64,000 nt of DNA from Burkholderiales bacterium (GTDB lineage Bacteria > Pseudomonadota > Gammaproteobacteria > Burkholderiales > JAHFRG01): the NCBI GenBank assembly GCA_035624535.1, contig DASPRI010000030.1, forward strand, positions 3,067-67,066. Direction: 5' to 3'. How positions within the stretch are numbered: the first letter of the stretch is position 1; every line of letters starts with the position of its first letter. The translations under genes were made by a program, and so were the position numbers. Positions 1 through 64,000 of this stretch are shown piece after piece. The notes under the pieces were generated by a model. That model had not been told where the DNA came from. It did not search any database and saw only the letters and a list, made by a program, of their open reading frames with translations.

Positions 1-33
1 AAAAGCGCCAGTGTAACGAACTGAATTTAGATT

Positions 34-1479
34 TCAGGGGAACAATTTACCCGGATTGAGGATATTGTTTGGATCAAAGACACGCTTGATGTCTTTCATC
101 AGGGCTAATGTGGGAGCGTCCAATTCCCGCGCAACAAACCCACGTTTCTCGCTTCCCACACCGTGTTCCCCTGAAAGCGTACCGTTAAGTTTCAGCACTA
201 GGTCGAATACTTCGCTCAAGCAAATTTCGGCACGCCGCATCTGATTGGCATCACCCGGATCCACCAGCAGGTTTACGTGTATATTGCCGTTGCCGGCGTG
301 GCCGAAATTGACGTTGGCAACTTCATATTTTTTGCTTAGGCCGGCCAATTCTTTTAGGAGCTCGGGCATTTTTGAAACGGGCACCACGATGTCTTCGTTG
401 ATCTTTTTTGGCGCGATGTCGCGCAGCAGCGGGGCCAGTGCCTTGCGCGCCGCCCACAATCCCTTGGAATCGCTTACCGCTTGGGCGTTCAGCAGCCCGG
501 GATTAGCGCACGCGGGTAGTATTGCTTCGCGGGCTGCTGCGATTTCGCTTTGCGAGCCGTCAATTTCGATCATGAGCATCGCATGCGCATCATCTGGCAC
601 CAGACGGGGATGATGCGCGCGAATCAGGTCCAGGGATCCCTGGTCTAGGAATTCCAGCGCGCTCGGGACCGTAAGCTGCGACATAATTGCGATGATTGCC
701 CGTGCGCAACTCTCTGCGTCCCGATAATAGGCGGTTATGCCTTCCGCAAATGGAGGCAAAGGGCTGAGCTTCAAAGTCGCCTCGGTAATGACGGCAAGCG
801 TGCCTTCCGAACCGACGATGAGTCGCGTGAGGTCGTAACCTACCACTCCCTTGGTGGTATAGCATCCGGTCTTAATCATTTCACCCGTGCCGATCACTGC
901 TTTTAATCCCAGCACATGCTCGCGAGTTGTGCCATATTTCACGGCGTGTGGTCCGCCGGCACAGGTTGCAAGATTTCCGCCAATGCTACAATATGCGGCG
1001 CTGGAGGGATCGGGCGGCCAAAAAAAACCGTGCGTTCTTGCGGCGTCCTGTACGTCCTGGTTCAGCACGCCCGGCTCGGCGACGATTACCCGATTTGAAG
1101 GATCAACGGAAAGAATGCGGAGCATACGTTCCAGCGATAGCGCTAATCCACCTTGCTCAGGCAGGCTACCGCCCGAAGTGCCAGTGCCGCGCCCCCGCGC
1201 AGTGACCGGAATCATGAATTCATTGCAGGTCCTGACAATGGCCTGCACCTGCGCTGCATCGGTAGGAAACACGACGGCGTCCGGCGGGAAAGTTTTGCGA
1301 GTGTTATCGTAGGAGTACGCGTAGCAATCCACCGGGTCGGTGAACAGATTCTCAGGCGGCAGGATCTGGCGCAGACGGCGTGAAAATTCGCTGGATATCA
1401 TCGGAAAAGTCGGAATCCGTTTGACAAGCGAGATTATAGCAGCAGCGGAAATTTGCCTGGGTAGCGCGCGGCCGGCCAA
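34..1479 (-). CDS. glcD: FAD-linked oxidase, GlcD / D-lactate dehydrogenase family
   Basis: 481-aa ORF. It has an FAD-binding N-terminal half (ARGRGTGTSGG) and the C-terminal SGEHGVG motif typical of GlcD-family flavoenzymes. Confidence 0.75.
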   Translation of the reverse strand: MAGRALPRQISAAAIISLVKRIPTFPMISSEFSRRLRQILPPENLFTDPVDCYAYSYDNTRKTFPPDAVVFPTDAAQVQAIVRTCNEFMIPVTARGRGTGTSGGSLPEQGGLALSLERMLRILSVDPSNRVIVAEPGVLNQDVQDAARTHGFFWPPDPSSAAYCSIGGNLATCAGGPHAVKYGTTREHVLGLKAVIGTGEMIKTGCYTTKGVVGYDLTRLIVGSEGTLAVITEATLKLSPLPPFAEGITAYYRDAESCARAIIAIMSQLTVPSALEFLDQGSLDLIRAHHPRLVPDDAHAMLMIEIDGSQSEIAAAREAILPACANPGLLNAQAVSDSKGLWAARKALAPLLRDIAPKKINEDIVVPVSKMPELLKELAGLSKKYEVANVNFGHAGNGNIHVNLLVDPGDANQMRRAEICLSEVFDLVLKLNGTLSGEHGVGSEKRGFVARELDAPTLALMKDIKRVFDPNNILNPGKLFP

Positions 1480-1553
1480 AGTTTGCGTAACGGCACACCA
1501 TTTAACTGCGAAAATGTTTTATACTTGCCCTAAAGTCATCGAGGAAAAAAATT

Positions 1554-1691
1554 ATGTTACTCGCGGCATTCTATGTTTTGGCGATCGCATTAATAATCAT
1601 GCACTACACCGGGTGGCTGGCGAAGCATAACCTGGAATGGCTGTTGTACATCCTGGCACTCACCGTGTTCCCCGCAGTACTTTACCTGTAG
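1554..1691 (+). CDS. Small hypothetical membrane protein (45 aa, two hydrophobic helices)
   Basis: Too short for the ORF track. ATG at 1554 is preceded by GAGGA at 1541-1545. Translation is MLLAAFYVLAIALIIMHYTGWLAKHNLEWLLYILALTVFPAVLYL, ending at TAG 1689-1691. It lies in an otherwise empty intergenic region. Confidence 0.35.
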   Translation: MLLAAFYVLAIALIIMHYTGWLAKHNLEWLLYILALTVFPAVLYL

Positions 1692-1711
1692 CCGAATCGA
1701 CTTGATCCGGG

Positions 1712-2197
1712 TCAAGTCCCCCGGATTTTTGCCATTAGCGCGGTGGTCGAGGTTTTGTGCATAAAAGGTATCGAATACACTTTTCCGCCCCAGGCCGGAA
1801 CCTCTTTTGCTCCCACGATATTTTCAACTTTCCAGTCTCCGCCTTTAACCAAAATATCCGGCCTGCACGCGACAATCAGAGCCAGAGGCGTGTCTTCGTC
1901 GAACCAGGTGACCAAGTCCACCGACTCCAACGCGGCCACCACTGCCGTGCGGTCTGCCAGGGTGTTCACCGGCCGACCATGTCCCTTGTCGAGCCGTTTG
2001 ACAGAAGCATCGGAGTTGACCGCCACCATGAGACTTGCGCCTAATGCTCTTGCCTGAGCAAGATAAGTGACGTGACCGCGATGCAGTAGCTCGAAACAGC
2101 CGTTGGTAAACACCAGCGGCCGCGAGAGCGATGCGAGGCGCGTTGTCAGGAGACCGGGCGCACACAGCTTGCGTTCAAAATCGGGAGGCGGATACAT
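1712..2197 (-). CDS. hldC: D-glycero-beta-D-manno-heptose 1-phosphate adenylyltransferase (RfaE domain II type)
   Basis: 161 aa with the cytidylyltransferase signature [17 protein letters not shown]. Size and sequence match stand-alone HldC. Confidence 0.85.
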
Positions 2198-2315
2198 TGC
2201 TCAGGCTGGCAAGTTTATCACGCCCCAACAAGTTTACTGAGGTAACGGTTGAGTTCGTGCGGTGAATTAAAAATGCTGGCGACCCGAATCGATTACATCA
2301 AATATGAGCGAGGCG

Positions 2316-3517
<1,202 letters not shown>

Positions 3518-3567
3518 TTACGCTCACGGATCGCCTTGTCGATAGCATATTGTGCGGCATTTTCCCG

Positions 3568-3918
3568 CTATTCTTCAAACGCGCTTTTTATCCACTCAAT
3601 ATCCCGCCGGCGCATTCCGCTTAGCAATACCGCGTCGAAACGGCAAGGTGCAGTTCCCCGTCTGGAAGCGAGGTAGTGACGTGCTGCCTTAAGCAGCTTT
3701 TCACGCTTTTTGGCGGTTATGCTTGCCGCCGCGCCGCCGAAATTGGCGTCAGTACGCAACCGCACTTCTGCAAACACCAAAGTGTCGCCGTCGCGAAGTA
3801 CCAGATCGATCTCGCCGAAGCGGCAGCGATAGTTGGTTTCCAATAATTTTAAACCTTGGTTTTGCAGAAAGGTCGCCGCTACGCGTTCCGCCGCAAGACC
3901 TTCAGCGTTTCGGTTCAT
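3568..3918 (-). CDS. yraN: YraN-family (UPF0102) predicted endonuclease
   Basis: 116 aa with a GEIDLV core, positioned between lpoA and the SIS gene as in the enterobacterial yraM-yraN-diaA-yraP block. Confidence 0.85.
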   Translation of the reverse strand: MNRNAEGLAAERVAATFLQNQGLKLLETNYRCRFGEIDLVLRDGDTLVFAEVRLRTDANFGGAAASITAKKREKLLKAARHYLASRRGTAPCRFDAVLLSGMRRRDIEWIKSAFEE

Positions 3919-5044
3919 ACAGCACTACGGCTTGGCCCCGATAAAATATCGCGGGGGTCAGTTCGCGTACGAACTGGTGATCGGAACTGAGGCTGATCTG
4001 TCCGGTTACACCATCAAGGGCATAGCCGGAATGCGCCCCAATCGTGGTCAAATCCTGGGAAATTCGGAACGCATCTATGCCTAAGGCATAGAGCCTTTCG
4101 AGGTCGACAATCACCGCATTTTTCGGACGCGGGTAAACCATTACGGCTGGATGATCGGATTGCAGTAGCCACGGCATATCGACAAAGCGTACCCCATTAA
4201 GATCTAGATTCAAAGTGCCCAGGCCGTTTCCGCTAAAGATCTGCGATGTTCCGTAAATGTTTACAGCTAAATCGATATAAGGCCGGACTAGGCGCGCATT
4301 CTTCGCCTCGAGCGCGAGGAAAATCATATCGGCTTCGCTTATTTCCACGGCCTGCTTAAGTGTCATCAAGCTGCTCTGTTCGCCGTTGAAAAGCAGCTGC
4401 CTAACAATTACGCCACCCAGTTTTTGCCATTCGTCGGCAAACGCTTCCTGCATGCGGCTGTCAAGCGGAGTGTCGGCGCTGATGATCAGCGCTTTGCGCT
4501 TGCCATCGTGCCAAGCCAACCTAGCGATTTGTCGTGTTTCGTTTTCAACCTGCAGGCTGAAAGTGAACAGGTACGGCGGCAATTCCGGGGAATCTTCCGG
4601 CACATTGAGTGCGAGTGTGGGAACGCGCACCATGCCGCTGATCGCTAAAGCCGTGACGGAATCCCGGGTAAGCGGGCCGACTACGACCTGCGCTCCCGCG
4701 TCCAGCGCGAGTTGATAGGTCGCAAGGATTTCATCTGTTTGCTCGCTTGTGGCGTAGGTTCTGACCGGCAGGCGGCTGCCGCCCTGGCGGCTCGCGGCGG
4801 CGATAAAGCCTTGCCGCGTGATTTCCGCAGCGCCGCCGAATGATTCCGATTTTAAAGGCAGGATTAAAGCAATATGCGGCTTGGGCGGTCCGGATTGGGT
4901 GTTAGCGGCAGCCGGCTTGGCTGGCACAGTTTGCCCTGCTGACGGCACCCCGTTTTCGGCGCGTGTGGCAAATGCTATGGCACATCCGTATAGTATTGCC
5001 AACAGCGTTAGCAGAAAGGCCGGCAAGCGTTGCATCGAATACAC
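3902..5044 (-). CDS. lpoA: Penicillin-binding protein activator LpoA-like lipoprotein
   Basis: 380 aa with a signal peptide and lipobox (LYGC) and a periplasmic-binding-protein-like body. It is divergent from rsmI, as yraM is from yraL. The start is uncertain (M1 or M4). Confidence 0.7.
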   Translation of the reverse strand: MYSMQRLPAFLLTLLAILYGCAIAFATRAENGVPSAGQTVPAKPAAANTQSGPPKPHIALILPLKSESFGGAAEITRQGFIAAASRQGGSRLPVRTYATSEQTDEILATYQLALDAGAQVVVGPLTRDSVTALAISGMVRVPTLALNVPEDSPELPPYLFTFSLQVENETRQIARLAWHDGKRKALIISADTPLDSRMQEAFADEWQKLGGVIVRQLLFNGEQSSLMTLKQAVEISEADMIFLALEAKNARLVRPYIDLAVNIYGTSQIFSGNGLGTLNLDLNGVRFVDMPWLLQSDHPAVMVYPRPKNAVIVDLERLYALGIDAFRISQDLTTIGAHSGYALDGVTGQISLSSDHQFVRELTPAIFYRGQAVVLYEPKR

Positions 5045-5890
5045 AACAAGGCGGGTAAGCCTCTATTATATGTAGTTGCTACCCCGATTGGAAATTTGCA
5101 GGACATCACCCTGCGAGCTCTGGAAGTATTGAAACAGGTGGACGTTGTGGCTGCGGAGGATACCCGCGTTACTTCCCGTCTGCTTAGGCATTTTCAAATT
5201 CCCGCAACAACGATGGTCTTGCGAGAACATACCGAAAAGCGCATTGCCGAAAAGATAGTTGCGCTGTTGCAGCAGGGGAAATCAGTCGCGTTAGTAAGCG
5301 ATGCCGGAACGCCCGGAATAAGCGATCCCGGCGCCATTGCGGTAAGCCGCGTGCGACAGGCCGGATACCGCGTCGTTCCTGTGCCCGGCGCGAATGCCGC
5401 GGTCAGCGCACTGTCGGTTTCTGGCACTCAAGCACTGCATTTTCTATATTACGGTTTTTTGCCGAGCAAAGCCTCGGCGCGGCGTCGCGAGCTGGAAAAT
5501 TTAAAGAGCCTGCCTTTTTTGCTGATATTTTACGAGGCGCCGCATCGTATTTTGGAAAGCATTGCGGACATGCAGGCAGTATTTGGCGGCGAACGCGGTG
5601 TGACAATTGCGCGCGAGCTCACCAAGTTGTTCGAGGATATATACAGCGGCACTTTGGATACGTCGCTCGAATGGTTGGGCCAGGATAAAGATCGTCAGAA
5701 AGGCGAGTTTGTGGTGCTGGTTTCGGGGGCTGGAGCGCGGAATGCGACTTTGAACGATGTAACTCGTTTGTTGACTATTCTCCTGCACGAACTACCGCTC
5801 AAGCAGGCGGTTAAACTTGCGTCGCAGATCAGCGGCGCGAATAGGAAAACGCTTTACGCTGCGGCTTTGCAAATCAAAGGGAACCCTTGA
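5030..5890 (+). CDS. rsmI: 16S rRNA (cytidine1402-2'-O)-methyltransferase
   Basis: 286 aa with the N-terminal LYVVATPIGNLQDITLRALE motif and a tetrapyrrole-methylase fold typical of RsmI. Confidence 0.9.
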   Translation: MHRIHNKAGKPLLYVVATPIGNLQDITLRALEVLKQVDVVAAEDTRVTSRLLRHFQIPATTMVLREHTEKRIAEKIVALLQQGKSVALVSDAGTPGISDPGAIAVSRVRQAGYRVVPVPGANAAVSALSVSGTQALHFLYYGFLPSKASARRRELENLKSLPFLLIFYEAPHRILESIADMQAVFGGERGVTIARELTKLFEDIYSGTLDTSLEWLGQDKDRQKGEFVVLVSGAGARNATLNDVTRLLTILLHELPLKQAVKLASQISGANRKTLYAAALQIKGNP

Positions 5891-5928
5891 AGGTATAATG
5901 CGAGAATCAAAATAAGAGGAACGGGTAA

Positions 5929-6960
5929 TTGCAGCGCATAACTTTCACCCGCCCGGACGATTGGCATGTGCATCTGCGCGATGGCGATGAGCTGCGGGCT
6001 GTGGTTAAAGATACTGCACGACGCTTTGCGCGTGCCATTGTCATGCCTAATCTCGAGCCGCCGATTACGACCGCCAAAATGGCGATGGCTTACCGGCGCC
6101 GTATCCTGGACGCTCTTCCGAAGCGATCAAAATTCCGGCCGCTGATGACTTTGTATTTGACCGCCAATGCCGATCCGAAGGAGATCATCGAAGCCAAACG
6201 CAGCGGTATTGTTTACGGAATGAAATATTATCCTGCCGGCGCCACCACTCATTCCGCTTCAGGAGTGACCGACCCGGAGAAAATTTTTGCGGCGCTAGAA
6301 GAAATGCAAAAACAGGATCTACCCCTTTTGGTGCATGGTGAAGTGACTGATCCGGAAGTCGATGTATTCGACCGCGAGCAAGTATTTATTGAGCGGGTGC
6401 TATCACGGGTAACACAACGCTTTCCACGGCTGCGAATCGTATTCGAACATATTACAACGCGCGAGGCGGTGGAGTATGTAAAAAGTGCGCCAGATAATAT
6501 CGCGGCAACCATAACGGCTCACCATCTGCTGCTGAATCGCAATGCAATGTTTTCCGGCGGCCTGCGACCCCACCATTTTTGCTTGCCTTTATTAAAGAGA
6601 GATTCACACCGGCAATCACTGATCAAGGCGGCGACCAGCGGCAATCCCAAATTTTTCCTTGGAAGCGATAGCGCGCCGCACTCAAAATCCAGCAAGCAGG
6701 CGGGGAGCGGCTGTGCCGGGATTTACACCGCACACGCGGCAATCGAGCTGTACACTGAGGCCTTTGAACTGGCCGGAGCACTCGACAAACTGGAAGCATT
6801 CGCCAGTTTCCATGGCGCTGATTTTTACCGATTGCCGCGAAACACCGATAAGATTGCGCTTGCCCGGCACAGCTGGAGAGTGCCGCGCAGCCTGCGTTTC
6901 GGAAAACAGAGCCTCATTCCCTTACGGGCGGGTGAAACCGTCAACTGGCAGTTGATCTAG
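5929..6960 (+). CDS. pyrC: Dihydroorotase, homodimeric (class II) type
   Basis: 343 aa beginning RPDDWHVHLRDG. The metal-binding motifs and overall length match PyrC. The start codon is TTG. Confidence 0.9.
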   Translation: MQRITFTRPDDWHVHLRDGDELRAVVKDTARRFARAIVMPNLEPPITTAKMAMAYRRRILDALPKRSKFRPLMTLYLTANADPKEIIEAKRSGIVYGMKYYPAGATTHSASGVTDPEKIFAALEEMQKQDLPLLVHGEVTDPEVDVFDREQVFIERVLSRVTQRFPRLRIVFEHITTREAVEYVKSAPDNIAATITAHHLLLNRNAMFSGGLRPHHFCLPLLKRDSHRQSLIKAATSGNPKFFLGSDSAPHSKSSKQAGSGCAGIYTAHAAIELYTEAFELAGALDKLEAFASFHGADFYRLPRNTDKIALARHSWRVPRSLRFGKQSLIPLRAGETVNWQLI

Positions 6961-6981
6961 GCGAACTGGTTAATTGCACAT

Positions 6982-7010
6982 AAAGTCCGCCCGATGCGGA
7001 GCTTTGTTTT
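6982..7010 (+). terminator. Possible intrinsic terminator between convergent pyrC and the DUF1269-like gene
   Basis: Hairpin AAAGTCCGC-CCGAT-GCGGAGCTTT followed by GTTTT. The stem is short and has a bulge. Confidence 0.35.
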
Positions 7011-7061
7011 CCAGCGACGAACTCCGCGCCTTCCGTGACGCAGGATCGCAATCCGTCTAGC

Positions 7062-7574
7062 TTACGGAAACGCGGGAATCGTCGGCTCCACTCCTCCTAG
7101 TGCGGCTTCCGGATGGCGCTTTTCTACTAACGCATGTATTTGTTCTACTTTGCGAGCCGGGACGTCTACCATCATCAGAATCTTTCCTTCTTCGATGTCC
7201 TTGGCAAATATCGATAGCTTGGAATTCGGCACCGCGCTGGCCACCAAGCTGGACACCCAGGCGCCCAGAACCGCACCTATCAATGCAGCAATCAAAACTG
7301 TAACCAATTGCAAGCTTACCCCTTCGGGAGGCGCGAATACCATCAGAATGCCAACCGCCGTTCCCCCGGCGCCGCCCAGGACCAGCCCCAATTCTGCCCC
7401 GTGCACAACATCGGTTTTTTGCAAGACATTCGCTTCGTGGAGATTGCCTAGAGGAGCGTCACGACGGGCCAGGCAATGGATATGGCTTTCTTCGACGCGG
7501 GAAAGCAATAAATCATTCATAGTCTGCTGGGCGCTTGCAACATCCGGAAGGACAAAATATAGCCTTCTTCTCAT
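7062..7574 (-). CDS. Predicted membrane protein (DUF1269-like)
   Basis: 170 aa with a soluble N-terminal domain, two central glycine-rich hydrophobic helices (LGLVLGGAGGTAVGILMVF and LIAALIGAVLGAWVSSLV) and a soluble C-terminus. Confidence 0.55.
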   Translation of the reverse strand: MRRRLYFVLPDVASAQQTMNDLLLSRVEESHIHCLARRDAPLGNLHEANVLQKTDVVHGAELGLVLGGAGGTAVGILMVFAPPEGVSLQLVTVLIAALIGAVLGAWVSSLVASAVPNSKLSIFAKDIEEGKILMMVDVPARKVEQIHALVEKRHPEAALGGVEPTIPAFP

Positions 7575-7772
7575 TTGAGCCTCCTGTTTAGTCCGATCGC
7601 CAACACGTTACATCATTCATTTTGGTCGTAAAGCAGGCGAAAAGTTGCACGCCATCCCTCTCTCCTTCCTGGTGAATTAAGCTCCTCGAAATCAGTGCGC
7701 GAATTGGCTACTGACGCGCGCAAACGGCGAGATCTTAAAGCCCTCGGGGGTTTTCGTGATAATATTAATCAC

Positions 7773-8094
7773 GAAGCTGGCCAGACAGTCGCTGTACATA
7801 TCTTCAATATGTATAGAGGAAAGTCCGGGCTCCGCAGAGCAGGATGCCGGCTAACTGCCGGACGCCGTGAGGCGATGAACAGGGCCACAGAGACGAGTCG
7901 TAGCCGACGCTAGCTGCGCAGCTGCGGGTGAAACGAGGTAACCTCCATCCGGAGCAAGACCAAGTAGGGAAGCATTGACGCGGCTCGCGTAGCTTCCGGG
8001 TAGGTTGCTTGAGTGTGCGAGTAATCGCACGCCTAGAGAAATGACTGTCAAGGGAGCCATATCCCTAACAGAACCCGGCTTATAGGCCAGCTTC
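7773..8094 (+). ncRNA. rnpB: RNase P RNA, bacterial type A
   Basis: P1 pairing between GAAGCTGGCC (5' end) and GGCCAGCTTC (3' end). Universally conserved blocks are present: GAGGAAAGTCCGGGCTCC near the 5' end and ACAGAACCCGGCTTATAGG near the 3' end. A T-rich tract follows. Confidence 0.85.
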
Positions 8095-8255
8095 TCCCTA
8101 TTCCGCTTTCTTTTTTTGTCTGATCGTCCCCAGGCGAGATTTCTTTTCTTTCTCCCAAATGCTGCGTATCTAGCTATTTATTAAGAAGAATTAATAAAAT
8201 CCACGAAATATCACTTAAGTATCTGTCCCATAAAAGAAAAGGCTCGATTTTGTGC

Positions 8256-8284
8256 TTGACCTTGCCTTTTTTTTATTCTAGAGT
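8256..8284 (+). promoter_or_regulatory. Candidate dcw (Pmra) promoter
   Basis: TTGACC (8256-8261), a 17-nt spacer, then TAGAGT (8279-8284), about 60 nt upstream of the mraZ ATG. Two TGGGA motifs (8284-8288 and 8304-8308), 20 nt apart just downstream, resemble MraZ operator repeats. Confidence 0.35.
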
Positions 8285-8342
8285 GGGAAATAGTAGTAAA
8301 AGATGGGATTGCTCGGAAAATCCGAACCATATTGGGGGGAGT

Positions 8343-8789
8343 ATGTTTCAGGGAGCGTCAACGATCAATCTGGACGCAAAAGGCCGACTCGCCGTGCCGA
8401 CGCGCCATCGCGACGCCCTACAAAATCAAGGCGCGGGGAAACTCGTGCTAACCGCCCACCCCGACAGTTGCCTCCTGCTTTACCCCTATGCGGCTTGGGA
8501 GCCGATACGAGCGAAAGTCATGGGTTTCCCCAGCATCGACCGACAAGCAAGTCTCTGGAAGCGCTTGCTGGTTGGGTTCGCTGAAGAAGTGGAGCTTGAC
8601 GCCGCGGGACGCGTGTTGATTTCTCCGGAGCTTCGTTCCTTTGCCGCTCTCGAGAAGCGCGTGATGATGGTCGGCCAAGGCAGCCATTTCGAAATTTGGA
8701 ACTTGGAAGCCTGGAATAAACAACTGGAACAAATTACCGCGCAAGACATCAATGCACTGCCACCAGGCATGGAGAATTTCTCACTGTGA
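8343..8789 (+). CDS. mraZ: Transcriptional regulator MraZ
   Basis: Translation begins MFQGASTINLDAKGRLAVPTRHRD, the typical MraZ N-terminus. ATG 8343 follows a GGGGGGAG ribosome-binding site. The track ORF start at 8250 is an upstream extension. Confidence 0.9.
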   Translation: MFQGASTINLDAKGRLAVPTRHRDALQNQGAGKLVLTAHPDSCLLLYPYAAWEPIRAKVMGFPSIDRQASLWKRLLVGFAEEVELDAAGRVLISPELRSFAALEKRVMMVGQGSHFEIWNLEAWNKQLEQITAQDINALPPGMENFSL

Positions 8790-8797
8790 GTTCGTAA

Positions 8798-9772
8798 ATG
8801 AACTCGCAGCATGTAGCAGTTTTATTGAACGAAGCAATCGAGGCCCTCAACGTTCGGCCCGACGGAGTTTACGTGGACAGCACGTTCGGCCAAGGTGGAC
8901 ACAGCCGGGCGATTCTACGAAAGCTCTCGGCAAAAGGGCGCTTGATTGCGTTGGATAAAGATATGGTAGCGATTGCCGCAGGGCGTGCGCTTACAGACTC
9001 TCGATTCTGCATTGTACGCAGCAGCTTCAGCAGATTGCGCGAGGTACTTCTGGAGCTGAATGTGCCCCAAGTGGACGGCGTGTTACTCGATCTTGGAGTG
9101 TCCGCAATGCAGCTACAGGAGCCGGCGCGCGGCTTCAGCTTCCGTTTAGATGGGCCGCTGGACATGCGCATGGATACAAGCCGTGGGCAAACTGCTGCGC
9201 AGTGGCTAGCGAGTGCTTCGGAAAAGGAGATCGGGGAGGTCATAAAGAAATATGGCGAGGAACGGTTTGCTAAACAGATTGCAAGAAAGATTGTTGCGGC
9301 TCGAGCGCGGGGACCTGTTCGCACCACGCGGCAACTTGCCCAGATCGTGGCAAAAGCCGTTCTCACGCGCGAGCCAGGCCAGGATCCGGCGACACGCACA
9401 TTTCAAGCTTTACGGATTCACATCAATCAGGAACTCGAGGAATTGTCGATAGTCTTGCCACAAGCGGTCGATTTGCTGCGGTCCTTAGGCAGGCTGGTGG
9501 TCATCAGCTTTCACTCGCTTGAAGACCGAATGGTAAAACGTTTTATGCGCGCAATGTCGAAATGTGAATCGTTGCCGGAAAAATTGCCGATACGAGCCGT
9601 AGACGCAGCGCAACCGAAATTGCGCCTGATTGGAAAGCCGATCAAGCCAAGCCATGAAGAAATACGCGCTAATCCGCGAGCGCGTAGCGCCGTGCTGCGC
9701 GTTGCCGAGCGTATTGAAACAACAAGAAATGCAAACATGGCAGGCGCGGTTGACCCCCGGAGGGGTGGTTAG
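8798..9772 (+). CDS. rsmH: 16S rRNA (cytosine1402-N4)-methyltransferase
   Basis: 324 aa with an [13 protein letters not shown] start, [10 protein letters not shown] and DLGVS motifs, and the expected dcw position. Confidence 0.95.
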
Positions 9773-9774
9773 CG

Positions 9775-10065
9775 GTGACGAGACTGAATTTTCTGTTGGC
9801 GCTCACGTTAATAGTCTGCGCGCTGGGTGTTGTGACATCACAGCACAAAGCGCGCAAGTTGTTTGCGAAATTGCAGCAAGAACAAGAATTGTCGGCTCAG
9901 CTCGACGTGGAATGGGGCCAGTTGCTACTCGAGCAGAGCACATGGGCGACGCATGCACGTATTGAAAAAATAGCCACCGAAATCTTGCAGATGCGCGTGC
10001 CTGACGGCAAGCGTAGCCAGGTGGTAACACCCGATACCGAGCCAGCGGAGAGAGGACATGAATAG
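9775..10065 (+). CDS. ftsL: Cell division protein FtsL
   Basis: 96 aa with a single N-terminal transmembrane helix followed by a coiled-coil region, lying between rsmH and ftsI. GTG start. Confidence 0.8.
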   Translation: MTRLNFLLALTLIVCALGVVTSQHKARKLFAKLQQEQELSAQLDVEWGQLLLEQSTWATHARIEKIATEILQMRVPDGKRSQVVTPDTEPAERGHE

Positions 10066-11788
10066 CCACGCTAACCCCGCCCTGAAGCTTCGGCTACCGG
10101 CGTGGCGCTCGCGCCTGGTGTTGCTTACCGTGATGTTGTGGTTTTGCGGGCTAACAGGACGGGCATTCTACCTGCAGGGAATGCACAATGATTTTCTGCA
10201 GCAGAAAGGAGACGCCCGCTACAGCCGCGTGATCGAAATTACTGCGCACCGTGGCATGATTACCGATCGTTTCGGCGAGCCGCTGGCAGTTAGTACGCCG
10301 GTGGAATCGGTTTGGGCGAGTCCGGCCGATATCGAGATTACGCCGCAGCAACAAAAGCGGCTGGCAAAACTGCTGGAAATCGACAGCACCGAGATTGGCA
10401 AGCGCTTGCACGAAAGCGATCGTGAATTCGTTTATTTGAAACGCCAGCTTTCTCCAGAAGATGCCGCCAAAGTCGTGCAACTGGGAATCCCGGGCGTGTA
10501 TTTGCAGCGCGAGTACCGACGCTATTACCCGGCCGGTGAGGTCATGGCGCACTTGCTGGGGTTCACCGATGTTGACGATAACGGACAAGAAGGTCTGGAG
10601 TTAGCCTACCAAGATACGCTTGCCGGCAAACCGGGGAGCCGCCGCGTCATCAAGGACCGGCTCGGGCACATCGTGGAAGATGTGGAGAGCATCAAGGTGC
10701 CCCAGGAAGGACGCACGCTCGTTCTCAGCATAAATGGCAAAATCCAGTATCTCGCATACCGCGCGCTTAAGCAGGCGGTGGAAGCGCAGCGCGCGAAGGC
10801 TGGTGGCATTACAGTGTTGGACGCGGTAACCGGGGAAGTATTGGCGCTGGCCAGCGTGCCCTCCTATAACCCCAATAACCGGACGAAACTTAATCCAAAA
10901 CGCACACGCAACCGGGTTATCACCGACTTATTCGAGCCGGGGTCTACGCTTAAGCCGTTTACCATTGCGGCGGCGCTAGAAGCGGGAGTCGTTACGCCGA
11001 ACAGCGTGATCGAGACCGCGCCCGGACAGATGAATGTCGGCAACGCGACCATTCACGACGCGCACCGCGAAGGGGCGCTGACCGTGGCGCAAGTCATACA
11101 GAAATCCAGCAATATTGGTGCGGCGAAAATTGCACTATCTCTTACTTCGCAGTCACTGTGGGATATTTTCAACGGCGTGGGGTTCGGGGCGCTGCCGCGT
11201 TCCGGATTTCCGGGAGAGGTGCCAGGGAAACTGCGCTCTTATAAAACCTGGCGACCGATCGAGCAGGCCACCATGTCTTACGGCCACGGCATTTCAGTGA
11301 GCCTCATACAACTTGCGCGAGCGTATACCGTTTTTGCTACCGGCGGCAAGTTGCTCCCTTTGTCCCTGCTGAAACTTGATTCGCCGCCAGCCGGTGTTCC
11401 GGTACTCTCCGCTGCAACCGCGCGCGCGGTACTCAGCATGCTGGAATTAGTAGTGGAACCCGGCGGCACTGCGCCGCGTGCGCAGGTGCTCGGGTATCGC
11501 GTCGCTGGAAAAACTGGAACCGCGCATAAACTGGAAGATGGAAGCTACGCCGGAGATCGCTACGTGTCTTCGTTTATCGGAATGGCCCCCGCTTCGGCCC
11601 CTCGTTTGATCGTTGCAGTAATGCTGGACGAACCTTCCGCTGGAGAATATTACGGCGGCATTGTGGCGGCCCCAGTCTTCAGCCAAGTAATGGCCGGGGC
11701 CCTGCGCTTGCTGGACATTCCGCCGGACGCACCGGGCAATACCGTTTTACCGCCGCCGGACCTGCCGGTAATCAAGGAGGAAGTGTGA
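10058..11788 (+). CDS. ftsI: Peptidoglycan D,D-transpeptidase FtsI (PBP3)
   Basis: 576 aa with an N-terminal transmembrane helix and the transpeptidase motifs STLKP, SSN and KTGT. Confidence 0.95.
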   Translation: MNSHANPALKLRLPAWRSRLVLLTVMLWFCGLTGRAFYLQGMHNDFLQQKGDARYSRVIEITAHRGMITDRFGEPLAVSTPVESVWASPADIEITPQQQKRLAKLLEIDSTEIGKRLHESDREFVYLKRQLSPEDAAKVVQLGIPGVYLQREYRRYYPAGEVMAHLLGFTDVDDNGQEGLELAYQDTLAGKPGSRRVIKDRLGHIVEDVESIKVPQEGRTLVLSINGKIQYLAYRALKQAVEAQRAKAGGITVLDAVTGEVLALASVPSYNPNNRTKLNPKRTRNRVITDLFEPGSTLKPFTIAAALEAGVVTPNSVIETAPGQMNVGNATIHDAHREGALTVAQVIQKSSNIGAAKIALSLTSQSLWDIFNGVGFGALPRSGFPGEVPGKLRSYKTWRPIEQATMSYGHGISVSLIQLARAYTVFATGGKLLPLSLLKLDSPPAGVPVLSAATARAVLSMLELVVEPGGTAPRAQVLGYRVAGKTGTAHKLEDGSYAGDRYVSSFIGMAPASAPRLIVAVMLDEPSAGEYYGGIVAAPVFSQVMAGALRLLDIPPDAPGNTVLPPPDLPVIKEEV

Positions 11789-13257
11789 GTTCCGGATCAG
11801 GCAATGCGACGGACCTGGGCACAAGCATTTTTAAGCGCTTGGGCGTGAAAGTGCAACGTCTCACCACTGACAGTCGCCAAGTGCAAGCCGGCGACACTTT
11901 TTTGGCGTACCCGGGAGAAAAATTAGACGGGCGCAAATTCATTGCACAAGCAATTGCTGGTGGCGCGACTTCGGTGCTATGGGAAAGCGAGAATTTCTCC
12001 TGGAACGATGAGTGGCAGGTGGCAAATCTTGGTATCAAAGGATTGCGCGACAAGATCGGCGAACTGGCGAGTCACATTTATGGACGCCCATCACAGAAAT
12101 TGTGGGTCATAGGGGTCACCGGAACTAACGGTAAAACCTCCTGCAGCCACTGGATAGCGCAATGCCTCACGCAGCTTGGGAGAAAAACGGCAGTAGTAGG
12201 AACGCTGGGTAATGGATTTCTCGGGGCCTTGGAGCCTACGCTTAATGCGACTCCGGATGCCTTGTTGTTGCAGGCGCAAATGGCGAAATTTGTGGAACAG
12301 GGTGCGGAATGCGTAGCGATGGAGGTCTCGTCCCACAGCCTAGTGCAGGGGCGGGTCAATGGAGTGAAGTTTGACATCGCGCTGTTCACTAATCTTTCGC
12401 GTGACCACCTTGATTATCACGGAAACATGGCGGCCTATGGCGCCGCCAAAGCCAGACTGTTTCATTGGCCAAGCTTGCAGTACGCCATCATCAACATGGA
12501 TGACCGTTTCGGCGCGGAGCTGGCCGCTGGCCTTACGGAATCGCCGGTAAAGGTACTTGGTTACGGGCTCGGTAAAGGAGAAATATCCGGCCACCAGCTG
12601 AATTTAAGCAAGCGCGGCCTGACTCTAGAGATTGTGACGCGTTGGGGAACTGCGACGTTGCAGAGCCGCATGCTCGGTGCTTTCAACGCCAGCAATCTGC
12701 TGGGCGTGCTTGCGACATTGCTGGCGAGCGCGGTGCCTCTTTCTGAAGCTGTAAGCATGTTAGGCCAGGTGCACGCCGTTCGGGGACGCTTGCAAGTATT
12801 GAGCGAAAAAGGCAAGCCGATTGTGGTGGTTGACTACGCACACACTCCCGACGCACTTGAAAAGGTTCTGCTGACGCTACGCGAGATTCTGGACCTTGGC
12901 AGCACGGCCAAGTTAGTTTGCGTGTTTGGCTGTGGTGGTGAGCGCGACCGTGGAAAGCGCCCACTGATGGGTGCAGTGGCATCGCGTTTGGCGGACCTGT
13001 CGATCATTACCAGCGACAATCCGCGCGGAGAAGCGCCAAGGGTGATCATTGAAGACATTGTGAGCGGCATGCAGCCCAATTACCGCGTGGTTGAGGACCG
13101 CACATCGGCGATCTACCAGGCCATAGCCACGGCAAACGAACATGACGTTGTGTTGATCGCCGGCAAGGGACACGAAATGTACCAGGAAATTAACGGAGTG
13201 AAATTGCCATTCAACGATGTCGAGGTGGCGAACAGCGCGCTGCGCCAAAAGACTTAA
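11785..13257 (+). CDS. murE: UDP-N-acetylmuramoyl-L-alanyl-D-glutamate--2,6-diaminopimelate ligase
   Basis: 490 aa with the Mur ligase P-loop GVTGTNGKTS and the DNPR motif, in the expected dcw position. Confidence 0.95.
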   Translation: MSSGSGNATDLGTSIFKRLGVKVQRLTTDSRQVQAGDTFLAYPGEKLDGRKFIAQAIAGGATSVLWESENFSWNDEWQVANLGIKGLRDKIGELASHIYGRPSQKLWVIGVTGTNGKTSCSHWIAQCLTQLGRKTAVVGTLGNGFLGALEPTLNATPDALLLQAQMAKFVEQGAECVAMEVSSHSLVQGRVNGVKFDIALFTNLSRDHLDYHGNMAAYGAAKARLFHWPSLQYAIINMDDRFGAELAAGLTESPVKVLGYGLGKGEISGHQLNLSKRGLTLEIVTRWGTATLQSRMLGAFNASNLLGVLATLLASAVPLSEAVSMLGQVHAVRGRLQVLSEKGKPIVVVDYAHTPDALEKVLLTLREILDLGSTAKLVCVFGCGGERDRGKRPLMGAVASRLADLSIITSDNPRGEAPRVIIEDIVSGMQPNYRVVEDRTSAIYQAIATANEHDVVLIAGKGHEMYQEINGVKLPFNDVEVANSALRQKT

Positions 13258-13265
13258 GACGCTCG

Positions 13266-14642
13266 ATGCTTGATTTGCAGCAGGCGGCAGCCGTGTTAAA
13301 TGCAACCATGAAAGGGAAGAACGTGACGTTTTCTGGAGTGAGCTCGGACACACGTACTTTAAACAGCGGCGACCTGTTCGTGGCGCTTAAAGGGGAACAT
13401 TTCGACGGCCGCCAGTTTTTGGCGCAAGCCCAAGAAAAAGGCGCGGCTGCGGCGTTGGTTGCGGAACCGGAAACGGTTAACGCTGCGGACGCTCTCACCG
13501 GCCGCAGCGATTTTCCGCTGCTGGTGGTAAAAGATACCCGCAAATCCCTGGGCACACTCGCCGCCTATTGGCGCAGCCGCTTCCACATTCCCGTGGTGGG
13601 GGTGACCGGCAGCAACGGCAAAACCACCGTGAAAGAAATGCTCGCGAATATCTTACGCAAAGCGACCGGGTCAAACCAAGCAGTGCTAGCGACGCGCGGC
13701 AATCTCAACAACGATATTGGCGTGCCGCTTACCTTGCTGGAAATGCGCAACCAGCATCAATACGCGGTAATAGAAATGGGAATGAATCATCCGCGGGAGA
13801 TTGCTTATTTAGCCAGCTTGGCCAAACCCGAGGTAGCGTTGGTGAACAATGCGGCGACCGCCCATCTCGAGGGATTAGGATCGATTGAGCAAGTGGCATA
13901 CGCCAAGGGCGAAATTTTTGAAGGTTTGTCCAAAAACGGGGTGGCAGTGATCAACGCCGACGATGAATACGCAGACTTATGGCGCAAGTTGTGTGCGGGC
14001 AAGCGTATTCTCGATTTCGGTTTGGACCATCCTGCCGCAGTCAATGCACGTTGCGATTTGCACGGCTCGGGAGCTGAAATCGCGGTGCGAACCAGCGCGG
14101 GTGAAATACCCGTCAGCTTGCGGGTCGCGGGATTGCATAACGCGAGAAATGCGCTTGCTGCCGTTGCCTGCGCGCTGGCGCTTGGTATCAGTCACGAGGC
14201 GATCCGCAGCGGGCTGGGCACGTTTACCGGAATAAAGGGAAGGATGCAGCGCAAGCGTGGCAAAAATGGCGCGGTTTTGGTGGACGATACTTATAACGCA
14301 AATCCGGAGTCAGTGCGCGCGGGCATAGACGTGCTGCGTGCCGAATCGGGCAAAAAAGTTCTGGTGCTGGGGGACATGGGAGAACTCGGTGCGCAAGCTT
14401 CGGCTTTACATGTGCAAATCGGCAAACTGGCAAAAAATTCCGGAATAGATGTGCTGTATACACTAGGGGAATTCTCCGCTGGCGCGGCGCGGCAATTTGG
14501 CAAGGACGCGAGGCATTTCACCGAAATCGAGGAATTGATCGCCGCGCTTGAGAAATTGCTGGCCCCCGGTGTCACGGTGCTGGTGAAGGGTTCACGCTTC
14601 ATGCGAATGGAAAGAATCGTGGAAAGGTTTAGCGCCGAATGA
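13266..14642 (+). CDS. murF: UDP-N-acetylmuramoyl-tripeptide--D-alanyl-D-alanine ligase
   Basis: 458 aa with the P-loop [10 protein letters not shown] and a Mur ligase C-terminal domain, in the expected dcw position. Confidence 0.95.
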
Positions 14643-14685
14643 AGGGATATTACGCCGACTCAATGGGTGGGACTGGAAACCGAGA

Positions 14686-15771
14686 ATGTTGCTTGCATTA
14701 GCACAATGGTTGGCTCAGGACATCCGCGCCTTCAACGTATTCAATTACATCACCTTGCGCGCGGTACTGGCGACGCTGACTGCACTGATGATTTCCTTTA
14801 TCGTCGGCCCGGCGATGATCAGAAAACTCACCACCTACAAAATCGGGCAAGCAGTGCGTGACGACGGGCCGAGCTCGCACTTGAGCAAAGTAGGCACACC
14901 GACCATGGGCGGTGCTTTGATTCTGGTCTCCATCGCCTTGACTAGTCTGTTATGGGTGGATTTGCGCAACCGTTTTATATGGGTGACGTTACTGGTCACG
15001 CTGGGCTTTGGCCTTATCGGCTGGATTGACGATTATCGGAAAGTCGTGCAGCGCGATCCGCATGGATTATCGGCGCGGGCTAAATTTTTTTGGCAGTCGC
15101 TGATCGGGCTTGCCGCCGCGCTGTTTCTGGCGTTCAGTGCCACGCTGCCGGCACAGACCATATTCATCGTGCCGTTCTTTAAGCATGTGGCTTTCCCGCT
15201 TGGCACTGTCGGTTTTGTTTTCATGACCTATTTGGTGATCGTGGGATCGAGCAATGCGGTTAACCTTACCGACGGCCTGGACGGCCTCGCGATCATGCCT
15301 ACGGTGATGGTCGGGAGCGCACTCGGCGTGTTCGCTTACGTTGCCGGTCATGCGGTATTTTCCAAATATCTCGGGTTTCCTTTCATTTCCGGTGCGGGAG
15401 AGTTGACGGTATTTTGCGCGGCTTTGGCAGGCGCAGGTTTGGCATTTTTGTGGTTTAACGTCTATCCAGCCGAAGTGTTCATGGGCGATGTGGGTGCGCT
15501 GGGACTTGGCGCCGCTCTTGGAGTGGTAGCGGTGATCGTGCGTCAGGAAATCGTGCTATTCATCATGGGCGGCGTGTTCGTGGTGGAGACGCTGTCGGTG
15601 GTGCTGCAAGTCGCCTCATTTAAATTGACAGGGAAACGCATTTTCCGCATGGCGCCGCTGCATCACCACTACGAATTGAAGGGCTGGAAGGAAAATCAGG
15701 TAGTGGTGCGGTTCTGGATCATCACCATGATGTTGGTTTTGATTGGCCTTTCTACGTTGAAACTACGGTAA
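14686..15771 (+). CDS. mraY: Phospho-N-acetylmuramoyl-pentapeptide transferase
   Basis: 361 aa, polytopic membrane protein with GTPTMGG and [10 protein letters not shown] motifs. Confidence 0.95.
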
Positions 15772-15776
15772 CGGAA

Positions 15777-17183
15777 ATGAATTTGGAGGTATCAGGAAAA
15801 AAGGTATTAGTGCTGGGACTGGGTGACAGCGGCTGGTCCATGGTGCGCTGGCTCCAGCGTAAAGGGGCACAAGTGCGAGTGGCGGATAGCCGGAAGCATC
15901 CCCCGCATGCAGCGCAACTCGCTCGCGAAATTCCGCTGGTCCCGTTGGAAAGTGGTCCTTTCCGCAGCGGCAGTTTCAGTGGAATTGACCTGATTGCTAT
16001 AAGCCCCGGCGTTGCCCTCCGGGAGCCTCGGGTTTCCGAGGCTCTTAACGCCGGGGTTCTTGTTGTCGGGGATGTGGAGCTTTTCGCGCAGGCAGCTAAA
16101 TCATTGGCGGGAACAAAAGTGATCGCCATCACTGGCTCCAACGGTAAAAGCACTGTGACCAGCATGGTTGGGGCCATGTGCCGTGCCGCCGGCCTCAATA
16201 CCGTGGTTGCGGGAAACATTGGCCTGCCGGTACTGGATGCATTGACGCAGGTGGAAACGGAATTAAGCCACGGGAAAAATGCGCCGGATTTATTCGTGCT
16301 CGAGCTATCCAGCTTCCAGTTGGAAACCACCTACAGCCTAGATGCCAGCGCCGCCACGGTATTGAACCTGTGTCAGGACCACCTGGACCGCTACCAGGGC
16401 TTTGAAGATTACGCAGCTGCCAAGGCACGGGTCTTTTCGGGCCACGGCGTACAAGTTGTGAACCGCGGAGACGAAGCGAGCCGGCGCCTTGCCGACCCCG
16501 CGCGGACGGTACTGAGTTTTGGTTTGGAAAAACCGAGCGGTAACACAGAATGGGGCATGGTTGAATCGGCGGGGGAGCCGTGGCTCGCGCAAGGGGAAAT
16601 GCGATTGATGCCGCTTAAGGAATTGCCACTCGCCGGTTTGCATAATGCAGCTAACGCGCTTGCCGCGCTGGCGCTGTGCAAGGCCATCGCGCTGGAATAC
16701 CCGCCGCTGCTAACGGCGCTAAGAAAATTCACAGGACTGCCACACCGCGTGCAAAAGGTAAGTGAAATCCGCGGAGTGGTTTTTTATGACGATTCGAAAG
16801 GCACTAACGTCGGCGCTACGGTCGCGGCGCTCACCGGCCTCGCGGAAAAAGCCGTATTGATCGCTGGCGGAGACGGTAAGGGCCAGGATTTTTCACCGCT
16901 TAAATCCGCGATTGCCACTCATGCCCGCGCGCTAGTGCTCATTGGCCGCGACGCAGACAAAATAGCGAAGGCCGTTGCCGGCTGCGGGTTACCGCTGTTG
17001 CGTGCGGCGACCATGGAAGACGCCGTGCTACTGGCTTTTAGCAAGGCGCAGCGCGGCGATGCCGTGCTGCTTTCGCCTGCCTGCGCGAGTTTTGACATGT
17101 TCCGCGATTACCAGCATAGAGCGGAGGTGTTTATGCGCGCGGTTCAGGGTTTGGAAGCGCAGCTCAAGGTCGGAGCGCATTAA
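15777..17183 (+). CDS. murD: UDP-N-acetylmuramoylalanine--D-glutamate ligase
   Basis: 468 aa with an N-terminal Rossmann motif (VLGLGDSG) and the P-loop ITGSNGKST. Confidence 0.95.
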   Translation: MNLEVSGKKVLVLGLGDSGWSMVRWLQRKGAQVRVADSRKHPPHAAQLAREIPLVPLESGPFRSGSFSGIDLIAISPGVALREPRVSEALNAGVLVVGDVELFAQAAKSLAGTKVIAITGSNGKSTVTSMVGAMCRAAGLNTVVAGNIGLPVLDALTQVETELSHGKNAPDLFVLELSSFQLETTYSLDASAATVLNLCQDHLDRYQGFEDYAAAKARVFSGHGVQVVNRGDEASRRLADPARTVLSFGLEKPSGNTEWGMVESAGEPWLAQGEMRLMPLKELPLAGLHNAANALAALALCKAIALEYPPLLTALRKFTGLPHRVQKVSEIRGVVFYDDSKGTNVGATVAALTGLAEKAVLIAGGDGKGQDFSPLKSAIATHARALVLIGRDADKIAKAVAGCGLPLLRAATMEDAVLLAFSKAQRGDAVLLSPACASFDMFRDYQHRAEVFMRAVQGLEAQLKVGAH

Positions 17184-18338
17184 ATGGCATACGCATTGCA
17201 AAAAAGGCGCGCGCCGCTCCTAGAATTTGATGTATCGCTCGTTTGGGTAACTCTTACCTTGCTGAGTCTGGGGCTGGTGATGGTGTACTCGGCCTCGATA
17301 GCCATTGCCGAGGCAGGCAAATGGCATCAGCCGACCTTCTTTCTAATGCGGCATGCGGTTTTTATTGGCATCGGCATTGCGCTGGGAGCAACCGCATTTC
17401 AATTGCCGATGCAGCTTTGGCAGCGCATGTCTCCCTATCTGTTCTTGTTTGGCGCGGGCCTACTGGTATTGGTGCTGATTCCCGGAATAGGCCGCGAAGT
17501 CAATGGCGGCCAACGCTGGCTGCCGCTGGTTTTCGTTAACTTGCAGCCTTCGGAATTCATGAAACTCTTGGTGGTTATTTACGCCGCCGACTATACGGTG
17601 CGCAAGGCTGCGTGGATGCACAGCTTCCGCAAAGGTTTCCTGCCGATGTTGCTAGTGATGCTGCTGATCGGGGGACTGTTACTGCAAGAGCCCGATTTCG
17701 GCGCATTCGCAGTGATCACCGCGATCGCCATGGCGATCCTGTTTCTCGGAGGAATGAACTGGAAGCTTTTCGCTGGATTGATCTGCATGCTGATTATCGG
17801 TTTCCTGCTGTTGATATGGAGTTCACCCTATCGCATGCAACGCGTTATCGGTTTTATGGATCCTTGGGCGGATTCCTTTGGCAGTGGGTATCAATTGAGC
17901 CACGCGCTGATTGCATTCGGACGTGGCGCATGGTTGGGCGTGGGACTCGGTGGCAGCGTTGAAAAACTGCTTTACCTGCCTGAAGCGTACACCGATTTTC
18001 TGCTCGCTGTAATCGCGGAAGAGCTTGGGTTCGCCGGGGTCGTTGTGGTTATCGCGTTGTTCGCGTGGTTGGTGATGCGGGCGTTTGCCATTGGCCGTCA
18101 AGCGACTTATTTAGAGCGTTATTTTTCCGCGCTGGTAGCGCAAGGCATCGGCGTGTGGCTGGCAGTGCAGGCAATCATCAATATCGGGGTCAACATGGGT
18201 GTGCTGCCCACTAAGGGTTTGACTCTGCCGTTGATGAGCTTTGGCGGCAGCGGTATGGCTGCAAACTGCATTGCGATTGCATTGCTGTTACGAGTGGACT
18301 GGGAAAACCGCCAGCTCATGCGGGGGAAGCCCGTATGA
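17184..18338 (+). CDS. ftsW: Peptidoglycan glycosyltransferase FtsW (SEDS family)
   Basis: 384 aa, polytopic SEDS protein (PSEFMK, LQPDFG-like [16 protein letters not shown]). It starts immediately after the murD stop. Confidence 0.95.
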
Positions 18339-18425
18339 GCTGGCAGGTTTCGGTGGAGGCTAACGTGGCGACAACCAACGTTATGCCGGAACCAAAACCA
18401 GGGCTCATGCGGGGGAAGCCCGTAT
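18314..18425 (+). repeat. 23-nt perfect direct repeat of the ftsW 3' end flanking a 66-nt insert
   Basis: GCTCATGCGGGGGAAGCCCGTAT occurs at 18314-18336 and again at 18403-18425. The insert at 18337-18402 contains the conserved core 18348-18397, which is shared with the sucD 3' region. Confidence 0.9.
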
Positions 18426-18427
18426 AG

Positions 18428-19510
18428 ATGAGCCGCGCGATATTGATAATGGCGGGAGGCACCGGCGGCCATGTGTTTCCCGGCTTGGCCGTGGCGGAAT
18501 TTTTCAGGCAGCAAGGGTGGCGCGTGGTGTGGTTGGGCACGCACGCAGGCATGGAGGCGAAGTTGGTCGTGCAACAAGGATATGAAATGGCATGGGTGAG
18601 CTTTTCAGGTGTGAGAGGAAAAAGCGCGCTGCGCTTTTTGTTGCTTCCGATGAAATTACTAGTGGCATTCTGGCAGTCGGCGCGGGCGATATTCAAGTAT
18701 CGGCCGGATGTGGTGCTCGGCATGGGCGGTTATGTGGCTTTTCCGGGGGGAATGATGGCCTCCTTATTAAATAGGCCGCTGGTGATACACGAGCAGAATT
18801 CAATAGCTGGCTTGGCCAACAAAATACTGGCAAAACTCGCAGACCGCGTTTTAGTGGCTTTCCCTGAGGCGTTTGGCGCGGCAACGACTGGAATCCAAAT
18901 AGTTACCGGAAATCCGGTGCGCAGCGAAATCCTGACCATCGAGCCGCCCGAGACGCGCTATAGCAAGCGTACGGGACCGTTACATGTACTGGTGGTGGGC
19001 GGAAGCTTGGGAGCGCAGGTGCTCAACGAGACGGTGCCGCAAGCTTTGGCGCTATTGCCGCGCGAGGCCCGGCCACTGGTCACTCACCAATCAGGTGCAC
19101 AACACTTTGCTGCTCTCAAGGAAGGATATGCGCGCGCCGGCGTCGAAGCGCGCGTTGAAGCATTTATCGCCGACATGGCGCATTGCTACGCGGAGTCCGA
19201 TTTGCTGATTTGCCGTGCCGGTGCGCTCACCGTTGCTGAAATCGCCGTTGCGGGTATCGCCAGCATCCTGGTGCCTTATCCGCTGGCAGCAGACGATCAC
19301 CAGACCCACAATGCGCGCCACCTATCGGACCAGGGGGCAGCCTGGATTCTTCAGCAAAGTGATTTGAGTGCGCGTTCGCTCGCCGATCTGTTGCGGGGAA
19401 TTAATCGTGAGAATTTGCTGCAAGTCGCGCGCCGCGCGCGGCAGCTCGGAAAGCCCGACGCTACCCAGTTAGTGGCACGCTCATGCATGGAGTTGGCTTA
19501 TGCAGGATAA
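18428..19510 (+). CDS. murG: UDP-N-acetylglucosamine--N-acetylmuramyl-(pentapeptide) pyrophosphoryl-undecaprenol GlcNAc transferase
   Basis: 360 aa beginning ILIMAGGTGGHVFPGLAVA, with a GT28 fold, in the expected dcw position. Confidence 0.95.
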   Translation: MSRAILIMAGGTGGHVFPGLAVAEFFRQQGWRVVWLGTHAGMEAKLVVQQGYEMAWVSFSGVRGKSALRFLLLPMKLLVAFWQSARAIFKYRPDVVLGMGGYVAFPGGMMASLLNRPLVIHEQNSIAGLANKILAKLADRVLVAFPEAFGAATTGIQIVTGNPVRSEILTIEPPETRYSKRTGPLHVLVVGGSLGAQVLNETVPQALALLPREARPLVTHQSGAQHFAALKEGYARAGVEARVEAFIADMAHCYAESDLLICRAGALTVAEIAVAGIASILVPYPLAADDHQTHNARHLSDQGAAWILQQSDLSARSLADLLRGINRENLLQVARRARQLGKPDATQLVARSCMELAYAG

Positions 19511-19654
19511 GAAAGAATACACGTGTGTCCTTGGCGGAGGCAAGGTTGCCATGAGGGGGACGCAAGGCCCCATCGCAGTTGAAAGGGTGGGACACGAACG
19601 GCTTGGACGGGCACCGGCCGGCGACAGTTTGCCGTTGATTTGTTCGGAATGTCC

Positions 19655-21043
19655 ATGTTGAAGCAGAAAGTTAAACAGATACATTTCATCGGTGTGGGCG
19701 GCTCGGGAATGAGCGGAATCGCCGAAGTTTTGCTCAACTCGGGTTTCCGGGTCAGCGGTTCGGATCTCGTCGAAAACGCCGCAACCCGGCGCCTGAAAAT
19801 GCTGGGTGCCAAAATCCACCAAGGACATGCCGAGACCTATGTAGAAGGCGCCGATGTGGTGGTGGTGTCAACAGCGGTGAGTGAGGAAAATCCGGAAGTC
19901 CGGGCAGCTCGCGCGCGCGGTATACCGGTAGTGCCGCGCGCCAAAATGCTGGCGGAATTGATGCGCCTGCGCCAGGGTATTGCTGTTGCCGGGACCCATG
20001 GCAAGACCACCACCACCAGCTTAGTTGCCAGCGTTTTGGCTGAAGCGGGACTGGATCCGACTTTTGTCATTGGAGGGAGGCTCGAAGCGGCGGGTTCGCA
20101 CGCCAAACTGGGTACCGGCGAATTTATCGTGGTGGAAGCCGACGAATCGGATGCATCGTTCCTTTATCTGCAGCCGATTATGGCGGTGGTCACCAATATT
20201 GATGCCGACCATATGGATACCTACCACCACGATTTCGGAAAACTCAAGCAGGCGTTCGTGGACTTCCTCCAACATCTTCCATTTTATGGCAGCGCAGTGT
20301 TGTGCGTTGATGATGCCAGAATCCGAGAGATCATGCCGTTCATTACCAGACCTGTCGCCACTTACGGGCTTGCCGAGGCTGCGCAAGTGCGGGCGGTGGA
20401 TGTCGCGCATCGTGAAGGAAAAATGCAGTTCCGTGTTACTCGGCCCGGCGGCAAAGATCTGACTGTTACCTTGAATATGCCGGGTGTACATAACGTGCAA
20501 AACGCGCTGGCCGCCATAGTGGTGGGAATGCAACTGGGCGTAGCGGATGCCGCCATCCTCAAGGCGCTTGCCGGTTTCAAGGGAGTAGGCCGGCGCCTGC
20601 AGCGTTACGGTGAAATCCAGCTTGAAGGCGGAGGCAGCTTCACACTGCTGGACGATTATGGGCATCACCCGGTCGAAATCGCGGCGACGTTGGACGCGGT
20701 GCACGGTGCGTTTCCCAGTAGACGCGTAGTGCTGGCATTTCAGCCGCACCGTTACAGCCGGACTCGAGATCTGTTCGGGGATTTCGTAAAGGTGCTGTCC
20801 GCGGTGGAACTGCTGTTGCTATGCGAGGTGTATGCCGCGGGAGAGAAGCCGATTGCTGGCGCGGACGGTAAGGCGTTGACGCAAGCGATTCGTCTGCGCG
20901 GCAAGGAGCCGATATTCGTGGAGACAGTGGCCGAACTTCCACTGGCGATACGCAAGGCTGCTCAGTCGGGGGATGTGGTGGTGACAATGGGAGCTGGTTC
21001 GATCGGCAGCGTGCCGGCAATGCTCACACAAAGCGCAGCATAA
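19655..21043 (+). CDS. murC: UDP-N-acetylmuramate--L-alanine ligase
   Basis: [25 protein letters not shown] is a typical MurC N-terminus. The P-loop is GTHGKTTTT. Alternative upstream starts exist at 19640 (TTG, used by the track) and 19649 (ATG). Confidence 0.95.
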
Positions 21044-21072
21044 ATGAACGGGATGAATCAGAACTGAAATTT

Positions 21073-21993
21073 ATGAGGATGATCGAGCAAGACGACCTTA
21101 AGGCATTGCGTGGAACTTTGCGGCTCGACGAGCCGATGGCGGACCACGTGAGTTGGCGTGCCGGGGGCAAGGCAGACCGCGCCTACATGCCCGCCGATCT
21201 CGCCGACCTTGCCTTGTTTTTGGAGACATGCAGCGAGGACCAGGCGATATATATGGTTGGGCTTGGCAGCAATCTTCTGGTGCGCGACGGGGGCGTGCGC
21301 GGCACGGTGGTTCTCCTGCACGGCGCGTTGCAACAACTGCGCTTGGAGCCTGGCGCGCAGGAGCACGGAATGATTTACGCCGAGGCCGGAGTGGCCAGTC
21401 CCAAGGTGGCGCGCTTCACTGCGGTCAACGGTTTCCAAGGCGCCGAATTTCTTGCGGGAATTCCCGGCACGGTCGGCGGCGCATTGGCAATGAACGCAGG
21501 CTGTTATGGCAGGGAAATCTGGGAAATCGTAGCCCAGGTGCTGACCATCAGCCGCAATGGCGCGCTCAATCTGCGGCGTCCCGCGGATTATGACATCGGT
21601 TACCGCTCAGTGACGCTGCGCTCCAAAGCTGAGGAATGGTTTGCGGCATCGTGGCTGAAACTGCCGCGCGGGAACAGCATTGCCGCGCAGGAAAAAGTCA
21701 GGGAGCTGCTCAAGCGCCGGATCATGAGCCAGCCGTTGAATGAGCCTAACGCGGGATCGGTGTTTCGCAATCCACCGGGAGTCTTTGCCGCGCAGTTGAT
21801 TGAACAATGCGGACTAAAAGGAGAGCGCGTAGGCGACGCCGTAGTGTCCGCGAAACATGCCAATTTCATCGTCAACACCGGCGCAGCCACGGCTGCGGAT
21901 ATCGAGGCACTAATTGAAAAAGTGCGCCATACAGTGCGGCAGAAATGCGGAATTGAACTGGAAACTGAGGTGCGTATTATTGGTGAAGCATAA
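21073..21993 (+). CDS. murB: UDP-N-acetylenolpyruvoylglucosamine reductase
   Basis: 306 aa with an FAD-binding domain ([12 protein letters not shown]) and a MurB C-terminal domain (GSVFRNP). Confidence 0.95.
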
Positions 21994-22133
21994 GGAGTGG
22001 GAGTGAGCGGCATAGCATTTGGAAAAATCACACTGCCGATGGGTGGGCGAGCCGGACTCGGACTCGCGGAGCGTGGAGCGGGAAGGCGAAGCGGCGGCCA
22101 CCCGGGGCGATTTTTCACGCGAGGTCAAACGGT

Positions 22134-23045
22134 ATGACCCAGTTTGGCAAGGTTGCAGTGCTGATGGGTGGCTGCTCCGCTGAAAGAGAGATTTCGCTGA
22201 TAAGCGGCAACGCGGTGCTCACTGCACTTAAGCTCCGAGGGATTGATGCGCATGCCTTCGATCCCAAGGAGCGGCCTTTGGAGCAACTGCGACGCGAGGG
22301 TTTCGACCGCGCATTTATCGCATTGCACGGCCGGCTCGGCGAAGACGGCACGGTTCAAGGGGCCCTGCAAATGATGGGGATTGCCTATACCGGCAGCGGG
22401 GTGATGGCGAGTGCGCTGGCGATGGATAAATGGCGCACTAAGCTGTTGTGGCGAGCGGCAAGAATCAACACACCGCGCTGGGTATTGCTGAATGCGCAAA
22501 GCGATTTTAAAAAAATAGCGCGAAGGCTGGGACTGCCATTGATGGTAAAGCCTTCGCGCGAGGGTTCGAGCATTGGCATGAGCAAGGTGCTGAGAGCGGA
22601 GCGATTGCGCGCCGCTTATCGACGCGCTTCAAAGTCTGACAATGTCGTGCTGGCGGAAGAATTCATCGAAGGCATCGAATTGACCGCTTCCATTCTCAAC
22701 GACCAGGCGCTGCCTCTAATACGGGTAGAAACGCCGCGGGCTTTTTACGATTATCGAGCGAAATATTTTGCCCACAGCACACGCTATATTTGTCCGTCCG
22801 GAATCGGCGTGACGCAGGAAAACAAAATTCAGCAGAAGGCGCTGCAGGCATTTCGGATACTGGGCTGCAGTGGCTGGGGCAGAGTGGACCTGATGTTGGA
22901 CAAGAAGCGATCACCGTATTTTATCGAGGTGAATACGGTGCCGGGTATGACCGACCACAGCCTGGTACCGATGGCGGCGCGCGTCGCGGGCATAAGCTTC
23001 GAAGATCTGGTGGTGAGGATATTGCAATCGGCGCATGTGGAATAA
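22134..23045 (+). CDS. ddl: D-alanine--D-alanine ligase
   Basis: 303 aa with an ATP-grasp fold. Motifs include [25 protein letters not shown] and [10 protein letters not shown]. Confidence 0.95.
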
Positions 23046-23790
23046 ACCTTACTTGATGCTTTGGACCGCAAATCTCCTTTATGCGCTGGCTGCGCTAATC
23101 GCGCTATACGCAGCGCTTAATACGGCAATCCGTCTCCCGCTGTTTGATTTGCGCGAAGTGGTAGTAAGCGGAGAGCTTGATCACGTCACACGCGGACAAT
23201 TGCAGCAGGCGATACAGCAGCTCAAAGGAAATTTTTTTACAGTGGATCTGAATCAGGCAATTAATGGGTTCGAACGACTGCCATGGGTGAGAAGCGTGAG
23301 CTTGCGGCGCCATTGGCCGAATCGTTTGGATGTGGTGTTGCAAGAGCAGGCGCCACTGGCGCGCTGGGAGGCTGGCGGACTGGTCAATACTTACGGCGAG
23401 GTTTTCCAGGGTGAGACCGGCCTCAGCCTTCCGCTGTTCTCCGGACCTGAAGGAAGCGCGCCGGATATTACCCGGCAATACCTGTTGTTCGCCCGCGATC
23501 TCGAGCCTGTCCACCTGCGACCGGTCGAAGTGCAAATGTCGCAGCGACGCGCTTGGGAGCTTTGGCTGGACAATGGCTTACTGTTGGTGCTCGGTAGAGA
23601 GCGCAGCGAAGCGCGGCTCAAGAGATTTGTCGCCGTTTACCACAGCATCAAAGGACAAATACCGGCGCAAACGTCCTACATTGATTTGCGTTACGAAAAC
23701 GGATTCGCGCTGCGGGCACCGCATTCGGAGTTTCAGCAAGCTGAACCCGTCAAACAAGAAAGACGAAGGTCAGATCGGGGAGAGCTATAG
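23035..23790 (+). CDS. ftsQ: Cell division protein FtsQ
   Basis: 251 aa with an N-terminal transmembrane helix and POTRA-like region, between ddl and ftsA. It overlaps the ddl stop. Confidence 0.9.
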
Positions 23791-23793
23791 AGG

Positions 23794-25038
23794 ATGCCTA
23801 TGAGTCGGGGCAAGGAAAACAAAAATCTCATAGTGGCGCTTGATATCGGCACCACGAAAATCGCCGCAATCGTCGCAGAAGTTCGCCCGGAGGGCGGGCT
23901 GGAGATCATCGGCATGGGCAGTGCGCCCTCACGGGGCCTGAAGAAAGGCGTGGTGGTGAACATCGAATCTACGGTAAACGCGATTCAGCGCGCGCTGGAG
24001 GAGGCGGAGCTGATGGCTGATTGCAAGATTCGAGAGGTGTATACCGGCATTGCCGGCAGCCACATCAAGAGCTTCAATTCCCACGGCATGGTGGGAATCA
24101 AGGACAAGGAGGTTGCGCAGATCGATGTGCAGCGCGTCGTGGAAACTGCCAAGGCAGTAAACATACCGACCGATCAGCAAATTCTGCATATCCTCAATCA
24201 GGAATTCATCATCGACGGGCAAGAAGATGTGCGCGAACCGCTAGGCATGAGTGGAGTGCGCCTGGAGGTGAAGGTGCACATCGTAACCGGGGCGGTTTCG
24301 GCGGCGCAGAACATCATGAAGTGTGTGCGGCGCTGCGGACTTTCGGTGATCGATCTGGTATTGCAGCCGCTCGCGTCCGCTACAGCAGTGCTGTCAGAAG
24401 ATGAAAAGGACTTGGGCGTTTGTTTAGCGGATATCGGCGGCGGCACGGCCGACATTGCGGTGTTCACTCATGGCGCGATCCGCCATACGGCGGTCATTCC
24501 GATCGCGGGTGATCAAATCACTAACGATATTGCGATGGCTTTGAGAACGCCGACCAAAGACGCCGAGGACATCAAGCGTCGCTTTGGTTGCGCGCTGCGG
24601 CAGCTCGCCGACCCGCAGGAAATGGTTGAAGTACCCGGCGTGGGCGACCGCGGCCCTCGACAATTATCGCGCCAGACGCTCGCCGAAGTCATCGAGCCCC
24701 GCGTCGAAGAGCTTTATTCGCTGATACAGGCGGAGCTGCGCAGAAGCGGCTTCGAGGAACTGCTGTCATCGGGAATCGTGATCACCGGAGGCAGCAGTGC
24801 CATGCAGGGCATGGTGGAGCTGGGTGAAGAAGTTTTCCACATGCCGGTGCGGCTCGGAATGCCGCACTATCTCGGCGGGCTTGCCGAAGTGGTGCGACAT
24901 CCGCGTTTTTCGACCGGGGTGGGCTTGCTGCTCATCGGCATGCAGCAGCGTCAGCGCCAGGAACTGGTCAAACTCCAAAGCGGTTCTCTGCGGCCGGTAT
25001 TCGACCGCATGAAACATTGGTTTCAGGGAAATTTCTGA
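23794..25038 (+). CDS. ftsA: Cell division protein FtsA
   Basis: 414 aa with an actin-like ATPase fold (LDIGTTKIAAIVAE, DIGGGTADIAVF). Confidence 0.95.
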   Translation: MPMSRGKENKNLIVALDIGTTKIAAIVAEVRPEGGLEIIGMGSAPSRGLKKGVVVNIESTVNAIQRALEEAELMADCKIREVYTGIAGSHIKSFNSHGMVGIKDKEVAQIDVQRVVETAKAVNIPTDQQILHILNQEFIIDGQEDVREPLGMSGVRLEVKVHIVTGAVSAAQNIMKCVRRCGLSVIDLVLQPLASATAVLSEDEKDLGVCLADIGGGTADIAVFTHGAIRHTAVIPIAGDQITNDIAMALRTPTKDAEDIKRRFGCALRQLADPQEMVEVPGVGDRGPRQLSRQTLAEVIEPRVEELYSLIQAELRRSGFEELLSSGIVITGGSSAMQGMVELGEEVFHMPVRLGMPHYLGGLAEVVRHPRFSTGVGLLLIGMQQRQRQELVKLQSGSLRPVFDRMKHWFQGNF

Positions 25039-25135
25039 TGATCGATATCAAGAAGAAATGGATGAAAGGACCGGGTGGTCGGAATCCAAGTGCGGTTTTT
25101 CTGAAATTGGAATCATCGTTATAAAGGAGATGCGC

Positions 25136-26287
25136 ATGATCGAGTTCGTTGATACACAATCGCATGAAGCGGTAATCAAGGTAATAGGGGTCGGTGGCTG
25201 CGGAGGTAACGCCGTTGATCATATGATCAACCAGGGAGTAAAGGGAGTGGAATTTCTCAGCGCAAACACCGATGTGCAGGCGTTAAGACGCAATCAAGCG
25301 AAAATCCAGCTGCAGATGGGCGCTTCGGTCACCAAGGGCCTAGGCGCGGGAGCCAATCCGGACGTCGGACGCGAGGCGGCAATTGAGGATCGCGAAAGAA
25401 TCGCCGAGCTGATAGAAGGCACTGACATGCTGTTCTTGACTGCGGGCATGGGCGGGGGGACTGGCACTGGCGCCGCGCCGGTGATTGCGGAAATCGCCAA
25501 GGACCGGGGCATCCTCACTGTGGCAGTGGTGACCAAACCCTTCGCATTCGAAGGCAAGCGCATGCGCGTGGCGCAACAGGGCATCGAAGCGTTGTCGCAG
25601 TATGTCGATTCGCTAATCGTGATTCCTAACGATAAGCTGATGCAAGTGCTGGGCAACAAAGTCACGCTGGACGCCGCGTTCCAGGCCGCGAATGACGTGC
25701 TGCACGGAGCGGTAGCTGGAATTTCGGAAATCATTAGTTGCCCCGGCATGATCAACGTGGACTTTTCCGATGTAAGGACGGTCATGGCCGAGATGGGCAT
25801 GGCAATGATGGGTTCTGCCAAGGCTTCGGGCGCGGACCGCGCTCAGCTTGCCGCGGAACAAGCGATCGCCTGCCCGCTGCTCGAAGGAATCAACATTTCC
25901 GACGCGCGCGGGGTACTGGTTAACATCTCGGCCAGCAAAGCAAGCTTTGAATTGCAGGAACTTTATGATGTGATGGAGGCCATCAAAACGTTCACGGCTG
26001 AAAGCGCTACCGTGATTGTCGGGGCGGTCTACGACAACGAACTGAAGGACGATATTCGGGTCACCATTGTCGCGACCGGCCTAAATTCGACCGTCAACCA
26101 AAAGCAGGACAAGCCGTTGAGCGTCGTGAAGACCGGGACGGACGCGGTAGAAATGGTGAATTATGCCGAGCTTGAAACCCCGGCGGTGGTAAGAAGACGC
26201 AACCGCGATGCCACCATCGAGGCGATGCGTCAGTCCGGCGTAGAGATGCTGGATATCCCGGCCTTCCTACGCAAGCAAGCGGATTAG
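25136..26287 (+). CDS. ftsZ: Cell division GTPase FtsZ
   Basis: MIEFVDT... start with AAGGAG 6 nt upstream. Tubulin signature GGGTGTGAAP and IKVIGVGGCGGNAV are present. The track start at 25058 is an upstream extension. Confidence 0.95.
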   Translation: MIEFVDTQSHEAVIKVIGVGGCGGNAVDHMINQGVKGVEFLSANTDVQALRRNQAKIQLQMGASVTKGLGAGANPDVGREAAIEDRERIAELIEGTDMLFLTAGMGGGTGTGAAPVIAEIAKDRGILTVAVVTKPFAFEGKRMRVAQQGIEALSQYVDSLIVIPNDKLMQVLGNKVTLDAAFQAANDVLHGAVAGISEIISCPGMINVDFSDVRTVMAEMGMAMMGSAKASGADRAQLAAEQAIACPLLEGINISDARGVLVNISASKASFELQELYDVMEAIKTFTAESATVIVGAVYDNELKDDIRVTIVATGLNSTVNQKQDKPLSVVKTGTDAVEMVNYAELETPAVVRRRNRDATIEAMRQSGVEMLDIPAFLRKQAD

Positions 26288-26402
26288 GACGGAGACCACA
26301 CTAAACTCCAGGCTGGCAGGATTGGCATATCGCAGCGCATCATGATAACATTGCAAATCCTGCCGTATGACTAACTGTTTATTTCGAAAGCGTTCTTGAC
26401 AA

Positions 26403-27314
26403 ATGATAAAGCAGCGCACGCTCAAAAACATCATACGTGCAACAGGTGTCGGTCTGCATACCGGAGAAAAAGTCTATTTGACCCTGCGCCCTGCGGCGCC
26501 CAATACCGGAATCATATTTCGCCGCATCGATCTTTCGCAACCGGTGGAAATCAAGGCGGATCCACATCAGGTGGGAGACACTCACCTCTCGTCATGCCTT
26601 GAGAAAAACGGTGTCAAGGTGTTTACAGTGGAACATCTGATGTCGGCTTTCGCTGGATTGGGGATTGATAATGCTTACGTGGATCTCTCCGCGCCGGAAG
26701 TGCCGATCATGGATGGCAGCGCCGGGCCGTTCGTGTTTCTGCTGCAATCAGCGGGAATTGAAGAGCAAAATGTGCCCAAGAAATTCATTCGCATAAAAAA
26801 GTGCGTGGAATTCCTAGACGGTGATAAATGGGTGCGTTTCGAGCCGTATAACGGTTTCCGTGTCAATTTCAGCATTGATTTTGACCACCCCGCTTTTGAG
26901 GGATCTAACCAGTCGGTCACCGTGGATTTCGCAACCACCTCCTACATAAAAGAAGTCAGTCGCGCCCGCACATTTGGATTCATGCAGGATGTAGAAACGC
27001 TGCGCTCGATGGGGCTGGCGTTAGGCGGTAGCCTGGATAACGCTGTTGTCATAGACGAGTTCCGGGTGCTCAATCGCGACGGCTTGCGCTATGAGAACGA
27101 ATTTGTAAAACACAAGGTGCTGGATGCCATCGGGGATCTATACTTGCTGGGGCATCCATTGATCGGCTCTTTTAGCGGCCATAAATCCGGACACACTCAG
27201 AACAATGCCTTATTGCGTCGCCTGCTCGCAGACCCCCAAGCCTGGGAATTCGTAAGCTTTGAGCGTAGCGAGGAAGCACCGGCATTTCTCAGACTGCAGG
27301 CGCAACTCGCCTGA
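26403..27314 (+). CDS. lpxC: UDP-3-O-acyl-N-acetylglucosamine deacetylase
   Basis: 303 aa beginning MIKQRTLKN, with the HTGEKV and TVEHLMSA motifs. Confidence 0.95.
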
Positions 27315-27494
27315 TTTTTCCAATACCGATTTTCCAGCGGCCGAACCTAATCGGTTGGGAATGACGTTCGGCGAAACGGGCACGGCCTGTTTATTATCAG
27401 ATTATTGGCGTTTGTCGGCCTGATTAGCATGGGGCTTTCGCTGGCCGCGTGGTTATTTACGCGTAATGCCCGTTACCTGACATTTGCCCGGCAG

Positions 27495-28028
27495 TTATTC
27501 AAGTTTTTCGTCGTTTTTCTCCTCTTGGCAATGGTCCTTTTTGTGGTCGAGAGGCTCCTCGTCGTTATCTGATGCATGCACGAGCACGTTCCGTACCGCG
27601 GTGCGCAGAGGTGAATCAGGGAGCTTCGCGGCGAGTTCTTGGACATGGCTTAAGGCCTTGCTATTTAGGCCTTTCTTTCTGCGGACTGGGGCCGGCTGGG
27701 CTGGGGGTTGCACTTCCACGCGAATTGCAGTAACCTTGTATCCCCGCTTCTGAAAATTAATTAATAAACTTGGGCTTAGCTGTTTTAGCTTGGAGGCAAC
27801 GGCCCCGTTGTCAGCGAGCACTAACAGTGAACCGTGCGCGAACCGGGCTATCCTTCCGGATTGCGCAAGGGGCTTCGGCGCAATCTCGTTAAATACCTGT
27901 TGCATCTTGATCAGGCATTCAACTTGCTTGACGAGTGATTGAATGGCGGGTGTGGCATCGAAATAATAACCGACTTTACGTGTTGGCATCGGAGGAGGCT
28001 TAACAGGGAGAGACGGACAAGTGAACAT
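27495..28028 (-). CDS. dciA: DUF721 / DciA-like protein
   Basis: Core sequence IARFAHGSLLVLADNGAVASKLKQLSPSLLINF resembles DUF721. The position between lpxC and the divergent M23-peptidase/secA pair matches a conserved proteobacterial arrangement. The start and the acidic/lysine-rich C-terminal tail are uncertain. Confidence 0.6.
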   Translation of the reverse strand: MFTCPSLPVKPPPMPTRKVGYYFDATPAIQSLVKQVECLIKMQQVFNEIAPKPLAQSGRIARFAHGSLLVLADNGAVASKLKQLSPSLLINFQKRGYKVTAIRVEVQPPAQPAPVRRKKGLNSKALSHVQELAAKLPDSPLRTAVRNVLVHASDNDEEPLDHKKDHCQEEKNDEKLE

Positions 28029-28938
28029 TATTGTCGTTTCGGGCAGCTTAGGGAAGTCTAAGACGCTGACTCTGAGCCACGGGCAAGTCGTATTTTTTAC
28101 GGTTCTGATGGTGGTCGGGATTCTGGCGTTTGCAGTGTCCTTGTATTATCTAACCTTGCGCCATGCCGCAGCCATCAAGAGCCCCTATCTCAAGTCGCTG
28201 TTGTTATCCATGCAGGAGCAAGAAAACCGCAAGCGCGAAGCCTACTTGCGGGAAAACTTGACTGCTATGGCCATGAAACTAGGTCAGATGCAAGCGCAGT
28301 TGTTGCGTCTTGAGGCTTTAGGCGACCGACTGACGAAACAAGCCGGCTTTAAACCCCAGGAATTCATGTTTGACCAACCTCCTGCCCGAGGCGGTGCTCT
28401 GTCGAGTCTGCCGCAACGCGAACTATCACTGAACGAATTCGGCGGCCAGGTCGACAAGTTGGCTAAAGATCTCAATGATCGCACCGATCAACTGGCAATT
28501 CTCGAATCGGCGCTCATGCAGGACCGCTTGAAGAAGAAGCTGGTGCCGTCGGTGCCACCGGTTAATACCGGCTGGTTTTCCTCCAATTTCGGTTGGCGTA
28601 TCGACCCGTTTACTGGGCAAAATGCTTTCCATGAAGGCGTGGATTTCATGGCCGAGACGGGGCGTCCAGTGGTTGCTGCCGCAGGCGGCGTTGTAGTCTA
28701 CTCGGACAATCACCCCGAGTATGGTAATATGATTGAAATTGACCATGGCAACGGGTTGACAACGCGGTACGCGCATCTCTCCAAGCGCTTGGTCAAGGTT
28801 GGGGATGTGGTGCTGCGGGGATTGAAAATCGGCGAGGTGGGAAACACTGGCCGCTCCACCGGCCCGCATCTGCATTTTGAGGTGCGCTACAAGGGCGCTC
28901 CACAAAACCCTGTGCGGTTTCTGCAAAAGGCCGGCTAA
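28021..28938 (+). CDS. M23-family peptidoglycan endopeptidase
   Basis: 305 aa with an N-terminal transmembrane helix, a coiled-coil region, and a LytM domain (HEGVDF ... NTGRSTGPHLHFEV). Confidence 0.85.
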   Translation: MNIIVVSGSLGKSKTLTLSHGQVVFFTVLMVVGILAFAVSLYYLTLRHAAAIKSPYLKSLLLSMQEQENRKREAYLRENLTAMAMKLGQMQAQLLRLEALGDRLTKQAGFKPQEFMFDQPPARGGALSSLPQRELSLNEFGGQVDKLAKDLNDRTDQLAILESALMQDRLKKKLVPSVPPVNTGWFSSNFGWRIDPFTGQNAFHEGVDFMAETGRPVVAAAGGVVVYSDNHPEYGNMIEIDHGNGLTTRYAHLSKRLVKVGDVVLRGLKIGEVGNTGRSTGPHLHFEVRYKGAPQNPVRFLQKAG

Positions 28939-28962
28939 AAACTGTTTTTTTTTGCGCAACGT

Positions 28963-29002
28963 GAGGGGCGAGGCGAAAAACTCCTCGCCCCTCGTGTTTT
29001 CT
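28963..29002 (+). terminator. Rho-independent terminator after the M23 peptidase gene
   Basis: Perfect 11-bp GC-rich stem, GAGGGGCGAGG (28963-28973) paired with CCTCGCCCCTC (28983-28993), followed by GTGTTTTCT. Confidence 0.6.
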
Positions 29003-29025
29003 AAGCTTAGGCAATTACCAACTTC

Positions 29026-31818
29026 ATGTTATCCGGTTTGCTTCGGAAAATATTCGGCAGCCGCAACGAGCGGCTGCTCAAGCAGTATCGCCATGCAGTG
29101 CGCGCAATCAACGCGCTGGAACCGGAATTTGAAAGGCTTTCGGACGGCGAGCTTCGCGCCAAGACGGACGAATTTCGGGACCGGCTGCAGGAGTCCGTTA
29201 AGCAGACCCGAGATAAAGCAAATAATGACGCCGGAAAGGGGCCGGCGCTTGAGGCCGAGCATGGCCGCGAGCGCAAGGTCATATTGGATGAACTGCTGCC
29301 CGAGGCATTCGCCGTCGTCCGCGAAGCCAGCAAGCGCACGCTTGCCATGCGCCATTTCGATGTGCAGTTAATCGGCGGCATCGTGCTCCACCACGGCAAA
29401 ATCGCTGAAATGCGAACCGGGGAGGGCAAGACCTTGGCCGCCACGCTGCCGGCCTATCTCAACGCGCTTGCTGGACACGGCGTGCACGTGGTGACTGTCA
29501 ACGATTACCTGGCGCAACGCGACGCGGACTGGATGGGAAAAATATACGGCTTTTTGGGTTTAAGCGTGGGCGTTAATCTCTCGCAGATGCCGCACGAGGC
29601 GAAACAAAAGGCCTATGCCGCGGATATTACCTACGGCACCAACAACGAATTCGGGTTTGATTACTTACGCGACAATATGGTGTATCAGCCCTCGGAACGC
29701 GTGCAGCGGGGCTTGCATTACGGCATCGTGGACGAAGTGGACTCGATCCTGATCGACGAGGCGCGCACTCCACTTATCATATCCGGTCAGGCGGACGACA
29801 CCACTGACCTTTATTACCGCATGAATGACTTGGTGCCGAAACTCACTCGCCAGCAGCAGGAAAACGGTCCGGGCGATTACAGCGTGGACGAAAAAAACAA
29901 TCAGATACTGCTCACGGAATCCGGGCATGAACATGCCGAGCAGCTGCTTGCCCGAGTCGGCTTGCTGCCGCCAAGCGGCAGCCTCTACGATGCCTCGCAT
30001 ATCAATCTAGTCCACCATTTATATGCTGCGCTAAAAGCTCACGCCCTGTTTCACAAGGATCAACACTACGTGGTGCAAAACGACGAAGTGGTCATTGTGG
30101 ACGAATTTACTGGGCGGTTGATGGTAGGACGGCGATGGTCAGATGGCCTACATCAGGCGGTAGAAGCGAAGGAAGGCGTGAAAATCCAGCGCGAAAACCA
30201 AACGCTTGCGTCGATTACCTTTCAGAATTATTTCCGCATGTACCAAAAGCTTGCTGGAATGACCGGTACTGCGGATACCGAGGCCTATGAATTTCAGCAA
30301 ATTTACGGACTGGAAACGGTAGTGATCCCTACGCATATGCCAATGATTCGGGACGACCGCCAGGATCAGGTGTACCGTACTGCCGGAGAGAAATACCGCG
30401 CAGTGATCAACGATATCAAAGATTGTTATGTGCGAAGTCAGCCTGCGCTGGTCGGTACTACTTCGATAGAGAACTCCGAGTTGTTGTCGGGGCTGCTGGC
30501 CAAAGAAAGGCTGCCGCACCAAGTGTTAAATGCCAAGCAGCATGCGCGCGAAGCTGAAATCGTGGCGCAGGCCGGGCAGCCGAAAGCCATTACCATCGCT
30601 ACCAACATGGCGGGACGCGGTACCGACATCGTGTTGGGGGGTAATCCCGAGCCGGAAATCAATCGGGTACGCGGCGACGACAATATCGATACTCAGGCAA
30701 AAGAATCCCGCATTGCAGTGATCCGTGAACAATGGCAGAAACTGCATCAACAGGTGGTAGCAGTAGGAGGTTTGCATATTATCGGCACCGAACGGCATGA
30801 ATCGCGACGCGTCGATAATCAGCTGCGCGGTCGCTCAGGGCGTCAGGGTGATCCGGGTTCCAGCCGCTTTTACCTCTCGCTGGAGGATCCGCTGCTGCGG
30901 ATCTTCGCTTCCGACCGGGTGGCGGCCATCATGCAACGACTCAATATGCCCGAAGGCGAGGCGATTGAACATCCCTGGGTAACCCGTGCAATTGAAAATG
31001 CGCAGCGCAAGGTGGAAGCGCGAAACTTTGACATCCGCAAGCAGTTACTGGAATACGACGATGTCGCCAACGACCAGCGCCGGGTGATTTACCAGCAGCG
31101 CAGCGAATTGCTCGAGACCACGGATATTTCGGACACGGTGCGCGCCATGCGCGAGGACGTGGCGAACGAATTAATCAACCTGCATATCGTGCCGGATAGC
31201 ATGGAGGAAGAATGGGATGTGGCGGGGCTGGAAAAAACACTTGCGTCCGAACTGCACCTTGAGCTGCCTTTACGTGAATGGTTAGAACGGGAGCCCGAAC
31301 TGCATGAAGAAACCCTGCGCAGCCGGGTTTTAGAAGCCGCCCACGGGGAGTACCATAGCAAGGCGGCGCTGGTCGGGCCTGAAATAATGCACCAATACGA
31401 ACGTGCGGTGATGTTGCAAAGTCTGGATACACACTGGCGCGAACATCTAGCTGCGCTCGACCATCTGCGCCAAGGTATACACTTGCGGGGATACGCCGCG
31501 AAGAATCCCAAGCAAGAATATAAGCGCGAGGCATTCGAGCTTTTCGCTTACATGCTCGATCTGATCAAGACCGAAGTCACCAAAACCGTGATGACGGTAC
31601 AGATCAAGAGCCAGCACGATGTGGAAGCCGCGGAGACGACGTCAGCTCCAGCCAACGTCCAATACCATCATGCCGATTATGACGAAGCACTCGCTGCGAC
31701 AAATAACGAATCCAAGGCGCGGCCGTTCGTGCGTGGCTCGCAGAAAATCGGGCGCAACGATCCCTGCCCGTGCGGCTCGGGAAAGAAATTTAAGCACTGC
31801 CACGGCGCCATGCGATAA
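29026..31818 (+). CDS. secA: Preprotein translocase ATPase SecA
   Basis: 930 aa beginning [15 protein letters not shown], with DEAD-like motor motifs and a C-terminal zinc-binding [14 protein letters not shown]. Confidence 0.97.
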
Positions 31819-32111
31819 AAAATTGATCGCATAAATCAGCTGCCTGATAACCTGCGGTGGCTGTCGTGAACTCCTCAAACCAATTGAGTGAGAAAAACTG
31901 AACAGTTAAACGCAGGTCAGACAAGAAAAAGAGTTTTATGGAAGAAAGCCTTTAGCTGTTGATAGAGGCATTAGAATTCATTTCTACGGCACCTTAAAGG
32001 CGGTCGATGTTTGACGCAGTGGCGGTTGAGGCATGCGGCGACCAACACGCAAAATAACCGGCGCTATGCCGATTCGCGTCACGCAACGATTCCCGCACCA
32101 AAGGTACCGGT

Positions 32112-33236
32112 TCAAGTAAAAACCACTTGACGAGACTTCGAGCGCAATGGTTTTTCGATAAATTTATAAACAAAATGGCTAACAATAAGCACCATTGATA
32201 TCAATAAAAACGAGGCAATCGCGGTCTCCAAAATGGATAGTTGCGGTATGCTTCCGCCTTCAATTACCTTTTCAGGTTTCTTCAATACAAATCGGAAAAA
32301 TTGGTTCGCTATCCAAATAATGGCAAAGTGGCACATGTACATGCTGTAAGAAATAGTCCCCAGCCAAGTTAATGCCTTGAGATTTAATATGTTTTTCAAG
32401 ATACCTTCCTTTGATGAAACCAAAGTAAATATCAACGCTGCGGTAAAAAAGTACGTTAAGTAATCAAATTCAAGTTTTGGTTTGAGTGACAGAAAAACTA
32501 GCAATCCTAAAAATGAAATAATTGAGAAAATAGAGGGTACATTTATGTTGGTGTTCTCCTTTAGTTTTGCGGTAAGGCAGCCTAAAAAGAATCCGGCATA
32601 GCAGTCCAATAATGCATCAAAACCAAAAGTGTTTTGTTTGATTAGCAGCAGGATGGAAACAAGGAACAAAGCGAAGAAGATGAAGTCCTTTACATTTTTG
32701 AAGAACAACACGACAAGACCAAACAAAAGATAGGTATAAAACTCGACGCTTATTGACCACGAAGGCGCGTTAAACATTAAAGCGTGGCCGGTCGGTCCGA
32801 TTGCCTGTATTAAGAATATATTCTGAATTAGCGCCGTTAAAATGTCGCCCATGCTAAATCGTTGCGTGTGTGGATTGTATATGCCAAATGCATTGGCGAC
32901 GTATTTTGCCAATACAAAAACAAGAAACACCGTCAAGAATAACAAATGCACCGGGTACAGCCGTCCAAAACGTAAAAATTCAAAACGCAAAAGCTGTTTG
33001 CCGTTAGTAATTTTTGCGGAATAGGAATAATAAATGACATAGCCGGATAATACGAAAAACAATTCGACCATCAAGTAGCCATTGCGAATGATTCCGTAGT
33101 CATAAAAACCCGCATTCCAATACGAAATATGAAAAATTACGACTATTAGGGCCGCCAAGCCCCTAATGCTTTCCAACTCTTCAATCTTTGTCTGAGTTTG
33201 ATATGGCTCTTGCCGTGGGTATGTCACACTGGTCAT
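32112..33236 (-). CDS. Acyltransferase family 3 membrane O-acyltransferase
   Basis: 374 aa, about 10 hydrophobic helices. The N-terminal sequence ELESIRGLAALIVVIFH fits the acyltransferase-3 (OafA/NolL-like) pattern. G+C is markedly low relative to the neighbours. Confidence 0.75.
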   Translation of the reverse strand: MTSVTYPRQEPYQTQTKIEELESIRGLAALIVVIFHISYWNAGFYDYGIIRNGYLMVELFFVLSGYVIYYSYSAKITNGKQLLRFEFLRFGRLYPVHLLFLTVFLVFVLAKYVANAFGIYNPHTQRFSMGDILTALIQNIFLIQAIGPTGHALMFNAPSWSISVEFYTYLLFGLVVLFFKNVKDFIFFALFLVSILLLIKQNTFGFDALLDCYAGFFLGCLTAKLKENTNINVPSIFSIISFLGLLVFLSLKPKLEFDYLTYFFTAALIFTLVSSKEGILKNILNLKALTWLGTISYSMYMCHFAIIWIANQFFRFVLKKPEKVIEGGSIPQLSILETAIASFLLISMVLIVSHFVYKFIEKPLRSKSRQVVFT

Positions 33237-33519
33237 GTTAAATGCCGAAAACTGCTTAAATTTTTTGAAATAGTGTGCGTTAAGCGGACAGGTTTAGCAA
33301 GCAACAAAAATCTGCAGATTATTGTTGACATACCACAGGAAAATAATAACAAAATAGCTTAGCTAGACCTAAGACGAAACGGAAATGTACGGCACGCAAG
33401 AATTAACATGGAACATAACCCCACGGCACATCCGTGACAAAAAATGTGCGTTGTCGTGGTAAGCTAGCATAAACATCCGCCGAATCTGAGCTGACAAGCG
33501 CCGGCATGGGAGGCTGGTA

Positions 33520-34425
33520 ATGTCTTTGCGAAATCTGCGCGTGTACCAGTTTATGAATCGCTTGCGAGTATTACGCGACAGCTATTTGCTCAAATTTATG
33601 CTGGTCGTCTTTGTCGGTGCCTATTTGCCGTTTGTCGCACTTGTTGCTTATCTTGTCCTGTTCCAGCCCCATGGCTGGGCGGGCGCGCTGCGCGTATTTG
33701 TCGCCGTCTTGCTGGTAATCGTGGTTGGAACCTTGATCACGATTTTGTTTCTGCAAGGCCTGCTGAAACCAGTGCGCCAGACATCGGAGAGTCTCAAAAA
33801 GTACCTGTCGGAGCGGAGCCTGCCGAGCCTTCCCACCGTTTATGTGGATGAAGCGGGACAGCTTATGGCGGATGCCCAATACGTGATTTCGCGATTGGAC
33901 AATACGCTGCGGGAACTGGAAAACATTTCGCTTACCGATCATTTGACCGGTATGTACAACCGGCGCGCCGGCGAACATCGTCTTTCCGAGGAAATCGCGC
34001 GGGCGGAACGGGAAAACAAGCGATTCCTATTGGCGTTTATCGATCTCAATTTTCTAAAGCAGATCAATGACCAGCATGGCCACGATGCCGGAGACGCCTG
34101 TCTCATTCATTTCGCGTCGCTGTTGGCGGATTGCGTCCGCAAAGGCGACTGGTGCGCGCGCTGGGGCGGTGACGAATTCGTACTCGCGGTGTACCAGCCG
34201 GACATTGAATCTGATCTGGTATTTAATCGCGTACTGACGGAGCTCGAATCCAAGCCTTGCCAAGTGCGGCAAAACTTGACCCTCCCTCTCAGCGTCAGCA
34301 TTGGCGTGGCTATCTATCAGCGCGGCATGTCTGTGGAAACTCTGGTGCAACAGGCTGACCGTGCGATGTATCAGGCAAAAATGCGGGGTGGTGGGAATTC
34401 CAAGGTTGTGTTTTTTGGAAAATAG
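33520..34425 (+). CDS. Membrane-anchored diguanylate cyclase (GGDEF domain)
   Basis: 301 aa with two N-terminal transmembrane helices. The active-site GGDEF motif (RWGGDEFVLAV) is present, with an RxxD I-site (RKGD) exactly 5 residues upstream. Confidence 0.85.
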   Translation: MSLRNLRVYQFMNRLRVLRDSYLLKFMLVVFVGAYLPFVALVAYLVLFQPHGWAGALRVFVAVLLVIVVGTLITILFLQGLLKPVRQTSESLKKYLSERSLPSLPTVYVDEAGQLMADAQYVISRLDNTLRELENISLTDHLTGMYNRRAGEHRLSEEIARAERENKRFLLAFIDLNFLKQINDQHGHDAGDACLIHFASLLADCVRKGDWCARWGGDEFVLAVYQPDIESDLVFNRVLTELESKPCQVRQNLTLPLSVSIGVAIYQRGMSVETLVQQADRAMYQAKMRGGGNSKVVFFGK

Positions 34426-34458
34426 CATTCGCGCTCCCGGAGTTTTTCAGGAAAATCC

Positions 34459-35688
34459 ATGCCAGTCAACTTGACCCAGCCGCTTGCTGAACAATTATTG
34501 CCGGTGAAAGGCGTGGCCTTGGGGGTCGCGGAAGCCGGAATAAAAAAACCGGGTCGCAAAGATTTGCTAGTAATTACGCTTGCACAAGGATCGAAAATTG
34601 TCGGAGTATTCACCCAGAATCGTTTTTGCGCGGCGCCGGTGCTGGTTTCCCGCGAACACCTGCAAGCGAAACTACCGGTATGGGCATTGCTGGTCAACAC
34701 CGGCAACGCCAATGCCGGGACCGGAGACGAGGGCGTCGACCACGCCCGTCAGACCTGCAGCGCGCTGGCAAAATTGCTGAAATGTGATCCGCGTTCGATC
34801 CTGCCATTTTCCACTGGGGTCATCATGGAACCCATGCCTGTGGAGTGCATTGTCGCCAGTCTGCCACGATGTGTCGCCAATCTGCACGAGAACAATTGGC
34901 TTAAAGCGGCGGAGGCCATAATGACTACCGACACCGTTCCCAAAGCACTGTCCAAGCAAGTATCGATAAACGGAGCAAAGGTGACCATCACCGGCATTGC
35001 GAAGGGCGCGGGAATGATCCGCCCCAACATGGCGACGATGCTGGCGTTCATCGCGAGCGACGCGCGCGTTGGCCTGCCTGTGCTACGAAGCGTGGCGCGT
35101 CGTGCGGCCGACGATTCGTTCCATTGCATCACCGTTGATGGCGACACTTCGACTAATGATGCATTCATGCTAATGACCACCGGCCAGGCGCAGATGCCGG
35201 AAATTACCGGTATCAATAGTCGTGAATCGATAATATTTCGCGGCGTCATTACTGAAATGGCGCAATGGCTGGCGCAGGCCATGGTGCGCGACGGCGAGGG
35301 GGCAACCAAGTTCATTACCATCAGCGTCGAAGGCGGAAAGCGTCACGAAGAATGCGTCAAAGTCGCGTTTGCCATCGCTCATTCACCTTTGGTCAAAACC
35401 GCTTTTTTTGCATCCGATCCCAACCTCGGGCGAATTCTTGCTGCAATCGGATATGCGGGAATTGCCGATCTAGATGTAAGCAAAATCAGTCTGTATCTGG
35501 ATGAGGTTCTGGTGGCAGAAAACGGTCGTCGGGCGATACGTTATAATGAAGCGGACGGGCAGGAAGTAATGCGCAAGCAGGAAATCCGCATACGCGTGCT
35601 GCTCGGACGCGGGTCGGCAACGAGCAAAACATGGACCTGCGATCTCTCGCCCGAATATGTGAAGATCAATTCCGAATACCGAACCTAG
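34459..35688 (+). CDS. argJ: Bifunctional ornithine acetyltransferase / N-acetylglutamate synthase
   Basis: 409 aa with the autoprocessing site region ([12 protein letters not shown]) and the family-typical C-terminus ([10 protein letters not shown]). Confidence 0.95.
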
Positions 35689-35694
35689 TGCTCC

Positions 35695-36633
35695 ATGGCC
35701 GCAGCCAAGGGAATAAAAAATCCGCAACGCGAACGCTTGCGCCCAATGTCGGCAGCAGATGCAAGAGAATTGAGCGCACTCCTGGAGCGCGTTGACGCAT
35801 TTCTTGACAAGCTTGAGCGCTGGCTGCCACTGCCGCCCGGCGAGCCGGACTGGGACTCGTCAATCGCTTTTCGCTGGCGCAAACGCAATGCCAGCGGATA
35901 CATTCAGCCGGTTTCCCACCCGCACCGCATCCGCCTTAAGGACTTGCTCGGCATCGAGCAGCAAAAACATTTAATCGATCAAAATACCCGGCAATTTGTA
36001 CACGGATATCCGGCCAACAACGTATTGCTAACGGGCGCACGGGGTACCGGAAAATCATCGCTCGCGAAAGCGGTGCTGAACAAATACGCGGCAAAAGGAC
36101 TGCGCCTCATCGAGGTCGACAAACATGATCTCATTGATATGCCTGACATCGTTGAGCAGATTTACCGGCGCCCAGAGCGTTTCCTGCTGTTTTGCGATGA
36201 TCTGTCGTTCGAATCGGACGAACCGGGCTACAAGGCACTCAAGGCGGTGCTGGACGGTTCGATCGCAACGACTTCAGAGAATGTGCTAATTTACGCGACT
36301 TCCAACCGGCGTCATCTGATGCCCGAATATATGCAGGAAAATCTCATGACCCGCGTGGTGGGCGAAGAAGTGCATCCCAGCGAAGGAGTGGAAGAAAAAA
36401 TTTCTTTTTCTGAGCGCTTTGGACTCTGGCTCTCGTTCTACCCGTTCAACCAGGACGATTATTTGCGCATTGTTGAACACTGGCTGGGTTACCTCAATGT
36501 GCGCAACCCGAGTTCTAGCGAAATACGCGAAAGTGCTCTGCAATGGGCCCTTTTGCGCGGCTCGCGCTCCGGACGAGTGGCATGGCAATTCGCTTGCGAC
36601 TGGGCGGGCAGGCACGGCATTAAATCAGAATGA
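35695..36633 (+). CDS. P-loop ATPase, DUF815 family
   Basis: 312 aa with the Walker A motif LLTGARGTGKSS and Walker B-like FLLFCDDLSF. Confidence 0.7.
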   Translation: MAAAKGIKNPQRERLRPMSAADARELSALLERVDAFLDKLERWLPLPPGEPDWDSSIAFRWRKRNASGYIQPVSHPHRIRLKDLLGIEQQKHLIDQNTRQFVHGYPANNVLLTGARGTGKSSLAKAVLNKYAAKGLRLIEVDKHDLIDMPDIVEQIYRRPERFLLFCDDLSFESDEPGYKALKAVLDGSIATTSENVLIYATSNRRHLMPEYMQENLMTRVVGEEVHPSEGVEEKISFSERFGLWLSFYPFNQDDYLRIVEHWLGYLNVRNPSSSEIRESALQWALLRGSRSGRVAWQFACDWAGRHGIKSE

Positions 36634-37634
36634 GGTGTATTTCCGCGGAGCGCAATCAACCGCTGTTGAAAGAGGATGATTCATGCGGCGGCAACACGCT
36701 CAATGTTGCCGCGGCGGTAATCCTTAAACCTGACGGGCAGTTTCTGCTGGCGCAACGACCGGCCGGCAAACCCTACGCCGGTTATTGGGAGTTTCCCGGC
36801 GGCAAGATCAAAGCGCATGAATCGAGCGAACAAGCGTTGCGTCGCGAATTGCAGGAAGAACTGGGCATTCACGCCGAGCAGGTCTACCCCTGGCTGACTC
36901 AGGATTACCGTTATCCGCATGCCACCGTCAGGCTAATCTTCCACCGCGTATTGCGCTGGAGCGGCGAGCCGCATGGCAGAGAAAACCAGCAATTATCGTG
37001 GCAAAGCGCAGAACGAGTTTATGTTGCACCGCTGCTGCCTGCCAACGGCCCAGTGTTGCGCGCGCTTAGCCTGCCCCCCGTCTATGCCATCAGCAACGCT
37101 GCGGAATTGGGCAAAGACAATTTTATGCAACGCCTGGAGCAGGGCTTGCAGAACGGTCTGCGCTTGATCCAGGTCAGGGAAAAGTGCATGGCGGAGGGCG
37201 AGTTTGAGCAATTTGCCGCTGCGGTTATCAGCGCCGCACGCCGCTATCGGGCGAAGGTATTGGTAAACGGGGACATCCGGCTGGCGCAGGAACTTGGCGC
37301 AGATGGAGTGCATTTGACGTCGAAGCAAATCATGTCGCTCAAGCATCGCCCGCAAGTCGAATGGTGCGGGGCATCCTGTCATGACCGTGAACAGTTGCAT
37401 CGCGCTGCAGCTTTGGGAGCGGATTTCGCAGCGCTCGCTCCGGTTTTACCGACCTTAAGCCACCCCGGAGCTCCAGGGATGGGATGGCAGTCATTTGCAA
37501 AATTGGTCGATGGATACAGTCTTCCCGTCTATGCCCTGGGAGGGATGCGACAACAGCATCTAAGCATAGCCTGGTCGCACGGCGCGCATGGCATAGCGAT
37601 GATGCGCGGCGCGTGGCTGGTAAGGAACCTCTGA
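36630..37634 (+). CDS. mutT: Nudix hydrolase (MutT-like) fused to a thiamine-phosphate-synthase-like domain
   Basis: 334 aa. The N-terminal Nudix box is GGKIKAHESSEQALRRELQEELG. The C-terminal roughly 180 aa is TIM-barrel ThiE-like (LIQVREK ... VHLTS ... GASCH ... YALGG). Its start overlaps the preceding stop in an ATGA arrangement. Confidence 0.85.
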   Translation: MRCISAERNQPLLKEDDSCGGNTLNVAAAVILKPDGQFLLAQRPAGKPYAGYWEFPGGKIKAHESSEQALRRELQEELGIHAEQVYPWLTQDYRYPHATVRLIFHRVLRWSGEPHGRENQQLSWQSAERVYVAPLLPANGPVLRALSLPPVYAISNAAELGKDNFMQRLEQGLQNGLRLIQVREKCMAEGEFEQFAAAVISAARRYRAKVLVNGDIRLAQELGADGVHLTSKQIMSLKHRPQVEWCGASCHDREQLHRAAALGADFAALAPVLPTLSHPGAPGMGWQSFAKLVDGYSLPVYALGGMRQQHLSIAWSHGAHGIAMMRGAWLVRNL

Positions 37635-37898
37635 TTTAGTCCTTCGCGAATTGCGTTGCTGGAAAAATGCGGATGGCTGCGAGGCGCGCGACGAAGGTCG
37701 TAGTTAAGCCTACGAAGCCGAGGAGCGCAACGACGCAGACGCCGCATTTTGCCGCAACCCTAAGGGACGGGGCAATCCGTGCGCATGGCTTCGCTGTTCG
37801 TCGCTTATTTGGCCTCCACCAAACGGCGCTCCTCACGCCTCGCCCTACATCCGGATTGCACACCGTCGCAACCGCGAAGGGCTAAATCAGAGGTTCCC
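37623..37898. mobile_element. MITE-like palindromic element with ~32-nt terminal inverted repeats, flanked by TA
   Basis: The left arm, 37624-37655 (GGAACCTCTGATTTAGTCCTTCGCGAATTGCG), matches the reverse complement of 37867-37897 (GGAACCTCTGATTTAGCCCTTCGCGGTTGCG) at 29 of about 32 positions. Further imperfect complementarity runs inward. TA dinucleotides lie at 37621-37622 and 37899-37900. No transposase is present. Confidence 0.5.
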
Positions 37899-38077
37899 TA
37901 CGGCTGTTGGTTTCTTTTCTGGTGCTCAGGAATACGGTAACTTTCCGCCGCCCATTGCCCGAGATCGATCAACTTGCAGCGTTTGGAGCAAAACGGGCGG
38001 TAGCGATTGCCTTCATCCCAAGGTACGCTTTTCCCGCATTGCGGGCATTGCACCTTGGTCCGTTGCGATCGTTTCAT
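37898..38077 (-). CDS. yacG: DNA gyrase inhibitor YacG (zinc finger)
   Basis: The [20 protein letters not shown]...[16 protein letters not shown] pattern is the YacG zinc ribbon. Its ATG overlaps the zapD stop (ATGA). The track start at 38122 is an extension. Confidence 0.85.
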
Positions 38078-38850
38078 TGCAGGTTGCAGAAAGTCAGCTC
38101 GAACTCTACATCGGATTCGCATGCGTGCGGCCGCTGCACTCCTTCCTGGATGGTGAAGCGGATGTTGAGCGCGTAGCGATTTGCGCTGATTTCGGGAATG
38201 CAGTGTAAACTGTCCTGCACCCCTATGCGCAGCAAGTGTGCCGGTTTTCCAGTAAGTATTTGCTGAAACATACCTTGGTGCGCGGTGTGCGTGCTGGATT
38301 TTCCGTTCTCACGCAAAAGTTTCAGCAGGATGACGATGCAGTCGCGGATCGGCAAGAACGGTGCAAACCATTGGGCAAGATGCTGCCTGCGGCAGGCCGC
38401 ATCCTGGTGCAGCCAGTAATGGTACGAGGGCAAATCGAATTCACAGGCGCCGCCCGGGATAATGGTGCGCTGCTTAATGCTCATCAACCATTCGTTGTCG
38501 CGCATGTCCTGGCCGATCTTACCGGGTAGGTCCCGTAATTGTCTTGTCGCCTGTTCAATGTTCCGCAGAATCTCATCGAGTGCGCGCTCTGAAACACCAG
38601 GGTTGCCGTGCAATGCCTCGAGATTCTGCTTTTGCCTTTCCATTTCCTGCAGCAAGTCCGATTTCAGGTCCGCGCGGCTTGTCACTTCGAGCATTTCGAA
38701 TAGAAACAGCAATGCCGTGTGATTTTCCATGGCCTCAGACTTGTCCGAGAAATACTCGACTTTGCGATAGAGGTCCTCGAGCCGCAGCAGCGTTCGAATA
38801 CGCTCGTTAAGTGGATATTCGTAACTGATCACGGTGTTCGAAAAACCCAA
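38074..38850 (-). CDS. zapD: Cell division protein ZapD
   Basis: 258 aa beginning [20 protein letters not shown], typical of ZapD (YacF). It sits in the coaE-zapD-yacG order. Confidence 0.85.
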
Positions 38851-38896
38851 AATTTAATTCTCACTCATTAATCCGGCTTTGACAAACAGCGCATCA

Positions 38897-39514
38897 TCAC
38901 GCCTGGTTCGATTCCTGCTGCGACAGCCTGAGATATTTCTGGTGCAATTTGTCGACCCGATTTTGCAGCTGTTCGAGGTTGGAGGTATTCGACAACACGT
39001 CATCGGCGAGTTTAAGCCGGGCCGACCGGCTTAGCTGCGTGGCCATGATGGCCCGCACCTCGGCTTCGCTCAAGCGGCTACGTGCCATGGCGCGGCCGAT
39101 TTGTTCCTTTTGATCGCAGTCCACGACCAGCACTCGCTGCACGAGCTTGCGCCAGTTGCCCGTTTCGAGCAGCAATGGCACCACCAACACGGCATACGGA
39201 GTGGTGGCGCGAGCAAGTTGCTGCAAGGCATCGGCGCGAATCAGCGGGTGCAATAACGCCTCGAGTTTTTTTTTCGCGCGCGGGTCGGAGAATATGCGGT
39301 TGCGCAGCCGAGCGCGGTCTAATGAGCCGTCACTATTAAATACCTCGTTGCCAAAGTGCCGGCGGATTGCCGCAAGAGCTGGTCCGCCAGGAGCGGTAAG
39401 ACGATGCGAGATGGCGTCCGTGTCCACAACCTGGACGCCGCGATCGGCGAATTTCTGCGCGGCGCTGCTCTTGCCACAGCCAATGCCCCCGGTTAAGCCT
39501 ACCGTAAAGGGCAT
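38897..39514 (-). CDS. coaE: Dephospho-CoA kinase
   Basis: 205 aa from MPFTVGLTGGIGCGKSS (P-loop). The 301-aa track ORF merely extends upstream into pilD. Confidence 0.9.
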   Translation of the reverse strand: MPFTVGLTGGIGCGKSSAAQKFADRGVQVVDTDAISHRLTAPGGPALAAIRRHFGNEVFNSDGSLDRARLRNRIFSDPRAKKKLEALLHPLIRADALQQLARATTPYAVLVVPLLLETGNWRKLVQRVLVVDCDQKEQIGRAMARSRLSEAEVRAIMATQLSRSARLKLADDVLSNTSNLEQLQNRVDKLHQKYLRLSQQESNQA

Positions 39515-40377
39515 AACACCGTGCCGATGTAATCGACGTGGCACAGCTGATGTCCCCAGATCAGCGCGATCAAACCGGCTGCGGCGAGGTAGGGTCCGAA
39601 CGGAATTGGAACACTGCGGCTTTGATCTTTGGCAACTATAAGGGCGATTCCGACCGTTGCGCCGACAAACGAGGAAATTAAAATTACCGGCAGCAGCATC
39701 TGCCAGCCGAGCCAAGCGCCGATCGCCGCAAGCAGCTTGAAATCCCCGTAGCCCATTCCTTCCTTTCCGGTGGCCCATTTGAACAACCAGTAAACCGACC
39801 ACAGCGCAAGATATCCCGCAATGGCACCGATGACGGCCGCTCTTAAGTCACTAAAGAGTGCGCCCAGGTTAAACAGCAAGCCGCACCACAAAAGCGGCAA
39901 GGTAATGCCGTCGGGAAGTAGCTGAGTCTCGAAATCTATAAAGGCGAGCGCAATCATGCCCCAAGCAAACAGCAGCGCCGCAAGCGCAGGCATGCCATAT
40001 CCGAACTGCCAGGCGATAGTTGCGCTCAAGATGCCGCTCAAAGCCTCGACCAGCGGATACCGTTTTGCTATCGGGGCGCCGCAGCCTGAGCATTTCCCTT
40101 TTAATATCACGTAGCTTAGTACCGGCATGTTTTCCAGCGCGGTGATAGGCTTGCCGCAATGTGGGCAGGCCGATCGCGGAACCAGGAGGTCAAAGTGCGG
40201 CGCGGGAGCGGGCGGCTCGCCCGACAATTCGGCGCACTGCTTGCGCCATTCCCGTTCCAGCATTTTTGGCAAACGGTAGATGACCACGTTCAAGAAACTG
40301 CCCACCATCAGGCCTAAAATCAGACACAGTGCGATGAATAGGTAAGGCGTGGTTTGCACCAATTGAAGCGATGACAT
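39499..40377 (-). CDS. pilD: Prepilin peptidase / N-methyltransferase
   Basis: 292 aa, polytopic, with cysteine pairs CPHCGKPI and CSGCGAPI and the GMGYGDFKL aspartyl-protease motif. Confidence 0.9.
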   Translation of the reverse strand: MSSLQLVQTTPYLFIALCLILGLMVGSFLNVVIYRLPKMLEREWRKQCAELSGEPPAPAPHFDLLVPRSACPHCGKPITALENMPVLSYVILKGKCSGCGAPIAKRYPLVEALSGILSATIAWQFGYGMPALAALLFAWGMIALAFIDFETQLLPDGITLPLLWCGLLFNLGALFSDLRAAVIGAIAGYLALWSVYWLFKWATGKEGMGYGDFKLLAAIGAWLGWQMLLPVILISSFVGATVGIALIVAKDQSRSVPIPFGPYLAAAGLIALIWGHQLCHVDYIGTVLCPLR

Positions 40378-40481
40378 TGCCTTGAACTAAAAAAATGCGC
40401 AAGCAGCAAGGGAAGCTTGCTGCGAACGCCAGCGGTTGCAAACGTGAGTGGCCAGCGTGCGCGAGTTTCTTCTAAGCCGAC

Positions 40482-41708
40482 TTATACCGCCTGGCCCATC
40501 TTGAAAATCGGGAGATACATGGCGATCACCAGGCCGCCAATTAACGTGCCAAGCACCACCATGATTACCGGCTCCATCAGGCTGCTTAGCGCGTCTACTG
40601 CGTCGTCCACTTCCCCTTCGAAAAAGTCCGCTACTTTGCTGAGCATGTTATCCAGTGCTCCGGATTCCTCGCCGATGGCCACCATCTGCAGCACCATGCT
40701 GGGGAAAACTCTGCTGTTTTGCATCGCCACAGTGAGGCTGGTACCGGTGCTGATCTCACCTTGGATCTGCTTGGTTGCCTCGTAATAGACATAATTACCG
40801 GCAGCTCCGGCCACCGAATCCAGCGCTTCTACCAACGGCACGCCAGCGGCGAACATGGTAGCGAGCGTGCGCGACCAGCGAGCAATCGTCGCTTTCTCAA
40901 TGACAGGACCTATCACGGGTATCTTCAGCATCAGGCGGTCCATGAAGAATTGCATTTTCTCGGAACGTTTCCAGGTATAGAAGAAAAACCAGATGATGAA
41001 TCCGATTATTCCGAATATCGCGTACCAGTATTTGACGAAGTAGTCGGAAATTGCCATTACGACAAGAGTGGGCGTAGGAAGATCCGCGCCGAAACTTTCA
41101 AACAGGCTCTTGAAAGCCGGAATGACAAAAATCATGATTATTGAAGTTATGACAAAGGCCACGACGATAATGGAAGTTGGGTAAAACATCGCGGATTTGA
41201 TTTTGCTCTTGATGGCGAGAATTTTTTCCTTGTAAGTGGCGAGGCGGTCCAGCAAAGTGTCCAGAATACCTGCCGCTTCGCCCGCGCCTACTAGATTGCA
41301 GAACAGGTTATCGAAGTAAAGCGGGTATTTTCTGAATGCCTGGTTCAGGCTGCTGCCGGTCTCCACATCGGTCTTGATGTCGAGCAACAGTTTCGATACC
41401 GCGGGATTGTTGTGCCCCTTGCCAACGATATCGAAAGCCTGCAGCAACGGCACACCGGATTTCATCATGGTGGCGAGCTGCCGCGTGAACAGGGTAATGT
41501 CCTTTTAAGAAACCCTTCCACGCCCGCCACGTTGTTTCTTGACTCTGAATACCTGAATACCTTGGCGGCGCAACTGGGCCCTGACCACCGCTTCGCCACC
41601 GGCTTTCATCTGACCGGAAACCGCCTTGCCGGCCTTGTCCTTGCCCTCCCAAGAAAACATCAGTTCTTTAACTTTGACGTCTTTTCTTGCGGTCGCTGCG
41701 ATTGCCAT
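40482..41708 (-). pseudogene. pilC: Type IV pilus platform protein PilC interrupted by an in-frame TAA
   Basis: ORFs 41505-41708 (PilC N-terminus: FSWEGKDKAGKAVSGQMKAGGEAVVRAQLRRQGI) and 40482-41468 (two T2SSF domains) are in the same frame. The only interruption is TAA at 41505-41507. The codons just after it read KDITLFTRQLATMMKSGVPLLQAF, which is continuous PilC sequence. The joined length of about 407 aa matches normal PilC. Confidence 0.75.
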
Positions 41709-41767
41709 CTGCTTCTCCTTTATCCTTTGTGATTTCGGCTACCAACGTTCCGGATGACGGGCCATTG

Positions 41768-44137
41768 CTATTTAATGCAAACCGCACGCACTTGGCGCAT
41801 GTCGGTGAGTCCCATTAATACTTTCTCTATGCCATCCTGTTTTAAAGTGCGCATCCCGTCTTCGATCGCTGTGGTGAACAATTGGGTAACCATTGCATGC
41901 TCCTGAATGTTCCTCTTCAATGCATTGGTGCCAACGAGCATTTCATGTAGGCCGACGCGCCCGCGGTAGCCCGTCCCGTCGCACTCCTGACAAGCTCCGG
42001 GCTCATACAGGGTAAATTGCCCGCTTGAGTCGCCAAACAGCTTGACCCAATCGTGGTGAACTTGCTTAAACGCCGCGCTCGGGTCTTTCTGCCAGGATCT
42101 GGTATTTCTCAGTTCTTCGCAATACTCCATGAGCAAGAGCTTAAATTCGTTCCGACTAACGGTGTGCGGTTTTCTGCATTTGCTGCACAGGCGCTTGGCG
42201 AGGCGTTGCGCCAGCACCCCCAGCAGCGCATCGGAGAAATTAAACGGGTCCATCCCCATGTCCAGCAAGCGTATGATCGACTCGGGCGCGCTGTTGGTGT
42301 GCAAGGTGGCAAATACCAAGTGACCGGTGAGCGACGCCTCGATGCCGATGGAAACGGTCTCCTTGTCGCGCATCTCACCCACCATGATCACGTCCGGATC
42401 ACAGCGCAGAAACGAGCGCATCGCGACCGCGAAGGTAAGCCCGGCTTTCGGGTTCATCTGCACCTGGCGCAAGCCTTTCTGGGTGATTTCCACCGGGTCT
42501 TCCGCGGTCCAGATCTTGGTTTCCGGGGTATTGATATAGCCCAGCACCGAGTGCAGGGTGGTGGTCTTGCCTGAACCGGTCGGGCCGCACACAAAGAACA
42601 ATCCGTACGGCTTGGAGATCACGCCCTTCAGGGTGTTCAGGTTGTGCTCGCTTAGAGCCAGTTTCTCCAACGGGATTGGCTCGCCTGCTCCAAGAATACG
42701 CATGACTATGTCTTCGACCGAACCCTGCGAGGGTATGGTGGCAACCCGTAATTCGATGTCCAGCGGACCGAACTTCTTGAACTTGATCTTGCCGTCCTGC
42801 GGTTTTCTTTTCTCGGAGATATCGAGATCGCACATGATCTTGATTCGCGTTACCAAAGCACTGCGGTAACTCGCGGGAATTTCTATGTACGGCACCAGCG
42901 AGCCATCCTTGCGGAAGCGGATTTCGGTCTTGGCCTTCCCTGGATAAGGTTCAATGTGAATGTCCGATGCGCCTTGATGGTAGGCGTCTATTATGATCTT
43001 GTTGACCAGCTTCACCAGTTCGTTATCCGCGGCGGCGGAAATTTCGTCCGCGCCCCCACCTTCTCCCTCGAGTTCTTCATCCAGCCCCGACAGGAGCTCA
43101 CCCACCGTGGCAACATCCATCCCTCCTGCTCCATACAGCGAGTCCAGAGTGCTGATAAATTCGCGGTTGGTGCACACCCGGTAGAGCAACTTATGCTTGG
43201 GGAATACATTGTTGGCGACTCGTGACCCCTTGATACGTTCAGGATCGGTGGTAAGAATGATCAGCCCGTCCTTCGTTTCCTCAATCGGAACCCACGAACT
43301 ATTCTGGACGAAGTCGCGCTTAAGGTTTTTCAACAACTCCGCGGGTTTGATTCGATCGGCGCGAAACGGTTCGTACGGTACCTGATAAAATTTCGATAAT
43401 GATTGCCCTAAGGAAGGAAGCTTGACCTGGAATTCGTCGATTAATACGTCTTCGATGTCGATGTTCTTCCTGCGTGCCGACCGCGTCGCAAGTTCATATT
43501 CCTCCGCCGAAATTACCGCGTCTGCAACCAGGTAATCGTATTTGGTACGGACCATATGATGCGCTTGCTGGCGCTGCTTCAGCGCAATGGCGAGGGTTTC
43601 GCAAATAAAACTCACCCCTTCTTCCATAACCTGCGCAAACGGCACTCCTCCCCTATTATTGATGATCTGCACCACGCCGATGGGCTCGCCGCTGCTGGCA
43701 TCGATAATCGGTGCCACCAGCATTTGTCTGGTCCTGTACCCGGTACGCTTATCGACTTCTTTGAGGAAACTCAGTTGTGGACTCAGCGCCCTCAACTCAT
43801 TGTCGTCATAAACATCCTTGATGTTGACCGGTTTCTTGTTCATCGCTACGAATCCGGCGATACTTTGCTCATTAATTGGCAGTTTCAAGTCCTTGAAAGA
43901 ATTGAGCCCTGTCTTCACTTTGGAAATAATCGAAGTCTTGTCTTCGGCTACCGTGTAGATGGTGAGGCGGTCCGCATTGAACAGCGAACAGATATCCTGA
44001 CTTACCTCCAACATGATTTCATCAATATTGTAAGCGGCATGGATCTTATTGGTGACCGCCTGCAATTTTTTTGTGAAATTCAGTTTTTCAGTGAGAACAT
44101 CCTTGGTTACCGGTTGCGCCTGAAATACCGTACTCAT
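41768..44137 (-). CDS. pilB: Type IV pilus extension ATPase PilB (GspE family) with an N-terminal GAF domain
   Basis: 789 aa. Residues about 30-190 are GAF-like (RLTIYTV ... IAGFVAMNKKPVNIKDVYDD ... MLVAPIID ... PIGVVQIINNRG). This is followed by a T2SSE_N-like region, Walker A GPTGSGKTTT, and the tetracysteine cluster CSKCRKP...CQECDGTGYRGR. Confidence 0.9.
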   Translation of the reverse strand: MSTVFQAQPVTKDVLTEKLNFTKKLQAVTNKIHAAYNIDEIMLEVSQDICSLFNADRLTIYTVAEDKTSIISKVKTGLNSFKDLKLPINEQSIAGFVAMNKKPVNIKDVYDDNELRALSPQLSFLKEVDKRTGYRTRQMLVAPIIDASSGEPIGVVQIINNRGGVPFAQVMEEGVSFICETLAIALKQRQQAHHMVRTKYDYLVADAVISAEEYELATRSARRKNIDIEDVLIDEFQVKLPSLGQSLSKFYQVPYEPFRADRIKPAELLKNLKRDFVQNSSWVPIEETKDGLIILTTDPERIKGSRVANNVFPKHKLLYRVCTNREFISTLDSLYGAGGMDVATVGELLSGLDEELEGEGGGADEISAAADNELVKLVNKIIIDAYHQGASDIHIEPYPGKAKTEIRFRKDGSLVPYIEIPASYRSALVTRIKIMCDLDISEKRKPQDGKIKFKKFGPLDIELRVATIPSQGSVEDIVMRILGAGEPIPLEKLALSEHNLNTLKGVISKPYGLFFVCGPTGSGKTTTLHSVLGYINTPETKIWTAEDPVEITQKGLRQVQMNPKAGLTFAVAMRSFLRCDPDVIMVGEMRDKETVSIGIEASLTGHLVFATLHTNSAPESIIRLLDMGMDPFNFSDALLGVLAQRLAKRLCSKCRKPHTVSRNEFKLLLMEYCEELRNTRSWQKDPSAAFKQVHHDWVKLFGDSSGQFTLYEPGACQECDGTGYRGRVGLHEMLVGTNALKRNIQEHAMVTQLFTTAIEDGMRTLKQDGIEKVLMGLTDMRQVRAVCIK

Positions 44138-44583
44138 AGCTAAAACCCCATTTCTACACGGTGAAAATCACTCGACTAAACCTCAGACATCCGAGCGCGT
44201 CGCAGCTCGGTTGCTGGTAATTTGAGACTGCTTGCTTCGTCGCTTTAGGACGCGTTGCCATCGACTTTTCGCGCACCCATCCTACAATACGGGCCAAAAA
44301 ACTGATACCGCCGATATTGCTTAAAACACCGATGCCTAACCACGATCGCATTGGCACAGGCAAACCGCCCCAACCCGAAGCCTCCGCGCTGATACCTGCA
44401 CTGGCCAACATAACATAAACGGGGGCCTCAAGATTTTGTGCAAGCGACGGCTGATTTTGACCGTGCACCGAAATATGCTGCTTTTTTGAGCCCCATGCGT
44501 TCCACGCAAGATTCATTCCAGCCAATTTTAGCTCCGCGAAGGCAACTAATCCAATTTATTAGTTCACATTTATTATTTCAAGC

Positions 44584-46836
44584 TCACTTGGTTTCATACA
44601 CCCAAACGCCATTCCAACCGGTGTTAGGAGGATTGACGCGAAAATTCTTGATGCGTTCCAGAAACAGCTTGTACAGGCGAGTGGTGGGCGCCATCTTTGC
44701 CAAGTTGATTAGCTGTAGCTCAGCCAGGTCCCAGTCACGTGCCCGGTAAAGTTTAAGCACCCGCTGAAACAGTTGTAATTCGTCCAATACCTCCGCATTG
44801 ACTTGGCCGTAAATCCCGAGCGGTTCGTAAATGAACACCGGTTCATCCTTGCCCTTTACCCTTACCTGATCCAGTTCGCGGTACACAATGCCGGGGACCA
44901 TGTTCTTGGTCATTTCGCTCAAGATAACGTCTGCGCCGTACTCCTTGCATAACCCCTCCAGCCTCGAGGCCAGGTTCACCGAATCGCCCATGACGGTGTA
45001 GGCCTTGCGTACCGCTGAACCCATGTCGCCCACAACCATGATGCCGGTGTTGATGCCTACGCCAATCCTGATTTCCGGCCAGCCGCGTGCCTTGAACTGC
45101 TCGCGCAACTGTCGCGCGGTAGCTTGCATTTCCAGAGCGCTGATCACGGCATTGCGCGGATGTTCCGGATCGTTCACCGGTGCACCCCAGAACGCCATAA
45201 TGGCGTCGCCAATATATTTGTCCAATGTGCCGTGGTGCGAGCGGATTATACGGGTCATCGCCGTAAGATAGGCATTGACAAAAGCAGCCAGTTCTTTAGG
45301 TTCAAGACCCTCGGAAATCGATGTGAAATCGCGCACATCTGAAAATAGCACTGACAGTTCCTGGCTTTTGCCTTCCATGCTGTAGCGCTTCGGATCCTCG
45401 CTCATTTTGTCCACCAATTCAGGCGGGACATACTGCCCGAACAGATCAGCAAACTGCCGCTTGATGCGCGACTCAGCAAAGTAGCCGTACGACATGTTGA
45501 GGGCGAACAGTGCGAGGACCAGCAACAACACGCTAGCCGCCGGCAGCACCAGGTTGCCGTAATACCAGGCAATGACATTGGTGCTGAGCACGAACAGCAA
45601 AACGCCAAGAGTAAAAAATCCCCATTTTATTGGATTGAGAAATGGCATCAACAGCGTCAAGCCCACTCCCGCAAAAAGTAGCAACACCATTTCCGCGCCG
45701 CGCACATAGGGCGGGTTTTGCTTGATATTCCCGTCGAGCATTCCGCTAATCAGATTGGCGTGGATCTCGACTCCGGGATAGGCTTTGCCGACCGGTGTCG
45801 AGCGCAAATCCTTGAGCCCGGGGGCGGTGGTACCGATCAGCACTATCGTGCCTTTGAGTTCTCCGGGATTAAGTCTGTCATGCAGCACGTCGGTAGCAGA
45901 CACGTACCTGAAACTACCCTGCTTTCCCCGATAGGGCACCAGGGCTGCAACATTCTCATCCACCGGAATTCGTAGCGGTCCCACTTTCAGAAATTCAAGC
46001 CTGGAAAAATCCTTCGCTCCGAGGCCCATATGCAACAGCTGGTCGGAGGCGTAATCTGGTTCCACATTTGGGAAGCCCAGCAAAGCACGAACGATGGCAA
46101 GCGACAACGGCTCATAGTATGCGTCTTTGTACTTGGCGAGCATTGGCACACGTCTGTTGACGCCATCGGCGGCATCGTAAATCGGGTTGATGTGGCCCGC
46201 ACCGGCGGCGGCTTGCTGCAACTCAGCGAGGTTTGCGCCATAGCCGTCCCAGGTGACAAATTGAATACCCTTGCCGGGAAAGGTGCCCGCAGGAAGGACT
46301 GGGGGCGGCAAAGCATTTAGCGTTACGTATTTGCCCGCGAATTCTTCATTGGTAAAGTAGTAGCCAAGCAGAACCGGATGCTTTTTCAGGCTCGCGGCGA
46401 ATATCCGGTCGTATTCAAGCTCGGGCCGCACCTGCGCCAGCGCAGCCTGAAACTGTGGATCGCTTTTAAACTGTCCTCGCGACAAATCTTCCAAAACTCG
46501 GAGTCCCGAACTTTCGTCTTTCTCTGCGAACACCATGTCAAATCCTGCGACCTCGGCGCCATAGCGGTCGAACAGCTTGTCCACCATCAATGCGACACGG
46601 TTTCGGCTCCATGGCCAATGCCCTTCTTCCGCCAGACTTTTTTCGTCGATGTCCACGATCACGATGCGATTGTCAACGGTGTCCGGCATGGTGAGCCGCA
46701 GGCGCGCATCGTAAATAATGGAATCCAGCTGTTGCAAGAAAGTGAATTCGTGAATCTTTGCCACATGAGCTAGAAACACCAGCGTGATGACCAGACCCAG
46801 GATGATGCGGAGCCAGTGTTTTTTTATATCTAACAA
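44584..46836 (-). CDS. CHASE2 sensor-domain class III adenylate/guanylate cyclase
   Basis: 750 aa. It has an N-terminal transmembrane helix, a CHASE2-like periplasmic region (VIVDIDEKSLAEEGHWPWSRN) and three transmembrane helices. The cyclase domain follows (VLFSDVRDFTSISE, GDAIMAFWGAP, YTVMGDSVNLASRLEG). TTG start. Confidence 0.9.
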   Translation of the reverse strand: MLDIKKHWLRIILGLVITLVFLAHVAKIHEFTFLQQLDSIIYDARLRLTMPDTVDNRIVIVDIDEKSLAEEGHWPWSRNRVALMVDKLFDRYGAEVAGFDMVFAEKDESSGLRVLEDLSRGQFKSDPQFQAALAQVRPELEYDRIFAASLKKHPVLLGYYFTNEEFAGKYVTLNALPPPVLPAGTFPGKGIQFVTWDGYGANLAELQQAAAGAGHINPIYDAADGVNRRVPMLAKYKDAYYEPLSLAIVRALLGFPNVEPDYASDQLLHMGLGAKDFSRLEFLKVGPLRIPVDENVAALVPYRGKQGSFRYVSATDVLHDRLNPGELKGTIVLIGTTAPGLKDLRSTPVGKAYPGVEIHANLISGMLDGNIKQNPPYVRGAEMVLLLFAGVGLTLLMPFLNPIKWGFFTLGVLLFVLSTNVIAWYYGNLVLPAASVLLLVLALFALNMSYGYFAESRIKRQFADLFGQYVPPELVDKMSEDPKRYSMEGKSQELSVLFSDVRDFTSISEGLEPKELAAFVNAYLTAMTRIIRSHHGTLDKYIGDAIMAFWGAPVNDPEHPRNAVISALEMQATARQLREQFKARGWPEIRIGVGINTGIMVVGDMGSAVRKAYTVMGDSVNLASRLEGLCKEYGADVILSEMTKNMVPGIVYRELDQVRVKGKDEPVFIYEPLGIYGQVNAEVLDELQLFQRVLKLYRARDWDLAELQLINLAKMAPTTRLYKLFLERIKNFRVNPPNTGWNGVWVYETK

Positions 46837-47052
46837 GCGGCTTCCTTCCTGCGGACCGGGAACCGATGCACCTGGGTGATGCCATGTGGATCAATCGAAG
46901 GAACAGCGACCCCGGGACAGACGGTACAGCTAAGCGCCGGGGGCGCGAAGGAACGCGGTCCGTGCGTGCGGGTTTCGTATGTCGCGTTTTGACTTAACGC
47001 GGCACCCCGCTGCGCTGCGCTCATCAGCCCCTCTTGCTTGACCTGTGACCGC

Positions 47053-48162
47053 TCAGGCCACTTTATAGAAGAACTCCATCTTTATTCCCCCGAGCTCGAT
47101 GATGTCGTGATCGTTCAAGGCATGCGCCTGAGCGTCGAGAGCCTTTCCGTTCAGCAGCGGAAAGGTCGCGCCTTCTACGTGTGTGATGAAGTAACCTTGC
47201 GGGCGACGTGTAATAACTGCCACTTGCACGCCCGGCTTGCCCAAAGTTGTGAGACTCTTGGTCAAATCTAACTCCTTGCCTGCGCTAGGGCCAGTGAGTA
47301 TTTGAATAGATCCGAGACGGGGGGATTTGACTTCCGCTGCTGTGGAAGGTCTCCGCTCTGCCATTGCCACAGCAGGTTTAGCCATGGCCGGTTTGGGCTT
47401 ATCTTCTGCCGCAGGCTTGACTTCTACTACCGGTTTGACTTCCGCAGTAGGTTTGAGCTCGGCGGGTTTAATTCGGGCTTCTGCGGCTGGTTTCAATCCC
47501 GCCCCCGGCTTCATCTCTGCAGCCGGCTTCGTCTCTGCCGCAGGTTTCGTTTCGATCGCCGGCTTCACTTCGATGAAGGGTTTTACCTCGGCCACCGGTT
47601 TCAGCTCCGGCTCTGCTTTCATTTCGCTCATCTGCCGCATCTCGGTGGGTTTCATCTCGGCGGCCGATTTTGCTTCGCCCGCTGCCTGTTTATGCTCCAC
47701 GGCTTTAGCCTCTGCAGCAAGTTTCGCGGCTACGGCGGCATCAGGAATAGTATCCATCGGCTGCGGTTGCTCTGCAGTCTGCAATTGCTGAATAATTCCT
47801 TCGCCCGTCCTGAACCCCGGTTTGGGATGGATCACCACAGTCTTTTCATAATTGCCACCAGCGGCCTGGCTCGGCTGCTCACTGAGGTATTTCAATTTAT
47901 ACTTGCCGAGCTCAATGACGTCATTATTTTGCAGGAAATGCTTTTTCACCATATTGCCGTTCACGAAGGTTCCGTTGGTGCTGCCTAGATCTTCCAAGAA
48001 CGAATCGTTGAGTATGGTGACGATGACCGCGTGCTCGCCGCTCACTGCAAGATTGTCGATCTGTATGTCATTGCTTGGTTTCCGGCCAATGGTAGTGCGC
48101 TCCTTGCTGAGGGGAATTTCCTTCATCACCAGGTTGTCCATGCTAAGAATCAACTTCGCCAT
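47053..48162 (-). CDS. FHA-domain protein with a central KP-rich repeat linker and a C-terminal FHA-like domain
   Basis: 369 aa. The N-terminal FHA domain reads TIGRKPSNDIQIDNLAVSGEHAVI...GSTNGTFVNG. The central region contains about 12 hexapeptide repeats. The C-terminal roughly 90 aa is FHA-like (LLNGKAL...DHDIIELGGIKMEF). Confidence 0.85.
   Translation of the reverse strand: MAKLILSMDNLVMKEIPLSKERTTIGRKPSNDIQIDNLAVSGEHAVIVTILNDSFLEDLGSTNGTFVNGNMVKKHFLQNNDVIELGKYKLKYLSEQPSQAAGGNYEKTVVIHPKPGFRTGEGIIQQLQTAEQPQPMDTIPDAAVAAKLAAEAKAVEHKQAAGEAKSAAEMKPTEMRQMSEMKAEPELKPVAEVKPFIEVKPAIETKPAAETKPAAEMKPGAGLKPAAEARIKPAELKPTAEVKPVVEVKPAAEDKPKPAMAKPAVAMAERRPSTAAEVKSPRLGSIQILTGPSAGKELDLTKSLTTLGKPGVQVAVITRRPQGYFITHVEGATFPLLNGKALDAQAHALNDHDIIELGGIKMEFFYKVA
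47368..47670 (-). repeat. Imperfect 18-nt (hexapeptide) tandem repeats inside the FHA gene
   Basis: The protein segment reads ...ELKPVAEVKPFIEVKPAIETKPAAETKPAAEMKPGAGLKPAAEARIKPAELKPTAEVKPVVEVKPAAEDKP.... The DNA shows recurring GGCTTC/GGTTTC units with 18-nt spacing. Confidence 0.7.
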
Positions 48163-48169
48163 AATTTCC

Positions 48170-49030
48170 TCACACCCTCGCTAACCTGAACCACGATGAT
48201 AACCGGCTTATCCAGTCCGCACCAACAGGTAGGTGGCGCAAAATGCGCACCAGGATCACCGAAATATTATCGCGCCCGCCGTTATCGTTTGCCAATTGCA
48301 CCAGTTGCTGCGATGCCAGCGGCAAATTGGCTTGCAGGCTCGATAGCGTAAGTTGAATTTCACCATCCTCCACCATATCGCTCAATCCGTCTGAGCAAAG
48401 CAGATAGAGATCGCCAACTTCCACCTCGTACGTATGAATCTCTGGCTCGACTTCGGGATCAATTCCCAAGGCGCGTGTTACCAGATTTCTGTTGAGGGAG
48501 AATCTCGCCATTTCCTGGGTAATCATGCCGGAGTCGATTTGTTCCTGCAATAGCGAATGATCCCGGGTAATTTGCTTAAGTTCGTCCCGGCGTAACCGGT
48601 AAAGACGCGAATCGCCAAGGTGTGCCACGCTTAAATGTCTATCATAAAATAATCCGACTAGAAGGGTGGTGCCCATTCCGGCATATTGCGGCTGACTTTT
48701 CGCCGCCTGATATATCGACGCATTGGCCCCCGCGATCTGCTCCCTCAAAATTCTTACCGCCTGCGTCTCTCCGCTCGTCGGCTCGACCCTGCCCGGTTCG
48801 GCACCCATCAAGATTTGCTTCAGGCTGGTGCCGAGCATGGCGGTGGCAATACCGCTCGCCACTTCACCGGCATTATACCCGCCCATTCCGTCCGCGAGGA
48901 TAACATAACCGCTTGCGGCGTCCACCGCGATGCTGTCCTCGTTGTGCGAACGCACCATGCCCGGGTCGGTGGCAGCAACAATTTCCAATGCCTTGCTCTG
49001 GTCCATAAACCCTCTTTCAAGCGCCGACAT
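48170..49030 (-). CDS. PP2C-family Ser/Thr protein phosphatase
   Basis: 286 aa with the motifs RSHNEDS, LADGMGG, LCSDGLSD and GGRDNISVILV. It overlaps the kinase stop by 14 nt. Confidence 0.9.
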   Translation of the reverse strand: MSALERGFMDQSKALEIVAATDPGMVRSHNEDSIAVDAASGYVILADGMGGYNAGEVASGIATAMLGTSLKQILMGAEPGRVEPTSGETQAVRILREQIAGANASIYQAAKSQPQYAGMGTTLLVGLFYDRHLSVAHLGDSRLYRLRRDELKQITRDHSLLQEQIDSGMITQEMARFSLNRNLVTRALGIDPEVEPEIHTYEVEVGDLYLLCSDGLSDMVEDGEIQLTLSSLQANLPLASQQLVQLANDNGGRDNISVILVRILRHLPVGADWISRLSSWFRLARV

Positions 49031-51584
49031 TCACGATTTCCTGACTTGCCATGCATTGCCTAAGCGCTTGGGCCATTTCAGTACCCGTCTGATAGCGCTG
49101 CTCTACTTGCTTTGCCAAAGCTTTGTAAATGATGGCGACTAGACATTCAGGTAGCCCAGGCTTAATGCTGCGAATATCGGCGGGTTGCTCGTTGGCGATT
49201 TTGAACATGAGTTGGGCCATGGATTCGCCCACAAATGGCAATTTTCCGCAAGCCAGCTGATAGAGGCTCACTCCCAACGAAAACAAATCGGAGCGACCAT
49301 CGATTTTTTTCCCGGCTAACTGCTCTGGAGACATGTACGAAGGCGTGCCAAGCACCATGCCGGTTTTGGTTTTGCTGGAATCCGTTATACGGGCAATGCC
49401 AAAGTCAGTTACTTTCAGCGTGTCGCTTGCCGGCTCATACATCATGTTCGCCGGCTTGATGTCGCGGTGAACGACGTTGTGCGTATGCGCGTACGACAGA
49501 GCATCGGCAATCCTGGCCACAATGCTCATCACCTTGAGAGGCGGCAGAAGATTGTCCGGCTTGGTGTGAGATACCAAATCTTTGCCCTGCAAAAACTCCA
49601 TTGCGATGTAGGCCAAGTCGTGTTCTTCCCCGGCGTCGAATATGGTGACAATATTCGGATGGTTGAGGCGCCCGGCAGTTTCCGCTTCGCGGAAAAAGCG
49701 CGCTTTCACCTCTTGCAGTTCATCGGCATCAAATTCCTGCGCAAGCGCCAAGGTTTTGATCGCGACTACGCGGCTGATCTTGGGGTCCTTGCCTAAATAC
49801 ACCACACCCATCGCTCCCTTGCCCAGTTCTTTTTCCACCTGATAGCGGCCGAGCATCGGTTTTTCCACCTGTGCGCCTTCGACTACCAAAGCGCCGCCGG
49901 GGTGGCTTGCGCCAGCACCGCCAAGAATTACCGTTTCCGACATCTGCCTGGCGCGCGCAAGCTTCTGTGCCAAGTCCCGGTACTTGGGATTGTACTCATT
50001 CATGTGTCGGTACACCGATTCCGCCTTGTTGAATTGACGCTTGCGCTCGAAATCCAGCGCTAGGTTATACAAAAGGTCCATTACGCCGTCGTCGAGTCGA
50101 AGTTTGCGGAATTTGTCAAACGCCATGTCGAGCTGACCCTGTCCCTGAAACGCCAGCCCGAGCATACGGTTTGATTCCGCCGATTCGGCTTCGGATTTCT
50201 CCTTGCCCTTTTCGGTCACCAAGAAACGCTTGGTGGTGAGCAGTAGATGGCCAATCAAAAGCAGAGTCGCTGGCAGCATCAGCTTCAACCAGGTCGTCTT
50301 GCCGACCATGAGCGCAAATTGCGTGCCGAGCAGGACAGCTAACAGGGAAAAGGTGATGAACGCCGCCGTCCCGGCCTTCAGTCTGGGAAGAAGCAAGATT
50401 AAATAGAGCGCAACTAGCAGATAACTGATCCTCTCGACCCACGGTCCCCAGGTCGGGACGATAAAGAAATCCTCTTGCAGAATGCTCGACACCGAATGCG
50501 CGAGTGTAAGCACCGGCGCCATGGTCGGCGAGATAGGCGTAACTTGCATAGCTCCCACCCCGGCCGCGGTGGCTCCAATAAGCACAATCTTGTCGCGGTA
50601 CTTGTCTGCGGGAATCTTGCCCGTATAAACGTCATAAAATGAATCCACCGGAAACGCTGGCCGGTTATCACGATCCTTATAAAAGTAGACATACATTTGC
50701 AGGTTAGGGTCGGTAGCGATTTTCAGTTTGCCGAGATTGACCCCTTCACCGGGGCGTATCACGATGTCGCTAGGCTGGAGGTTAAGACTTTTCGCCGCCA
50801 GCATCAGCGAAAGTGAAGGGAAATATTTGTCGTAGTAGCCGAGCACCAGCGGCTCGGTGCGCACACCCCCATCCACATCCGGATTGACATTTAGGTGCCC
50901 GATCCCAGCGGCATTTGCGCCGAACTCGGCAAGAGGAGCGATCAGAATGCTCGTCGTGGGAAAAGGAAGCATGTCATCCGAAGCCGCGGCCAAGTTATTT
51001 TCGCCGTTGGAAAGTTCGTTCTTGGCTATAAACTCGGGCAGCGGGTGGTCGGGCTTGCCGACGGGCTCCCCAAGCTGAAACAGCATGGCGAGCAACACGT
51101 TTTTCGCCTTTTGTATGCTCTCCTCGAGTTGGCGATCGGTGTTGAGGCGCTGCTCTGCTTCTTTGAGCAAGTCGCCCATCTGGGAGATTGCCTGTTGCGC
51201 AGTCGGTTCCTCGAGATTGGTCAAACCCGAATTCGCGTACAGCTGTGTAAGCTTGTTGATGTATTCCAGCCCAGGATCAACTTGCGGCTCGGAAAAAAAT
51301 ACTGTGTAGCCGATGACCTTGACGTTGGCGCCGGCAAGGAGGTCAATCATTTTTGCGTGTACTTCACGCGACCACGGCCAGCGCCCAATGTTGTCGATGC
51401 TTTGATCGTCGATCGCGATCACCGCGATTTTCTGGTTGGGAACGCGTGACGATGCCTTGACCCCAAGATCATATGCCTTGCGTTCTAGGCTTTGAATCAG
51501 ATCCCCGCCGCCCATGAAAAATAGCACCACGGCGACGATCAGCACCAGGAACCAATCAGCTTTCCAGAATGCGCTTTTTTTCAT
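49017..51584 (-). CDS. CHASE2 sensor-domain Ser/Thr protein kinase (Hanks type)
   Basis: 855 aa. It has an N-terminal transmembrane helix, a CHASE2-like region (VIAIDDQSIDNIGRWPWSRE), transmembrane helices and a TPR-like linker. The kinase domain follows (GKGAMGVVYLG, AIK, HRDIKPANMM, DFGIAR, GTPSYMSPEQ). Confidence 0.9.
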   Translation of the reverse strand: MKKSAFWKADWFLVLIVAVVLFFMGGGDLIQSLERKAYDLGVKASSRVPNQKIAVIAIDDQSIDNIGRWPWSREVHAKMIDLLAGANVKVIGYTVFFSEPQVDPGLEYINKLTQLYANSGLTNLEEPTAQQAISQMGDLLKEAEQRLNTDRQLEESIQKAKNVLLAMLFQLGEPVGKPDHPLPEFIAKNELSNGENNLAAASDDMLPFPTTSILIAPLAEFGANAAGIGHLNVNPDVDGGVRTEPLVLGYYDKYFPSLSLMLAAKSLNLQPSDIVIRPGEGVNLGKLKIATDPNLQMYVYFYKDRDNRPAFPVDSFYDVYTGKIPADKYRDKIVLIGATAAGVGAMQVTPISPTMAPVLTLAHSVSSILQEDFFIVPTWGPWVERISYLLVALYLILLLPRLKAGTAAFITFSLLAVLLGTQFALMVGKTTWLKLMLPATLLLIGHLLLTTKRFLVTEKGKEKSEAESAESNRMLGLAFQGQGQLDMAFDKFRKLRLDDGVMDLLYNLALDFERKRQFNKAESVYRHMNEYNPKYRDLAQKLARARQMSETVILGGAGASHPGGALVVEGAQVEKPMLGRYQVEKELGKGAMGVVYLGKDPKISRVVAIKTLALAQEFDADELQEVKARFFREAETAGRLNHPNIVTIFDAGEEHDLAYIAMEFLQGKDLVSHTKPDNLLPPLKVMSIVARIADALSYAHTHNVVHRDIKPANMMYEPASDTLKVTDFGIARITDSSKTKTGMVLGTPSYMSPEQLAGKKIDGRSDLFSLGVSLYQLACGKLPFVGESMAQLMFKIANEQPADIRSIKPGLPECLVAIIYKALAKQVEQRYQTGTEMAQALRQCMASQEIVNVGA

Positions 51585-51802
51585 CCCTGAACTCTGAATT
51601 TATTTTTTTGCAGGTGAAATTTCAAATTTTATTTTACGCATTTTATGATATTCATTTGTAAAGCACGCTTTTTTTTGCATCTTCCAGCTCCCCCAGACGC
51701 AGCTAGGCCGGATCCACCTTGGGAAATTTATAACCGAGCTCACTCACCATGCCGCCACGGTAAAACCCAATGAAATCAACCACTAATCAAGACCTGCGGC
51801 GA

Positions 51803-52486
51803 TCAAGCTTTGTGTTGAAGCGTGTTAAGCCATTTGCCCGTCGCCACAACGAAAAAAGCGCCCGTGATCGGCACAATCAAATTCAAAACATTCGCATAAT
51901 TATTTATCCAGTTAATCGTCAACGGGTCGCTCACCAACATTTCCCCGGCAATGTAGCCTAGAAGCGCGGCACCCAGCGTAATGATTACCGGGAAGCGCTG
52001 CATCAGCTTGAGAATCAGAGTGCTGCCAAAAATAATCAGCGGAATGCTTATGGCTAGCCCGAGTATCAGCAGGATAATATTGCCTTTGGCGGCTGCCGCG
52101 ACGCCAATCACGTTATCCAGGCTCATCACTAGGTCAGCAAGCACGATGATTTTTATGGCGGAAAACAAATGATTGCTTCCTTGAATGCCATTTCCATCTT
52201 CTTTGCCAGGAAGCAGCAGTTTCACCGCAATCCAAAACAATAGCAGGCTGCCAATGATCTTGAGCGATGGCAGCTTCAGGAGTTCTACCGCGAACACCGT
52301 GAGAATCACTCGCGCCACGATGGCTGCGACGCTGCCCCAAATGATCGCCTGTTTCTGCCGCCTGCCATGCAATGAACGCGCAGCAAGCGCAATCACCACC
52401 GCGTTGTCGCCCGAGAGCAGGATATTTACGCCGATGATTTCGAGCAACCCGATCCAGAATTCCGGGCTGCCCAACATCATGATCAC
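51803..52486 (-). CDS. TerC-family integral membrane protein
   Basis: 227 aa with the duplicated LSGDNAVVIALA / MSLDNVIGVAAAA motifs characteristic of TerC/YjbE-type proteins. Confidence 0.85.
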   Translation of the reverse strand: MIMMLGSPEFWIGLLEIIGVNILLSGDNAVVIALAARSLHGRRQKQAIIWGSVAAIVARVILTVFAVELLKLPSLKIIGSLLLFWIAVKLLLPGKEDGNGIQGSNHLFSAIKIIVLADLVMSLDNVIGVAAAAKGNIILLILGLAISIPLIIFGSTLILKLMQRFPVIITLGAALLGYIAGEMLVSDPLTINWINNYANVLNLIVPITGAFFVVATGKWLNTLQHKA

Positions 52487-52501
52487 GTTTTCCTTGTCGC
52501 C

Positions 52502-54178
52502 CTAAAATAATCCTACAACTTTGCCGTCGTCGTTGAGATCGATTTTCTCCGCCGCCGGCACCTTGGGCAATCCGGGCATGGTCATGATGTCTCCGCAAAT
52601 CATCACCACGAATTCAGCGCCGGCGGAGAGCCGCACTTCTCGGATGTTCACTACATAACCGGAAGGCGCCGCACGCAATCTGGCATCGGCGGAAAACGAG
52701 TATTGCGTCTTGGCGACGCACACTGGATAGTGGCCATAACCATCATCTTGCAGCTTCTGGATCTGCCCGCGCACCTTGGCGTCTGCGGTGATATCCGCCG
52801 CGCCGTAAATCTTGGTGGCGATTGCTTTCATCTTGTCCCACAGTGGAGCCGATTCCTCGTAAACAAATTTGCCGCCTGCTGGCATCTTGTCGACGATGCC
52901 TGCCACGGTGCGCGCCAGTTCTTCCGCCCCCTTGCCGCCTTCTGCCCAGTGAGTCGCGAGCACCACCGGCGTTTGGCTTGCCGCCATTTTCTTTCTAAGG
53001 AGCTCGATCTCCGCATCGGTATCAAAAGTGAAATGGTTGATGGAAACGATACAAGGCAAGCCATAATGGTTGCGCACATTGCTCACATGCCGCTCCAGGT
53101 TGGCGATTCCTTTATCCAGTGCCGGAAGGTTTTCCTTGTTGATTTCTTTCAAATCGACTCCGCCGTGATATTTAAGTGCGCGCATGGTTGCGACAAGCAC
53201 CACTGCCGAGGGGCGTAAACCTGCCTTGCGGCACTTGATGTCAACGAATTTTTCCGCACCCAGATCGGCGCCAAATCCAGCCTCGGTCACCACGTAATCC
53301 GCGAGCTTCAGAGCGGTTTTGGTGGCGATTACCGAATTGCAACCGTGAGCTATATTCGCAAACGGTCCGCCGTGGATGAAAGCAGGATTGTTCTCCAGCG
53401 TCTGCACCAGGTTTGGTTGCAGTGCGTCCTTGAGCAGCACCGTCATTGCACCGTCCACCTTGAGTTGGCGGGCTGTCACCGGTTTCTGCTCGCGCGTATA
53501 GCCAACAACGATGTTACCCAAGCGATTTTTCAAATCCTTTAGCGAGGTGGCAAGACAGAATATTGCCATCACTTCGGACGCCACCACGATGTCAAATCCG
53601 TCCTGGCGTGGATAACCGTTACCGGTCCCGCCCAGCGAAATCACAATTTCGCGCAGCGCCCGATCATTCATATCCACCACGCGCCGCCAAGTAATGCGCC
53701 GTACATCCAGGTCGAGCGCGTTACCGTGATGAACGTGATTGTCGACTGCCGCAGCGAGCAGGTTGTTGGCCAGCCCGACCGCGTTGAAGTCGCCGGTGAA
53801 ATGCAAATTGATGTCCTCCATCGGCACCACCTGTGCGTAGCCGCCGCCCGCAGCGCCGCCTTTTATGCCGAATACTGGCCCAAGACTTGGCTCGCGTATG
53901 CACAGCACAGCCCTTTTGCCAATGCGGTTCAGGGCATCGCACAATCCGACAGTGGTGGTGGTTTTTCCTTCACCGGCAGGGGTAGGAGTAATGGCTGTAA
54001 CCAGAATCAGCTTTCCGTCTGGCCTGTTTTTGATACTGTCAACGAAATCCAGCGATAACTTGGCCTTGTAATGGCCGTACGGTTCCAGATACTGTTCGTC
54101 TATCCCAAGCTTGTCTTTCGCCAGCTTGGATATGCGCAGCATTTTCGCTTTTTGTGCGATTTCAATATCAGTCAGCAT
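52502..54178 (-). CDS. fhs: Formate--tetrahydrofolate ligase
   Basis: 558 aa beginning MLTDIEIAQ, with the P-loop [14 protein letters not shown] and the family-typical [11 protein letters not shown]. Confidence 0.95.
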
Positions 54179-54309
54179 ATCGGGTCCCCCTTTTTGAACA
54201 ATTATCGTCTTGCACCGTGCGCGTACGGTGAGATGATCTGCCGCGCGCTCCCGTTATTTCGCCTAGGCCAGTTTGAGGCTAGCGCGACCTCGGTCGAGTC
54301 ACCGGCGAA

Positions 54310-57114
54310 TTATGAAGCGAGCATCTGTCCGCCGCCGAAACTTGAGTGCTTAGGCTTCCGGCCGCCCCGCTTTACCCTGACCGCACAGTACTTGAATTCT
54401 GGTATTTTTCCGACAGGGTCGAGCACCGGATTCGTCAGCAGATTTGCCGCCGCTTCATAGAAACAAAAAGGAATAAACACGGCGCCCTGCGGGGTACCGT
54501 CGTCGGCCCGCGCATAGAGCGAAATGTGTCCGCGCCGTGATTCCACAGTAATTACCTCGCCCGGTCGGGCGCCAATTGCGTCCAAGTCCAAAGGATGCAG
54601 CGAAGCCACCGGTTCGGGCTCAATAGCATCGAGCACGCCTGCGCGACGTGTCATGCTGCCGGTATGCCAGTGTTCGAGCTGTCTGCCGGTAATCAACACC
54701 AGCGGAAACTCGTTATCCGGCCGTTCGTTGGCCGGGATGATATCCGCTGGAACAAATCGCCCGCGACCACTTTGCGTCGGGAAGCTATCGGTAAATACCA
54801 CCTGCTCGCCGGGGTCGCCTTCGTGCTCGCATGGATAGGTCACCGAGCCCTCTAACTCAAGCCGCTCCCATGTGATGCCTGCTATGGAAGGCATTGCCTT
54901 GCGCATTTCATTGAAAACACCGCGCGGCCCTTCCGGATAATCCCACTTCAGCCCCATGCGCCGCGCGATTTCCTGGATGATCCATAGATCATGCTTTGCC
55001 TCGCCCGGAAGGGCTAATGCCTGCCGACCGAGCTGTACCATCCTGTCCGTATTAGTGACCGTGCCGGTTTTTTCTGGCCACGCCGACGCCGGCAGGACGA
55101 TGTCGGCGAGGTAAGCCGTTTCCGTCAAGAATATTTCCTGCACCACTAGCCAGTCGAGTTCCGCCAGCGCTTCTCGCACATGGCCCAGGTCAGGATCGGA
55201 CATCGCCGGGTTCTCGCCCATGACATACATGCCGCGGATTTTTCCAGCGCGAGCCGCGTTCATGATTTCCACCACCGTTAAGCCGGGATTAGGATCGAGT
55301 TTCGATCCCCATAGTTCCTCAAAAAAGGCTTGCGAGTTTTCGCTGCCGACTCGCTGGTAATCCGGATACATCATTGGAATCAAACCCGAGTCGGATGCAC
55401 CTTGCACATTGTTCTGCCCGCGCAGCGGATGCAGTCCGGTGCCGGGCCGCCCCACCTGCCCGGTAAGCATCGCCAGCGCAATCAGACAGCGGGCATTATC
55501 GGTGCCATGCACATGCTGCGAAATTCCCATGCCCCAGAATATCATGGATCCTTTTGAACTCGCGTAAAGCCTCGCCACCTCCTTAATGGTGGGCGCGGGA
55601 ACACCGCAGATCGGTGCCATGGCTTCCGGGCTGTAGCCTTCAACGTTTTTCTTCAGTTCCTCGAAGCCGCTGGTGCGGTTATCGATGAATTCCTGCTTTG
55701 CCATCCCTTCGTGAATGATGGTGTGCATCATCGCATTCAACAGAGCAACGTCAGTATCCGGCTTAAACTGCAGAAAGTAAGTCGCGTGCCGGGAAAGATC
55801 CGAACGCCGCGGGTCGGCGACTACCAATTTCACCCCTTTCCTCACTGCATTCTTGATCCACGTAGCTGCCACCGGGTGATTAACCGTGGGGTTGGCGCCA
55901 ATCACGAGAACGACTTCCGCTTTCAATACATCGCTGACTTGATTCGACACGGCTCCCGAGCCGATACCCTCGAGCAATGCAGCAACGCTGGAGGCATGGC
56001 ACAAGCGGGTACAGTGGTCCACATTATTGCTACCGAAGCCGGTGCGTACCAATTTCTGGAATAAGTAGGCTTCTTCGTTTGTGCCCTTGGCAGAACCGAA
56101 ACCGGCAAGCGCGTGCGGCCCATGCTGGTCGCGGATTTTTTTCAGATTACCTGCCGCAAGATCGAGCGCCTCTTCCCAGCTTGCTTCACGGAATACCTTG
56201 AGTGCCTCATCGGGATCCACCACGAAGTCGGCGGCTTTGCTAACACCCGGCTTGCGAATCAGCGGTTTGATTAGCCGTTGCTTATGGCTCACATAATCGA
56301 TGCCATAACGGCCTTTCACGCATAAACGGCCATGGTTCGCGGGTCCGTCGCGCCCTTGCACGTAAAGAATTTTGTTCTCCCTGATGTGGTAGGTAAGCTG
56401 GCAACCGACACCACAGTAAGGGCAAACCGAATCCATAACCTTTTCCGGCAAGAGCAATCCTACACTCCGAGCCGGCATGAGCGCGCCGGTAGGACAGGCC
56501 TGGACGCATTCTCCGCATGCCACGCAGGTACTTTGGCCCATAGGATCGTCAAGGTCGAACACAATCTTGGAATGTTCGCCACGAAGTGCATAGCCGATGA
56601 CATCGTTGACCTGTTCCTCGCGACAGGCACGCACGCAGCGCGTACATTGAATGCATGCATCGAGATTGACTGCTATGGCGGGGTGCGAAACATCTGCGGC
56701 GGGTTGCCGGCGCGGGCTGAAGCGGGGCTTTCCGACTTTGAGTTTTCTTGCCCATAAGTCAAGCTCGGAACTGAGGGTATAGGAATGCAGCGGCATGTCG
56801 GCAAGGAGCAATTCCAGCACCATCTTCTGGGACGCTCGCGCTCGCGGGTTATCGGAATATACCTCCATCCCTTTATTGGGAGTACGGCAGCAGGAAGGCG
56901 CCAAAACCCGTTCACCCTTGATTTCGACCATACAGACGCGGCAGTTGCCATCCGGCCGCATACCACGCTTGTAACAAAGATGCGGAATTTCTACGCCATA
57001 ACGCCTGGCTGTTTCAAAAATGGTTTCATTGCTGAAACCGGTGACGGATTTGCCGTTCAACCTGAACTCGATTACGTCAGGTTTCAGGGACAATGTCACT
57101 GGAGCATTCATCAA
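54310..57114 (-). CDS. fdsA: NAD-dependent formate dehydrogenase alpha subunit (molybdopterin, Fe-S rich)
   Basis: 934 aa. The N-terminal 2Fe-2S and multiple 4Fe-4S cysteine clusters are followed by a molybdopterin oxidoreductase body. The active-site region HCTRLCHASS carries Cys (no in-frame TGA). Confidence 0.9.
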   Translation of the reverse strand: MMNAPVTLSLKPDVIEFRLNGKSVTGFSNETIFETARRYGVEIPHLCYKRGMRPDGNCRVCMVEIKGERVLAPSCCRTPNKGMEVYSDNPRARASQKMVLELLLADMPLHSYTLSSELDLWARKLKVGKPRFSPRRQPAADVSHPAIAVNLDACIQCTRCVRACREEQVNDVIGYALRGEHSKIVFDLDDPMGQSTCVACGECVQACPTGALMPARSVGLLLPEKVMDSVCPYCGVGCQLTYHIRENKILYVQGRDGPANHGRLCVKGRYGIDYVSHKQRLIKPLIRKPGVSKAADFVVDPDEALKVFREASWEEALDLAAGNLKKIRDQHGPHALAGFGSAKGTNEEAYLFQKLVRTGFGSNNVDHCTRLCHASSVAALLEGIGSGAVSNQVSDVLKAEVVLVIGANPTVNHPVAATWIKNAVRKGVKLVVADPRRSDLSRHATYFLQFKPDTDVALLNAMMHTIIHEGMAKQEFIDNRTSGFEELKKNVEGYSPEAMAPICGVPAPTIKEVARLYASSKGSMIFWGMGISQHVHGTDNARCLIALAMLTGQVGRPGTGLHPLRGQNNVQGASDSGLIPMMYPDYQRVGSENSQAFFEELWGSKLDPNPGLTVVEIMNAARAGKIRGMYVMGENPAMSDPDLGHVREALAELDWLVVQEIFLTETAYLADIVLPASAWPEKTGTVTNTDRMVQLGRQALALPGEAKHDLWIIQEIARRMGLKWDYPEGPRGVFNEMRKAMPSIAGITWERLELEGSVTYPCEHEGDPGEQVVFTDSFPTQSGRGRFVPADIIPANERPDNEFPLVLITGRQLEHWHTGSMTRRAGVLDAIEPEPVASLHPLDLDAIGARPGEVITVESRRGHISLYARADDGTPQGAVFIPFCFYEAAANLLTNPVLDPVGKIPEFKYCAVRVKRGGRKPKHSSFGGGQMLAS

Positions 57115-57165
57115 TTACCTCGTTGAAATTGCAGCAAATCCACAGCACTCAATCGACATCTTACT

Positions 57166-58848
57166 TCATTGAATTTCATGCGGAAAGTACTTGATCACGC
57201 AGCGCACGGGATTGGGCGCTGCCTGGCCAAGCCCGCAAATTGAGGCATCAGCCATTGCGGTCGAAAGTTCCTCGAGCAGCGTTTTGTCCCATTTCGTTTG
57301 TTCCATCAGTCTCAGCGCCTTAGCAGTACCGACTCGACACGGAGTGCACTGACCACACGATTCGTCGGAAAAAAACTTCATCACGTTGCGCGCCGCCGCC
57401 ACGGCGCCATCCTTGTCCGACAAAACAATCACCGCCGCGGAACCGATAAAACAGCCATATTCATTGAGCGTATCGAAATCCAACGGAATATCGCCTAGGG
57501 ACGCGGGAAGAATGCCGCCCGACGCCCCACCGGGAAGATAAGCATAAAAATCGTGGCCGCGCTGCATTCCACCGCAGAACTCATTGATCAGCTCGCGCGC
57601 CGTAATTCCAGCGGGTGCTAGATGCACACCGGGTATTTGCACGCGCCCGGACACCGAGAATGAGCGCAGACCTTTACGTCCGTGGCGGCCGTGGGATGTA
57701 AACCATTCGGCGCCTTTTTCCAGAATGTCGCGAACCCAATAAAGTGTTTCCATGTTGTGCTCAAGCGTCGGCCTGTTGAATAATCCCACTTGAGCAACGT
57801 AGGGCGGGCGCAATCGCGGCATGCCGCGCTTGCCTTCCATCGATTCAATCATCGCGGACTCTTCGCCGCAAATGTAGGCTCCCGCGCCGCGCCGCAAATG
57901 CATCTTAGGCAGCTGGCACGGAGGATCTGCAACCAAACTCGCGATTTCCCTGGTGAGAATTTCGCGGCAGCCGGCGTATTCGTCCCGCAGGTAAATATAA
58001 ATTTCATGACTGTCGACCGCCCACGCCGCAATCAGCATCCCTTCGAGGAAGCGATGTGGATCTTTCTCCAAATAATAGCGATCCTTAAATGTGCCGGGCT
58101 CGCCTTCGTCGACGTTTACCGCCAGCAGACGCGGCGCTGATTCTCCCCTGACGATGCGCCATTTGCGACCCGCCGGAAAACCCGCGCCGCCCAAACCGCG
58201 CAAGCCGGAATCTTCCATGATTTTAATCACCGAATCGCTTTGATGATTTCCATTTACGCAATCGCTCAAAAATCGATAACCGCCGTGCTTGCGATACTCT
58301 TGATAGCCGAGGTAGGCCGGGATATCGCATCGTACGGCCTTCGCTGCTATCAAAGATTGCACTTCTTTCACTTCAGCATGTGCGACCGGATTTTGCCCCA
58401 CTACCGCCACTGGGGCCTGTTCACAGCGTCCAACGCAGGGTGCGGGTACCACTCTAACTTCTGGACCAAGCGCGCGCTTGAGGCCGAAAATCAGTTGCCG
58501 AGCACCGGCCAGTTCACAGGAAAGCGAATCGCATACGCGAACAGTCAATGCCGGCGGCGCCTGTTCTCCTTCTTTGATGACGTCGAAATGATGATAAAAG
58601 GTGGCCACTTCATAAACTTCAGTCATCGCCAGTTTCATCTCCGATGCCAGCGCCACAATATGCTGGGAAGAGATATGGCCATACCGATCTTGGATTTTGT
58701 GCAAATGTTCTAGCAGCAGGTCGCGGTTGCGCGATTCATTTCCGAGCAGCAGCTGCACTTCCGCTAGCGCGTCCGAATCTACAATTCGGCCCTTGGGCGC
58801 AGACCGTACGCCCTTCTGTTTCATTCTCCCCGGTTCGTTTCCCGACAC
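57166..58848 (-). CDS. fdsB: Formate dehydrogenase diaphorase subunit, fused FdsG(NuoE-like)-FdsB(NuoF-like)
   Basis: 560 aa. The N-terminal region is a thioredoxin-like 2Fe-2S module (CDSLSC...CVGRC). It is followed by NuoF-like motifs GLGGAGFPAGRKW, YICGEESAMIES and ESCGQCTPCR. GTG start; an internal ATG 8 codons downstream is also possible. Confidence 0.85.
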   Translation of the reverse strand: MSGNEPGRMKQKGVRSAPKGRIVDSDALAEVQLLLGNESRNRDLLLEHLHKIQDRYGHISSQHIVALASEMKLAMTEVYEVATFYHHFDVIKEGEQAPPALTVRVCDSLSCELAGARQLIFGLKRALGPEVRVVPAPCVGRCEQAPVAVVGQNPVAHAEVKEVQSLIAAKAVRCDIPAYLGYQEYRKHGGYRFLSDCVNGNHQSDSVIKIMEDSGLRGLGGAGFPAGRKWRIVRGESAPRLLAVNVDEGEPGTFKDRYYLEKDPHRFLEGMLIAAWAVDSHEIYIYLRDEYAGCREILTREIASLVADPPCQLPKMHLRRGAGAYICGEESAMIESMEGKRGMPRLRPPYVAQVGLFNRPTLEHNMETLYWVRDILEKGAEWFTSHGRHGRKGLRSFSVSGRVQIPGVHLAPAGITARELINEFCGGMQRGHDFYAYLPGGASGGILPASLGDIPLDFDTLNEYGCFIGSAAVIVLSDKDGAVAAARNVMKFFSDESCGQCTPCRVGTAKALRLMEQTKWDKTLLEELSTAMADASICGLGQAAPNPVRCVIKYFPHEIQ

Positions 58849-59223
58849 TAAAATCCCTCTCGATGTGCTTCAGTTTCGCGCAGCGTTAACGTCTATCCAG
58901 TGATTCAGGCACTGTTGGCAAAACTCTACAAATATTGTTCAGCTTGCGAGGGCTGGCAGCAGCTGCAAGCGCAGACCGATGTAAATCTCAGTCCAAAAAT
59001 GGACCACCGGTCGCAAGGCTTGCGTACACGATCATTAGAAACCGGCAGGGGCTCAAGGTTCTGATGTCTAATTGGCGCAAAACATTTTGAAGACGGTTGA
59101 GCTTCTGTTACACGCGTATTTTAAATGCTCGCCCGTTGCCGCAACGCTGCAGGTGCCTTCAGTTGCGCAGCATTTTACCACGATTGGCCGGTAGCGTCGG
59201 CATGCTATCGGGTTTCGCGAACC

Positions 59224-59459
59224 TTAGCCTGCACCGAAAATTGGCCTCATAACATGGACTTCACCAGCTTGCCCATCTCGGCAGGATTGCGGGTGACTTT
59301 GATCCCACACTCTTCCCTTATTTTGCGTCTTTTTGGTTCCGGCATAACATTGCGCTTGCCGCAATGTTAGCCTGCACCGAAAATTGGCCTCACAGCACGG
59401 ATTTCACCAGCTTGCCCATCTCGGCAGGATTGCGGGTGACTTTGATCCCACACTCTTCC
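59224..59459 (-). repeat. 93-nt direct repeat (89/93 identical) duplicating the sucD 3' end, stop codon and 23 nt downstream
   Basis: Copy B (59367-59459) comprises the last 22 codons (plus one base of the preceding codon) of sucD, its TGA, and 23 nt downstream. Copy A (59224-59316) lies 50 nt further downstream in the sucD sense. The four mismatches all fall in the last four sucD codons. Confidence 0.9.
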
Positions 59460-60265
59460 ATCACGGCCAATTTTTCTTGGGCGGTTCCTTTACCTCCAGA
59501 AATAATCGCGCCCGCGTGGCCCATTCTTTTCCCAGGCGGTGCAGTCACTCCTGCAATAAAACCAACCACCGGCTTTTGCATGTTGTCCCTAATCCAGCGA
59601 GCACAATCTTCTTCGTCGGTGCCGCCGATTTCTCCGACCATAATCACTGCGTCAGTATTCGGATCTTCATGAAACATTTTCATGACATCGATATGTTTGA
59701 ACCCCCCAACCGGATCGCCGCCGATGCCGACGCAGGTAGATTGCCCCAGCCCTTGCTCCATCAATTGTCCTACCGCTTCGTAAGTCAGCGTACCTGAGCG
59801 TGAGACCACACCGACACGCCCTTTCTTGTGTATGTGTCCCGGCATGATGCCAATCTTAATTTCATCCGGCGTAATAACCCCGGGGCAATTCGGACCAATG
59901 AGAACCGTTTTCTTGTCCCGCATCTTGTAGCGGGTGCGGATCATGTCGCGCGCTGGTATGCCCTCGGTGATGCAGATCACCAAATCGAGCTCGGCTTCTA
60001 CCGCTTCATCAATCGCCGCCGCTGCGAATGGCGCAGGAACATAAATCACCGAAACGGTGGCGCCAGTTTTCTCCCGGGCTTCGCGTACCGTGTCGAAAAC
60101 CGGGATACCCTCGAAATCCTGTCCGCCTTTGCCCGGAGTGACCCCTGCGACGAAGCAGTTTCCGCCATTCGCGTAATCGCGGCACATGCGCGTATGGAAT
60201 TGGCCAGTTTTACCGGTTATCCCCTGAGTCATGACCCGGGTATTTTTGTTGATTAGAATCGCCAT
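59390..60265 (-). CDS. sucD: Succinate--CoA ligase [ADP-forming] alpha subunit
   Basis: 291 aa beginning [21 protein letters not shown], with SRSGTLTYE and the active-site MGHAGAI. Confidence 0.95.
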
Positions 60266-60301
60266 GAAGTGAATCGCTTTCCCATTGCATCACCGGCCCC
60301 G

Positions 60302-61474
<1,173 letters not shown>

Positions 61475-61529
61475 TGGCGCTCGGGCGCACGCCCCGGCTA
61501 TTCCACGAGGCGCAAACTAGAAGGCAAGT

Positions 61530-63824
61530 CTAAAGTGTGAGCATAGTCTGCACAAAGGGCTCCGCATTTGCATCTGCCACGGCCAACGCAGTCATGTTGA
61601 CGATGCGTCGCACAGTTGCAGTGGGGGTGAGAATGTGCACCGGTTTGGCGCACCCGAGCAGTATCGGGCCCACCGTTACGCCATCGCCGAGCACCTTGAG
61701 CAGATTGAATGAAATATTCGCCGCGTCCAGCGTAGGCATGATAAGCAGGTTTGCCCGGCCCTTGAGCCGGGAGTTGGGAAAAACTTCATTGCGGATTTCC
61801 TCGGACAGCGCGGCGTCTCCATGCATTTCACCATCGACTTCGAGATTGGGGGCGCGCTTCTCCAATAGTCCGAGCGCCTCGCGCATTTTGTGGGAAGACA
61901 GGGTATCAACGCTGCCGAAACTGGAATGGGAAAGCAGAGCTACTTTCGGTGTCATTCCGAAGCGTTGCACTTCTTCCGCCGCAAGCATGGTCATTTCCGC
62001 AATCTGCTCGGCGGTCGGTTCGGGAGTAACGTATGTATCGCAGATGAAGAACGTGCCCTTCGGATCAAGCAGCATGTTCATCGCGGCTGCGTTGTGCACG
62101 CCCGGGCGCAACCCGAGGGCGTCCATCACGAAATCGAGGTGTAATTGGTAATGGCCGAACGTCCCGCACAACATGGCGTCCGCTGCTCCCTTGCGCACCA
62201 TCAATGCACCTATCAATGTAGTGCGGCGGCGCACTTCGCGGCGCGCATATTCGACGGAGACGCCGCGCCGCTGCATGAGTTGGTAATACGTATTCCAGTA
62301 TTCCTGGTACTGCGGCGGACTCTCCGGATTGATGAGCTCGAAATCGACGCCTGGGCGGACTCGCAAGCCCAGTTTTTGAATTCTTTCCTTAACCACGGCG
62401 GGACGTCCCACGAGAATGGGCAACGCCAATCCTTCATCAATCACCTGTTGCACGGCATGCAAAACGCGTTCATCCTCGCCTTCGGCGTATACCAGCCGCT
62501 TTGGTGATTTTTTCGCCACCGCGAAAACCGGTTTCATGATCAGGCCCGAGCGGTAGACAAACTGGGTTAGCTGCTCTCGGTAGGCGTTAAAATCCTTGAT
62601 TGGCCGGGTCGCCACGCCACTATCCATAGCGGCCTTGGCAACAGCCGGAGCGATCTTGAGGATGAGGCGCGGATCGAACGGCTTGGGAATAAGGTAATCC
62701 GGACCAAATCTTAGGTTATGCTCACCGTAGGCCGTTGCCACAATGTCGGACTGTTCCGCATGCGCGAGATCGGCAAGCGCGCGCACGGTAGCGAGTTTCA
62801 TATCTTCGTTGATCGTGGTAGCGCCGACGTCCAGAGCACCGCGGAAAATGAAAGGAAAGCACAAGACGTTGTTGACCTGATTCGGATAATCGGAGCGGCC
62901 AGTAGCGATCACCACATCCGGGCGGGCTTGCTTGGCAATTTCCGGGCGGATCTCGGGCTCGGGATTGGCGAGCGCTAGAATCAGCGGCTGTTTTGCCATT
63001 TGCTTCACCATATCGGCTTTCAATACCCCGGGCCCGGAAAGCCCGAGAAAAATATCGGCTCCGACTATGGCTTCATCCAAAGTGCGCGCTGCGGTCTTTG
63101 CCGCGTAGCGCGCTTTGTTGGGATCGATCGCCTCCGGGCGTCCCTCGCGCACCACACCCTTGGTATCGATAGCAACGATGTTTTCTCTGCGCAAACCCAG
63201 GCTTACCAATAGATCGAGGCAGGCAATCGCCGCGGCACCCGCGCCCGAACATACGAGCGTCACCTTGGCGATTTCCTTTCCCACCACACGCAAACCGTTA
63301 AGAACGGCTGCGCCAACGATGATTGCAGTTCCATGCTGATCGTCATGAAACACCGGGATTTTTAGTCGGCTTCTTAGCTTGCGTTCGATTTCAAAACATT
63401 CGGGTGCTTTGATATCTTCGAGATTGATGCCACCAAAAGTGGGTTCCAGGCTGGCGATAATATCGACCAGCTTGTCCGGATCGCGCTCGTTGATCTCGAT
63501 ATCGAAGACGTTGATGCCGGAAAATTTCTTGAACAGGGCTCCTTTCCCTTCCATTACCGGCTTTGCAGCGAGCGGTCCGATGGGTCCAAGACCCAGCACA
63601 GCAGTGCCGTTAGTAATGACTGCCACCAAGTTGCCGCGGCCGGTGTAGTTAAATGCTTGGTTTGGATCGTCGACTATTTCGCGACACGGCGCGGCTACAC
63701 CGGGCGAATAGGCAAGCGCCAGATCGGACTGCGTGGCTAGCGGTTTAGTGGCGACGACCTCGGATTTACCGGGGATGGGAAAGCGATGATAGTACAGTGC
63801 GTCTTCAGTTAGCTTGTCAGGCAT
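61530..63824 (-). CDS. maeB: NADP-dependent malic enzyme (malic enzyme + phosphotransacetylase-like domain)
   Basis: 764 aa with an N-terminal malic enzyme domain ([21 protein letters not shown]) and a C-terminal PTA-like domain. Confidence 0.95.
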
Positions 63825-63847
63825 CTTTTAGATTTTCGGAAGTTCGG

Positions 63848-63920
63848 TGCCGGCAAAAGGACTCGAACCCTCGACCAACTGATTACAAATCAGCTGCTCT
63901 ACCAACTGAGCTATGCCGGC
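63848..63920 (-). tRNA. tRNA-Thr (anticodon UGU)
   Basis: The reverse complement GCCGGCATAGCTCAGTTGGTAGAGCAGCTGATTTGTAATCAGTTGGTCGAGGGTTCGAGTCCTTTTGCCGGCA folds by hand into a 73-nt cloverleaf. It has a 7-bp acceptor stem, anticodon loop TTTGTAA and T-loop TTCGAGT. CCA is not encoded. Confidence 0.9.
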
Positions 63921-63929
63921 GTGCGTTTG

Positions 63930-63957
63930 ATTATAGTGGAAGCGGATTGACTGCGAA
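63930..63957 (-). promoter_or_regulatory. Candidate promoter for tRNA-Thr
   Basis: On the minus strand, TTCGCA (63957-63952) is followed by a 16-nt spacer and then TATAAT (63935-63930). The TATAAT lies 9 nt upstream of the mature tRNA 5' end. Confidence 0.3.
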
Positions 63958-64000
63958 AGTCAGCAGTCATTTGATGATTTGCAGGCGCGGTTTTCCATTG

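Follow-up and report, generated by a model that had tools for sequence, protein, structure and literature searches.

The 66 nt insert between ftsW and murG in a Burkholderiales contig is one copy of a structured repeat of approximately 50 nt, here called E, which is widespread in Betaproteobacteria and is apparently undescribed. E is probably a small, structured, non-autonomous mobile element whose insertion duplicated the tail of ftsW, leaving a relay ORF that bridges from ftsW to murG. The relay ORF is kept by selection. The stretch of DNA analysed, 64,000 nt in length and referred to here as the window, holds two copies of E, one between ftsW and murG on the plus strand (70.6 bits) and one behind sucD on the minus strand (58.5 bits), and outside the window E turned up more than 170 more times in genomes and metagenomes of Betaproteobacteria. 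The features of both sites are listed in Table 1.

Table 1. Features of the ftsW-murG junction and of the sucD site in the window. Covariance model E-values are rough; the model was built from the alignment of 16 E copies.
Feature	Position	Strand	Description and evidence
ftsW CDS	17184..18338	+	384 aa, ends LMRGKPV; ORF list and translation; Pfam FTSW_RODA_SPOVE, E-value 3.5e-99
Target A-tract GAAAAC	18303..18308	+	Encodes Glu-Asn of the conserved W-E-N; sets the 5' boundary of the duplicated target; matches the 3' end of E, CCAAAAC
Tail copy 1 (X1)	18314..18340	+	Exact 23-mer 18314-18336, then GAGC; LMRGKPV, TGA, overlapping ATG 18335
Relay ORF	18335..18427	+	30 codons; start overlaps the ftsW stop (ATGA), TAG abuts the murG ATG; equivalents conserved in relatives
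GAGCTGGCAGGTTTC, inverted copy of target start GAAAACCGCCAGCTC	18337..18351	+	5' edge of E; 3' arm of hairpin 18305-18350; inverted-repeat search, RNA fold, seen in other E copies
Element E core, GTTTCGG...CCAAAAC	18347..18398	+	Covariance model match 18339-18402, 70.6 bits, E-value 9.5e-24
Tail copy 2 (X2)	18403..18433	+	Exact 23-mer 18403-18425, then AGAT and GAGC; GGGGGAAG (likely murG Shine-Dalgarno), TAG, murG ATG; hairpin 18402-18434
murG CDS	18428..19510	+	360 aa; Pfam Glyco_transf_28 and Glyco_tran_28_C
Element E copy 2	59326..59391	-	Directly after the sucD stop; covariance model 58.5 bits, E-value 3.7e-19
sucD tail, stop and first 17 nt of E (copy 1 of a 93 nt direct repeat)	59367..59459	-	Repeat search family D1, 96% identity, spacing 143
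Copy 2 of the 93 nt repeat, untranslated sucD tail	59224..59316	-	Degenerate second element follows; no start codon, TAA just before

A first-pass annotation of the window had noticed an insert flanked by a 23 nt duplication of the ftsW tail. The 23-mer, GCTCATGCGGGGGAAGCCCGTAT, does occur as two exact copies offset by 89 nt; no other site with three or fewer mismatches exists in the 64 kb, and none arose in 100 dinucleotide shuffles. As had also been described, copy 1 is followed by GA, which completes the ftsW TGA at 18336-18338, and copy 2 by AG, which completes a TAG at 18425-18427 directly before the murG ATG at 18428. Although the exact match is 23 nt, the real duplicated unit is longer and is anchored on an A-tract. 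On its 3' side, copy 1 reads ...GTATGAGC and copy 2 reads ...GTAT[AGAT]GAGC; on its 5' side, the repeat extends across a 3 nt indel to GAAAAC (18303-18308) in copy 1 and CCAAAAC (18392-18398) in copy 2. An inverted repeat of 22 nt (18303-18324 and 18330-18351) spans tail copy 1, and GAGCTGGCAGGTTTC is joined to X1 through a shared GAGC. No promoter-like or terminator-like site was found in the spacer between the two genes.

In order to compare this junction across related genomes, 80 FtsW loci were collected, one genome per species and all of Betaproteobacteria type; the closest are three MAGs of uncultured "Burkholderiales bacterium" with 88-91% identity. An ATGA overlap of ftsW and murG is found in about half of the 80, including most relatives that lack the insert, and removing the insert and one repeat from the window in silico produces the same contiguous ATGA junction. 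The earlier proposal that the insert entered a once-contiguous junction is therefore borne out. Among the closest relatives, L002 and L003 carry an 89 nt spacer homologous to that of the window, while L001 lacks the insert and has the junction TAAATG. Two histories account equally well for the ancestral junction of this clade: an ATGA with AGAT gained in copy 2, or a TAG-ATG with four bases lost in copy 1. Both leave the relay ORF in frame. At least 10 distant lineages have ftsW-murG spacers of 90-145 nt that share a common core, GTTTCGGYGNAGRCTNAC-stem-GTNAYGYCGNAGCCAAAAC, and each ends in a copy of the FtsW tail of its own lineage. The general risk that short repeats pose to assembly raises the question of collapsed or chimeric reads, but the tail-insert-tail layout, AGAT included, is common to eight independent assemblies (the window, L002, L003, L085, L163, L167, L168 and L172) with ordinary point differences among them; we regard the chance of an assembly artefact as negligible.

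E folds with a pair of basal helices, an internal loop of symmetric GNA/GNA type, a helix from which a single pyrimidine bulges, and a stem-loop that is variable. In the alignment of 16 copies, compensatory changes are present in 8 of the 18 base pairs, 95.5% of cells are paired as compared to 29-47% in controls with slid partners, and the covariation score was reached by none of 500 shuffles. Across 131 distinct metagenome copies, 95% of cells are paired (controls 30-46%), and double-change cells number 336 versus 98 in shuffles. G.U pairs outnumber A.C pairs by 89 to 41 in the E copies and, at the single position that the search pattern leaves unbiased, U.G outnumbers C.A by 45 to 7, indicating that the folding strand is the gene-sense strand. 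The length of E ranges from about 50 to 110 nt. Its inner box is GGCTAAC...GTTAYGCC, with GAC...GTC replacing AAC...GTT in L044 and L068. Its ends, GGTTTCGG and CCAAAACC, are imperfectly complementary, and no parent insertion sequence was found near the at least 119 loci. A search of Rfam 15 returned no match with an E-value of 10 or below for positions 18000-18800, nor any for six loci with divergent E variants.

The covariance model identified approximately 27 copies of E in the 80 dcw loci, lying between ftsW and murG, between mraY and murD and once between murG and murC, mostly in the orientation of the genes. A pattern scan of metagenomes yielded at least 134 copies in at least 119 contigs, behind many different genes; the pattern was derived from the dcw copies and many of the sites are orthologous, so these counts overstate independence. 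Tandem arrays are common (L008 and L020 are examples). Copies in the opposite orientation were seen in L034, L069 and L071, and in L034, where E is minus-oriented, it is the 5' codons of murG that are duplicated instead, identical over 80 of 80 nt. In L120, E lies inside the anticodon loop of a confirmed tRNA, whose GAAAA serves as the A-tract. L064 is the only case in which the relay ORF is fused to murG.

Within the window, the second copy of E follows sucD (59390-60265, minus strand; identity of SucD confirmed). Here the second tail lies outside any ORF with no adjacent downstream start, that is, a duplication without a relay ORF, and the homology of the repeat units breaks exactly between the G and the TTAGCC of GTTAGCC (plus strand). 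The insert is no one-off event: it belongs to a dispersed structured family whose members come with this kind of tail duplication behind many genes, among them sucD, where there is no coupling to preserve. The duplication therefore stems from the way in which E inserts. The suggestion that the insertion had been "resolved" with coupling intact thus survives in part: a bridging ORF is under selection across lineages, but the duplication comes with the insertion and no later resolution is involved. The family census also bears on a purely local origin, in which replication slippage or tandem duplication at ftsW/murG produced a spacer unrelated to anything else. Direct repeats 89 nt apart together with a local palindrome could promote slippage, but we consider this very unlikely given that the spacer itself matches the covariance model (70.6 bits), that homologous copies stand at other genes in the window and beyond, and that the flanks alone are repeated and not the whole unit.

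The junctions of E follow a common layout, ...(G)AAAA-X-(stop)-Z-[E...CCAAAA]-X-..., where segment Z is variable (0-63 nt). Of the 134 metagenome copies listed, 86 (64%) have their 5' flank again on the 3' side, while the other 48 (36%) are without a detectable repeat; in the dcw loci almost all copies show this flank repeat, MraY tails of 44-76 nt included. Among duplicated copies the duplication measures 21-154 nt, with a median of 51, and AAAA is present at the position homologous to the terminal A-run of E in 51 of 85, compared to 0.35% at random. These A-tracts are supplied by the FtsW W-E-N codons (TGGGAAAAC), by the MraY K-E-N codons and, in L120, by the tRNA anticodon loop. The second copy of X starts 0-12 nt past CCAAAA. 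The first usually ends 0-5 nt past the stop of a co-oriented ORF, and such an ORF ends within 130 nt upstream of E in 71 of 95 copies. The 8-12 nt before E are complementary to the start of X (score of at least 6) in 15% of cases versus 1.4% with mismatched flanks. That Z is a full inverted copy of X was considered and rejected, the complementarity being limited to the 8-12 nt next to E. No 5' transduction of source-locus sequence was found in Z; all matches between Z segments came from orthologous sites or array units.

Several of these properties could also be expected of a host cis-regulatory RNA that arose at these junctions or was recruited to them, such as a site for processing, stability or protein binding through which expression ratios within operons are set, with the tail repeat as a functional part of it rather than a footprint of transposition. 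It is the sense strand that forms the fold, as the G.U and U.G excesses indicate, an upstream ORF runs in the orientation of E in 71 of 95 copies, E has long persisted at mraY-murD and ftsW-murG with an ORF under selection, and the junction RNA is very stable. We nevertheless find this explanation doubtful, since E and its duplication occur behind unrelated genes, in reversed orientation (L034, L069, L071) and in a tRNA anticodon loop (L120), tandem arrays are common, the second tail at sucD is untranslated with no downstream gene near, and A-tract anchoring and an inverted target copy are signatures of insertion. A regulatory role is, moreover, compatible with later co-option by the host, and to that extent it overlaps with the mobile-element explanation.

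According to the mobile-element explanation, E would have entered ftsW about 30 nt from its end, at the A-tract GAAAAC, and the target would have been duplicated from this A-tract to just beyond the ftsW stop and the murG start. The upstream tail copy, with its TGA, would keep ftsW intact, while the downstream copy would keep the native initiation region of murG, composed of the Shine-Dalgarno-like GGGGGAAG, a local hairpin and the ATG. The earlier view that the duplication preserves both ends agrees with the sequence, in which the stop-terminated C-terminus of FtsW and the initiation region of murG are both regenerated. The ancestral murG ATG, now at 18335, would open the relay ORF, which would run through E and re-read the FtsW tail in frame to the TAG, and ribosomes might then pass from ftsW to murG by two successive steps of termination and reinitiation.

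The chemistry that we favor, judging from the junctions, is target-primed, snap-back synthesis. The A-rich 3' end of E would prime or anneal at a T-run of the target, giving the tight 3' junction; the new strand would snap back on the GTTT/AAAC helix of E and copy a few target bases, giving the inverted copy; and the strand would be joined by microhomology (GAGC/GCTC in the window). Nicks staggered by 21-154 nt could produce the target duplication, and selection may keep only those insertions whose duplication regenerates a gene end. No recurrent reverse transcriptase, transposase or integrase was found next to E among the at least 119 loci, nor was any found in the 64 kb window. With no enzyme and no transduced flank found, an RNA intermediate and a DNA intermediate are equally open. 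No filled and empty pair of alleles was seen within one species, and the mobility of E is accordingly deduced from its distribution and the geometry of its junctions. It is tempting to speculate that E is a bacterial SINE-like retroposon, a hairpin RNA on host mRNAs that a reverse transcriptase acting in trans would copy at nicked T-runs in a target-primed, snap-back reaction, with long duplications that regenerate gene ends, and that the dcw relay ORFs were co-opted as micro-proteins mimicking the C-terminal tails of MraY and FtsW; we judge this fuller version unlikely.

Since the duplication reaches past the upstream stop, it includes the start codon of the downstream gene, which opens the relay ORF. 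From a start codon in the duplicated tract, the ORF proceeds through Z and E into the second tail. In the window, the ATG at 18335 overlaps the ftsW stop as ATGA (18335-18338), its frame is open for 30 codons, and the ORF begins with ATG AGC, as murG does. The first-pass annotation had placed the ORF start elsewhere, at a GTG (18365) preceded by GGAGG (18355-18359). Both are present, and the ORF from the GTG translates as VATTNVMPEPKPGLMRGKPV followed by a stop, as reported, but this start falls within the structural core of E and lacks conservation, L003 having GTGAAGGCTAACGTTGGT. What is conserved is the ATG or GTG of the four-nucleotide overlap with the ftsW stop, at which the ORF starts in 23 of the 34 ftsW-murG loci with a recognisable second tail (39 ftsW-murG loci contain E). 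All 34 second tails are closed by a stop codon at the homologous position. In 28 of these loci the reading frame stays open as far back as the ftsW stop; the other six are arrays in which it restarts in each unit. Among 28 single-element loci the spacer is stop-free in the frame of the tail in 26, versus 6 and 7 in the other two frames, and 50 of 85 copies have the 3n+2 spacing that an ATGA start needs. At the mraY sites the ORFs are 47-57 aa long. The frame in which E itself is read differs between lineages (VSVEAN versus FRRRL), and E is therefore not conserved as coding sequence.

Substitutions between the tail copies are those of a coding sequence under constraint. For the FtsW tail copies, Sd was 53 and Nd 22, with a pN/pS of 0.15 (p = 2e-15). 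The MraY tails, compared over 19 codons in 8 genomes, gave within-genome pS values of 0.60-0.82 and pN values of 0.02-0.09, and the comparison of copy 2 with copy 2 between genomes gave a pS of 0.51 and a pN of 0.039. Across genomes the second MraY copies are each other's nearest neighbors. This clustering, together with high pS and low pN, shows that the MraY tail duplication is old and that the relay peptide is constrained. Amino acid constraint on the second tail exceeds what translational coupling alone explains; a functional micro-protein, or the need for a harmless peptide, are possible reasons. Gene conversion as the source of the synonymous bias at mraY was rejected on the basis of within-genome synonymous saturation and the clustering of second copies across genomes, and a foreign-ortholog origin of one tail copy is unneeded given the coding-like evolution seen in comparisons of copy 2 with copy 2. 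The tail copies of one further locus, L023, look recently converted.

Coding-like evolution of a second tail could also result from recoding. Readthrough of the stop codon into the second tail was rejected because of the 3n+2 spacing at ftsW, a spacing of 146 in L056 and the conserved start codon. Another form of recoding would make the repeated tails take-off and landing sites for programmed ribosomal bypassing or a similar event, with the second copy as the real C-terminus; matched codons do flank a structured gap after the stop, and the second tail evolves as coding sequence. It is extremely unlikely, though, since the protein is already complete at the stop of the first copy, the conserved overlap start codon explains how the second copy is translated, the gaps, at 86-212 nt, are far above those of known bypass elements, and the sucD copy is closed by a stop.

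RNA folding of 18296-18450 gave -78.2 kcal/mol (z = -7.2) and three hairpins: one at 18305-18350 that holds the AUGA, the E core, and one at 18402-18434 that has GGAAG in the loop and encloses the murG AUG in the 3' arm. The contact between stop and start that characterizes coupled pairs exists at both ends of the relay ORF, as ATGA at 18335-18338 and as TAG-ATG at 18425-18430. Selection for the open frame and the predicted enclosure of the murG AUG in a hairpin are consistent with translational coupling of ftsW and murG through the relay ORF.

If this explanation is correct, a mobile element can enter essential, coupled operons harmlessly, its insertion chemistry rebuilding both the gene end and the next initiation region. 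The insertion would leave behind a small ORF later maintained by selection, and would thus represent a route to new micro-proteins and to the uncoupling of overlapping genes. The A-tract anchor, the long variable duplications and the inverted target copy would resemble target-primed snap-back synthesis, which is undescribed for bacterial repeats, and the mechanism would be open to testing in culturable Gallionellaceae, Methylophilaceae or Sulfuriferula. For annotators, the tail-element-tail pattern should be expected in many betaproteobacterial dcw clusters and should not be taken for misassembly.

Neither E nor insertions that regenerate gene tails were found described in the open-access literature, where MITEs, translational coupling, long duplications, spacers between ftsW and murG and the sequence of the element itself were covered; an earlier description elsewhere is possible. 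Like MITEs and small dispersed repeats such as REP/BIME, ERIC, Correia and RUP, E is short, non-coding, hairpin-forming, multi-copy and non-autonomous. Those repeats are likewise located mostly at gene ends, are sometimes co-transcribed and can affect the expression of neighboring genes. MITEs make short duplications of fixed length, whereas those of E are anchored on an A-tract and vary from 21 to 154 nt (median 51); E further differs from MITEs and REPs in carrying an inverted copy of the target and in regenerating gene tails. REP/BIME sequences are extragenic palindromes of 20-40 nt in which a 5' tetranucleotide is conserved; they make no target duplication and have an associated RAYT gene, whereas the flanks of E are duplicated in 64% of copies, its conserved core is different and no RAYT gene was seen with it. 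A 2024 review of prokaryotic MITEs describes nothing like E, the nearest analogue being in-frame insertions of Rickettsia palindromic elements (RPEs), small palindromes that are translated within ORFs and tolerated in essential genes (PMC10969869). RPEs lie in frame within the host protein, while E leaves the host protein unchanged by means of the tail duplication and its ORF is separate.

The architecture of E is similar to that of an integron attC single-stranded recombination site, with the inner box GGCTAAC...GTTAYGCC as R''/R', an extrahelical base and a variable terminal structure, and the homology between the sucD repeat units breaks at G/TTAGCC. It is very improbable that E is such a site. 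Integron attC sites combine outer R''/R' boxes (RYYYAAC...GTTRRRY) and L boxes with cassette arrays, IntI and no target duplication, and in E only the inner box resembles R''/R'; the conserved outer helix and the A-tract are foreign to attC, L044 and L068 carry GAC...GTC in place of AAC...GTT, and E copies are single, within essential operons, with long target duplications that attC recombination does not make. The window contains no integrase.

Target-primed reverse transcription by SINEs and LINEs is known from eukaryotes. Like these non-LTR retroposons, E has an A-rich 3' end that abuts the downstream copy of the duplication, an A/T-run as target, long and variable duplications and a variable 5' side. 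E differs in that no partner reverse transcriptase was found near its loci or in the window, and no RNA intermediate, 5' transduction or bacterial counterpart was found. Biochemical activities that could give an inverted copy of an adjacent template together with microhomology joints offer no more than a mechanistic analogy to E (bioRxiv 10.1101/2022.03.14.484287). Long variable direct repeats of 8-514 bp, for which there is no mechanistic model, are also made by IS1549 and IS1634 of the IS1634 family (PMC2266710). E shares such repeats, but those elements are autonomous, 1.5-2 kb in length, carry DDE transposases and come from Mycobacterium and Mycoplasma, whereas E is a structured sequence of about 50-110 nt with no transposase in the loci examined.

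The relay ORF finally invites comparison with coupled operon pairs. Stop and start codons that overlap as ATGA are classically linked to termination-reinitiation. As in such pairs, the relay ORF starts in an ATGA overlap, and it stops against the murG ATG. The difference is that here an intermediate ORF, born of the insertion of a mobile element, would carry the coupling, and that the tail of its peptide is under purifying selection.

Units made up of a copy of the tail of the upstream gene and the adjoining element were found as tandem arrays of two to four in L008, L113, L106 and L020 (L-numbers denote related dcw/FtsW loci or metagenome contigs). Each unit of the L008 array has a separate 31-codon ORF, and a single ORF spans two units in L020. 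The three minus-oriented copies in L034, L069 and L071 are anchored on a T-run of His-Val-Phe codons, and the duplicated target is the first ~17 murG codons (ILIMAGGTGGH), not the FtsW tail. Another kind of ftsW-murG spacer is found in other lineages (the seven loci of the last table row), where a Shine-Dalgarno-like heptamer, for example GTGAGGA, GAGGACT or GTGACCA, is repeated 3-6 times in a row.

Locations of the element copies and other features (the window unless a locus is named)
Feature	Locus	Position	Strand	Remark
Tandem array (tail + element)	L008	4161-4436
Tandem array (tail + element)	L113	11-371
Tandem array (tail + element)	L106	5128-5335
Tandem array (tail + element)	L020	4143-4370
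Element copy, ftsW-murG gap	L034	4297-4367	minus-oriented
Element copy, ftsW-murG gap	L069	1622-1725	minus-oriented
Element copy, ftsW-murG gap	L071	4203-4266	minus-oriented
Element-spanning ORF joined to murG	L064	4155-5384		Gallionella MAG
Element in tRNA	L120	111-361		target GAAAA of anticodon loop
Second element copy + sucD tail duplication		59224-59459	minus	element 3' of sucD
Degenerate second element		~59185-59243	minus	3' of sucD tail duplication
Weak covariance-model match		44450-44482	minus	E = 0.018
Weak covariance-model match		3703-3751	minus	E = 0.09
170-aa ORF		7062-7574	minus	upstream of mraZ
Heptamer-run ftsW-murG spacers	L012, L016, L045, L078, L079, L092, L134	after 1470 (L079), 1221 (L092), 7076 (L134)

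The sucD tail duplicated beside the element in the window is 93 nt long with 96% identity, and the homology of the two sucD units breaks exactly between GGCTAA and the following C. The two weak covariance-model matches retain the outer TTTCGG...CCAAAA helix alone, with almost nothing inside, and could be collapsed element remnants or chance matches. A Pfam search of the 170-aa ORF gave no match at E <= 1e-5.

Since the second FtsW tail copy in L064 lacks a stop, and the ORF opened by the ATGA overlap reads in frame across the element into murG, the sequence predicts that this MurG carries an N-terminal extension of ~45 aa. In L023 (1273-1512), just 2 of 57 nt distinguish the two MraY tail copies, compared with 10-15 in other genomes, which points to recent gene conversion between them in that lineage. 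In L120, a split, decayed tRNA copy remains after element insertion beside an intact tRNA (289-361; Rfam tRNA, 71.6 bits).

Follow-up and report, generated by a model that had tools for sequence, protein, structure and literature searches.

An apparently undescribed family of small palindromic repeats in betaproteobacteria, with long target-site duplications anchored at an A-run

The hairpin sequences which follow ftsW and sucD in the 64-kb stretch of DNA analysed here (the window) are copies of an apparently undescribed repeat family in betaproteobacteria. Sequence comparison of copies, flanks and sites demonstrates mobility, a long duplication anchored at one end, an exact 3' end and, on the 5' side, an untidy junction carrying an inverted target copy; the duplicated target amounts to about 30–130 nt per insertion and starts nearly always at a run of AAAA. 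The hairpin is probably a small non-autonomous mobile element, inserted by copying which is primed at a nick beside the A-run.

The features of both window copies are listed below (numbers beginning with L designate loci; scores are those of covariance model R1, which was built from 64 copies).

17184-18338, + strand: ftsW open reading frame, FtsW; PF01098 in orthologous loci
18304..18336, + strand: left copy of the ftsW target-site duplication, AAAACCGCCAGCTCATGCGGGGGAAGCCCGTAT; functional last codons of ftsW, single copy in empty sites L078-L081
18335..18427, + strand: relay open reading frame, 30 codons; its start overlaps the ftsW stop (ATGA), its TAG abuts the murG ATG
18337..18347, + strand: 5' extension of the ftsW copy, GAGCTGGCAGG; inverted copy of the start of the duplicated segment, absent from empty sites
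18348..18393, + strand: core of the ftsW copy, a 46-nt imperfect palindrome; R1 66.9 bits, E 1e-17
18394..18425, + strand: right copy of the ftsW target-site duplication, AAAACCAGGGCTCATGCGGGGGAAGCCCGTAT; followed by the ancestral ftsW-murG junction TAG/ATG (18425-18430)
18428, + strand: start of murG
59224..59246, - strand: second 5' extension and first 16 nt of a core at sucD, within the 93-nt repeat
59247..59334, - strand: right copy of the sucD target-site duplication (orphan tail); initial ~19 nt diverged, remainder 96% identical to the left copy
59335..59382, - strand: core of the sucD copy, 48 nt, apical stem 2 nt longer; R1 64.2 bits, E 8e-17
59383..59389, - strand: 5' extension of the sucD copy, GGCCAAT; reverse complement of ATTGGCC, which opens the duplicated segment
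59390..59475, - strand: left copy of the sucD target-site duplication, AAAAATTGGCCGTGATGGAAGAG...GTGCTGTGA; the functional 3' end of sucD; L126 and L127 are empty sites with one tail
59390-60265, - strand: sucD open reading frame, SucD

Re-reading of the sequence confirmed exactly the letters which the first-pass annotation had quoted for 18348-18397 (+) and 59382-59331 (-), as well as the distances from stop codon to core of 9 nt (ftsW) and 7 nt (sucD); the four terminal A's, which had been counted as core, belong to the duplicated target instead. The shared 18-mer GTTATGCCGGAACCAAAA occurs twice in the window, compared to 0.13 expected occurrences, and none of 100 shuffled sequences reached two. 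The 5' box TTTCGGTGSAGGCTAA is present three times (0.07 expected), and its match at 59239-59224 bears out the truncated third start of the core that had been proposed. Duplicated gene tails were found at both loci as claimed: positions 18314-18336 equal 18403-18425 (23 nt, 100%), and 59224-59316 correspond to 59367-59459 (93 nt, 96%). The stretch at 59224..59246 (-), downstream of which lies a degenerate element-like stretch (GGTTCGCGAAACC...ATGCCG...), is read as a probable remnant of an earlier insertion at the same sucD site; locus L037 is analogous, with an intact copy upstream of a degenerate one. A scan with R1 detected only two full copies in the 64-kb window. A template/variable repeat pair of the DGR type was rejected as an explanation: where the repeats differ, the exchanges show no restriction to adenines, and the window ORFs tested were without a reverse transcriptase domain.

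The two copies proved to be members of a family and not a pair restricted to the window, as followed from an exact 18-mer search of genomes, one per species, and from the covariance model. The 18-mer matched 74 genome loci, 59 of which were true copies by the covariance model, stemming from ~52 betaproteobacterial metagenome-assembled genomes (MAGs); 13 of the 74 were located in unrelated phyla, where the remainder of the element is missing, and are read as probable chance matches. R1 yielded 79 matches in 59 of 61 betaproteobacterial loci, among which a series of 5'-truncated copies was not seen, and 35 further loci were obtained from metagenomes with a pattern lacking the AAAA tail. Carriers are iron-oxidising and related betaproteobacteria, namely Gallionella and other Gallionellaceae, Rhodocyclaceae, Sulfuritalea, Methyloversatilis, Thiobacillus, Nitrosomonadales, and MAGs designated Burkholderiales or "Betaproteobacteria"; the MurG of the window is identical to a protein from a Burkholderiales MAG. 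The basal sequence of the element is strongly conserved, although the MurG proteins of the hosts are only about 57–68% identical. The same architecture was present in MAGs and metagenomes of many independent studies, and an assembly artefact was rejected for this reason. The sequence GAAAACGAAG recurs as a 5' flank. A longer full-length element with a common 5' region was discarded, since the upstream similarity represents orthologous gene ends.

Searches of other collections gave no relatives of the element. Rfam contained no match at gathering thresholds and noise only at E values up to 10, and BLAST searches of plasmid and phage collections yielded nothing relevant. In IMG/VR viral contigs, two matches to the 18-mer and 41 to the 5' box were found, which are chance matches, none of them fitting the covariance model. 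Published descriptions of the element were not found in the literature, and the initial opinion that it is neither REP/BIME, ERIC nor Correia was upheld.

The consensus core comprises 46 nt (46–50 nt across copies) and reads TTTCGGYGNAGGCTAAC-[variable paired stem]-GTTATGCCGGAACC, an imperfect palindrome ending in ...GGAACC. Its outer stem consists of TTTCGGT/ACCAAAA with a constant C x A mismatch, followed by an internal loop, GNA x GGA, and an inner stem, GGCTAAC/GTTA-T-GCC, with the T bulged; the apical stem is free in sequence and conserved in pairing, and its closing loop is often C-GNA-G (GAA, GCA, GTA). In the ftsW copy the order is accordingly TTTCGGT, GGA loop, GGCTAAC, variable stem, GTTA-T-GCC, GGA loop and ACC. 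The whole element being an imperfect palindrome, inverted-repeat arms are present (TTTCGGT pairs with ACCAAAA, GGCTAAC with GTTA-T-GCC), and the earlier statement that terminal inverted repeats are lacking was wrong. A start site of the type split Shine-Dalgarno (GGAGG)-hairpin-ATG was eliminated, because GGAGG is only GNAGG across the family.

Both window copies fold at the same position, as had been noted, with RNA folding energies of -23.7 and -24.5 kcal/mol (z values of -2.2 and -4.0). Over 64 family members, 91% of cells were paired, compared to 82% in shuffled alignments and 32–43% in slid registers; the covariation score was 0.279 versus 0.127 for shuffled data, and none of 500 shuffles came up to 0.279. 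Compensatory changes from GGC/GCC to GAC/GTC are present in the family, and the exchange of a G:C for an A:T pair between the window copies is real; it is no proof of selection on RNA structure, as had been suggested, since template-switch correction of quasi-palindromes yields the same pattern. Asymmetries of wobble pairs and mismatches in the 64 copies favour neither strand.

Comparison of the ftsW-murG and sucD loci revealed that empty sites exist in sister lineages. At ftsW-murG, the loci L078-L081, whose MurG is 80% identical, read ...CAGCTGATGCGGGGGAAACCGGTATAG/ATGAGC...: the tail is single there, the hairpin is missing, and the ftsW stop directly abuts the murG start, while relatives of 97% and 86% are filled as in the window. 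Filled and empty sites differ by 89 nt, which consist of the 33-nt duplication, 11 nt (GAGCTGGCAGG) and the 46-nt core. The available empty ftsW sites read GAGAAT and not GAAAAC; the AAAA preceding insertion is therefore deduced, not seen. At sucD, only one tail is present in the empty loci L126 and L127 (87% identical SucD), while insertions occupy L125, L015 and L033, the last of these with two tandem units. A remnant of an integrative island with a replacement gene tail was dismissed, since many genes without any relationship share this core, and since just these 89 nt distinguish an occupied from an empty site.

The duplication of a tail behind the element, described initially for two genes, turned out to be a general property of the family, namely a long target-site duplication. 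When both flanks of each copy were aligned, 45 of the 93 distinct copies showed direct repeats. In 31 of these 45, no base intervenes between GGAACC and the right repeat; the start of the left repeat, which could be placed in 38 of the 45, opens with AAAA inside the neighbouring gene in 32. The base preceding the A-run is G in 28 of 36 cases, giving a target consensus of G/AAAA. Lengths of the duplications as measured were 36–187 nt with a median of ~68 nt, a few being inflated by adjoining copies. Since the genome query had itself contained AAAA, the metagenomes were scanned with a pattern that stopped at GGAACC, in order to avoid ascertainment; the four bases following GGAACC were AAAA in 30 of 36 metagenome copies. 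Where the tail is ACAA (L160, L162), the left repeat opens likewise with ACAA, and the tetranucleotide is thus target-derived, with the mobile unit ending in ...GGAACC.

The two junctions are asymmetric, the 3' end being exact at the A-run and the 5' end carrying 0–45 nt of extra sequence; a matching T-run at the far end of the repeat was not found. The A-run never exceeds the target's own length and is therefore no independent sign of an A-tailed RNA. An older copy follows the right repeat at the sucD locus of the window and at L037, L007, L025, L039 and L041, so that local duplication also contributes, and in such cases the younger duplication has its far end at or within the older copy (sucD of the window, L037). 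As the primary event, pure slippage or tandem duplication was rejected, because simple sites contain one core between two repeats; for arrays of the kind found at L033 it is still likely.

Between left repeat and core, the reverse complement of the first 7–14 nt of the duplicated segment is present, sometimes with a few extra bases:

Window, ftsW: 5' extension GAGCTGGC(A)GG; start of the duplicated segment CCGCCAGCTC
Window, sucD: 5' extension GGCCAAT; start of the duplicated segment ATTGGCC
L015: 5' extension GGCCAAC; start of the duplicated segment GTTGGCC
L037: 5' extension CTCATTTCCG; start of the duplicated segment CGGAAATGAG
L053: 5' extension GGATCGCAGGG; start of the duplicated segment CCCTGCGATCC
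L141: 5' extension ACTTGGCAATCTGC; start of the duplicated segment GCAGATTGCCAAGT

In the ftsW copy, GAGCTGGCAGG is the reverse complement of CC-GCCAGCTC plus one extra base and makes the hairpin longer. In the orthologous sucD copies L015 and L033, GGCCAAC fits their own GTTGGCC. Extra pairing of at least 5 bp was observed in 13 of 64 copies, compared to a control mean of 0.74 and a control maximum of 4, and of 38 copies, 21 have an extension which fits the left repeat, compared to 10 for the right repeat. In older insertions, divergence is greatest in the initial ~15 nt of the right repeat; very long perfect hairpins would presumably be unstable. As the empty ftsW site lacks the inverted copy, the latter arises with or after insertion. 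It could alternatively be formed after insertion by template switching at quasi-palindromes, and template-switch correction may have a share in the inverted copy as well as in the apparent covariation.

A meaning of the element that depends on proximity to a stop codon on the sense strand, as first proposed, was not borne out. An upstream ORF is nearby in 62 copies; 36 of them come after a gene of the same direction, and the other 26 are situated beside the start of a gene on the opposite strand; examples of the latter kind of position are the 5' end of obg (L068) and, in antisense, the rplL-rpoB spacer (L062). The duplicated segment is the 5' head of a gene at obg (L068) and at murG (L023, L055). 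Neighbours are housekeeping genes, i.e., those for aspartate and histidinol-phosphate aminotransferases, acetyl-CoA synthetase, FolE2, DnaB, Dps, DksA and MurG. The same sites were struck repeatedly in different lineages, namely the ftsW codons TGG GAA AAC CG ("GAAAAC"), the end of dksA and the end of sucD, and one ftsW-murG junction of Gallionellaceae contains three nested insertions. Since a duplication can span a stop or a start, both neighbouring genes remain intact, and surviving copies therefore follow gene ends by a few bases and are themselves followed by an orphan tail or head. That the hairpin is not a plain terminator was corroborated by the sequences following it, CCAAAACC and CCAAAAAG, which contain no U-tract, and by the mixed orientation to genes.

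These data bear on the notion of a functional cis-acting RNA or DNA structure which is selected at gene ends, be it an mRNA 3' stabiliser, a protein-binding site or a translational-coupling device, and which would have spread by virtue of its usefulness, with the duplications resulting from slippage at the hairpin. Conservation of the basal sequence across the hosts mentioned, covarying pairing, a ftsW-murG position conserved across Gallionellaceae, relay ORFs which remain open, and conservation, in the sense strand, of the GNA x GGA internal loop would all suit such a structure. It appears nonetheless quite improbable, considering the mixed orientation (36 versus 26, including the antisense copy between rplL and rpoB), the lack of a U-tract and of any Rfam family, relaxed thresholds included, and the close relatives without the element at both window loci. 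Furthermore, slippage alone cannot reach new loci, and it always leaves two full copies, whereas ftsW, L053 and L004 are without a second one.

At ftsW-murG, the junction between GTAT and GAGCTGGCAGG created a new ftsW stop TGA (18336-18338) and an ATG at position 18335. The relay ORF which starts at this ATG (GT ATG AGC) crosses first the hairpin and then the orphan tail before it ends at the TAG, and it is open also in the 97% and 86% relatives despite sequence change. In Gallionellaceae, two to three chained ORFs with ATGA overlaps bridge ftsW to murG over up to three insertions; these chains traverse the core in a different frame (...RMLCRNQN...). Stop/start coupling was kept in four independent ftsW-murG insertions, which suggests that only coupling-preserving insertions survive in this operon. 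The first-pass annotation had also pointed to the peptide MPEPK: at both window loci, ATGCCGGAACCAAAA does continue in frame into the copied tail, and this part of the claim stands. A meaningful peptide is not supported, since the Gallionellaceae ftsW-murG copies use another frame, so that the in-frame reading is a by-product, and since the orientation of copies to genes is mixed; at sucD the frame has no relay role, the next co-directional gene being ~480 nt away.

An insertion pathway which would be compatible with these junctions can be outlined as follows. A nick in the bottom strand would produce a ...TTTT-3' end, which could pair with the A-tail of a single-stranded hairpin template, either RNA or DNA, and prime copying from the 3' end of the template. 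The new strand, ending in ...CCGAAA-3', would snap back onto the primer TTTT, the G.T pair thus formed corresponding to the constant C x A mismatch, and extension of the snapped-back strand by 7–14 nt would generate the inverted target copy. The 5' junction would be made at a variable distance by way of microhomology (CCTGA in L004 and L046) or of homology to an older copy, and its position would set the length of the duplication. In operons, only insertions which keep translational coupling would survive, leaving the relay ORFs at ftsW-murG. By analogy, the logic would be that of target-primed reverse transcription, with a template of RNA or DNA. Genes for reverse transcriptase, transposase, integrase or HUH proteins were found neither beside the copies examined nor among 30 non-dcw ORFs of the window.

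A more specific version would regard the family as a bacterial counterpart of SINEs, in which a copy of a structured RNA or single-stranded DNA is inserted at G/AAAA by target-primed synthesis and snap-back, using a polymerase/nuclease encoded by the host or by the element. This is a tentative proposal and rather doubtful; if true, no retroposon-like insertion signature with long target duplications would have been known from bacteria before.

Priming could also be imagined at the replication fork, where hairpin single-stranded DNA would anneal with its ...ACC(AAAA) 3' end to a T-run of the lagging-strand template and serve as an Okazaki primer, displacement by the upstream fragment and ligation then leading to a variable duplication. 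The duplication is indeed anchored at the A-run by the 3' end of the element and variable in length, a reverse transcriptase is missing among the 30 non-dcw window ORFs, and apical loops are often C-GNA-G, a motif which forms very stable DNA mini-hairpins. This route leaves the 5' inverted target copy unexplained in its observed orientation, as copying of a flap would give the reverse complement of the core, and free hairpin DNA has no known source; it is to be considered very improbable.

A transposase-driven MITE would be a more conventional interpretation, the arms being terminal inverted repeats of a parent insertion sequence (IS) whose DDE transposase makes long, variable staggered cuts as in IS1634/IS1549. 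The imperfect palindrome with its arm-like ends and the flanking direct repeats agree with this, IS1549 and IS1634 give repeats of 8–514 bp (PMC2266710), and the window itself contains a classical MITE at 37620-37901 (29-nt inverted repeats, 5-bp duplication), so that such elements are present in this genome. The asymmetric junctions, exact at the A-run on the 3' side and with 0–45 nt extra, including the inverted target copy, on the 5' side, make it unlikely: a symmetric transposase predicts a T-run at the far end, which is not there. Moreover, about 100 loci (up to 8–14 kb) contained no parent element, and the apical stem stays paired, whereas filler between inverted repeats need not. Insertion of a small non-autonomous element by copying primed beside the A-run is the reading we prefer, with a minority chance that the family is a true retroposon-like system.

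The family comprises small mobile palindromic elements with an unusual insertion signature, apparently undescribed. Duplication of a gene's own end lets a mobile element settle in the tightest junctions of essential operons, e.g., ftsW-murG of the cell-division cluster. As regards annotation of Gallionellaceae, Rhodocyclaceae and related environmental genomes, the orphan gene tails, small relay ORFs and pseudo-starts left by the element will be misread by gene-calling programs and in comparative studies. The conserved 46-nt core, together with presence/absence polymorphism, could serve as a marker for strain typing of largely uncultured iron- and sulfur-cycling bacteria.

Among known systems, MITEs and REP-like repeats (Correia/NEMIS, ERIC, RUP, REP/REPIN, RPE) resemble the present element in being small, non-coding, long stem-loops at gene boundaries without an enzyme of their own, and are sometimes co-transcribed or translated with their neighbours. 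They give short fixed duplications (TA for Correia) or none (REP), in contrast to the long, variable, AAAA-anchored duplications and the inverted target copy described here. A classical MITE shares the terminal inverted repeats; its short duplication of fixed length abuts both ends, while here 36–187 nt and a 5' gap of 0–45 nt were found. The GT[AG]G head of REP/REPIN is absent, the present consensus opening with TTTCGG; REP sequences have no target-site duplication and occur in hundreds of extragenic copies, often as inverted pairs, compared to long duplications and two full copies in 64 kb here. A RAYT (Y1 HUH) gene was found neither among the 30 non-dcw ORFs of the window nor beside the copies examined.

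The direct repeats generated by IS1634 and IS1549 measure tens to hundreds of bp and vary per copy, without an accepted mechanism (PMC2266710). Long direct repeats differing in length between copies are a common trait; those elements are autonomous IS of 1.5–2 kb with a DDE transposase from mycoplasmas, mycobacteria and archaea, a parent of that kind was not found here, and the junction asymmetry of the present element is not reported for them. MIRU are located at gene junctions of operons, where a short ORF through the repeat is coupled downstream with a -4 overlap (PMC12548453). Similar behaviour is seen in the ORF chains of Gallionellaceae and in ORF 18335-18427 of the window, which is a likeness in behaviour and not membership: MIRU differ in sequence, are tandem mycobacterial units of 40–100 bp and not hairpins, duplication of gene tails is not reported for them, and the reading frame through the present element is not conserved. 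BRE (~90 bp, 69% G+C, in Bordetella and Comamonadaceae) are likewise small betaproteobacterial repeats at gene boundaries, at times in tandem or overlapping ORF ends; the published BRE sequence list is without GGAACC or CCAAAA, and the host range differs (PMC3110155).

With integron attC sites, GGCTAAC and GTTATGC match the R'' (RYYYAAC) and R' (GTTRRRY) boxes at 6 of 7 positions each. These R-like boxes are enclosed by an outer stem and continue directly into the variable stem, whereas R''/R' of attC are outermost, followed by a spacer and L boxes. Furthermore, attC sites follow cassette ORFs in arrays beside intI without duplication, while here core genes are the neighbours and duplications are long; the test for attC detected no integrase among the 30 non-dcw window ORFs. 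An intrinsic terminator needs a G+C-rich hairpin with a U-tract in sense orientation to the upstream gene; the element has no U-tract, and its orientation to genes is mixed.

SINE/LINE insertion by target-primed reverse transcription differs in that the present element is bacterial, with no partner reverse transcriptase or endonuclease found near copies, that it has no A-tail beyond the A-run of the target, that duplications are about 36–130 nt compared to 7–20 nt, and that a clear 5'-truncation series was not seen, an RNA intermediate being putative. Likenesses are an exact 3' junction abutting the A-run, a target-site duplication which is variable in length and opens with A's, a purine-flanked A-run as target (G/AAAA here; the target of L1 is TT/AAAA), and a short, non-coding unit with a conserved 3' stem-loop as in stringent-type SINEs; the untidy 5' junction, with its extra or templated bases and microhomology, may be another. 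Small repeats are common in bacteria, but the present element unites a 3' end that is exact at an A-run with target duplications of very great and variable length and with an inverted target copy that is templated; this combination fits none of the families compared and points to an insertion chemistry that is so far uncharacterised in bacteria.

In the dcw cluster, duplication has enlarged a second junction, that between murG and murC. An insertion of approximately 158 nt is located there, at about 19500-19661 of the window and at 2573-2892 of L080, one of the ftsW-murG region loci of relatives (L075-L081) which were compared with the window. Since the insertion is a copy of the 5' head of murC, this junction was expanded by duplication; a 53-codon ORF between murG and murC is the result. 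The number of copies per locus was zero in L077, one each in the window, L075, L076, L078 and L081, and two in L080. A hairpin core was looked for in the insertion and was not found, and the fold of the insertion was not unusual.

At the ftsW-murG junction of a Gallionellaceae MAG (L023, 3480-4140), three nested insertions were present, two in sense and one in antisense orientation, the latter within the 5' end of murG. The ftsW tail was present in three copies at this junction, together with a murG pseudo-start; a new murG start, with GGAGG upstream of it, was located between repeat and core. In the rplL-rpoB spacer of a Gallionella MAG (L062, 3873-4110), the 3' half of the element was fused to about 180 nt of a different, partly palindromic sequence. 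This may be a variant of the element that is composite or has undergone rearrangement; the rplL-rpoB locus of L019, L030 and L031 contained a normal copy.

Immediately upstream of the core, the 5' flank (C)GAAAACGAAG recurred at many loci, e.g., L005, L009, L014, L017, L030, L042, L045 and L065, and it was found in copies of the element without detectable flanking repeats. Pairing of this flank with the GTTTC of the core itself is possible, with a GAA loop in between.

The covariance model yielded two weak matches in the window (E about 0.2), which retained the outer stem alone (GTTTC...AAAAC) and are either due to chance or else badly decayed copies of the element. They are given here together with two ordinary RNA genes:

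3704-3752, minus strand, weak match, 13.3 bits
7773-8098, plus strand, RNase P RNA class A, 261 bits
15733-15772, minus strand, weak match, 13.6 bits
63848-63920, minus strand, tRNA gene

The window also contained a 282-bp element at 37620-37901, into which the stop codon of the ORF 36630-37634 falls. It resembles a classical MITE, with terminal inverted repeats of 29 nt (GTAAGGAACCTCTGATTTAGTCCTTCGCG / CGCGAAGGGCTAAATCAGAGGTTCCCTAC) and the 5-bp direct repeat GGCTG on both sides.

Follow-up and report, generated by a model that had tools for sequence, protein, structure and literature searches.

A conserved betaproteobacterial gene block that may link two CHASE2 receptors to a GAF-bearing type IV pilus extension ATPase

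Known control of pilus motors and how the locus compares

Type IV pili serve surface motility, attachment, DNA uptake and the formation of biofilms. Second-messenger control of these machines is, to our knowledge, either transcriptional (cAMP-Vfr, cAMP-SYCRP1) or exerted by c-di-GMP at sites of the MshEN or PilZ type. The CyaB-cAMP-Vfr-CpdA circuit of P. aeruginosa, which is linked to type IV pili, has the transcription factor Vfr as its receptor and a sensor other than CHASE2, and the Cya1 cyclase of Synechocystis carries an FHA domain. Post-translational control of type VI secretion runs through the threonine phosphorylation pathway of PpkA, PppA and Fha1. CHASE2 is a widespread sensor for which we know of no ligand.

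The MshEN domain, known from V. cholerae MshE and from PilB proteins, is where c-di-GMP acts to control the ATPases of pili and secretion systems; its binding motif comprises two tandem 24-residue copies of RLGxx(L/V/I)(L/V/I)xxG(L/V/I)(L/V/I)xxxxLxxxLxxQ (PMC5013675). In Synechocystis, the cAMP made by the class III cyclase Cya1 acts with SYCRP1 and is needed for pilus-dependent motility (PMC7690835). CHASE2 occurs in the S. meliloti cyclases CyaD1, CyaD2 and CyaK, which act through the CRP-like Clr (PMC5498481), and in CHASE2-FecR operons such as BiofilmReg of Burkholderia (PMC5192318).

The locus compared here lies in the window, by which we mean the whole stretch of DNA analysed, 64,000 nucleotides in length. 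As in the MshEN systems, an N-terminal regulatory domain on the extension ATPase would read a nucleotide messenger, and the PilB of the window keeps an MshEN-like fold; in contrast to them, PilB of this type has both c-di-GMP motifs destroyed (64 orthologues) and a cNMP-type GAF domain in front, and the predicted messenger is cAMP from a cyclase encoded next door. With the P. aeruginosa CyaB circuit the locus shares a membrane class IIIb cyclase with the same Lys/Thr pair, a dedicated cAMP phosphodiesterase (here in relatives) and type IV pili as the target, but here the motor itself carries the receptor domain, and a branch of Ser/Thr kinase, PP2C and FHA protein is attached. The FHA domain of Cya1 provides a domain-fusion precedent for a link between FHA protein and cyclase, although the Synechocystis output is transcriptional (Sycrp1/2) and that system is without CHASE2, a separate kinase and PP2C, or a GAF domain on PilB. 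The PpkA/PppA/Fha1 pathway likewise groups the genes of a Hanks-type membrane receptor kinase, a PP2C and an FHA adaptor, while the CHASE2 sensor of the kinase and the second, degenerate FHA-like domain set the present genes apart. The type VI pathway itself was considered as a candidate and rejected: the FHA protein scores 49 bits against TagH (cut-off 120.25), and the neighbouring genes scanned include no type VI secretion gene. The S. meliloti cyclases and the CHASE2-FecR operons also couple a CHASE2 sensor to a cytoplasmic signalling output, and the FecR neighbourhood is echoed in the Sulfuricella group, where genes for a FecR-domain protein and for a TPR/Slam-like protein interrupt the block. 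Their outputs, however, are a CRP-like regulator or a histidine kinase and response regulator, and in none of them do two CHASE2 receptors occur together with a pilus ATPase. An earlier note on this DNA could not assign the arrangement to a characterised system, and in the literature searched we likewise found no description of the four-gene arrangement or of cAMP control of the pilus motor.

Two CHASE2 receptors and the genes between them

The earlier note had read four co-directional genes, encoding a CHASE2 kinase, a PP2C phosphatase, an FHA protein and a CHASE2 cyclase, and this is borne out by the open reading frames, all on the minus strand, and by their Pfam domains. The CHASE2 receptor Ser/Thr kinase (49017..51584, minus strand) is 855 aa long, with matches to CHASE2 (E 5.9e-55, 187 bits against a cut-off of 26.3) and Pkinase (E 1.3e-52). 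TM1 (residues 12-30) is followed by a periplasmic CHASE2 domain, three TM segments (about 386-451), a TPR-like linker and the Hanks kinase domain (581-832). The fold and the catalytic Lys, HRD and DFG, all present, make it a Hanks-type Ser/Thr protein kinase; VAIKT (607-611), HRDIKPAN (706-713) and DFGIAR (727-732) are conserved in 56 orthologues, as is TKTG in the activation loop. The linker, itself conserved, carries S-E-T551-V-I-L554, with T551 kept in 96% and L554 in 100% of orthologues. A consensus scan marks a candidate promoter-like site, TTGAAA-17-TAAATT (51597..51625, minus strand), 13 nt upstream of the kinase ATG.

At the other end of the four genes lies the CHASE2 receptor class IIIb adenylate cyclase (44584..46836, minus strand; 750 aa from a TTG start), matched by CHASE2 (E 6.3e-59, 200.1 bits, cut-off 26.3) and Guanylate_cyc (E 1.3e-22). 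Its layout comprises TM1 (8-26), CHASE2, three TM segments (382-446), the catalytic domain (490-665) and a helical C-terminal extension of about 85 aa. The nearest solved structures are Cya2, P. aeruginosa CyaB (PDB 3r5g, E 7e-34) and Spirulina CyaC. Residues D500, K540, D544, T614, N621 and R625 show 100% conservation across 79 orthologues and align with P. aeruginosa CyaB and Spirulina CyaC, so that the IIIb set of two metal Asp, substrate Lys and Thr, and transition-state Asn and Arg is complete. Because the Lys540/Thr614 pair is present together with this full set, the enzyme is predicted to make cAMP.

The HMM search upholds CHASE2 in both receptors, and much else that the earlier note had said of the pair stands: the WPWSR(E/N) signature is present in both (WPWSRE at kinase residues 69-74, WPWSRN at cyclase residues 74-79), the multi-helix membrane anchor corresponds to a predicted cluster of three TM segments after each CHASE2, and the outputs are a Hanks-type kinase and a class III cyclase with intact and conserved catalytic residues. 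Kyte-Doolittle hydropathy, which gives a prediction of topology, assigns the two proteins the same layout of one N-terminal TM, about 350 extracytoplasmic residues and three TM segments. The two CHASE2 domains share only about 26% identity, a distant relationship that does not establish one type of stimulus for both sensors.

The PP2C (PPM) Ser/Thr phosphatase (48170..49030, minus strand; Pfam PP2C_2 E 1.5e-13) measures 286 aa from its first ATG, passes the NCBIfam Stp1/IreP equivalog cut-off (245.9 bits against 230) and has the metal motifs ADGMGG and GRDN, conserved in 68 orthologues. Its true start is probably Met9 (ATG 49006), because the gene of an 81%-identical relative (L001) is called in this way, at 278 aa. 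The spacing given before, a 14-nt overlap of the kinase and PP2C frames followed by gaps of 7 and 216 nt, is correct for the open reading frames, but the later start would probably turn the overlap into a gap of about 10 nt.

The FHA adaptor protein (47053..48162, minus strand; 369 aa, Pfam FHA E 3.5e-22) consists of an N-terminal FHA domain (23-86), the sequence Y-E-K-T108-V-V-I, a linker of pentapeptide repeats (E-x-K-P-x) and a C-terminal FHA-like domain (about 285-369). The N-terminal domain is canonical, its motifs TIGR, SGEH and STNG supplying Gly-Arg, Ser-x-x-His and Asn-Gly, and the motif [FY]E[KR]TxxΦ, where Φ is L, I, M or V, is found in 72 of 74 orthologues. The pentapeptide linker is lineage-specific, a tandem repeat lies inside the gene at 47507-47550, and total protein length ranges from 228 to 369 aa across relatives. 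The C-terminal domain finds no match to the Pfam FHA model and a match below cut-off to Yop-YscD_cpl (E 2e-4), and it aligns with the N-terminal FHA domain in hhalign at 92% probability (E 5.6e-7). Its GR has become GK, and it has lost both the S-x-x-H loop and the residues that bind phospho-Thr. It is likely a homologue of the N-terminal domain, conserved as a degenerate FHA-like domain; a single-sequence AF2 model of it (pLDDT 49) was too poor for use. Of the FHA-repeat-FHA architecture proposed earlier, the N-terminal FHA domain and the repeat remain, while the second FHA domain is degenerate.

A recurrent block and its GAF-bearing PilB

The pilBCD genes lie downstream, as had been noted, but a phosphodiesterase relic intervenes between cyclase and pilB, and pilC contains a stop. 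The relic (44138..44583, minus strand), recognised by DNA alignment with relatives, derives from a gene for an MBL-fold, class-II-like cNMP phosphodiesterase. In L003 (E 4.5e-49) and L001 (E 1.3e-42) a PDE HMM detects genes that are truncated, and it finds no match in the window (E 0.46); the DNA of the relic aligns over its full extent with that of the L001 and L003 genes at a mean column identity of 66%, its start codon is lost, and the only remaining match at protein level is weak (34% over 38 aa). The 123-aa ORF (44154-44525) probably does not represent a gene.

The GAF-MshEN-like-PilB type IV pilus extension ATPase (41768..44137, minus strand; 789 aa) matches T2SSE (E 8.6e-114), GAF (E 3.9e-10) and MshEN (E 2.8e-7, 30.9 bits). 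The GAF domain spans residues 38-186 (nt 43580-44026, minus strand), the degenerate MshEN motif region residues 198-251 (nt 43385-43546, minus strand) and Walker A residues 518-526. Its best NCBIfam model is type_IV_pilB (TIGR02538), at 462.6 bits against 431.8 for GspE; the score stays below the TIGR02538 equivalog cut-off of 675.65. Thereafter come pilC, the T2SSF platform protein (40482..41708, minus strand; 408 codons, Pfam T2SSF E 5.5e-62), with one in-frame TAA at codon 68 (nt 41505-41507) that could be an assembly error, and the prepilin peptidase gene pilD (39499..40377, minus strand; Pfam A24_N_bact and Peptidase_A24). Two ORFs after pilD match the NCBIfam models for dephospho-CoA kinase (coaE) and ZapD. 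In relatives, pilin and Wzy_C genes take the place after pilB that pilC, pilD, coaE and zapD hold in the window, which is a derived version of the module, with the phosphodiesterase decayed and pilC and pilD following pilB.

About 60 of 80 species of Betaproteobacteria keep the gene block. Sampling took one genome per species, at cyclase identities of 52-81%, from Gallionella, Sideroxydans, Sulfuricella, Sulfuritalea, Propionivibrio, Sterolibacterium and Nitrosomonadales. Kinase, PP2C and FHA genes stand upstream of the cyclase and co-directional with it in 57 of the 64 loci with enough upstream sequence, so that a neighbourhood survey affirms the co-conservation of the four genes. Downstream of the cyclase, a cNMP phosphodiesterase follows in 58 of 65 loci (Pfam PDEase_II 46.1 bits; the protein of relatives also matches Anti-Pycsar_Apyc1), a GAF-PilB in 60 of 65 and a GAF-HD-GYP protein in 53 of 58, and a cNMP_binding-Rhodanese protein is often found between cyclase and GAF-PilB. 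Gene order is kept at family-level divergence, where cyclases are 52-60% identical, and the outer flanks differ. Median spacing is 6 nt between kinase and PP2C genes, 16 nt between PP2C and FHA genes and 9 nt between cyclase and phosphodiesterase genes; because the junction of FHA and cyclase genes is the loosest (median 76 nt, 216 nt in the window), the two halves may be separate transcription units. In four species the kinase is lost and PP2C, FHA and cyclase genes are kept. The earlier note saw in pilBCD mere neighbours of the cassette; the adjacency is real, but the GAF domain on PilB and the cNMP genes of relatives had been overlooked.

The GAF domain of PilB has specific relatives. Its profile finds, among PDB entries, Anabaena CyaB2 (1ykd, E 5.9e-31), PDE10A (2e-13), PDE2A (1.6e-12) and PDE5 (4e-12); the GAF domains of PDE10/2/5/6 as a group lie at E 1e-13 to 1e-7, and GAF domains outside the cNMP type at 1e-5 or worse, with the exception of the PmGH GAF-like domain (1e-13). 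Foldseek with the AF2 model (pLDDT 83) returns the same relatives and, in addition, Lcd1-cAMP. The relatives nearest in profile and fold are the cNMP GAF domains of Anabaena CyaB1/CyaB2, PDE2/5/6/10 and Leptospira Lcd1 (PMC4411481; 1ykd, 2zmf, 1mc0, 5w10), yet the output domains of those proteins are cyclases, phosphodiesterases or diguanylate cyclases, and no secretion or pilus ATPase is among them. T59, V74, D129 and T132 of PilB, which vary little or not at all among 25 homologues, align with the ligand-site residues T293, I308, D356 and N359 of CyaB2 (PMC4411481). The NKFDE motif is partly kept: N160, F167 and E173 are present, the Lys is shifted by one position (Arg in the window) and the Asp is replaced. 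The profile matches and the conserved ligand-site positions argue strongly that the domain belongs to the cNMP-binding subfamily, a placement from which ligand specificity is not readable. In the MshEN domain, by contrast, the fold is present by Pfam, but RLG has become TKY and RxG has become IDIE, and the c-di-GMP motif is matched by 0 of 64 PilB orthologues even with a relaxed form of the published pattern (PMC5013675). Second-messenger input in this family of PilB, whose c-di-GMP site is destroyed, thus appears to have passed from MshEN to the GAF domain.

A proposed pathway, its rivals and its meaning

In our main reading, to which we assign a probability of roughly 55%, the four genes would be the input side of a module, conserved in Betaproteobacteria, by which cAMP and phospho-threonine set the activity of the pilus extension motor. 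Two membrane receptors of the layout 1 TM - CHASE2 - 3 TM would sense periplasmic or envelope cues. On its periplasmic cue the class IIIb cyclase would make cAMP at the membrane, and this cAMP, given the homology to cNMP-binding GAF domains and the conserved adjacency, is proposed to bind PilB at its N-terminal GAF domain and to alter how the ATPase hexamer works or assembles, and hence pilus extension. In relatives, the MBL-fold, class-II-like phosphodiesterase encoded just after the cyclase would reset the signal, and the cNMP_binding-Rhodanese and GAF-HD-GYP receptors could branch it towards c-di-GMP turnover. The CHASE2 kinase, for its part, would autophosphorylate, with the activation loop and the juxtamembrane SET551VIL as candidate sites; the FHA protein could dock on the phosphorylated kinase through its N-terminal FHA domain, perhaps being phosphorylated itself at EKT108xxΦ, and could hold a partner, most likely the cyclase, with its degenerate C-terminal domain. 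PP2C would reverse the phosphorylation, and the phospho-Thr branch would gate or tune cAMP synthesis such that two cues are integrated. This branch is the most speculative step of the mechanism. The fuller evolutionary statement, that this PilB family swapped c-di-GMP at MshEN for direct sensing of cAMP from a local CHASE2 cyclase, itself gated by a second CHASE2 receptor via Ser/Thr phosphorylation and an FHA adaptor, is offered tentatively and at somewhat less than even odds.

The trio of kinase, PP2C and FHA protein might instead act directly on the pilus machine in parallel to cAMP, the FHA protein scaffolding PilB or the platform in a phospho-dependent way, like Fha1 in type VI secretion. 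Such trios do regulate envelope machines post-translationally, the partial NCBIfam matches of the FHA protein are to TagH and GltG, and the block ends at PilB in 60 of the 65 loci. The TagH score, however, is the sub-threshold one given above, and the composition of two loci tells against direct action: a gammaproteobacterial MAG (L070) has the four-gene unit intact among unrelated Mla, MutS and HtpG genes with no PilB nearby, an indication that the trio partners the cyclase and not PilB, and L056 retains trio, cyclase, phosphodiesterase and GAF-HD-GYP without GAF-PilB. We regard direct action as unlikely. It is rather improbable that the system is a general envelope transducer whose cAMP works via distant CRP-type receptors, with the PilB GAF domain binding another ligand or oligomerising and pilB adjacent through inherited synteny. 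The Clr-dependent CHASE2 cyclases of S. meliloti would fit such a scheme, as would the diversity of GAF ligands (PMC4411481) and three distant GAF-PilB clades (L084, L088, L090) with no cyclase, kinase, PP2C, FHA or phosphodiesterase gene within 10 kb, which make the cyclase-PilB link clade-specific. Against it stand the order kept across family-level divergence while the outer flanks differ, the specific placement of the PilB GAF domain in the cNMP subfamily with conserved ligand-site residues, and the cNMP phosphodiesterase and cNMP-binding protein that fill the interval between cyclase and PilB in relatives.

With the phosphodiesterase gone and a stop codon in pilC, the pathway in the window may be altered or partly inactive. 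That the module is decaying in this genome and no longer works as a unit seems to us quite improbable: the unrecognisable phosphodiesterase relic, the intermediate truncated forms in L001 and L003 and the in-frame TAA of pilC speak for it, but the kinase, PP2C, FHA, cyclase and GAF-PilB frames are full length, have intact catalytic residues and are 78-98% identical to their versions in related MAGs, and the lone stop has the possible explanation already mentioned. An anti-phage cyclic-nucleotide system with a Pycsar-like cyclase and a kinase is extremely improbable. PADLOC PycC models match the cyclase catalytic domain (best E 9.8e-29), PD-T4-6 kinase models match the kinase domain, and the Anti-Pycsar_Apyc1 match of the phosphodiesterase in relatives could be read in the same way; these PADLOC matches are nonetheless limited to shared catalytic domains, the window has no Pycsar effector, the Lys/Thr substrate pair is of the adenylate cyclase type, and the block occupies a stable chromosomal place beside housekeeping genes in dozens of species.

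On this reading, one conserved block would link Hanks-kinase and cyclic-nucleotide signalling and give CHASE2 a concrete output that can be assayed. If true, the proposed cAMP route to PilB would allow the pilus motor to be switched directly, quickly and at the post-translational level, and CHASE2 receptors of environmental Betaproteobacteria would for the first time have a defined output. The block is carried by iron- and sulfur-oxidising Betaproteobacteria of groundwater and sediment (Gallionella, Sideroxydans, Sulfuricella, Sulfuritalea and relatives), for which attachment to mineral surfaces matters.

The four-gene cassette and its catalytic sites

The cassette comprises four co-directional minus-strand genes, much as the earlier note had described: a CHASE2 kinase (49017-51584; Pfam CHASE2, E 5.9e-55, and Pkinase, 1.3e-52), a PP2C phosphatase (48170-49030; PP2C_2, 1.5e-13), an FHA protein (47053-48162; FHA, 3.5e-22) and a CHASE2 cyclase (44584-46836; CHASE2, 6.3e-59, and Guanylate_cyc, 1.3e-22). 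The CHASE2 domain proposed for both the kinase and the cyclase is thus matched by Pfam in each, and both proteins carry the WPWSR(E/N) signature. A hydropathy scan also predicts for both the expected membrane anchor, made up of one N-terminal transmembrane segment, about 350 extracytoplasmic residues and three transmembrane segments, and finds no such segment in the FHA protein, PP2C or PilB. The spacing reported previously, a 14-nt overlap of kinase and PP2C followed by gaps of 7 nt and 216 nt, is found in the sequence; however, Met9 is the more likely start of PP2C, being the one called in a relative with 81% identity, and would turn the overlap into a gap of about 10 nt. The 216-nt gap between the FHA and cyclase genes contains no terminator-like site and only weak promoter-like sites, as judged by a consensus scan alone. 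The cassette gaps hold no riboswitch or other RNA at Rfam gathering thresholds, the only matches in the window being RNase P RNA (class A, 261 bits; 7773-8098, plus strand) and one tRNA (63848-63920, minus strand). Upstream of the kinase (51803-58848, minus strand) lie genes for TerC, formate-tetrahydrofolate ligase, a formate dehydrogenase alpha-like molybdoenzyme and a NuoF-like subunit; in some 20 related loci TerC likewise comes before the kinase.

The idea that a single type of stimulus feeds both sensors fares less well. Given that the two CHASE2 domains are only about 26% identical, they may well sense different cues, and the design of the cassette looks more like the integration of two inputs than the duplication of one.

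The enzymes themselves appear to be complete. The VAIK, HRD and DFG motifs of the kinase and its activation-loop TKTG are intact and conserved across 56 orthologues, while PP2C scores above the NCBIfam Stp1/IreP equivalog cut-off (245.9 vs 230) and retains its metal-binding motifs. The catalytic domain of the cyclase is nearest to those of Synechocystis Cya2, P. aeruginosa CyaB (E 7e-34) and Spirulina CyaC. Its full set of catalytic residues is present on alignment and 100% conserved among 79 orthologues, namely the metal-binding D500 and D544, the substrate-binding Lys540 and Thr614, and the transition-state residues Asn621 and Arg625. CyaB and CyaC, both class IIIb adenylate cyclases, share the Lys/Thr pair, whereas Cya2, a guanylate cyclase, shows Glu/Gly there when aligned with them; cAMP is accordingly the predicted product. 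Class IIIb enzymes often respond to bicarbonate. An anti-phage reading of the cassette was considered and set aside, as the PADLOC matches are confined to the catalytic domains.

The FHA protein had been described as two FHA domains joined by a repeat linker. Its N-terminal domain is indeed canonical, with the GR, SxxH and NG residues present, and the repeat linker is there; the C-terminal copy, however, is not a canonical FHA domain. Its last 85 or so residues are highly conserved and align by hhalign to the N-terminal FHA (92% probability, E 5.6e-7). Pfam returns for this region just a sub-threshold Yop-YscD_cpl match, and a single-sequence AF2 model (pLDDT 49) is unusable, so that the homology rests on hhalign. 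In that alignment the Ser-x-x-His loop is deleted and the Arg is changed to Lys, which suggests a domain derived from FHA and yet unlikely to read phospho-Thr. The linker is rich in Pro and Ala and variable in length, and other orthologues are short (228-300 aa in total). In the window (47368-47655, minus strand; residues ~170-265) it consists of about 14 E-x-K-P-x pentapeptides, a feature common only to the window and its related loci L001 and L003.

Many FHA domains prefer a hydrophobic residue at position +3. Two conserved motifs in the cassette carry one. The kinase juxtamembrane linker has S-E-T551-V-I-L554 (49923-49940, minus strand); of 56 orthologues, 96% keep T551 and 100% keep L554. 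Just after its N-terminal domain the FHA protein carries [FY]E[KR]T-x-x-[LIMV], which 72 of 74 orthologues share and which reads Y-E-K-T108-V-V-I in the window (47830-47850, minus strand). From their sequence, both would be candidate phospho-acceptor or FHA docking sites. The proposed model would have the kinase phosphorylated at T551 and within its activation loop, and the FHA protein at T108, with PP2C undoing each modification.

Conservation of the block across genomes

An alignment of 27 cyclase orthologues was searched against one genome per GTDB species. At least 597 genomes encode relatives of the cyclase, and the best 80 loci (52-78% identity), fetched with 10-kb flanks, derive from Betaproteobacteria-type MAGs and isolates and a single gammaproteobacterial MAG. 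Cultured carriers include Sulfuricella, Sideroxydans and Pelomicrobium. The six-frame ORFs of these loci were assigned with phmmer, and representatives were checked by Pfam searches. The dominant order begins with the kinase, PP2C, FHA protein and cyclase, followed by an MBL-fold, class-II-like cNMP phosphodiesterase; it continues with a cNMP_binding and Rhodanese protein in about one third of the loci, then GAF-PilB (a pilus extension ATPase with an N-terminal GAF domain), a GAF-HD-GYP protein, and pilin, Wzy_C or TPR genes. Among loci with enough sequence, the kinase/PP2C/FHA trio stands upstream of the cyclase in 57 of 64, bearing out the co-conservation of the four genes, and downstream of it GAF-PilB is found in 60 of 65, the phosphodiesterase in 58 of 65 and GAF-HD-GYP in 53 of 58. 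Packing is tight, with median gaps of 6 nt between kinase and PP2C, 16 nt between PP2C and FHA and 9 nt between cyclase and phosphodiesterase; the FHA-cyclase junction is the loosest, with a median of 76 nt.

The GAF-HD-GYP gene lies directly 3' of GAF-PilB in most relatives (L031:16670-18352, L009:15532-17169 and 51 more loci). It encodes a predicted c-di-GMP phosphodiesterase whose GAF domain likewise belongs to the cNMP type (PDE5 GAF, E 8e-20), which suggests cross-talk from cNMP to c-di-GMP. The 390-aa cNMP_binding and Rhodanese protein sits between the phosphodiesterase and GAF-PilB (L031:12942-14114 and about 25 further loci). In the Sulfuricella group (L002:13033-16024, L007, L073), TPR/SlipAM (Slam-like outer-membrane) and FecR-domain proteins are inserted at this place; the FecR insertion echoes the CHASE2-FecR neighbourhood of the Burkholderia BiofilmReg operon (PMC5192318).

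Several loci depart from this order in informative ways. Four species (L008, L012, L017, L055) have lost the kinase and kept PP2C, FHA and cyclase, L008 retaining an 80-residue kinase remnant only. In 'Ca. Dechloromonas phosphorivorans' the kinase has no CHASE2 domain and GAF-PilB is absent; locus L056 combines a kinase devoid of the CHASE2 part with Asn in place of the FHA-motif Thr and no GAF-PilB. The cyclase and the trio of the gammaproteobacterial MAG (L070) stand by themselves, convergent, amid Mla, MutS and HtpG genes. Taken together, the conserved order and these exceptions establish that the four genes are a true unit, wired to a cNMP/pilus block in Betaproteobacteria.

The link to GAF-PilB is, moreover, specific to the betaproteobacterial clade. 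Distant GAF-PilB-like ATPases, bearing between one and three GAF domains, make up 151 clusters in a GAF-domain search at E <= 1e-30. The three distant loci with full flanks, from a metagenome scan with P0296 as query, have no cyclase, kinase, PP2C, FHA or phosphodiesterase gene nearby. One of these ATPases, about 40% identical to P0296 (L090:4012-13135), lies amid LapD (GGDEF-EAL), two BTLCP/LapG-like proteases and a TolC-like protein, a context of adhesin release rather than a pilus locus.

The GAF domain of PilB and the loss of its c-di-GMP motif

The earlier note had placed pilB next to the cassette, and a GAF-pilB does adjoin it downstream; what had been missed is its GAF domain, the likely output. 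The gene (41768-44137, minus strand), the next intact one past the cyclase, encodes 789 aa with a GAF domain (38-186), an MshEN-like segment and a T2SSE ATPase domain (Pfam). Its NCBIfam score falls short of the PilB equivalog cut-off, though PilB is its best-scoring model. The protein is a full-length GAF-PilB orthologue. An origin of the gene by recombination of a GAF-pilB with a canonical pilB is rejected, as the ATPase domain is 78-84% identical to those of other GAF-PilBs throughout, with no breakpoint.

A profile of 25 homologues of the first 336 residues, searched against all PDB sequences, matched best the tandem cAMP-binding GAFs of Anabaena CyaB2 (1ykd, E 5.9e-31). Further matches were the PmGH GAF-like domain (1e-13), PDE10A GAF-B (2e-13), PDE2A (1.6e-12), PDE5 (4e-12) and PDE6, and the next GAFs, not of the cNMP type, came at 1e-5 or worse. 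Foldseek on an AF2 model of PilB (pLDDT 83) returned the same set together with the cAMP-bound Lcd1 GAF. The CyaB2 GAF-B residues T293, I308, D356 and N359, discussed as ligand contacts (PMC4411481), align with T59, V74, D129 and T132 of PilB, which are invariant or nearly so in homologues; the NKFDE motif is retained only in part. On this basis the GAF domain of PilB would bind cAMP. Functional MshEN domains are defined by two 24-residue c-di-GMP motifs (PMC5013675). In the MshEN-like segment of PilB (residues 198-251; 43385-43546, minus strand) RLG has become TKY and RxG has become IDIE, and none of 64 full-length PilB orthologues matches even a relaxed c-di-GMP MshEN pattern.

The window as a derived form of the block

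The closest relatives of the window, L001 (81%) and L003 (78%), both carry truncated phosphodiesterase genes, intermediate in form (L001:12354-12784, L003:12445-12795). In the window, 44138-44583 (minus strand) is phosphodiesterase-homologous DNA that no longer has the start codon and whose translation is unrecognisable. The possibility that the ORF within it (44154-44525, 123 aa) is a small gene was considered; Pfam gives no match for it and its DNA is homologous to the truncated genes of L001 and L003. It is probably not a gene, and the stretch is a phosphodiesterase relic. Across the whole 64-kb window there is no homologue of the phosphodiesterase, the cNMP_binding-Rhodanese protein, GAF-HD-GYP, FecR or Slam. 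GAF-pilB is followed instead by pilC, pilD, coaE and zapD, the usual housekeeping pilus locus, a junction that the other 81 loci all lack. The window is a derived form of the block. Its pilC (40482-41708, minus strand; 408 codons, T2SSF) is full length save that codon 68 is an in-frame TAA, the only interruption and not a frameshift (41505-41507; ...GRGRVS*KDITLFTRQ...); a nonsense mutation, a pseudogene and an assembly error are all candidate explanations.

Elsewhere in the window, G+C falls to 0.437 at 32001-34000 vs about 0.55 in the remainder; this stretch, which covers a 374-aa minus-strand ORF (32112-33236), may be foreign DNA. On ORF lengths alone, a same-strand run at 8798-27314 (plus strand) resembles the dcw cluster of cell division and cell wall genes in sizes and order, and a 930-aa ORF (29026-31818, plus strand) has the size of SecA.

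Every domain in the block is of a known kind. CHASE2-kinase fusions, CHASE2-cyclase fusions and kinase/PP2C/FHA trios are all known, as are transcriptional control of pili by cAMP and the control of PilB/MshE by c-di-GMP via MshEN. No description was found of a pilus extension ATPase in which a cNMP-type GAF replaces a functional MshEN site, nor of a conserved block in which two CHASE2 receptors, a phospho-Thr trio and a cyclase/phosphodiesterase pair come together with GAF-PilB, in full-text literature that mostly excludes subscription journals and hence is no proof of novelty. The best-supported reading is the five-step model, in which the CHASE2 cyclase would produce cAMP that acts through the GAF domain of PilB on pilus extension, and the kinase/PP2C/FHA branch might tune the cyclase. 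Domain architectures, catalytic residues, the GAF subfamily, the loss of the c-di-GMP motif and gene order are observed; cAMP as the cyclase product, its binding by PilB, the direction of its effect there, the phospho-acceptor sites and the partner of the C-terminal domain of the FHA protein are what we infer within this model.

Follow-up and report, generated by a model that had tools for sequence, protein, structure and literature searches.

A duplicated sucD 3′ end as the probable footprint of a small mobile DNA hairpin in a Burkholderiales genome

The gene sucD, which encodes the alpha subunit of succinyl-CoA ligase, occupies positions 59390..60265 on the minus strand of the window (the whole stretch of 64,000 nucleotides that was analysed). 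The gene was taken from the list of open reading frames, and its Pfam domains (CoA_binding/Ligase_CoA) were scored on the identical protein in five conspecific contigs (L001-L005). As a sequence-only reading of this DNA had reported, its 3′ end is part of a direct repeat of 93 nt (59224-59316 and 59367-59459), which we re-found with 89/93 identical positions and a start-to-start spacing of 143 nt. Copy B (U; 59367..59459, minus strand) holds the functional sucD tail, with the last 22 codons and the stop codon TGA (59390-59392), followed by GGCCAAT (59383-59389) and by the left arm of an element, E1 (59367-59382). Copy A (D1; 59224..59316, minus strand) is the duplicated tail, with a stop at 59247-59249 and a V->M replacement, followed likewise by GGCCAAT (59240-59246) and a left arm (59224-59239). 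All four differences between the copies fall in the last four codons (AAA/AAG, GTG/ATG, CTG/TTA), which also agrees with the earlier description. The GGCCAAT 3′ of the sucD stop is the reverse complement of ATTGGCC (S) in the sucD target, and is referred to below as the snap-back segment S′. The 93-nt repeat of the window takes in both S′ and the left arm, and it is therefore not a simple primary duplication.

Two older remnants lie further downstream of sucD. E2 (59190..59239, minus strand) is a degenerate older copy of the element, seen as an orphan but intact left arm whose diverged remainder aligns weakly to the long variants and bears only a slight resemblance to the long subfamily; it is also present in L001-L003. 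Next to it we found a third, decayed copy of the sucD tail, D2 (59108..59189, minus strand), which the sequence-only reading had overlooked. In a global alignment with the sucD tail, 48/83 columns (58%) are identical and the homologous frame contains stops; the alignment score of 9 (compared with -19 ± 4.7) was reached by 0/2000 shuffled sequences and 0/2985 genomic 82-mers.

Element E1 (59331..59382, minus strand) is 52 nt long, reads TTTCGGTGCAGGCTAA-CATTGCGGCAAGCGCAATG-TTATGCCGGAACCAAAA, and is supported by its hairpin fold and by a covariance model, R1. The perfect 9-bp hairpin noticed earlier (AACATTGCG-CTTGC-CGCAATGTT, 59346-59368) is indeed present and unique in the window, and sits at the apex of an imperfect hairpin that is longer, with arms at 59331-59354 and 59360-59383. 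The core shared with the insert between ftsW and murG, also pointed out before, proved to be an 18-mer, GTTATGCCGGAACCAAAA, which occurs exactly at 18380-18397 (+) and 59331-59348 (-), with 0.13 occurrences expected. The left arm is found at 18348-18364, 59366-59382 and 59223-59239, and that of E1 in the window reads GGTGCAGGC, not GGTGGAGGC. The family, which we call E, can thus be summarized as a hairpin of 41-53 nt with a defined orientation, TTTCGGTGGAGGCTAA-variable stem-GTTATGCCGGAACCAAAA, whose arms GTTTCGGTGGAGGCTAAC and GTTATGCCGGAACCAAAAC pair as terminal inverted repeats, interrupted by one bulge and a 3x3 internal loop. The window contains two full copies, at sucD and at ftsW/murG. 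Under model R1, E1 scored 68.2 bits (E=3e-19; 18 bits on the other strand). A weak R1 match at 3707-3743 falls within an ordinary gene and was dismissed as a chance match.

The copy at ftsW/murG (18348..18397, plus strand) is 50 nt long and scored about 67 bits under R1 (66.9 bits, E=8e-19), compared with 10 bits on the opposite strand. It is preceded by the upstream copy of a target duplication, AAAACCGCCAGCTCATGCGGGGGAAGCCCGTAT, which is the end of FtsW (18304..18336, plus strand), and by the snap-back segment GAGCTGGCAGG (18337..18347, plus strand), the reverse complement of CCgCCAGCTC, which supplies the GA of a new ftsW stop codon TGA. The downstream duplication copy, AAAACC-AGGGCTCATGCGGGGGAAGCCCGTAT (18394..18425, plus strand), leads into the native TAG|ATG junction of ftsW and murG. 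Two relatives have an empty ftsW/murG junction (L090, L091), which reads ...GTATAG|ATGAGC... and lacks E, GAGCTGGCAGG and the target AAAA. A mini-ORF (18335..18427, plus strand) runs from an ATGA overlap with the ftsW stop to a TAG directly before the murG ATG, and was called as a 30-aa gene in L008.

In relatives, E lies next to unrelated housekeeping genes of Betaproteobacteria, with about 60 copies in Gallionellaceae, Rhodocyclaceae and other Burkholderiales MAGs. The 18-mer was found in 74 loci, where about 17 were expected by chance; Gallionella, Rhodocyclaceae and Burkholderiales MAGs account for about 55-60 of these loci. All copies were found through this one exact 18-mer, and the sample is therefore biased to young or conserved copies. 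Targets include AspAT, HisC, FolE2, Acs, FtsW and SucD (at least seven different genes), and tail-E-tail-E-tail arrays were observed in L045 and L087. The density is about one copy per 30-100 kb (two per 64 kb here), with 1-3 exact-arm copies per MAG, and the copy number looks moderate. Viral contigs gave two chance matches to the 18-mer, neither of them matched by the model, and plasmids gave none. In about 0.5 Mb of fetched loci, neither a transposase or reverse transcriptase beside E nor a full-length parent IS with E-like ends was seen; the enzyme, the template RNA and an autonomous parent were not found there. The literature on MITEs, REPs, target duplication and Gallionella yielded neither the sequence of E nor an equivalent, and E is apparently an undescribed small mobile DNA hairpin.

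The position and fold of E raise the question of whether the duplicated region acts at the RNA level in the sucD 3′ UTR, as an sRNA, a terminator or a stabilizer, with the duplication serving the RNA function. Most copies of E point the same way as the gene that precedes them, and in about 35/57 a co-oriented ORF ends 2-54 nt before the element. E folds stably (z = -3.2 in sense and -5.0 in antisense), and its conserved GGA/GGA internal loop is a candidate protein-binding site. The apical stem co-varies, with 69 double-sided changes compared with 26 ± 3.6 in shuffles, and 88% of its cells are paired compared with 33-42% when the partners are slid; such covariation is, however, equally expected of a DNA hairpin. 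In enterobacteria the sucD 3′ UTR gives rise to the sRNA SdhX, and the sequence-only reading had suggested an SdhX-like RNA here. This suggestion found no support. Apart from the position downstream of sucD, E showed no match to SdhX in sequence or in structure, it is not specific to sucD, and Rfam gave no match at the gathering threshold or at E<=10. No T-run follows the hairpin, which has AAAA in sense, and our scan of the sucD strand detected neither an intrinsic terminator (a GC-rich hairpin with a T-run) nor a promoter-like site. The same E is also found at the junctions of operons and, in L080, in antisense orientation at the 5′ end of obg, and an RNA role for E would leave the duplication of coding sequence unexplained. 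We consider an RNA feature a most improbable account of the locus.

About 20 copies are flanked by direct repeats of 16-114 nt. The target duplications, which vary in length, measure 33-114 nt and repeat the last 30-110 bases of the gene; the insertions lie a few bases past the stop codon of a co-oriented gene. In 20/23 cases the duplication unit starts at AAAA, usually within GAAAAY (background frequency of AAAA 0.43% per position), and this start coincides with the terminal 3′ AAAA of E. Directly 5′ of E lies S′, a 5-14-nt inverted copy of the target bases that follow AAAA; an S′ of at least 5 nt stands immediately before TTTCGG in 15/23 units, compared with 0.29% of control positions. Between the upstream duplication copy and E lie 0-60 nt of additional sequence. 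At sucD, the original target is GAAAAATTGGCC (59465..59476, minus strand; Glu-Lys codons), and its A-run would be the priming site; in relatives, GGAAAAGTTGGCC is paired with AGGCCAAC. Never-filled sites bear out this structure and contain neither E nor S′, and the empty sucD sites L095-L097 have unrelated flanks without GGCCAAY or the left arm.

These junctions bear on two alternatives. E may be a MITE moved by a DNA transposase that makes wide and variable staggered cuts, in which case the duplications would be ordinary target-site duplications. The flanking direct repeats agree with this, as do the terminal inverted repeats, which are imperfect and about 18-19 nt long, and there is a precedent for long variable direct repeats in IS1549 and IS1634, where they measure 8-514 bp and arise by an unknown mechanism (PMC2266710). 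Staggered cuts predict, however, that nothing lies between the element and its duplications, whereas E is accompanied by 0-60 nt with an inverted copy of the target at their 3′ end; the right junction always overlaps the A4 microhomology, and no full-length parent with E ends turned up in the loci. We regard a cut-and-paste origin as improbable.

The second alternative takes the two copies as attL and attR remnants of an integrative element or prophage at sucD that was mostly deleted later. The order of functional tail, insert and displaced tail, with mostly synonymous differences, does resemble the arrangement at icd, where e14 or phage 21 leaves the 3′ end of the gene present twice, with mainly synonymous differences and the gene intact. 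In those cases, however, a prophage of 20-40 kb with an integrase brings the replacement end, whereas E re-copies local sequence. Remnants of att sites would be confined to one target gene and enclose an integrase-bearing element; here the insert is about 50 nt without an ORF of its own, no integrase lies nearby, and the same 50-nt core sits between duplications of at least seven different genes, with the A4 and snap-back signature at the junctions. The att interpretation is contradicted by these observations and deserves almost no credence.

The sucD duplication is not an assembly artefact, because the copies differ from each other and the same architecture is present in independent assemblies (L027, L045, L087 and L094). 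Among the conspecific contigs with an identical SucD protein, L004 and L005 are filled and reach the same sucD-to-element junction, whereas L001-L003 are 143 nt shorter, a polymorphism that may reflect either a new insertion or a deletion between the 93-nt repeats. L001-L003 were considered as pre-insertion sites and rejected, since they retain GGCCAAT and the left arm; both are absent from the never-filled sites L095-L097 and from the native flanks of L027 and L087. A simple tandem duplication of a 143-nt unit was likewise discarded: the sequence after copy B is unlike the spacer, and the core is dispersed elsewhere.

The sequence-only reading had further described an in-frame mini-ORF that begins with MPEPK and reads through the copy. 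This ORF is present (59247..59345, minus strand; ATG at 59345, 32 codons) and consists of the right arm of the element, the junction and copy A. MPEPK is the conserved right arm of the element in frame f0, not a conserved gene at sucD. Only at the two window sites and in a close relative, L033, does frame f0 continue in register into the tail copy. In L027, L045, L087 and L094, the sucD copy is read in frame f1 (MLCRNQK...), and f0 meets stops or is out of frame. Their sequence equivalent to 59316..59330 is GCTTAGA, GCTCATG or GCTTATG, whereas in the window this interval (minus strand) is occupied by a rearranged junction of 14-15 nt, AGACGCAAAATAAGG, in place of the expected TTGGCCGTGATG. The register of the f0 ATG with copy A in the window is thus the result of a lineage-specific +2 rearrangement of the junction.

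Copy A could nevertheless be a functional small gene, for which E provides the start and whose product, a free 32-aa peptide with the SucD C-terminus, is kept by selection. In each of the five lineages, an ORF that starts at an ATG in the right arm takes the sucD copy through in its native frame, by f0 in the window and by f1 in L027, L045, L087 and L094, and family-wide the differences between copies are mostly synonymous, with 72 synonymous and 15 non-synonymous codon differences over the copy pairs of all loci. The three synonymous differences at sucD had been taken as a hint that the frame of the copy is conserved, but their polarity is the opposite: the conspecific alleles L001-L005 read AAG TCC GTG TTA TGA at the sucD end, which places all three derived changes in functional copy B. 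The only private change of copy A is the non-synonymous GTG->ATG. In terminal tail copies of relatives V->M recurs (twice in all) and the stop codon was lost once. The haplotypes h1 and h2 are swapped between L027 and L045, and E->G is found in both copies of L094, a pattern that fits allele shuffling and concerted evolution. Decay without conservation of the frame, which the sequence-only reading had itself named as evidence against its proposal, is seen in D2. No Shine-Dalgarno sequence was detected near ATG 59345, and a look-up in public assemblies showed that the exact sucD mini-ORF was never called as a gene. With a frame and an N-terminus that vary between lineages, we found no conserved small protein gene at sucD; a metagenome scan for sucD-type junctions returned one locus only (L087), too few for a sucD-specific dN/dS. 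The substitution polarity, the restriction of f0 to the window lineage, the decayed third copy, the V->M change and lost stop in terminal copies of relatives, and the absence of the exact mini-ORF from gene calls lead us to conclude that the mini-ORF is a by-product, in which a lineage-specific junction rearrangement brought the right arm into register with copy A. A selected peptide gene at sucD is very unlikely.

The same conclusion does not extend to every site. Between species, the downstream copies have a pN/pS of 0.066 at FolE2 and 0.24 at Gallionella ftsW, with values >1 in the other frames. These two sites, which are older, show the codon-level purifying selection expected of conserved coding sequence, and the mere by-product account is therefore untrue there; the idea that the copies are read as protein is thus not empty, though it is not shown for sucD. 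The prevalence of frame f1 was also considered as proof of selection for translation. It would arise by chance at eight independent loci with a probability of 0.51^8 ~ 0.005, and the argument is weakened by the phase of GAAAAY, which is GAA-AAY in 51% of cases anyway.

Taken together, these results make it highly probable that a mobile hairpin, the small and non-autonomous E, left the sucD 3′ duplication as its footprint. From the anatomy of the junctions, we infer a copy-in mechanism with a snap-back. Synthesis would be primed at an A4/T4 tract of the target against the A-tail of E and would pass through E as far as its defined 5′ end; the new strand would then snap back on the hairpin, copy a few target bases as S′, and rejoin the target downstream of its point of departure, so that the interval is copied twice. 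The bias to gene tails would follow because an insertion spares the gene only when its duplicated interval spans the stop codon. In the history of the sucD locus, an ancestral insertion common to L027, L045, L087 and L094 was probably followed by duplication or loss of units through unequal recombination between tail copies, with allele shuffling, which would leave the functional tail, E1, copy A, the degenerate E2 and the decayed third copy.

A bolder proposal, which we put forward tentatively and consider unlikely as a whole, is that E is a bacterial SINE-like element, spread by synthesis that is primed at the target or at a nick and that involves template jumps, and that at some sites the tails were recruited as peptides. 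Its template would be small and structured, would have an A-tail and a defined 5′ end, and would enter A4/T4 sites of the chromosome as a copy made either by a reverse transcriptase or by a DNA polymerase that switches templates. The products would be target duplications of long and variable length, with a snap-back at the 5′ junction. The recruited tails would be re-copied host C-termini, translated separately by translational coupling and held under purifying selection.

If the junction anatomy is read correctly, E is bacterial mobile DNA with insertion scars that resemble those of eukaryotic retroposons and differ from those of cut-and-paste or HUH transposons: one junction is primed at an A-tract, the duplications are long and variable, and the 5′ junction contains snap-back sequence. 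The family offers a concrete sequence model for testing such a mechanism. There are also practical consequences. Assemblies from short reads are interrupted by E at housekeeping genes, and several contigs stop within the element. Annotators may read too much into the spurious small ORFs and "duplicated gene ends" that it produces, and it gives rise to tandem arrays and to secondary deletions that look like empty sites. The codon-level conservation of the tails at the FolE2 and ftsW sites is relevant to how selfish insertions can give rise to operon coupling or to tail-mimic peptides.

Among known systems, E resembles REP/REPIN, ERIC, Correia/NEMIS, BOX and RUP sequences in being short, imperfectly palindromic, non-coding and dispersed. 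Like these small palindromic repeats, it lies mostly downstream of genes or in operons, has conserved arms and a variable apex, and carries no gene; unlike them, it has long variable duplications, the A4 microhomology and the snap-back segment. REP/REPIN sequences are tied to RAYT transposases; they exceed 100 copies per genome and make no target duplication, and in these last two respects E differs. Correia-type MITEs have 2-bp duplications. As a MITE, E would be shorter than about 300 bp, non-coding and dispersed with terminal inverted repeats, as observed, but a fixed short target-site duplication is lacking. Two further candidates were rejected: an integron attC site, to which an R-box-like GTTATGC in the inner stem points but for which E is too short, and a DUS, where the likeness to ATGCCGTCTGAA is partial and the whole 50 nt are conserved.

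The MIRUs of Mycobacterium, which are intercistronic and carry coupled small ORFs, and the Rickettsia palindromic elements are small repeats that lie in operons or genes and keep reading frames open. The mini-ORF at ftsW/murG, with its overlap of the upstream stop and its end at the downstream start, is MIRU-like in this respect. MIRUs are, however, tandem minisatellites and Rickettsia palindromic elements insert in frame, and neither re-copies the tail of a host gene as E does. The only bacterial IS reported with long variable direct repeats are IS1549 and IS1634 (PMC2266710). These members of the IS1634 family differ from E in being autonomous elements of 1.5-2 kb with a DDE transposase, in having Mycoplasma and Mycobacterium rather than Betaproteobacteria as hosts, and in that neither an A4 rule nor a snap-back has been reported for them.

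The comparison with SINEs is based on the junctions of L1 and Alu, beside a published account cited below. To our knowledge, no bacterial case of target-primed reverse transcription (TPRT) that yields target duplications is known, and a DNA-templated switch would leave the same scars. E differs from a SINE in its A-tail of only 4 nt and in that neither a reverse transcriptase nor a source gene was found. It agrees with the scars of TPRT in the start of the duplications at A-sites and in the irregular 5′ junction. Like SINEs and other products of non-LTR retrotransposition, E is non-autonomous, has an A-rich 3′ end that abuts an A-starting duplication of variable length, and combines a precise 3′ junction with a messy 5′ junction that contains extra or inverted sequence (PMC2881922).

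The 3' end of sucD (59390..60265, minus strand) lies in a 93-nt direct repeat of the window, formed by the functional tail (copy B, 59367-59459) and a downstream duplicate (copy A, 59224-59316), with 89/93 positions identical and a spacing of 143. In copy B, the last 22 sucD codons are followed by the TGA and then 23 nt of downstream sequence. A mini-ORF of 32 residues, which starts at ATG 59345, runs over copy A, and a perfect 9-bp hairpin (59346-59368), found once in the window, is the apical part of a longer hairpin with imperfect pairing. The description of repeat, hairpin and mini-ORF in the sequence-only reading was accurate. The tandem structure is not an assembly artefact, since four positions distinguish the copies, related organisms assembled independently (L027, L045, L087 and L094, fetched from public genomes) have the same layout downstream of sucD, and the conspecific contigs L004 and L005 read from sucD into the same insert and then break.

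The spacer and the last 16 nt of copy B together constitute a small hairpin element, here called E (TTTCGGTGSAGGCTAA - variable stem-loop - GTTATGCCGGAACCAAAA), and the sucD duplication is one insertion of a mobile family of such elements with unusual insertion scars. A second copy lies between ftsW and murG (18348-18397), and the core which the sequence-only reading had seen in both places belongs to E. E has a defined orientation, since a covariance model gave the two copies 68 and 67 bits on one strand but 18 and 10 bits on the reverse; no further full copy was found with this model in the window. When an 18-mer of E was scanned across one genome per species, 74 loci were found, compared with ~17 expected by chance, and ~55-60 of them, from Gallionella, Gallionellaceae, Rhodocyclaceae and other GTDB-Burkholderiales MAGs, had one and the same architecture. 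Additional copies in the fetched loci were grouped next to primary copies, as arrays. Alignment of 36 distinct copies showed conserved arms and a co-varying apical stem, with 69 double-sided changes (26 +/- 3.6 in shuffles) and 88% of the stem cells paired (33-42% with partners slid). No Rfam family matched E, even at an E-value of <=10, its sequence occurs in no searchable paper, and it was not found in viral contigs or plasmids at the sensitivity used; the family has apparently not been described before. A longer subfamily of ~60 nt (left arm, hairpin, GTTAAG, second hairpin, then CGGnCGTAGCCAAA) was seen at L035 (~3782-3844), L071 (~6398-6460), L029 and L084 (orphan left arms), often in tandem with standard copies. 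Short-read metagenome contigs (L004, L005, L007, L008, L010 and L011) end within or beside E at sucD and ftsW/murG; at housekeeping loci, E together with its duplications breaks up assemblies.

Long direct repeats flank ~20 of the ~57 betaproteobacterial copies. In 20 of 23 units the repeat begins at an AAAA that coincides with the terminal AAAA of E (background frequency of AAAA, 0.43% per position), the other three being register slips at rearranged junctions. Most native targets read GAAAAY, commonly as a Glu codon followed by an Asn codon; GAAAAY is present at the ftsW target in all filled relatives. The duplicated interval varies from 33 to 114 nt; it usually begins within the 3' end of a co-oriented gene (AspAT, HisC, FolE2, Acs, FtsW, SucD and others) and ends 0-60 nt beyond its stop, a bias most simply explained by survivorship: a gene survives insertion at an internal AAAA only when the re-copied sequence passes its stop codon. 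One MAG (DATMDB01; L080 ~4080-4260, and L013) has a copy, in antisense orientation, where an obg-like gene begins; the 58-nt duplication flanking this copy covers the first 19 codons of that gene (MKFIDEA...), and E is therefore not confined to gene 3' ends. At the other boundary, the bases immediately 5' of TTTCGG are the reverse complement of those following AAAA. This snap-back segment, S', is complementary over at least 5 nt in 15/23 units, compared with 0.29% of control positions (for example 11/11 in L049, 13/14 in L065 and 10/10 in L083). The main rival to copying of E into its target is a transposase whose cuts are widely staggered, as for IS1549 and IS1634, whose direct repeats of 8-514 bp have been given no model (PMC2266710); such an enzyme predicts neither S' nor the A4 overlap.

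What was inserted is settled by comparison of the window with never-filled sites. The ftsW junction of L090 (FtsW 90% identical) and L091 reads ...CCGGTATAG|ATGAGCCGC..., without E or S'. Relative to it, the window has gained GAGCTGGCAGG (S', reverse complement of CCgCCAGCTC), which also provides a new TGA stop, then the 50-nt element, and then a second copy of the AAAACC...GTAT block. The empty targets, GAGAAT and GAGAGC, lack AAAA (L090:1802-1880 and L091:1802-1880 versus window 18300-18430), which in this small sample is consistent with an A-tract being needed for insertion. Never-filled sucD sites (L095-L097) have unrelated 3' flanks with neither GGCCAAY nor the left arm, and both are also missing from the native flank beyond the last sucD copy in L027 and L087. 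L094 and L091 belong to one MAG (GCA_035543335.1), filled at sucD and empty at ftsW; therefore, the two window insertions have independent histories.

Read in the sucD sense, the locus consists of the target GAAAAATTGGCC (59465-59476), the functional tail with its TGA (within copy B), S' GGCCAAT (59383-59389), the element E1 (59331-59382), a rearranged junction (59316-59330), copy A, which has a GGCCAAT and left arm of its own (59224-59316), a degenerate element E2 (about 59190-59239) and a third, decayed tail copy (59108-59189, minus strand). The third copy matches in 48/83 columns (58% identical) and has stops in the homologous frame; its global alignment score of 9 (against -19 +/- 4.7) was reached by 0/2000 shuffles and 0/2985 genomic windows, and it is found in the conspecifics L001-L003 too. 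That the primary event is old and shared follows from L027, L045, L087 and L094, whose sucD loci have the same S', a homologous junction and the same E, 52 nt long and similar in its apical stem. Because the 93-nt repeat takes in S' and the left arm, it reflects duplication of the unit or a left-arm-joined re-insertion, not the primary target duplication. Tail-E-tail-E-tail arrays occur in L045 and L087, as expected from unequal crossing-over between tail copies, the reciprocal product being a single-copy allele. The alleles of L001-L003 are exactly 143 nt shorter and may be either older than E1 or deletions between the 93-nt repeats; they were rejected as pristine empty sites, as GGCCAAT, the left arm, E2 and the decayed copy are retained. 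Between the decayed copy and fdsB (58849-59107, minus strand), the window and its conspecifics have ~250 nt more non-coding sequence than L087 or L094, which have just the promoter-proximal part (GCAAGCTGAAnAATATT..) in common with them.

The MPEPK start of the mini-ORF (ATG CCG GAA CCA AAA) is the invariant right arm of E read in one of its frames, f0. Only the two window sites and the close relative L033 have their downstream tail copy in register with this frame. The sucD copies of L027, L045, L087 and L094 lie in another frame, f1 (MLCRNQK-L-x-V-x-x-CGIKV...), and there f0 stops or leaves frame. The window register at sucD arose by a junction rearrangement, TTGGCCGTGATG (12 nt) to GACGCAAAATAAGG (14 nt), and a 1-nt loss at the ftsW junction had the same effect. 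Every sucD lineage is rearranged in the junction stretch, precisely where the palindrome would otherwise continue (S'-E-S); junction instability is as good an explanation of the register as frame restoration.

The sequence-only reading had taken the synonymous differences between copies A and B as a hint of a kept frame. With the polarity of the four differences set by L001-L005 (AAG TCC GTG TTA TGA), the three synonymous changes are derived in functional copy B, and the sole private change of copy A is GTG to ATG (V to M), which overturns that argument. At this third-last codon, GTG to ATG is found twice in terminal copies of separate lineages, in window copy A (59250-59255) and in copy 3 of L087; in the window it creates ATGTTATGA, similar to ATGTTATGCC of the element. 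Among terminal sucD copies elsewhere, that of L087 has V to M, that of L045 has lost its stop codon and that of L094 has S to A; the two synonymous tail haplotypes have swapped positions between L027 and L045, and an E to G change in L094 is common to both tail copies. Taken with the decayed third copy, these substitutions, the lost stop, the swap and the shared change fit duplicates that evolve neutrally or in concert, with shuffling of alleles, and do not fit a conserved peptide gene. In public assemblies the exact mini-ORF has no gene call, and the frame differences among relatives, with the decay of the third copy, contradict its proposed conservation. The suggested SdhX-like RNA fared no better: no family matched, and a scan of the sucD strand found no terminator-like or promoter-like site and no T-run past the hairpin. 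The window also contains a class A RNase P RNA (7773-8098, plus strand, 261 bits) and tRNA-Thr(TGT) (63846-63920, minus strand), both ordinary and unrelated to the repeat.

Over 20 loci, codon differences between copies comprised 72 synonymous and 15 non-synonymous changes (194 S and 667 N sites), and part of the synonymous excess can be explained by functional-tail alleles joined by recombination. Constraint on the downstream copy itself is seen at old sites that span species. For FolE2 (four species; L036, L039, L082 and L083), pN/pS was 0.066 in downstream copies (2.9 in other frames) and 0.021 in upstream copies. For Gallionellaceae ftsW/murG (six species; L035, L041, L047, L067, L070 and L085), it was 0.24 in the ftsW' tail copy (1.3-2.0 in other frames), 0.14 in the true FtsW tail and a neutral 0.77 in the adjacent murG' remnant (0.75-0.99 in other frames). 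Judged from these ratios, the duplicated C-terminal tails at these FolE2 and ftsW sites are under codon-level purifying selection in the native frame. The Gallionellaceae downstream copies have their own codons, common to several species, and the duplication there extends across the ftsW/murG junction, yielding a chimeric small ORF (murG' N-terminus, E in f1, ftsW' tail) that starts in an ATGA overlap with the ftsW stop and ends in an ATGA overlap with murG; the FolE2 small ORF starts 2 nt past the upstream stop. Ribosomes kept moving through the insert, for coupling or against polarity, would explain an open frame, but would not explain the conservation of amino acids. Tail conservation is not general, as copies are decaying at L093 ftsW, at AspAT (L to P) and in the third sucD copy of the window. 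The near-universal use of f1 exceeds expectation only moderately, since GAAAAY is in phase GAA-AAY in 51% of occurrences (0.51^8 ~ 0.005 for eight independent loci). In L023 (~4170-4400), a spacer indel shifts the ORF that starts at the ftsW stop into f0; the ORF then continues through E and on into MurG without a break, and MurG may have an N-terminal extension as a result.

As far as the scars record the event, they show a precise 3' junction with A4 microhomology, long and variable re-copying of the target, and an inverted target copy at the precise 5' boundary of E. Such scars could arise if synthesis began at a target T4/A4 tract paired with the A-tail of E and continued to the defined 5' end of the element. 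The self-complementary product would then snap back and extend a few bases on the just-copied target, giving S', and its end would rejoin the target downstream of the point of departure, duplicating the interval. A template-switching DNA polymerase would leave identical scars. No enzyme, source gene or autonomous parent of E was found in the fetched loci (~0.5 Mb). The combined proposal, that E is copied in like a retroposon and that tail peptides were recruited at some sites, we regard as rather improbable. We rate E as a variant of the small non-autonomous palindromic repeats, and its scars match those of SINE/LINE target-primed reverse transcription, with its staggered second nick, microhomology and irregular 5' ends (PMC2881922).
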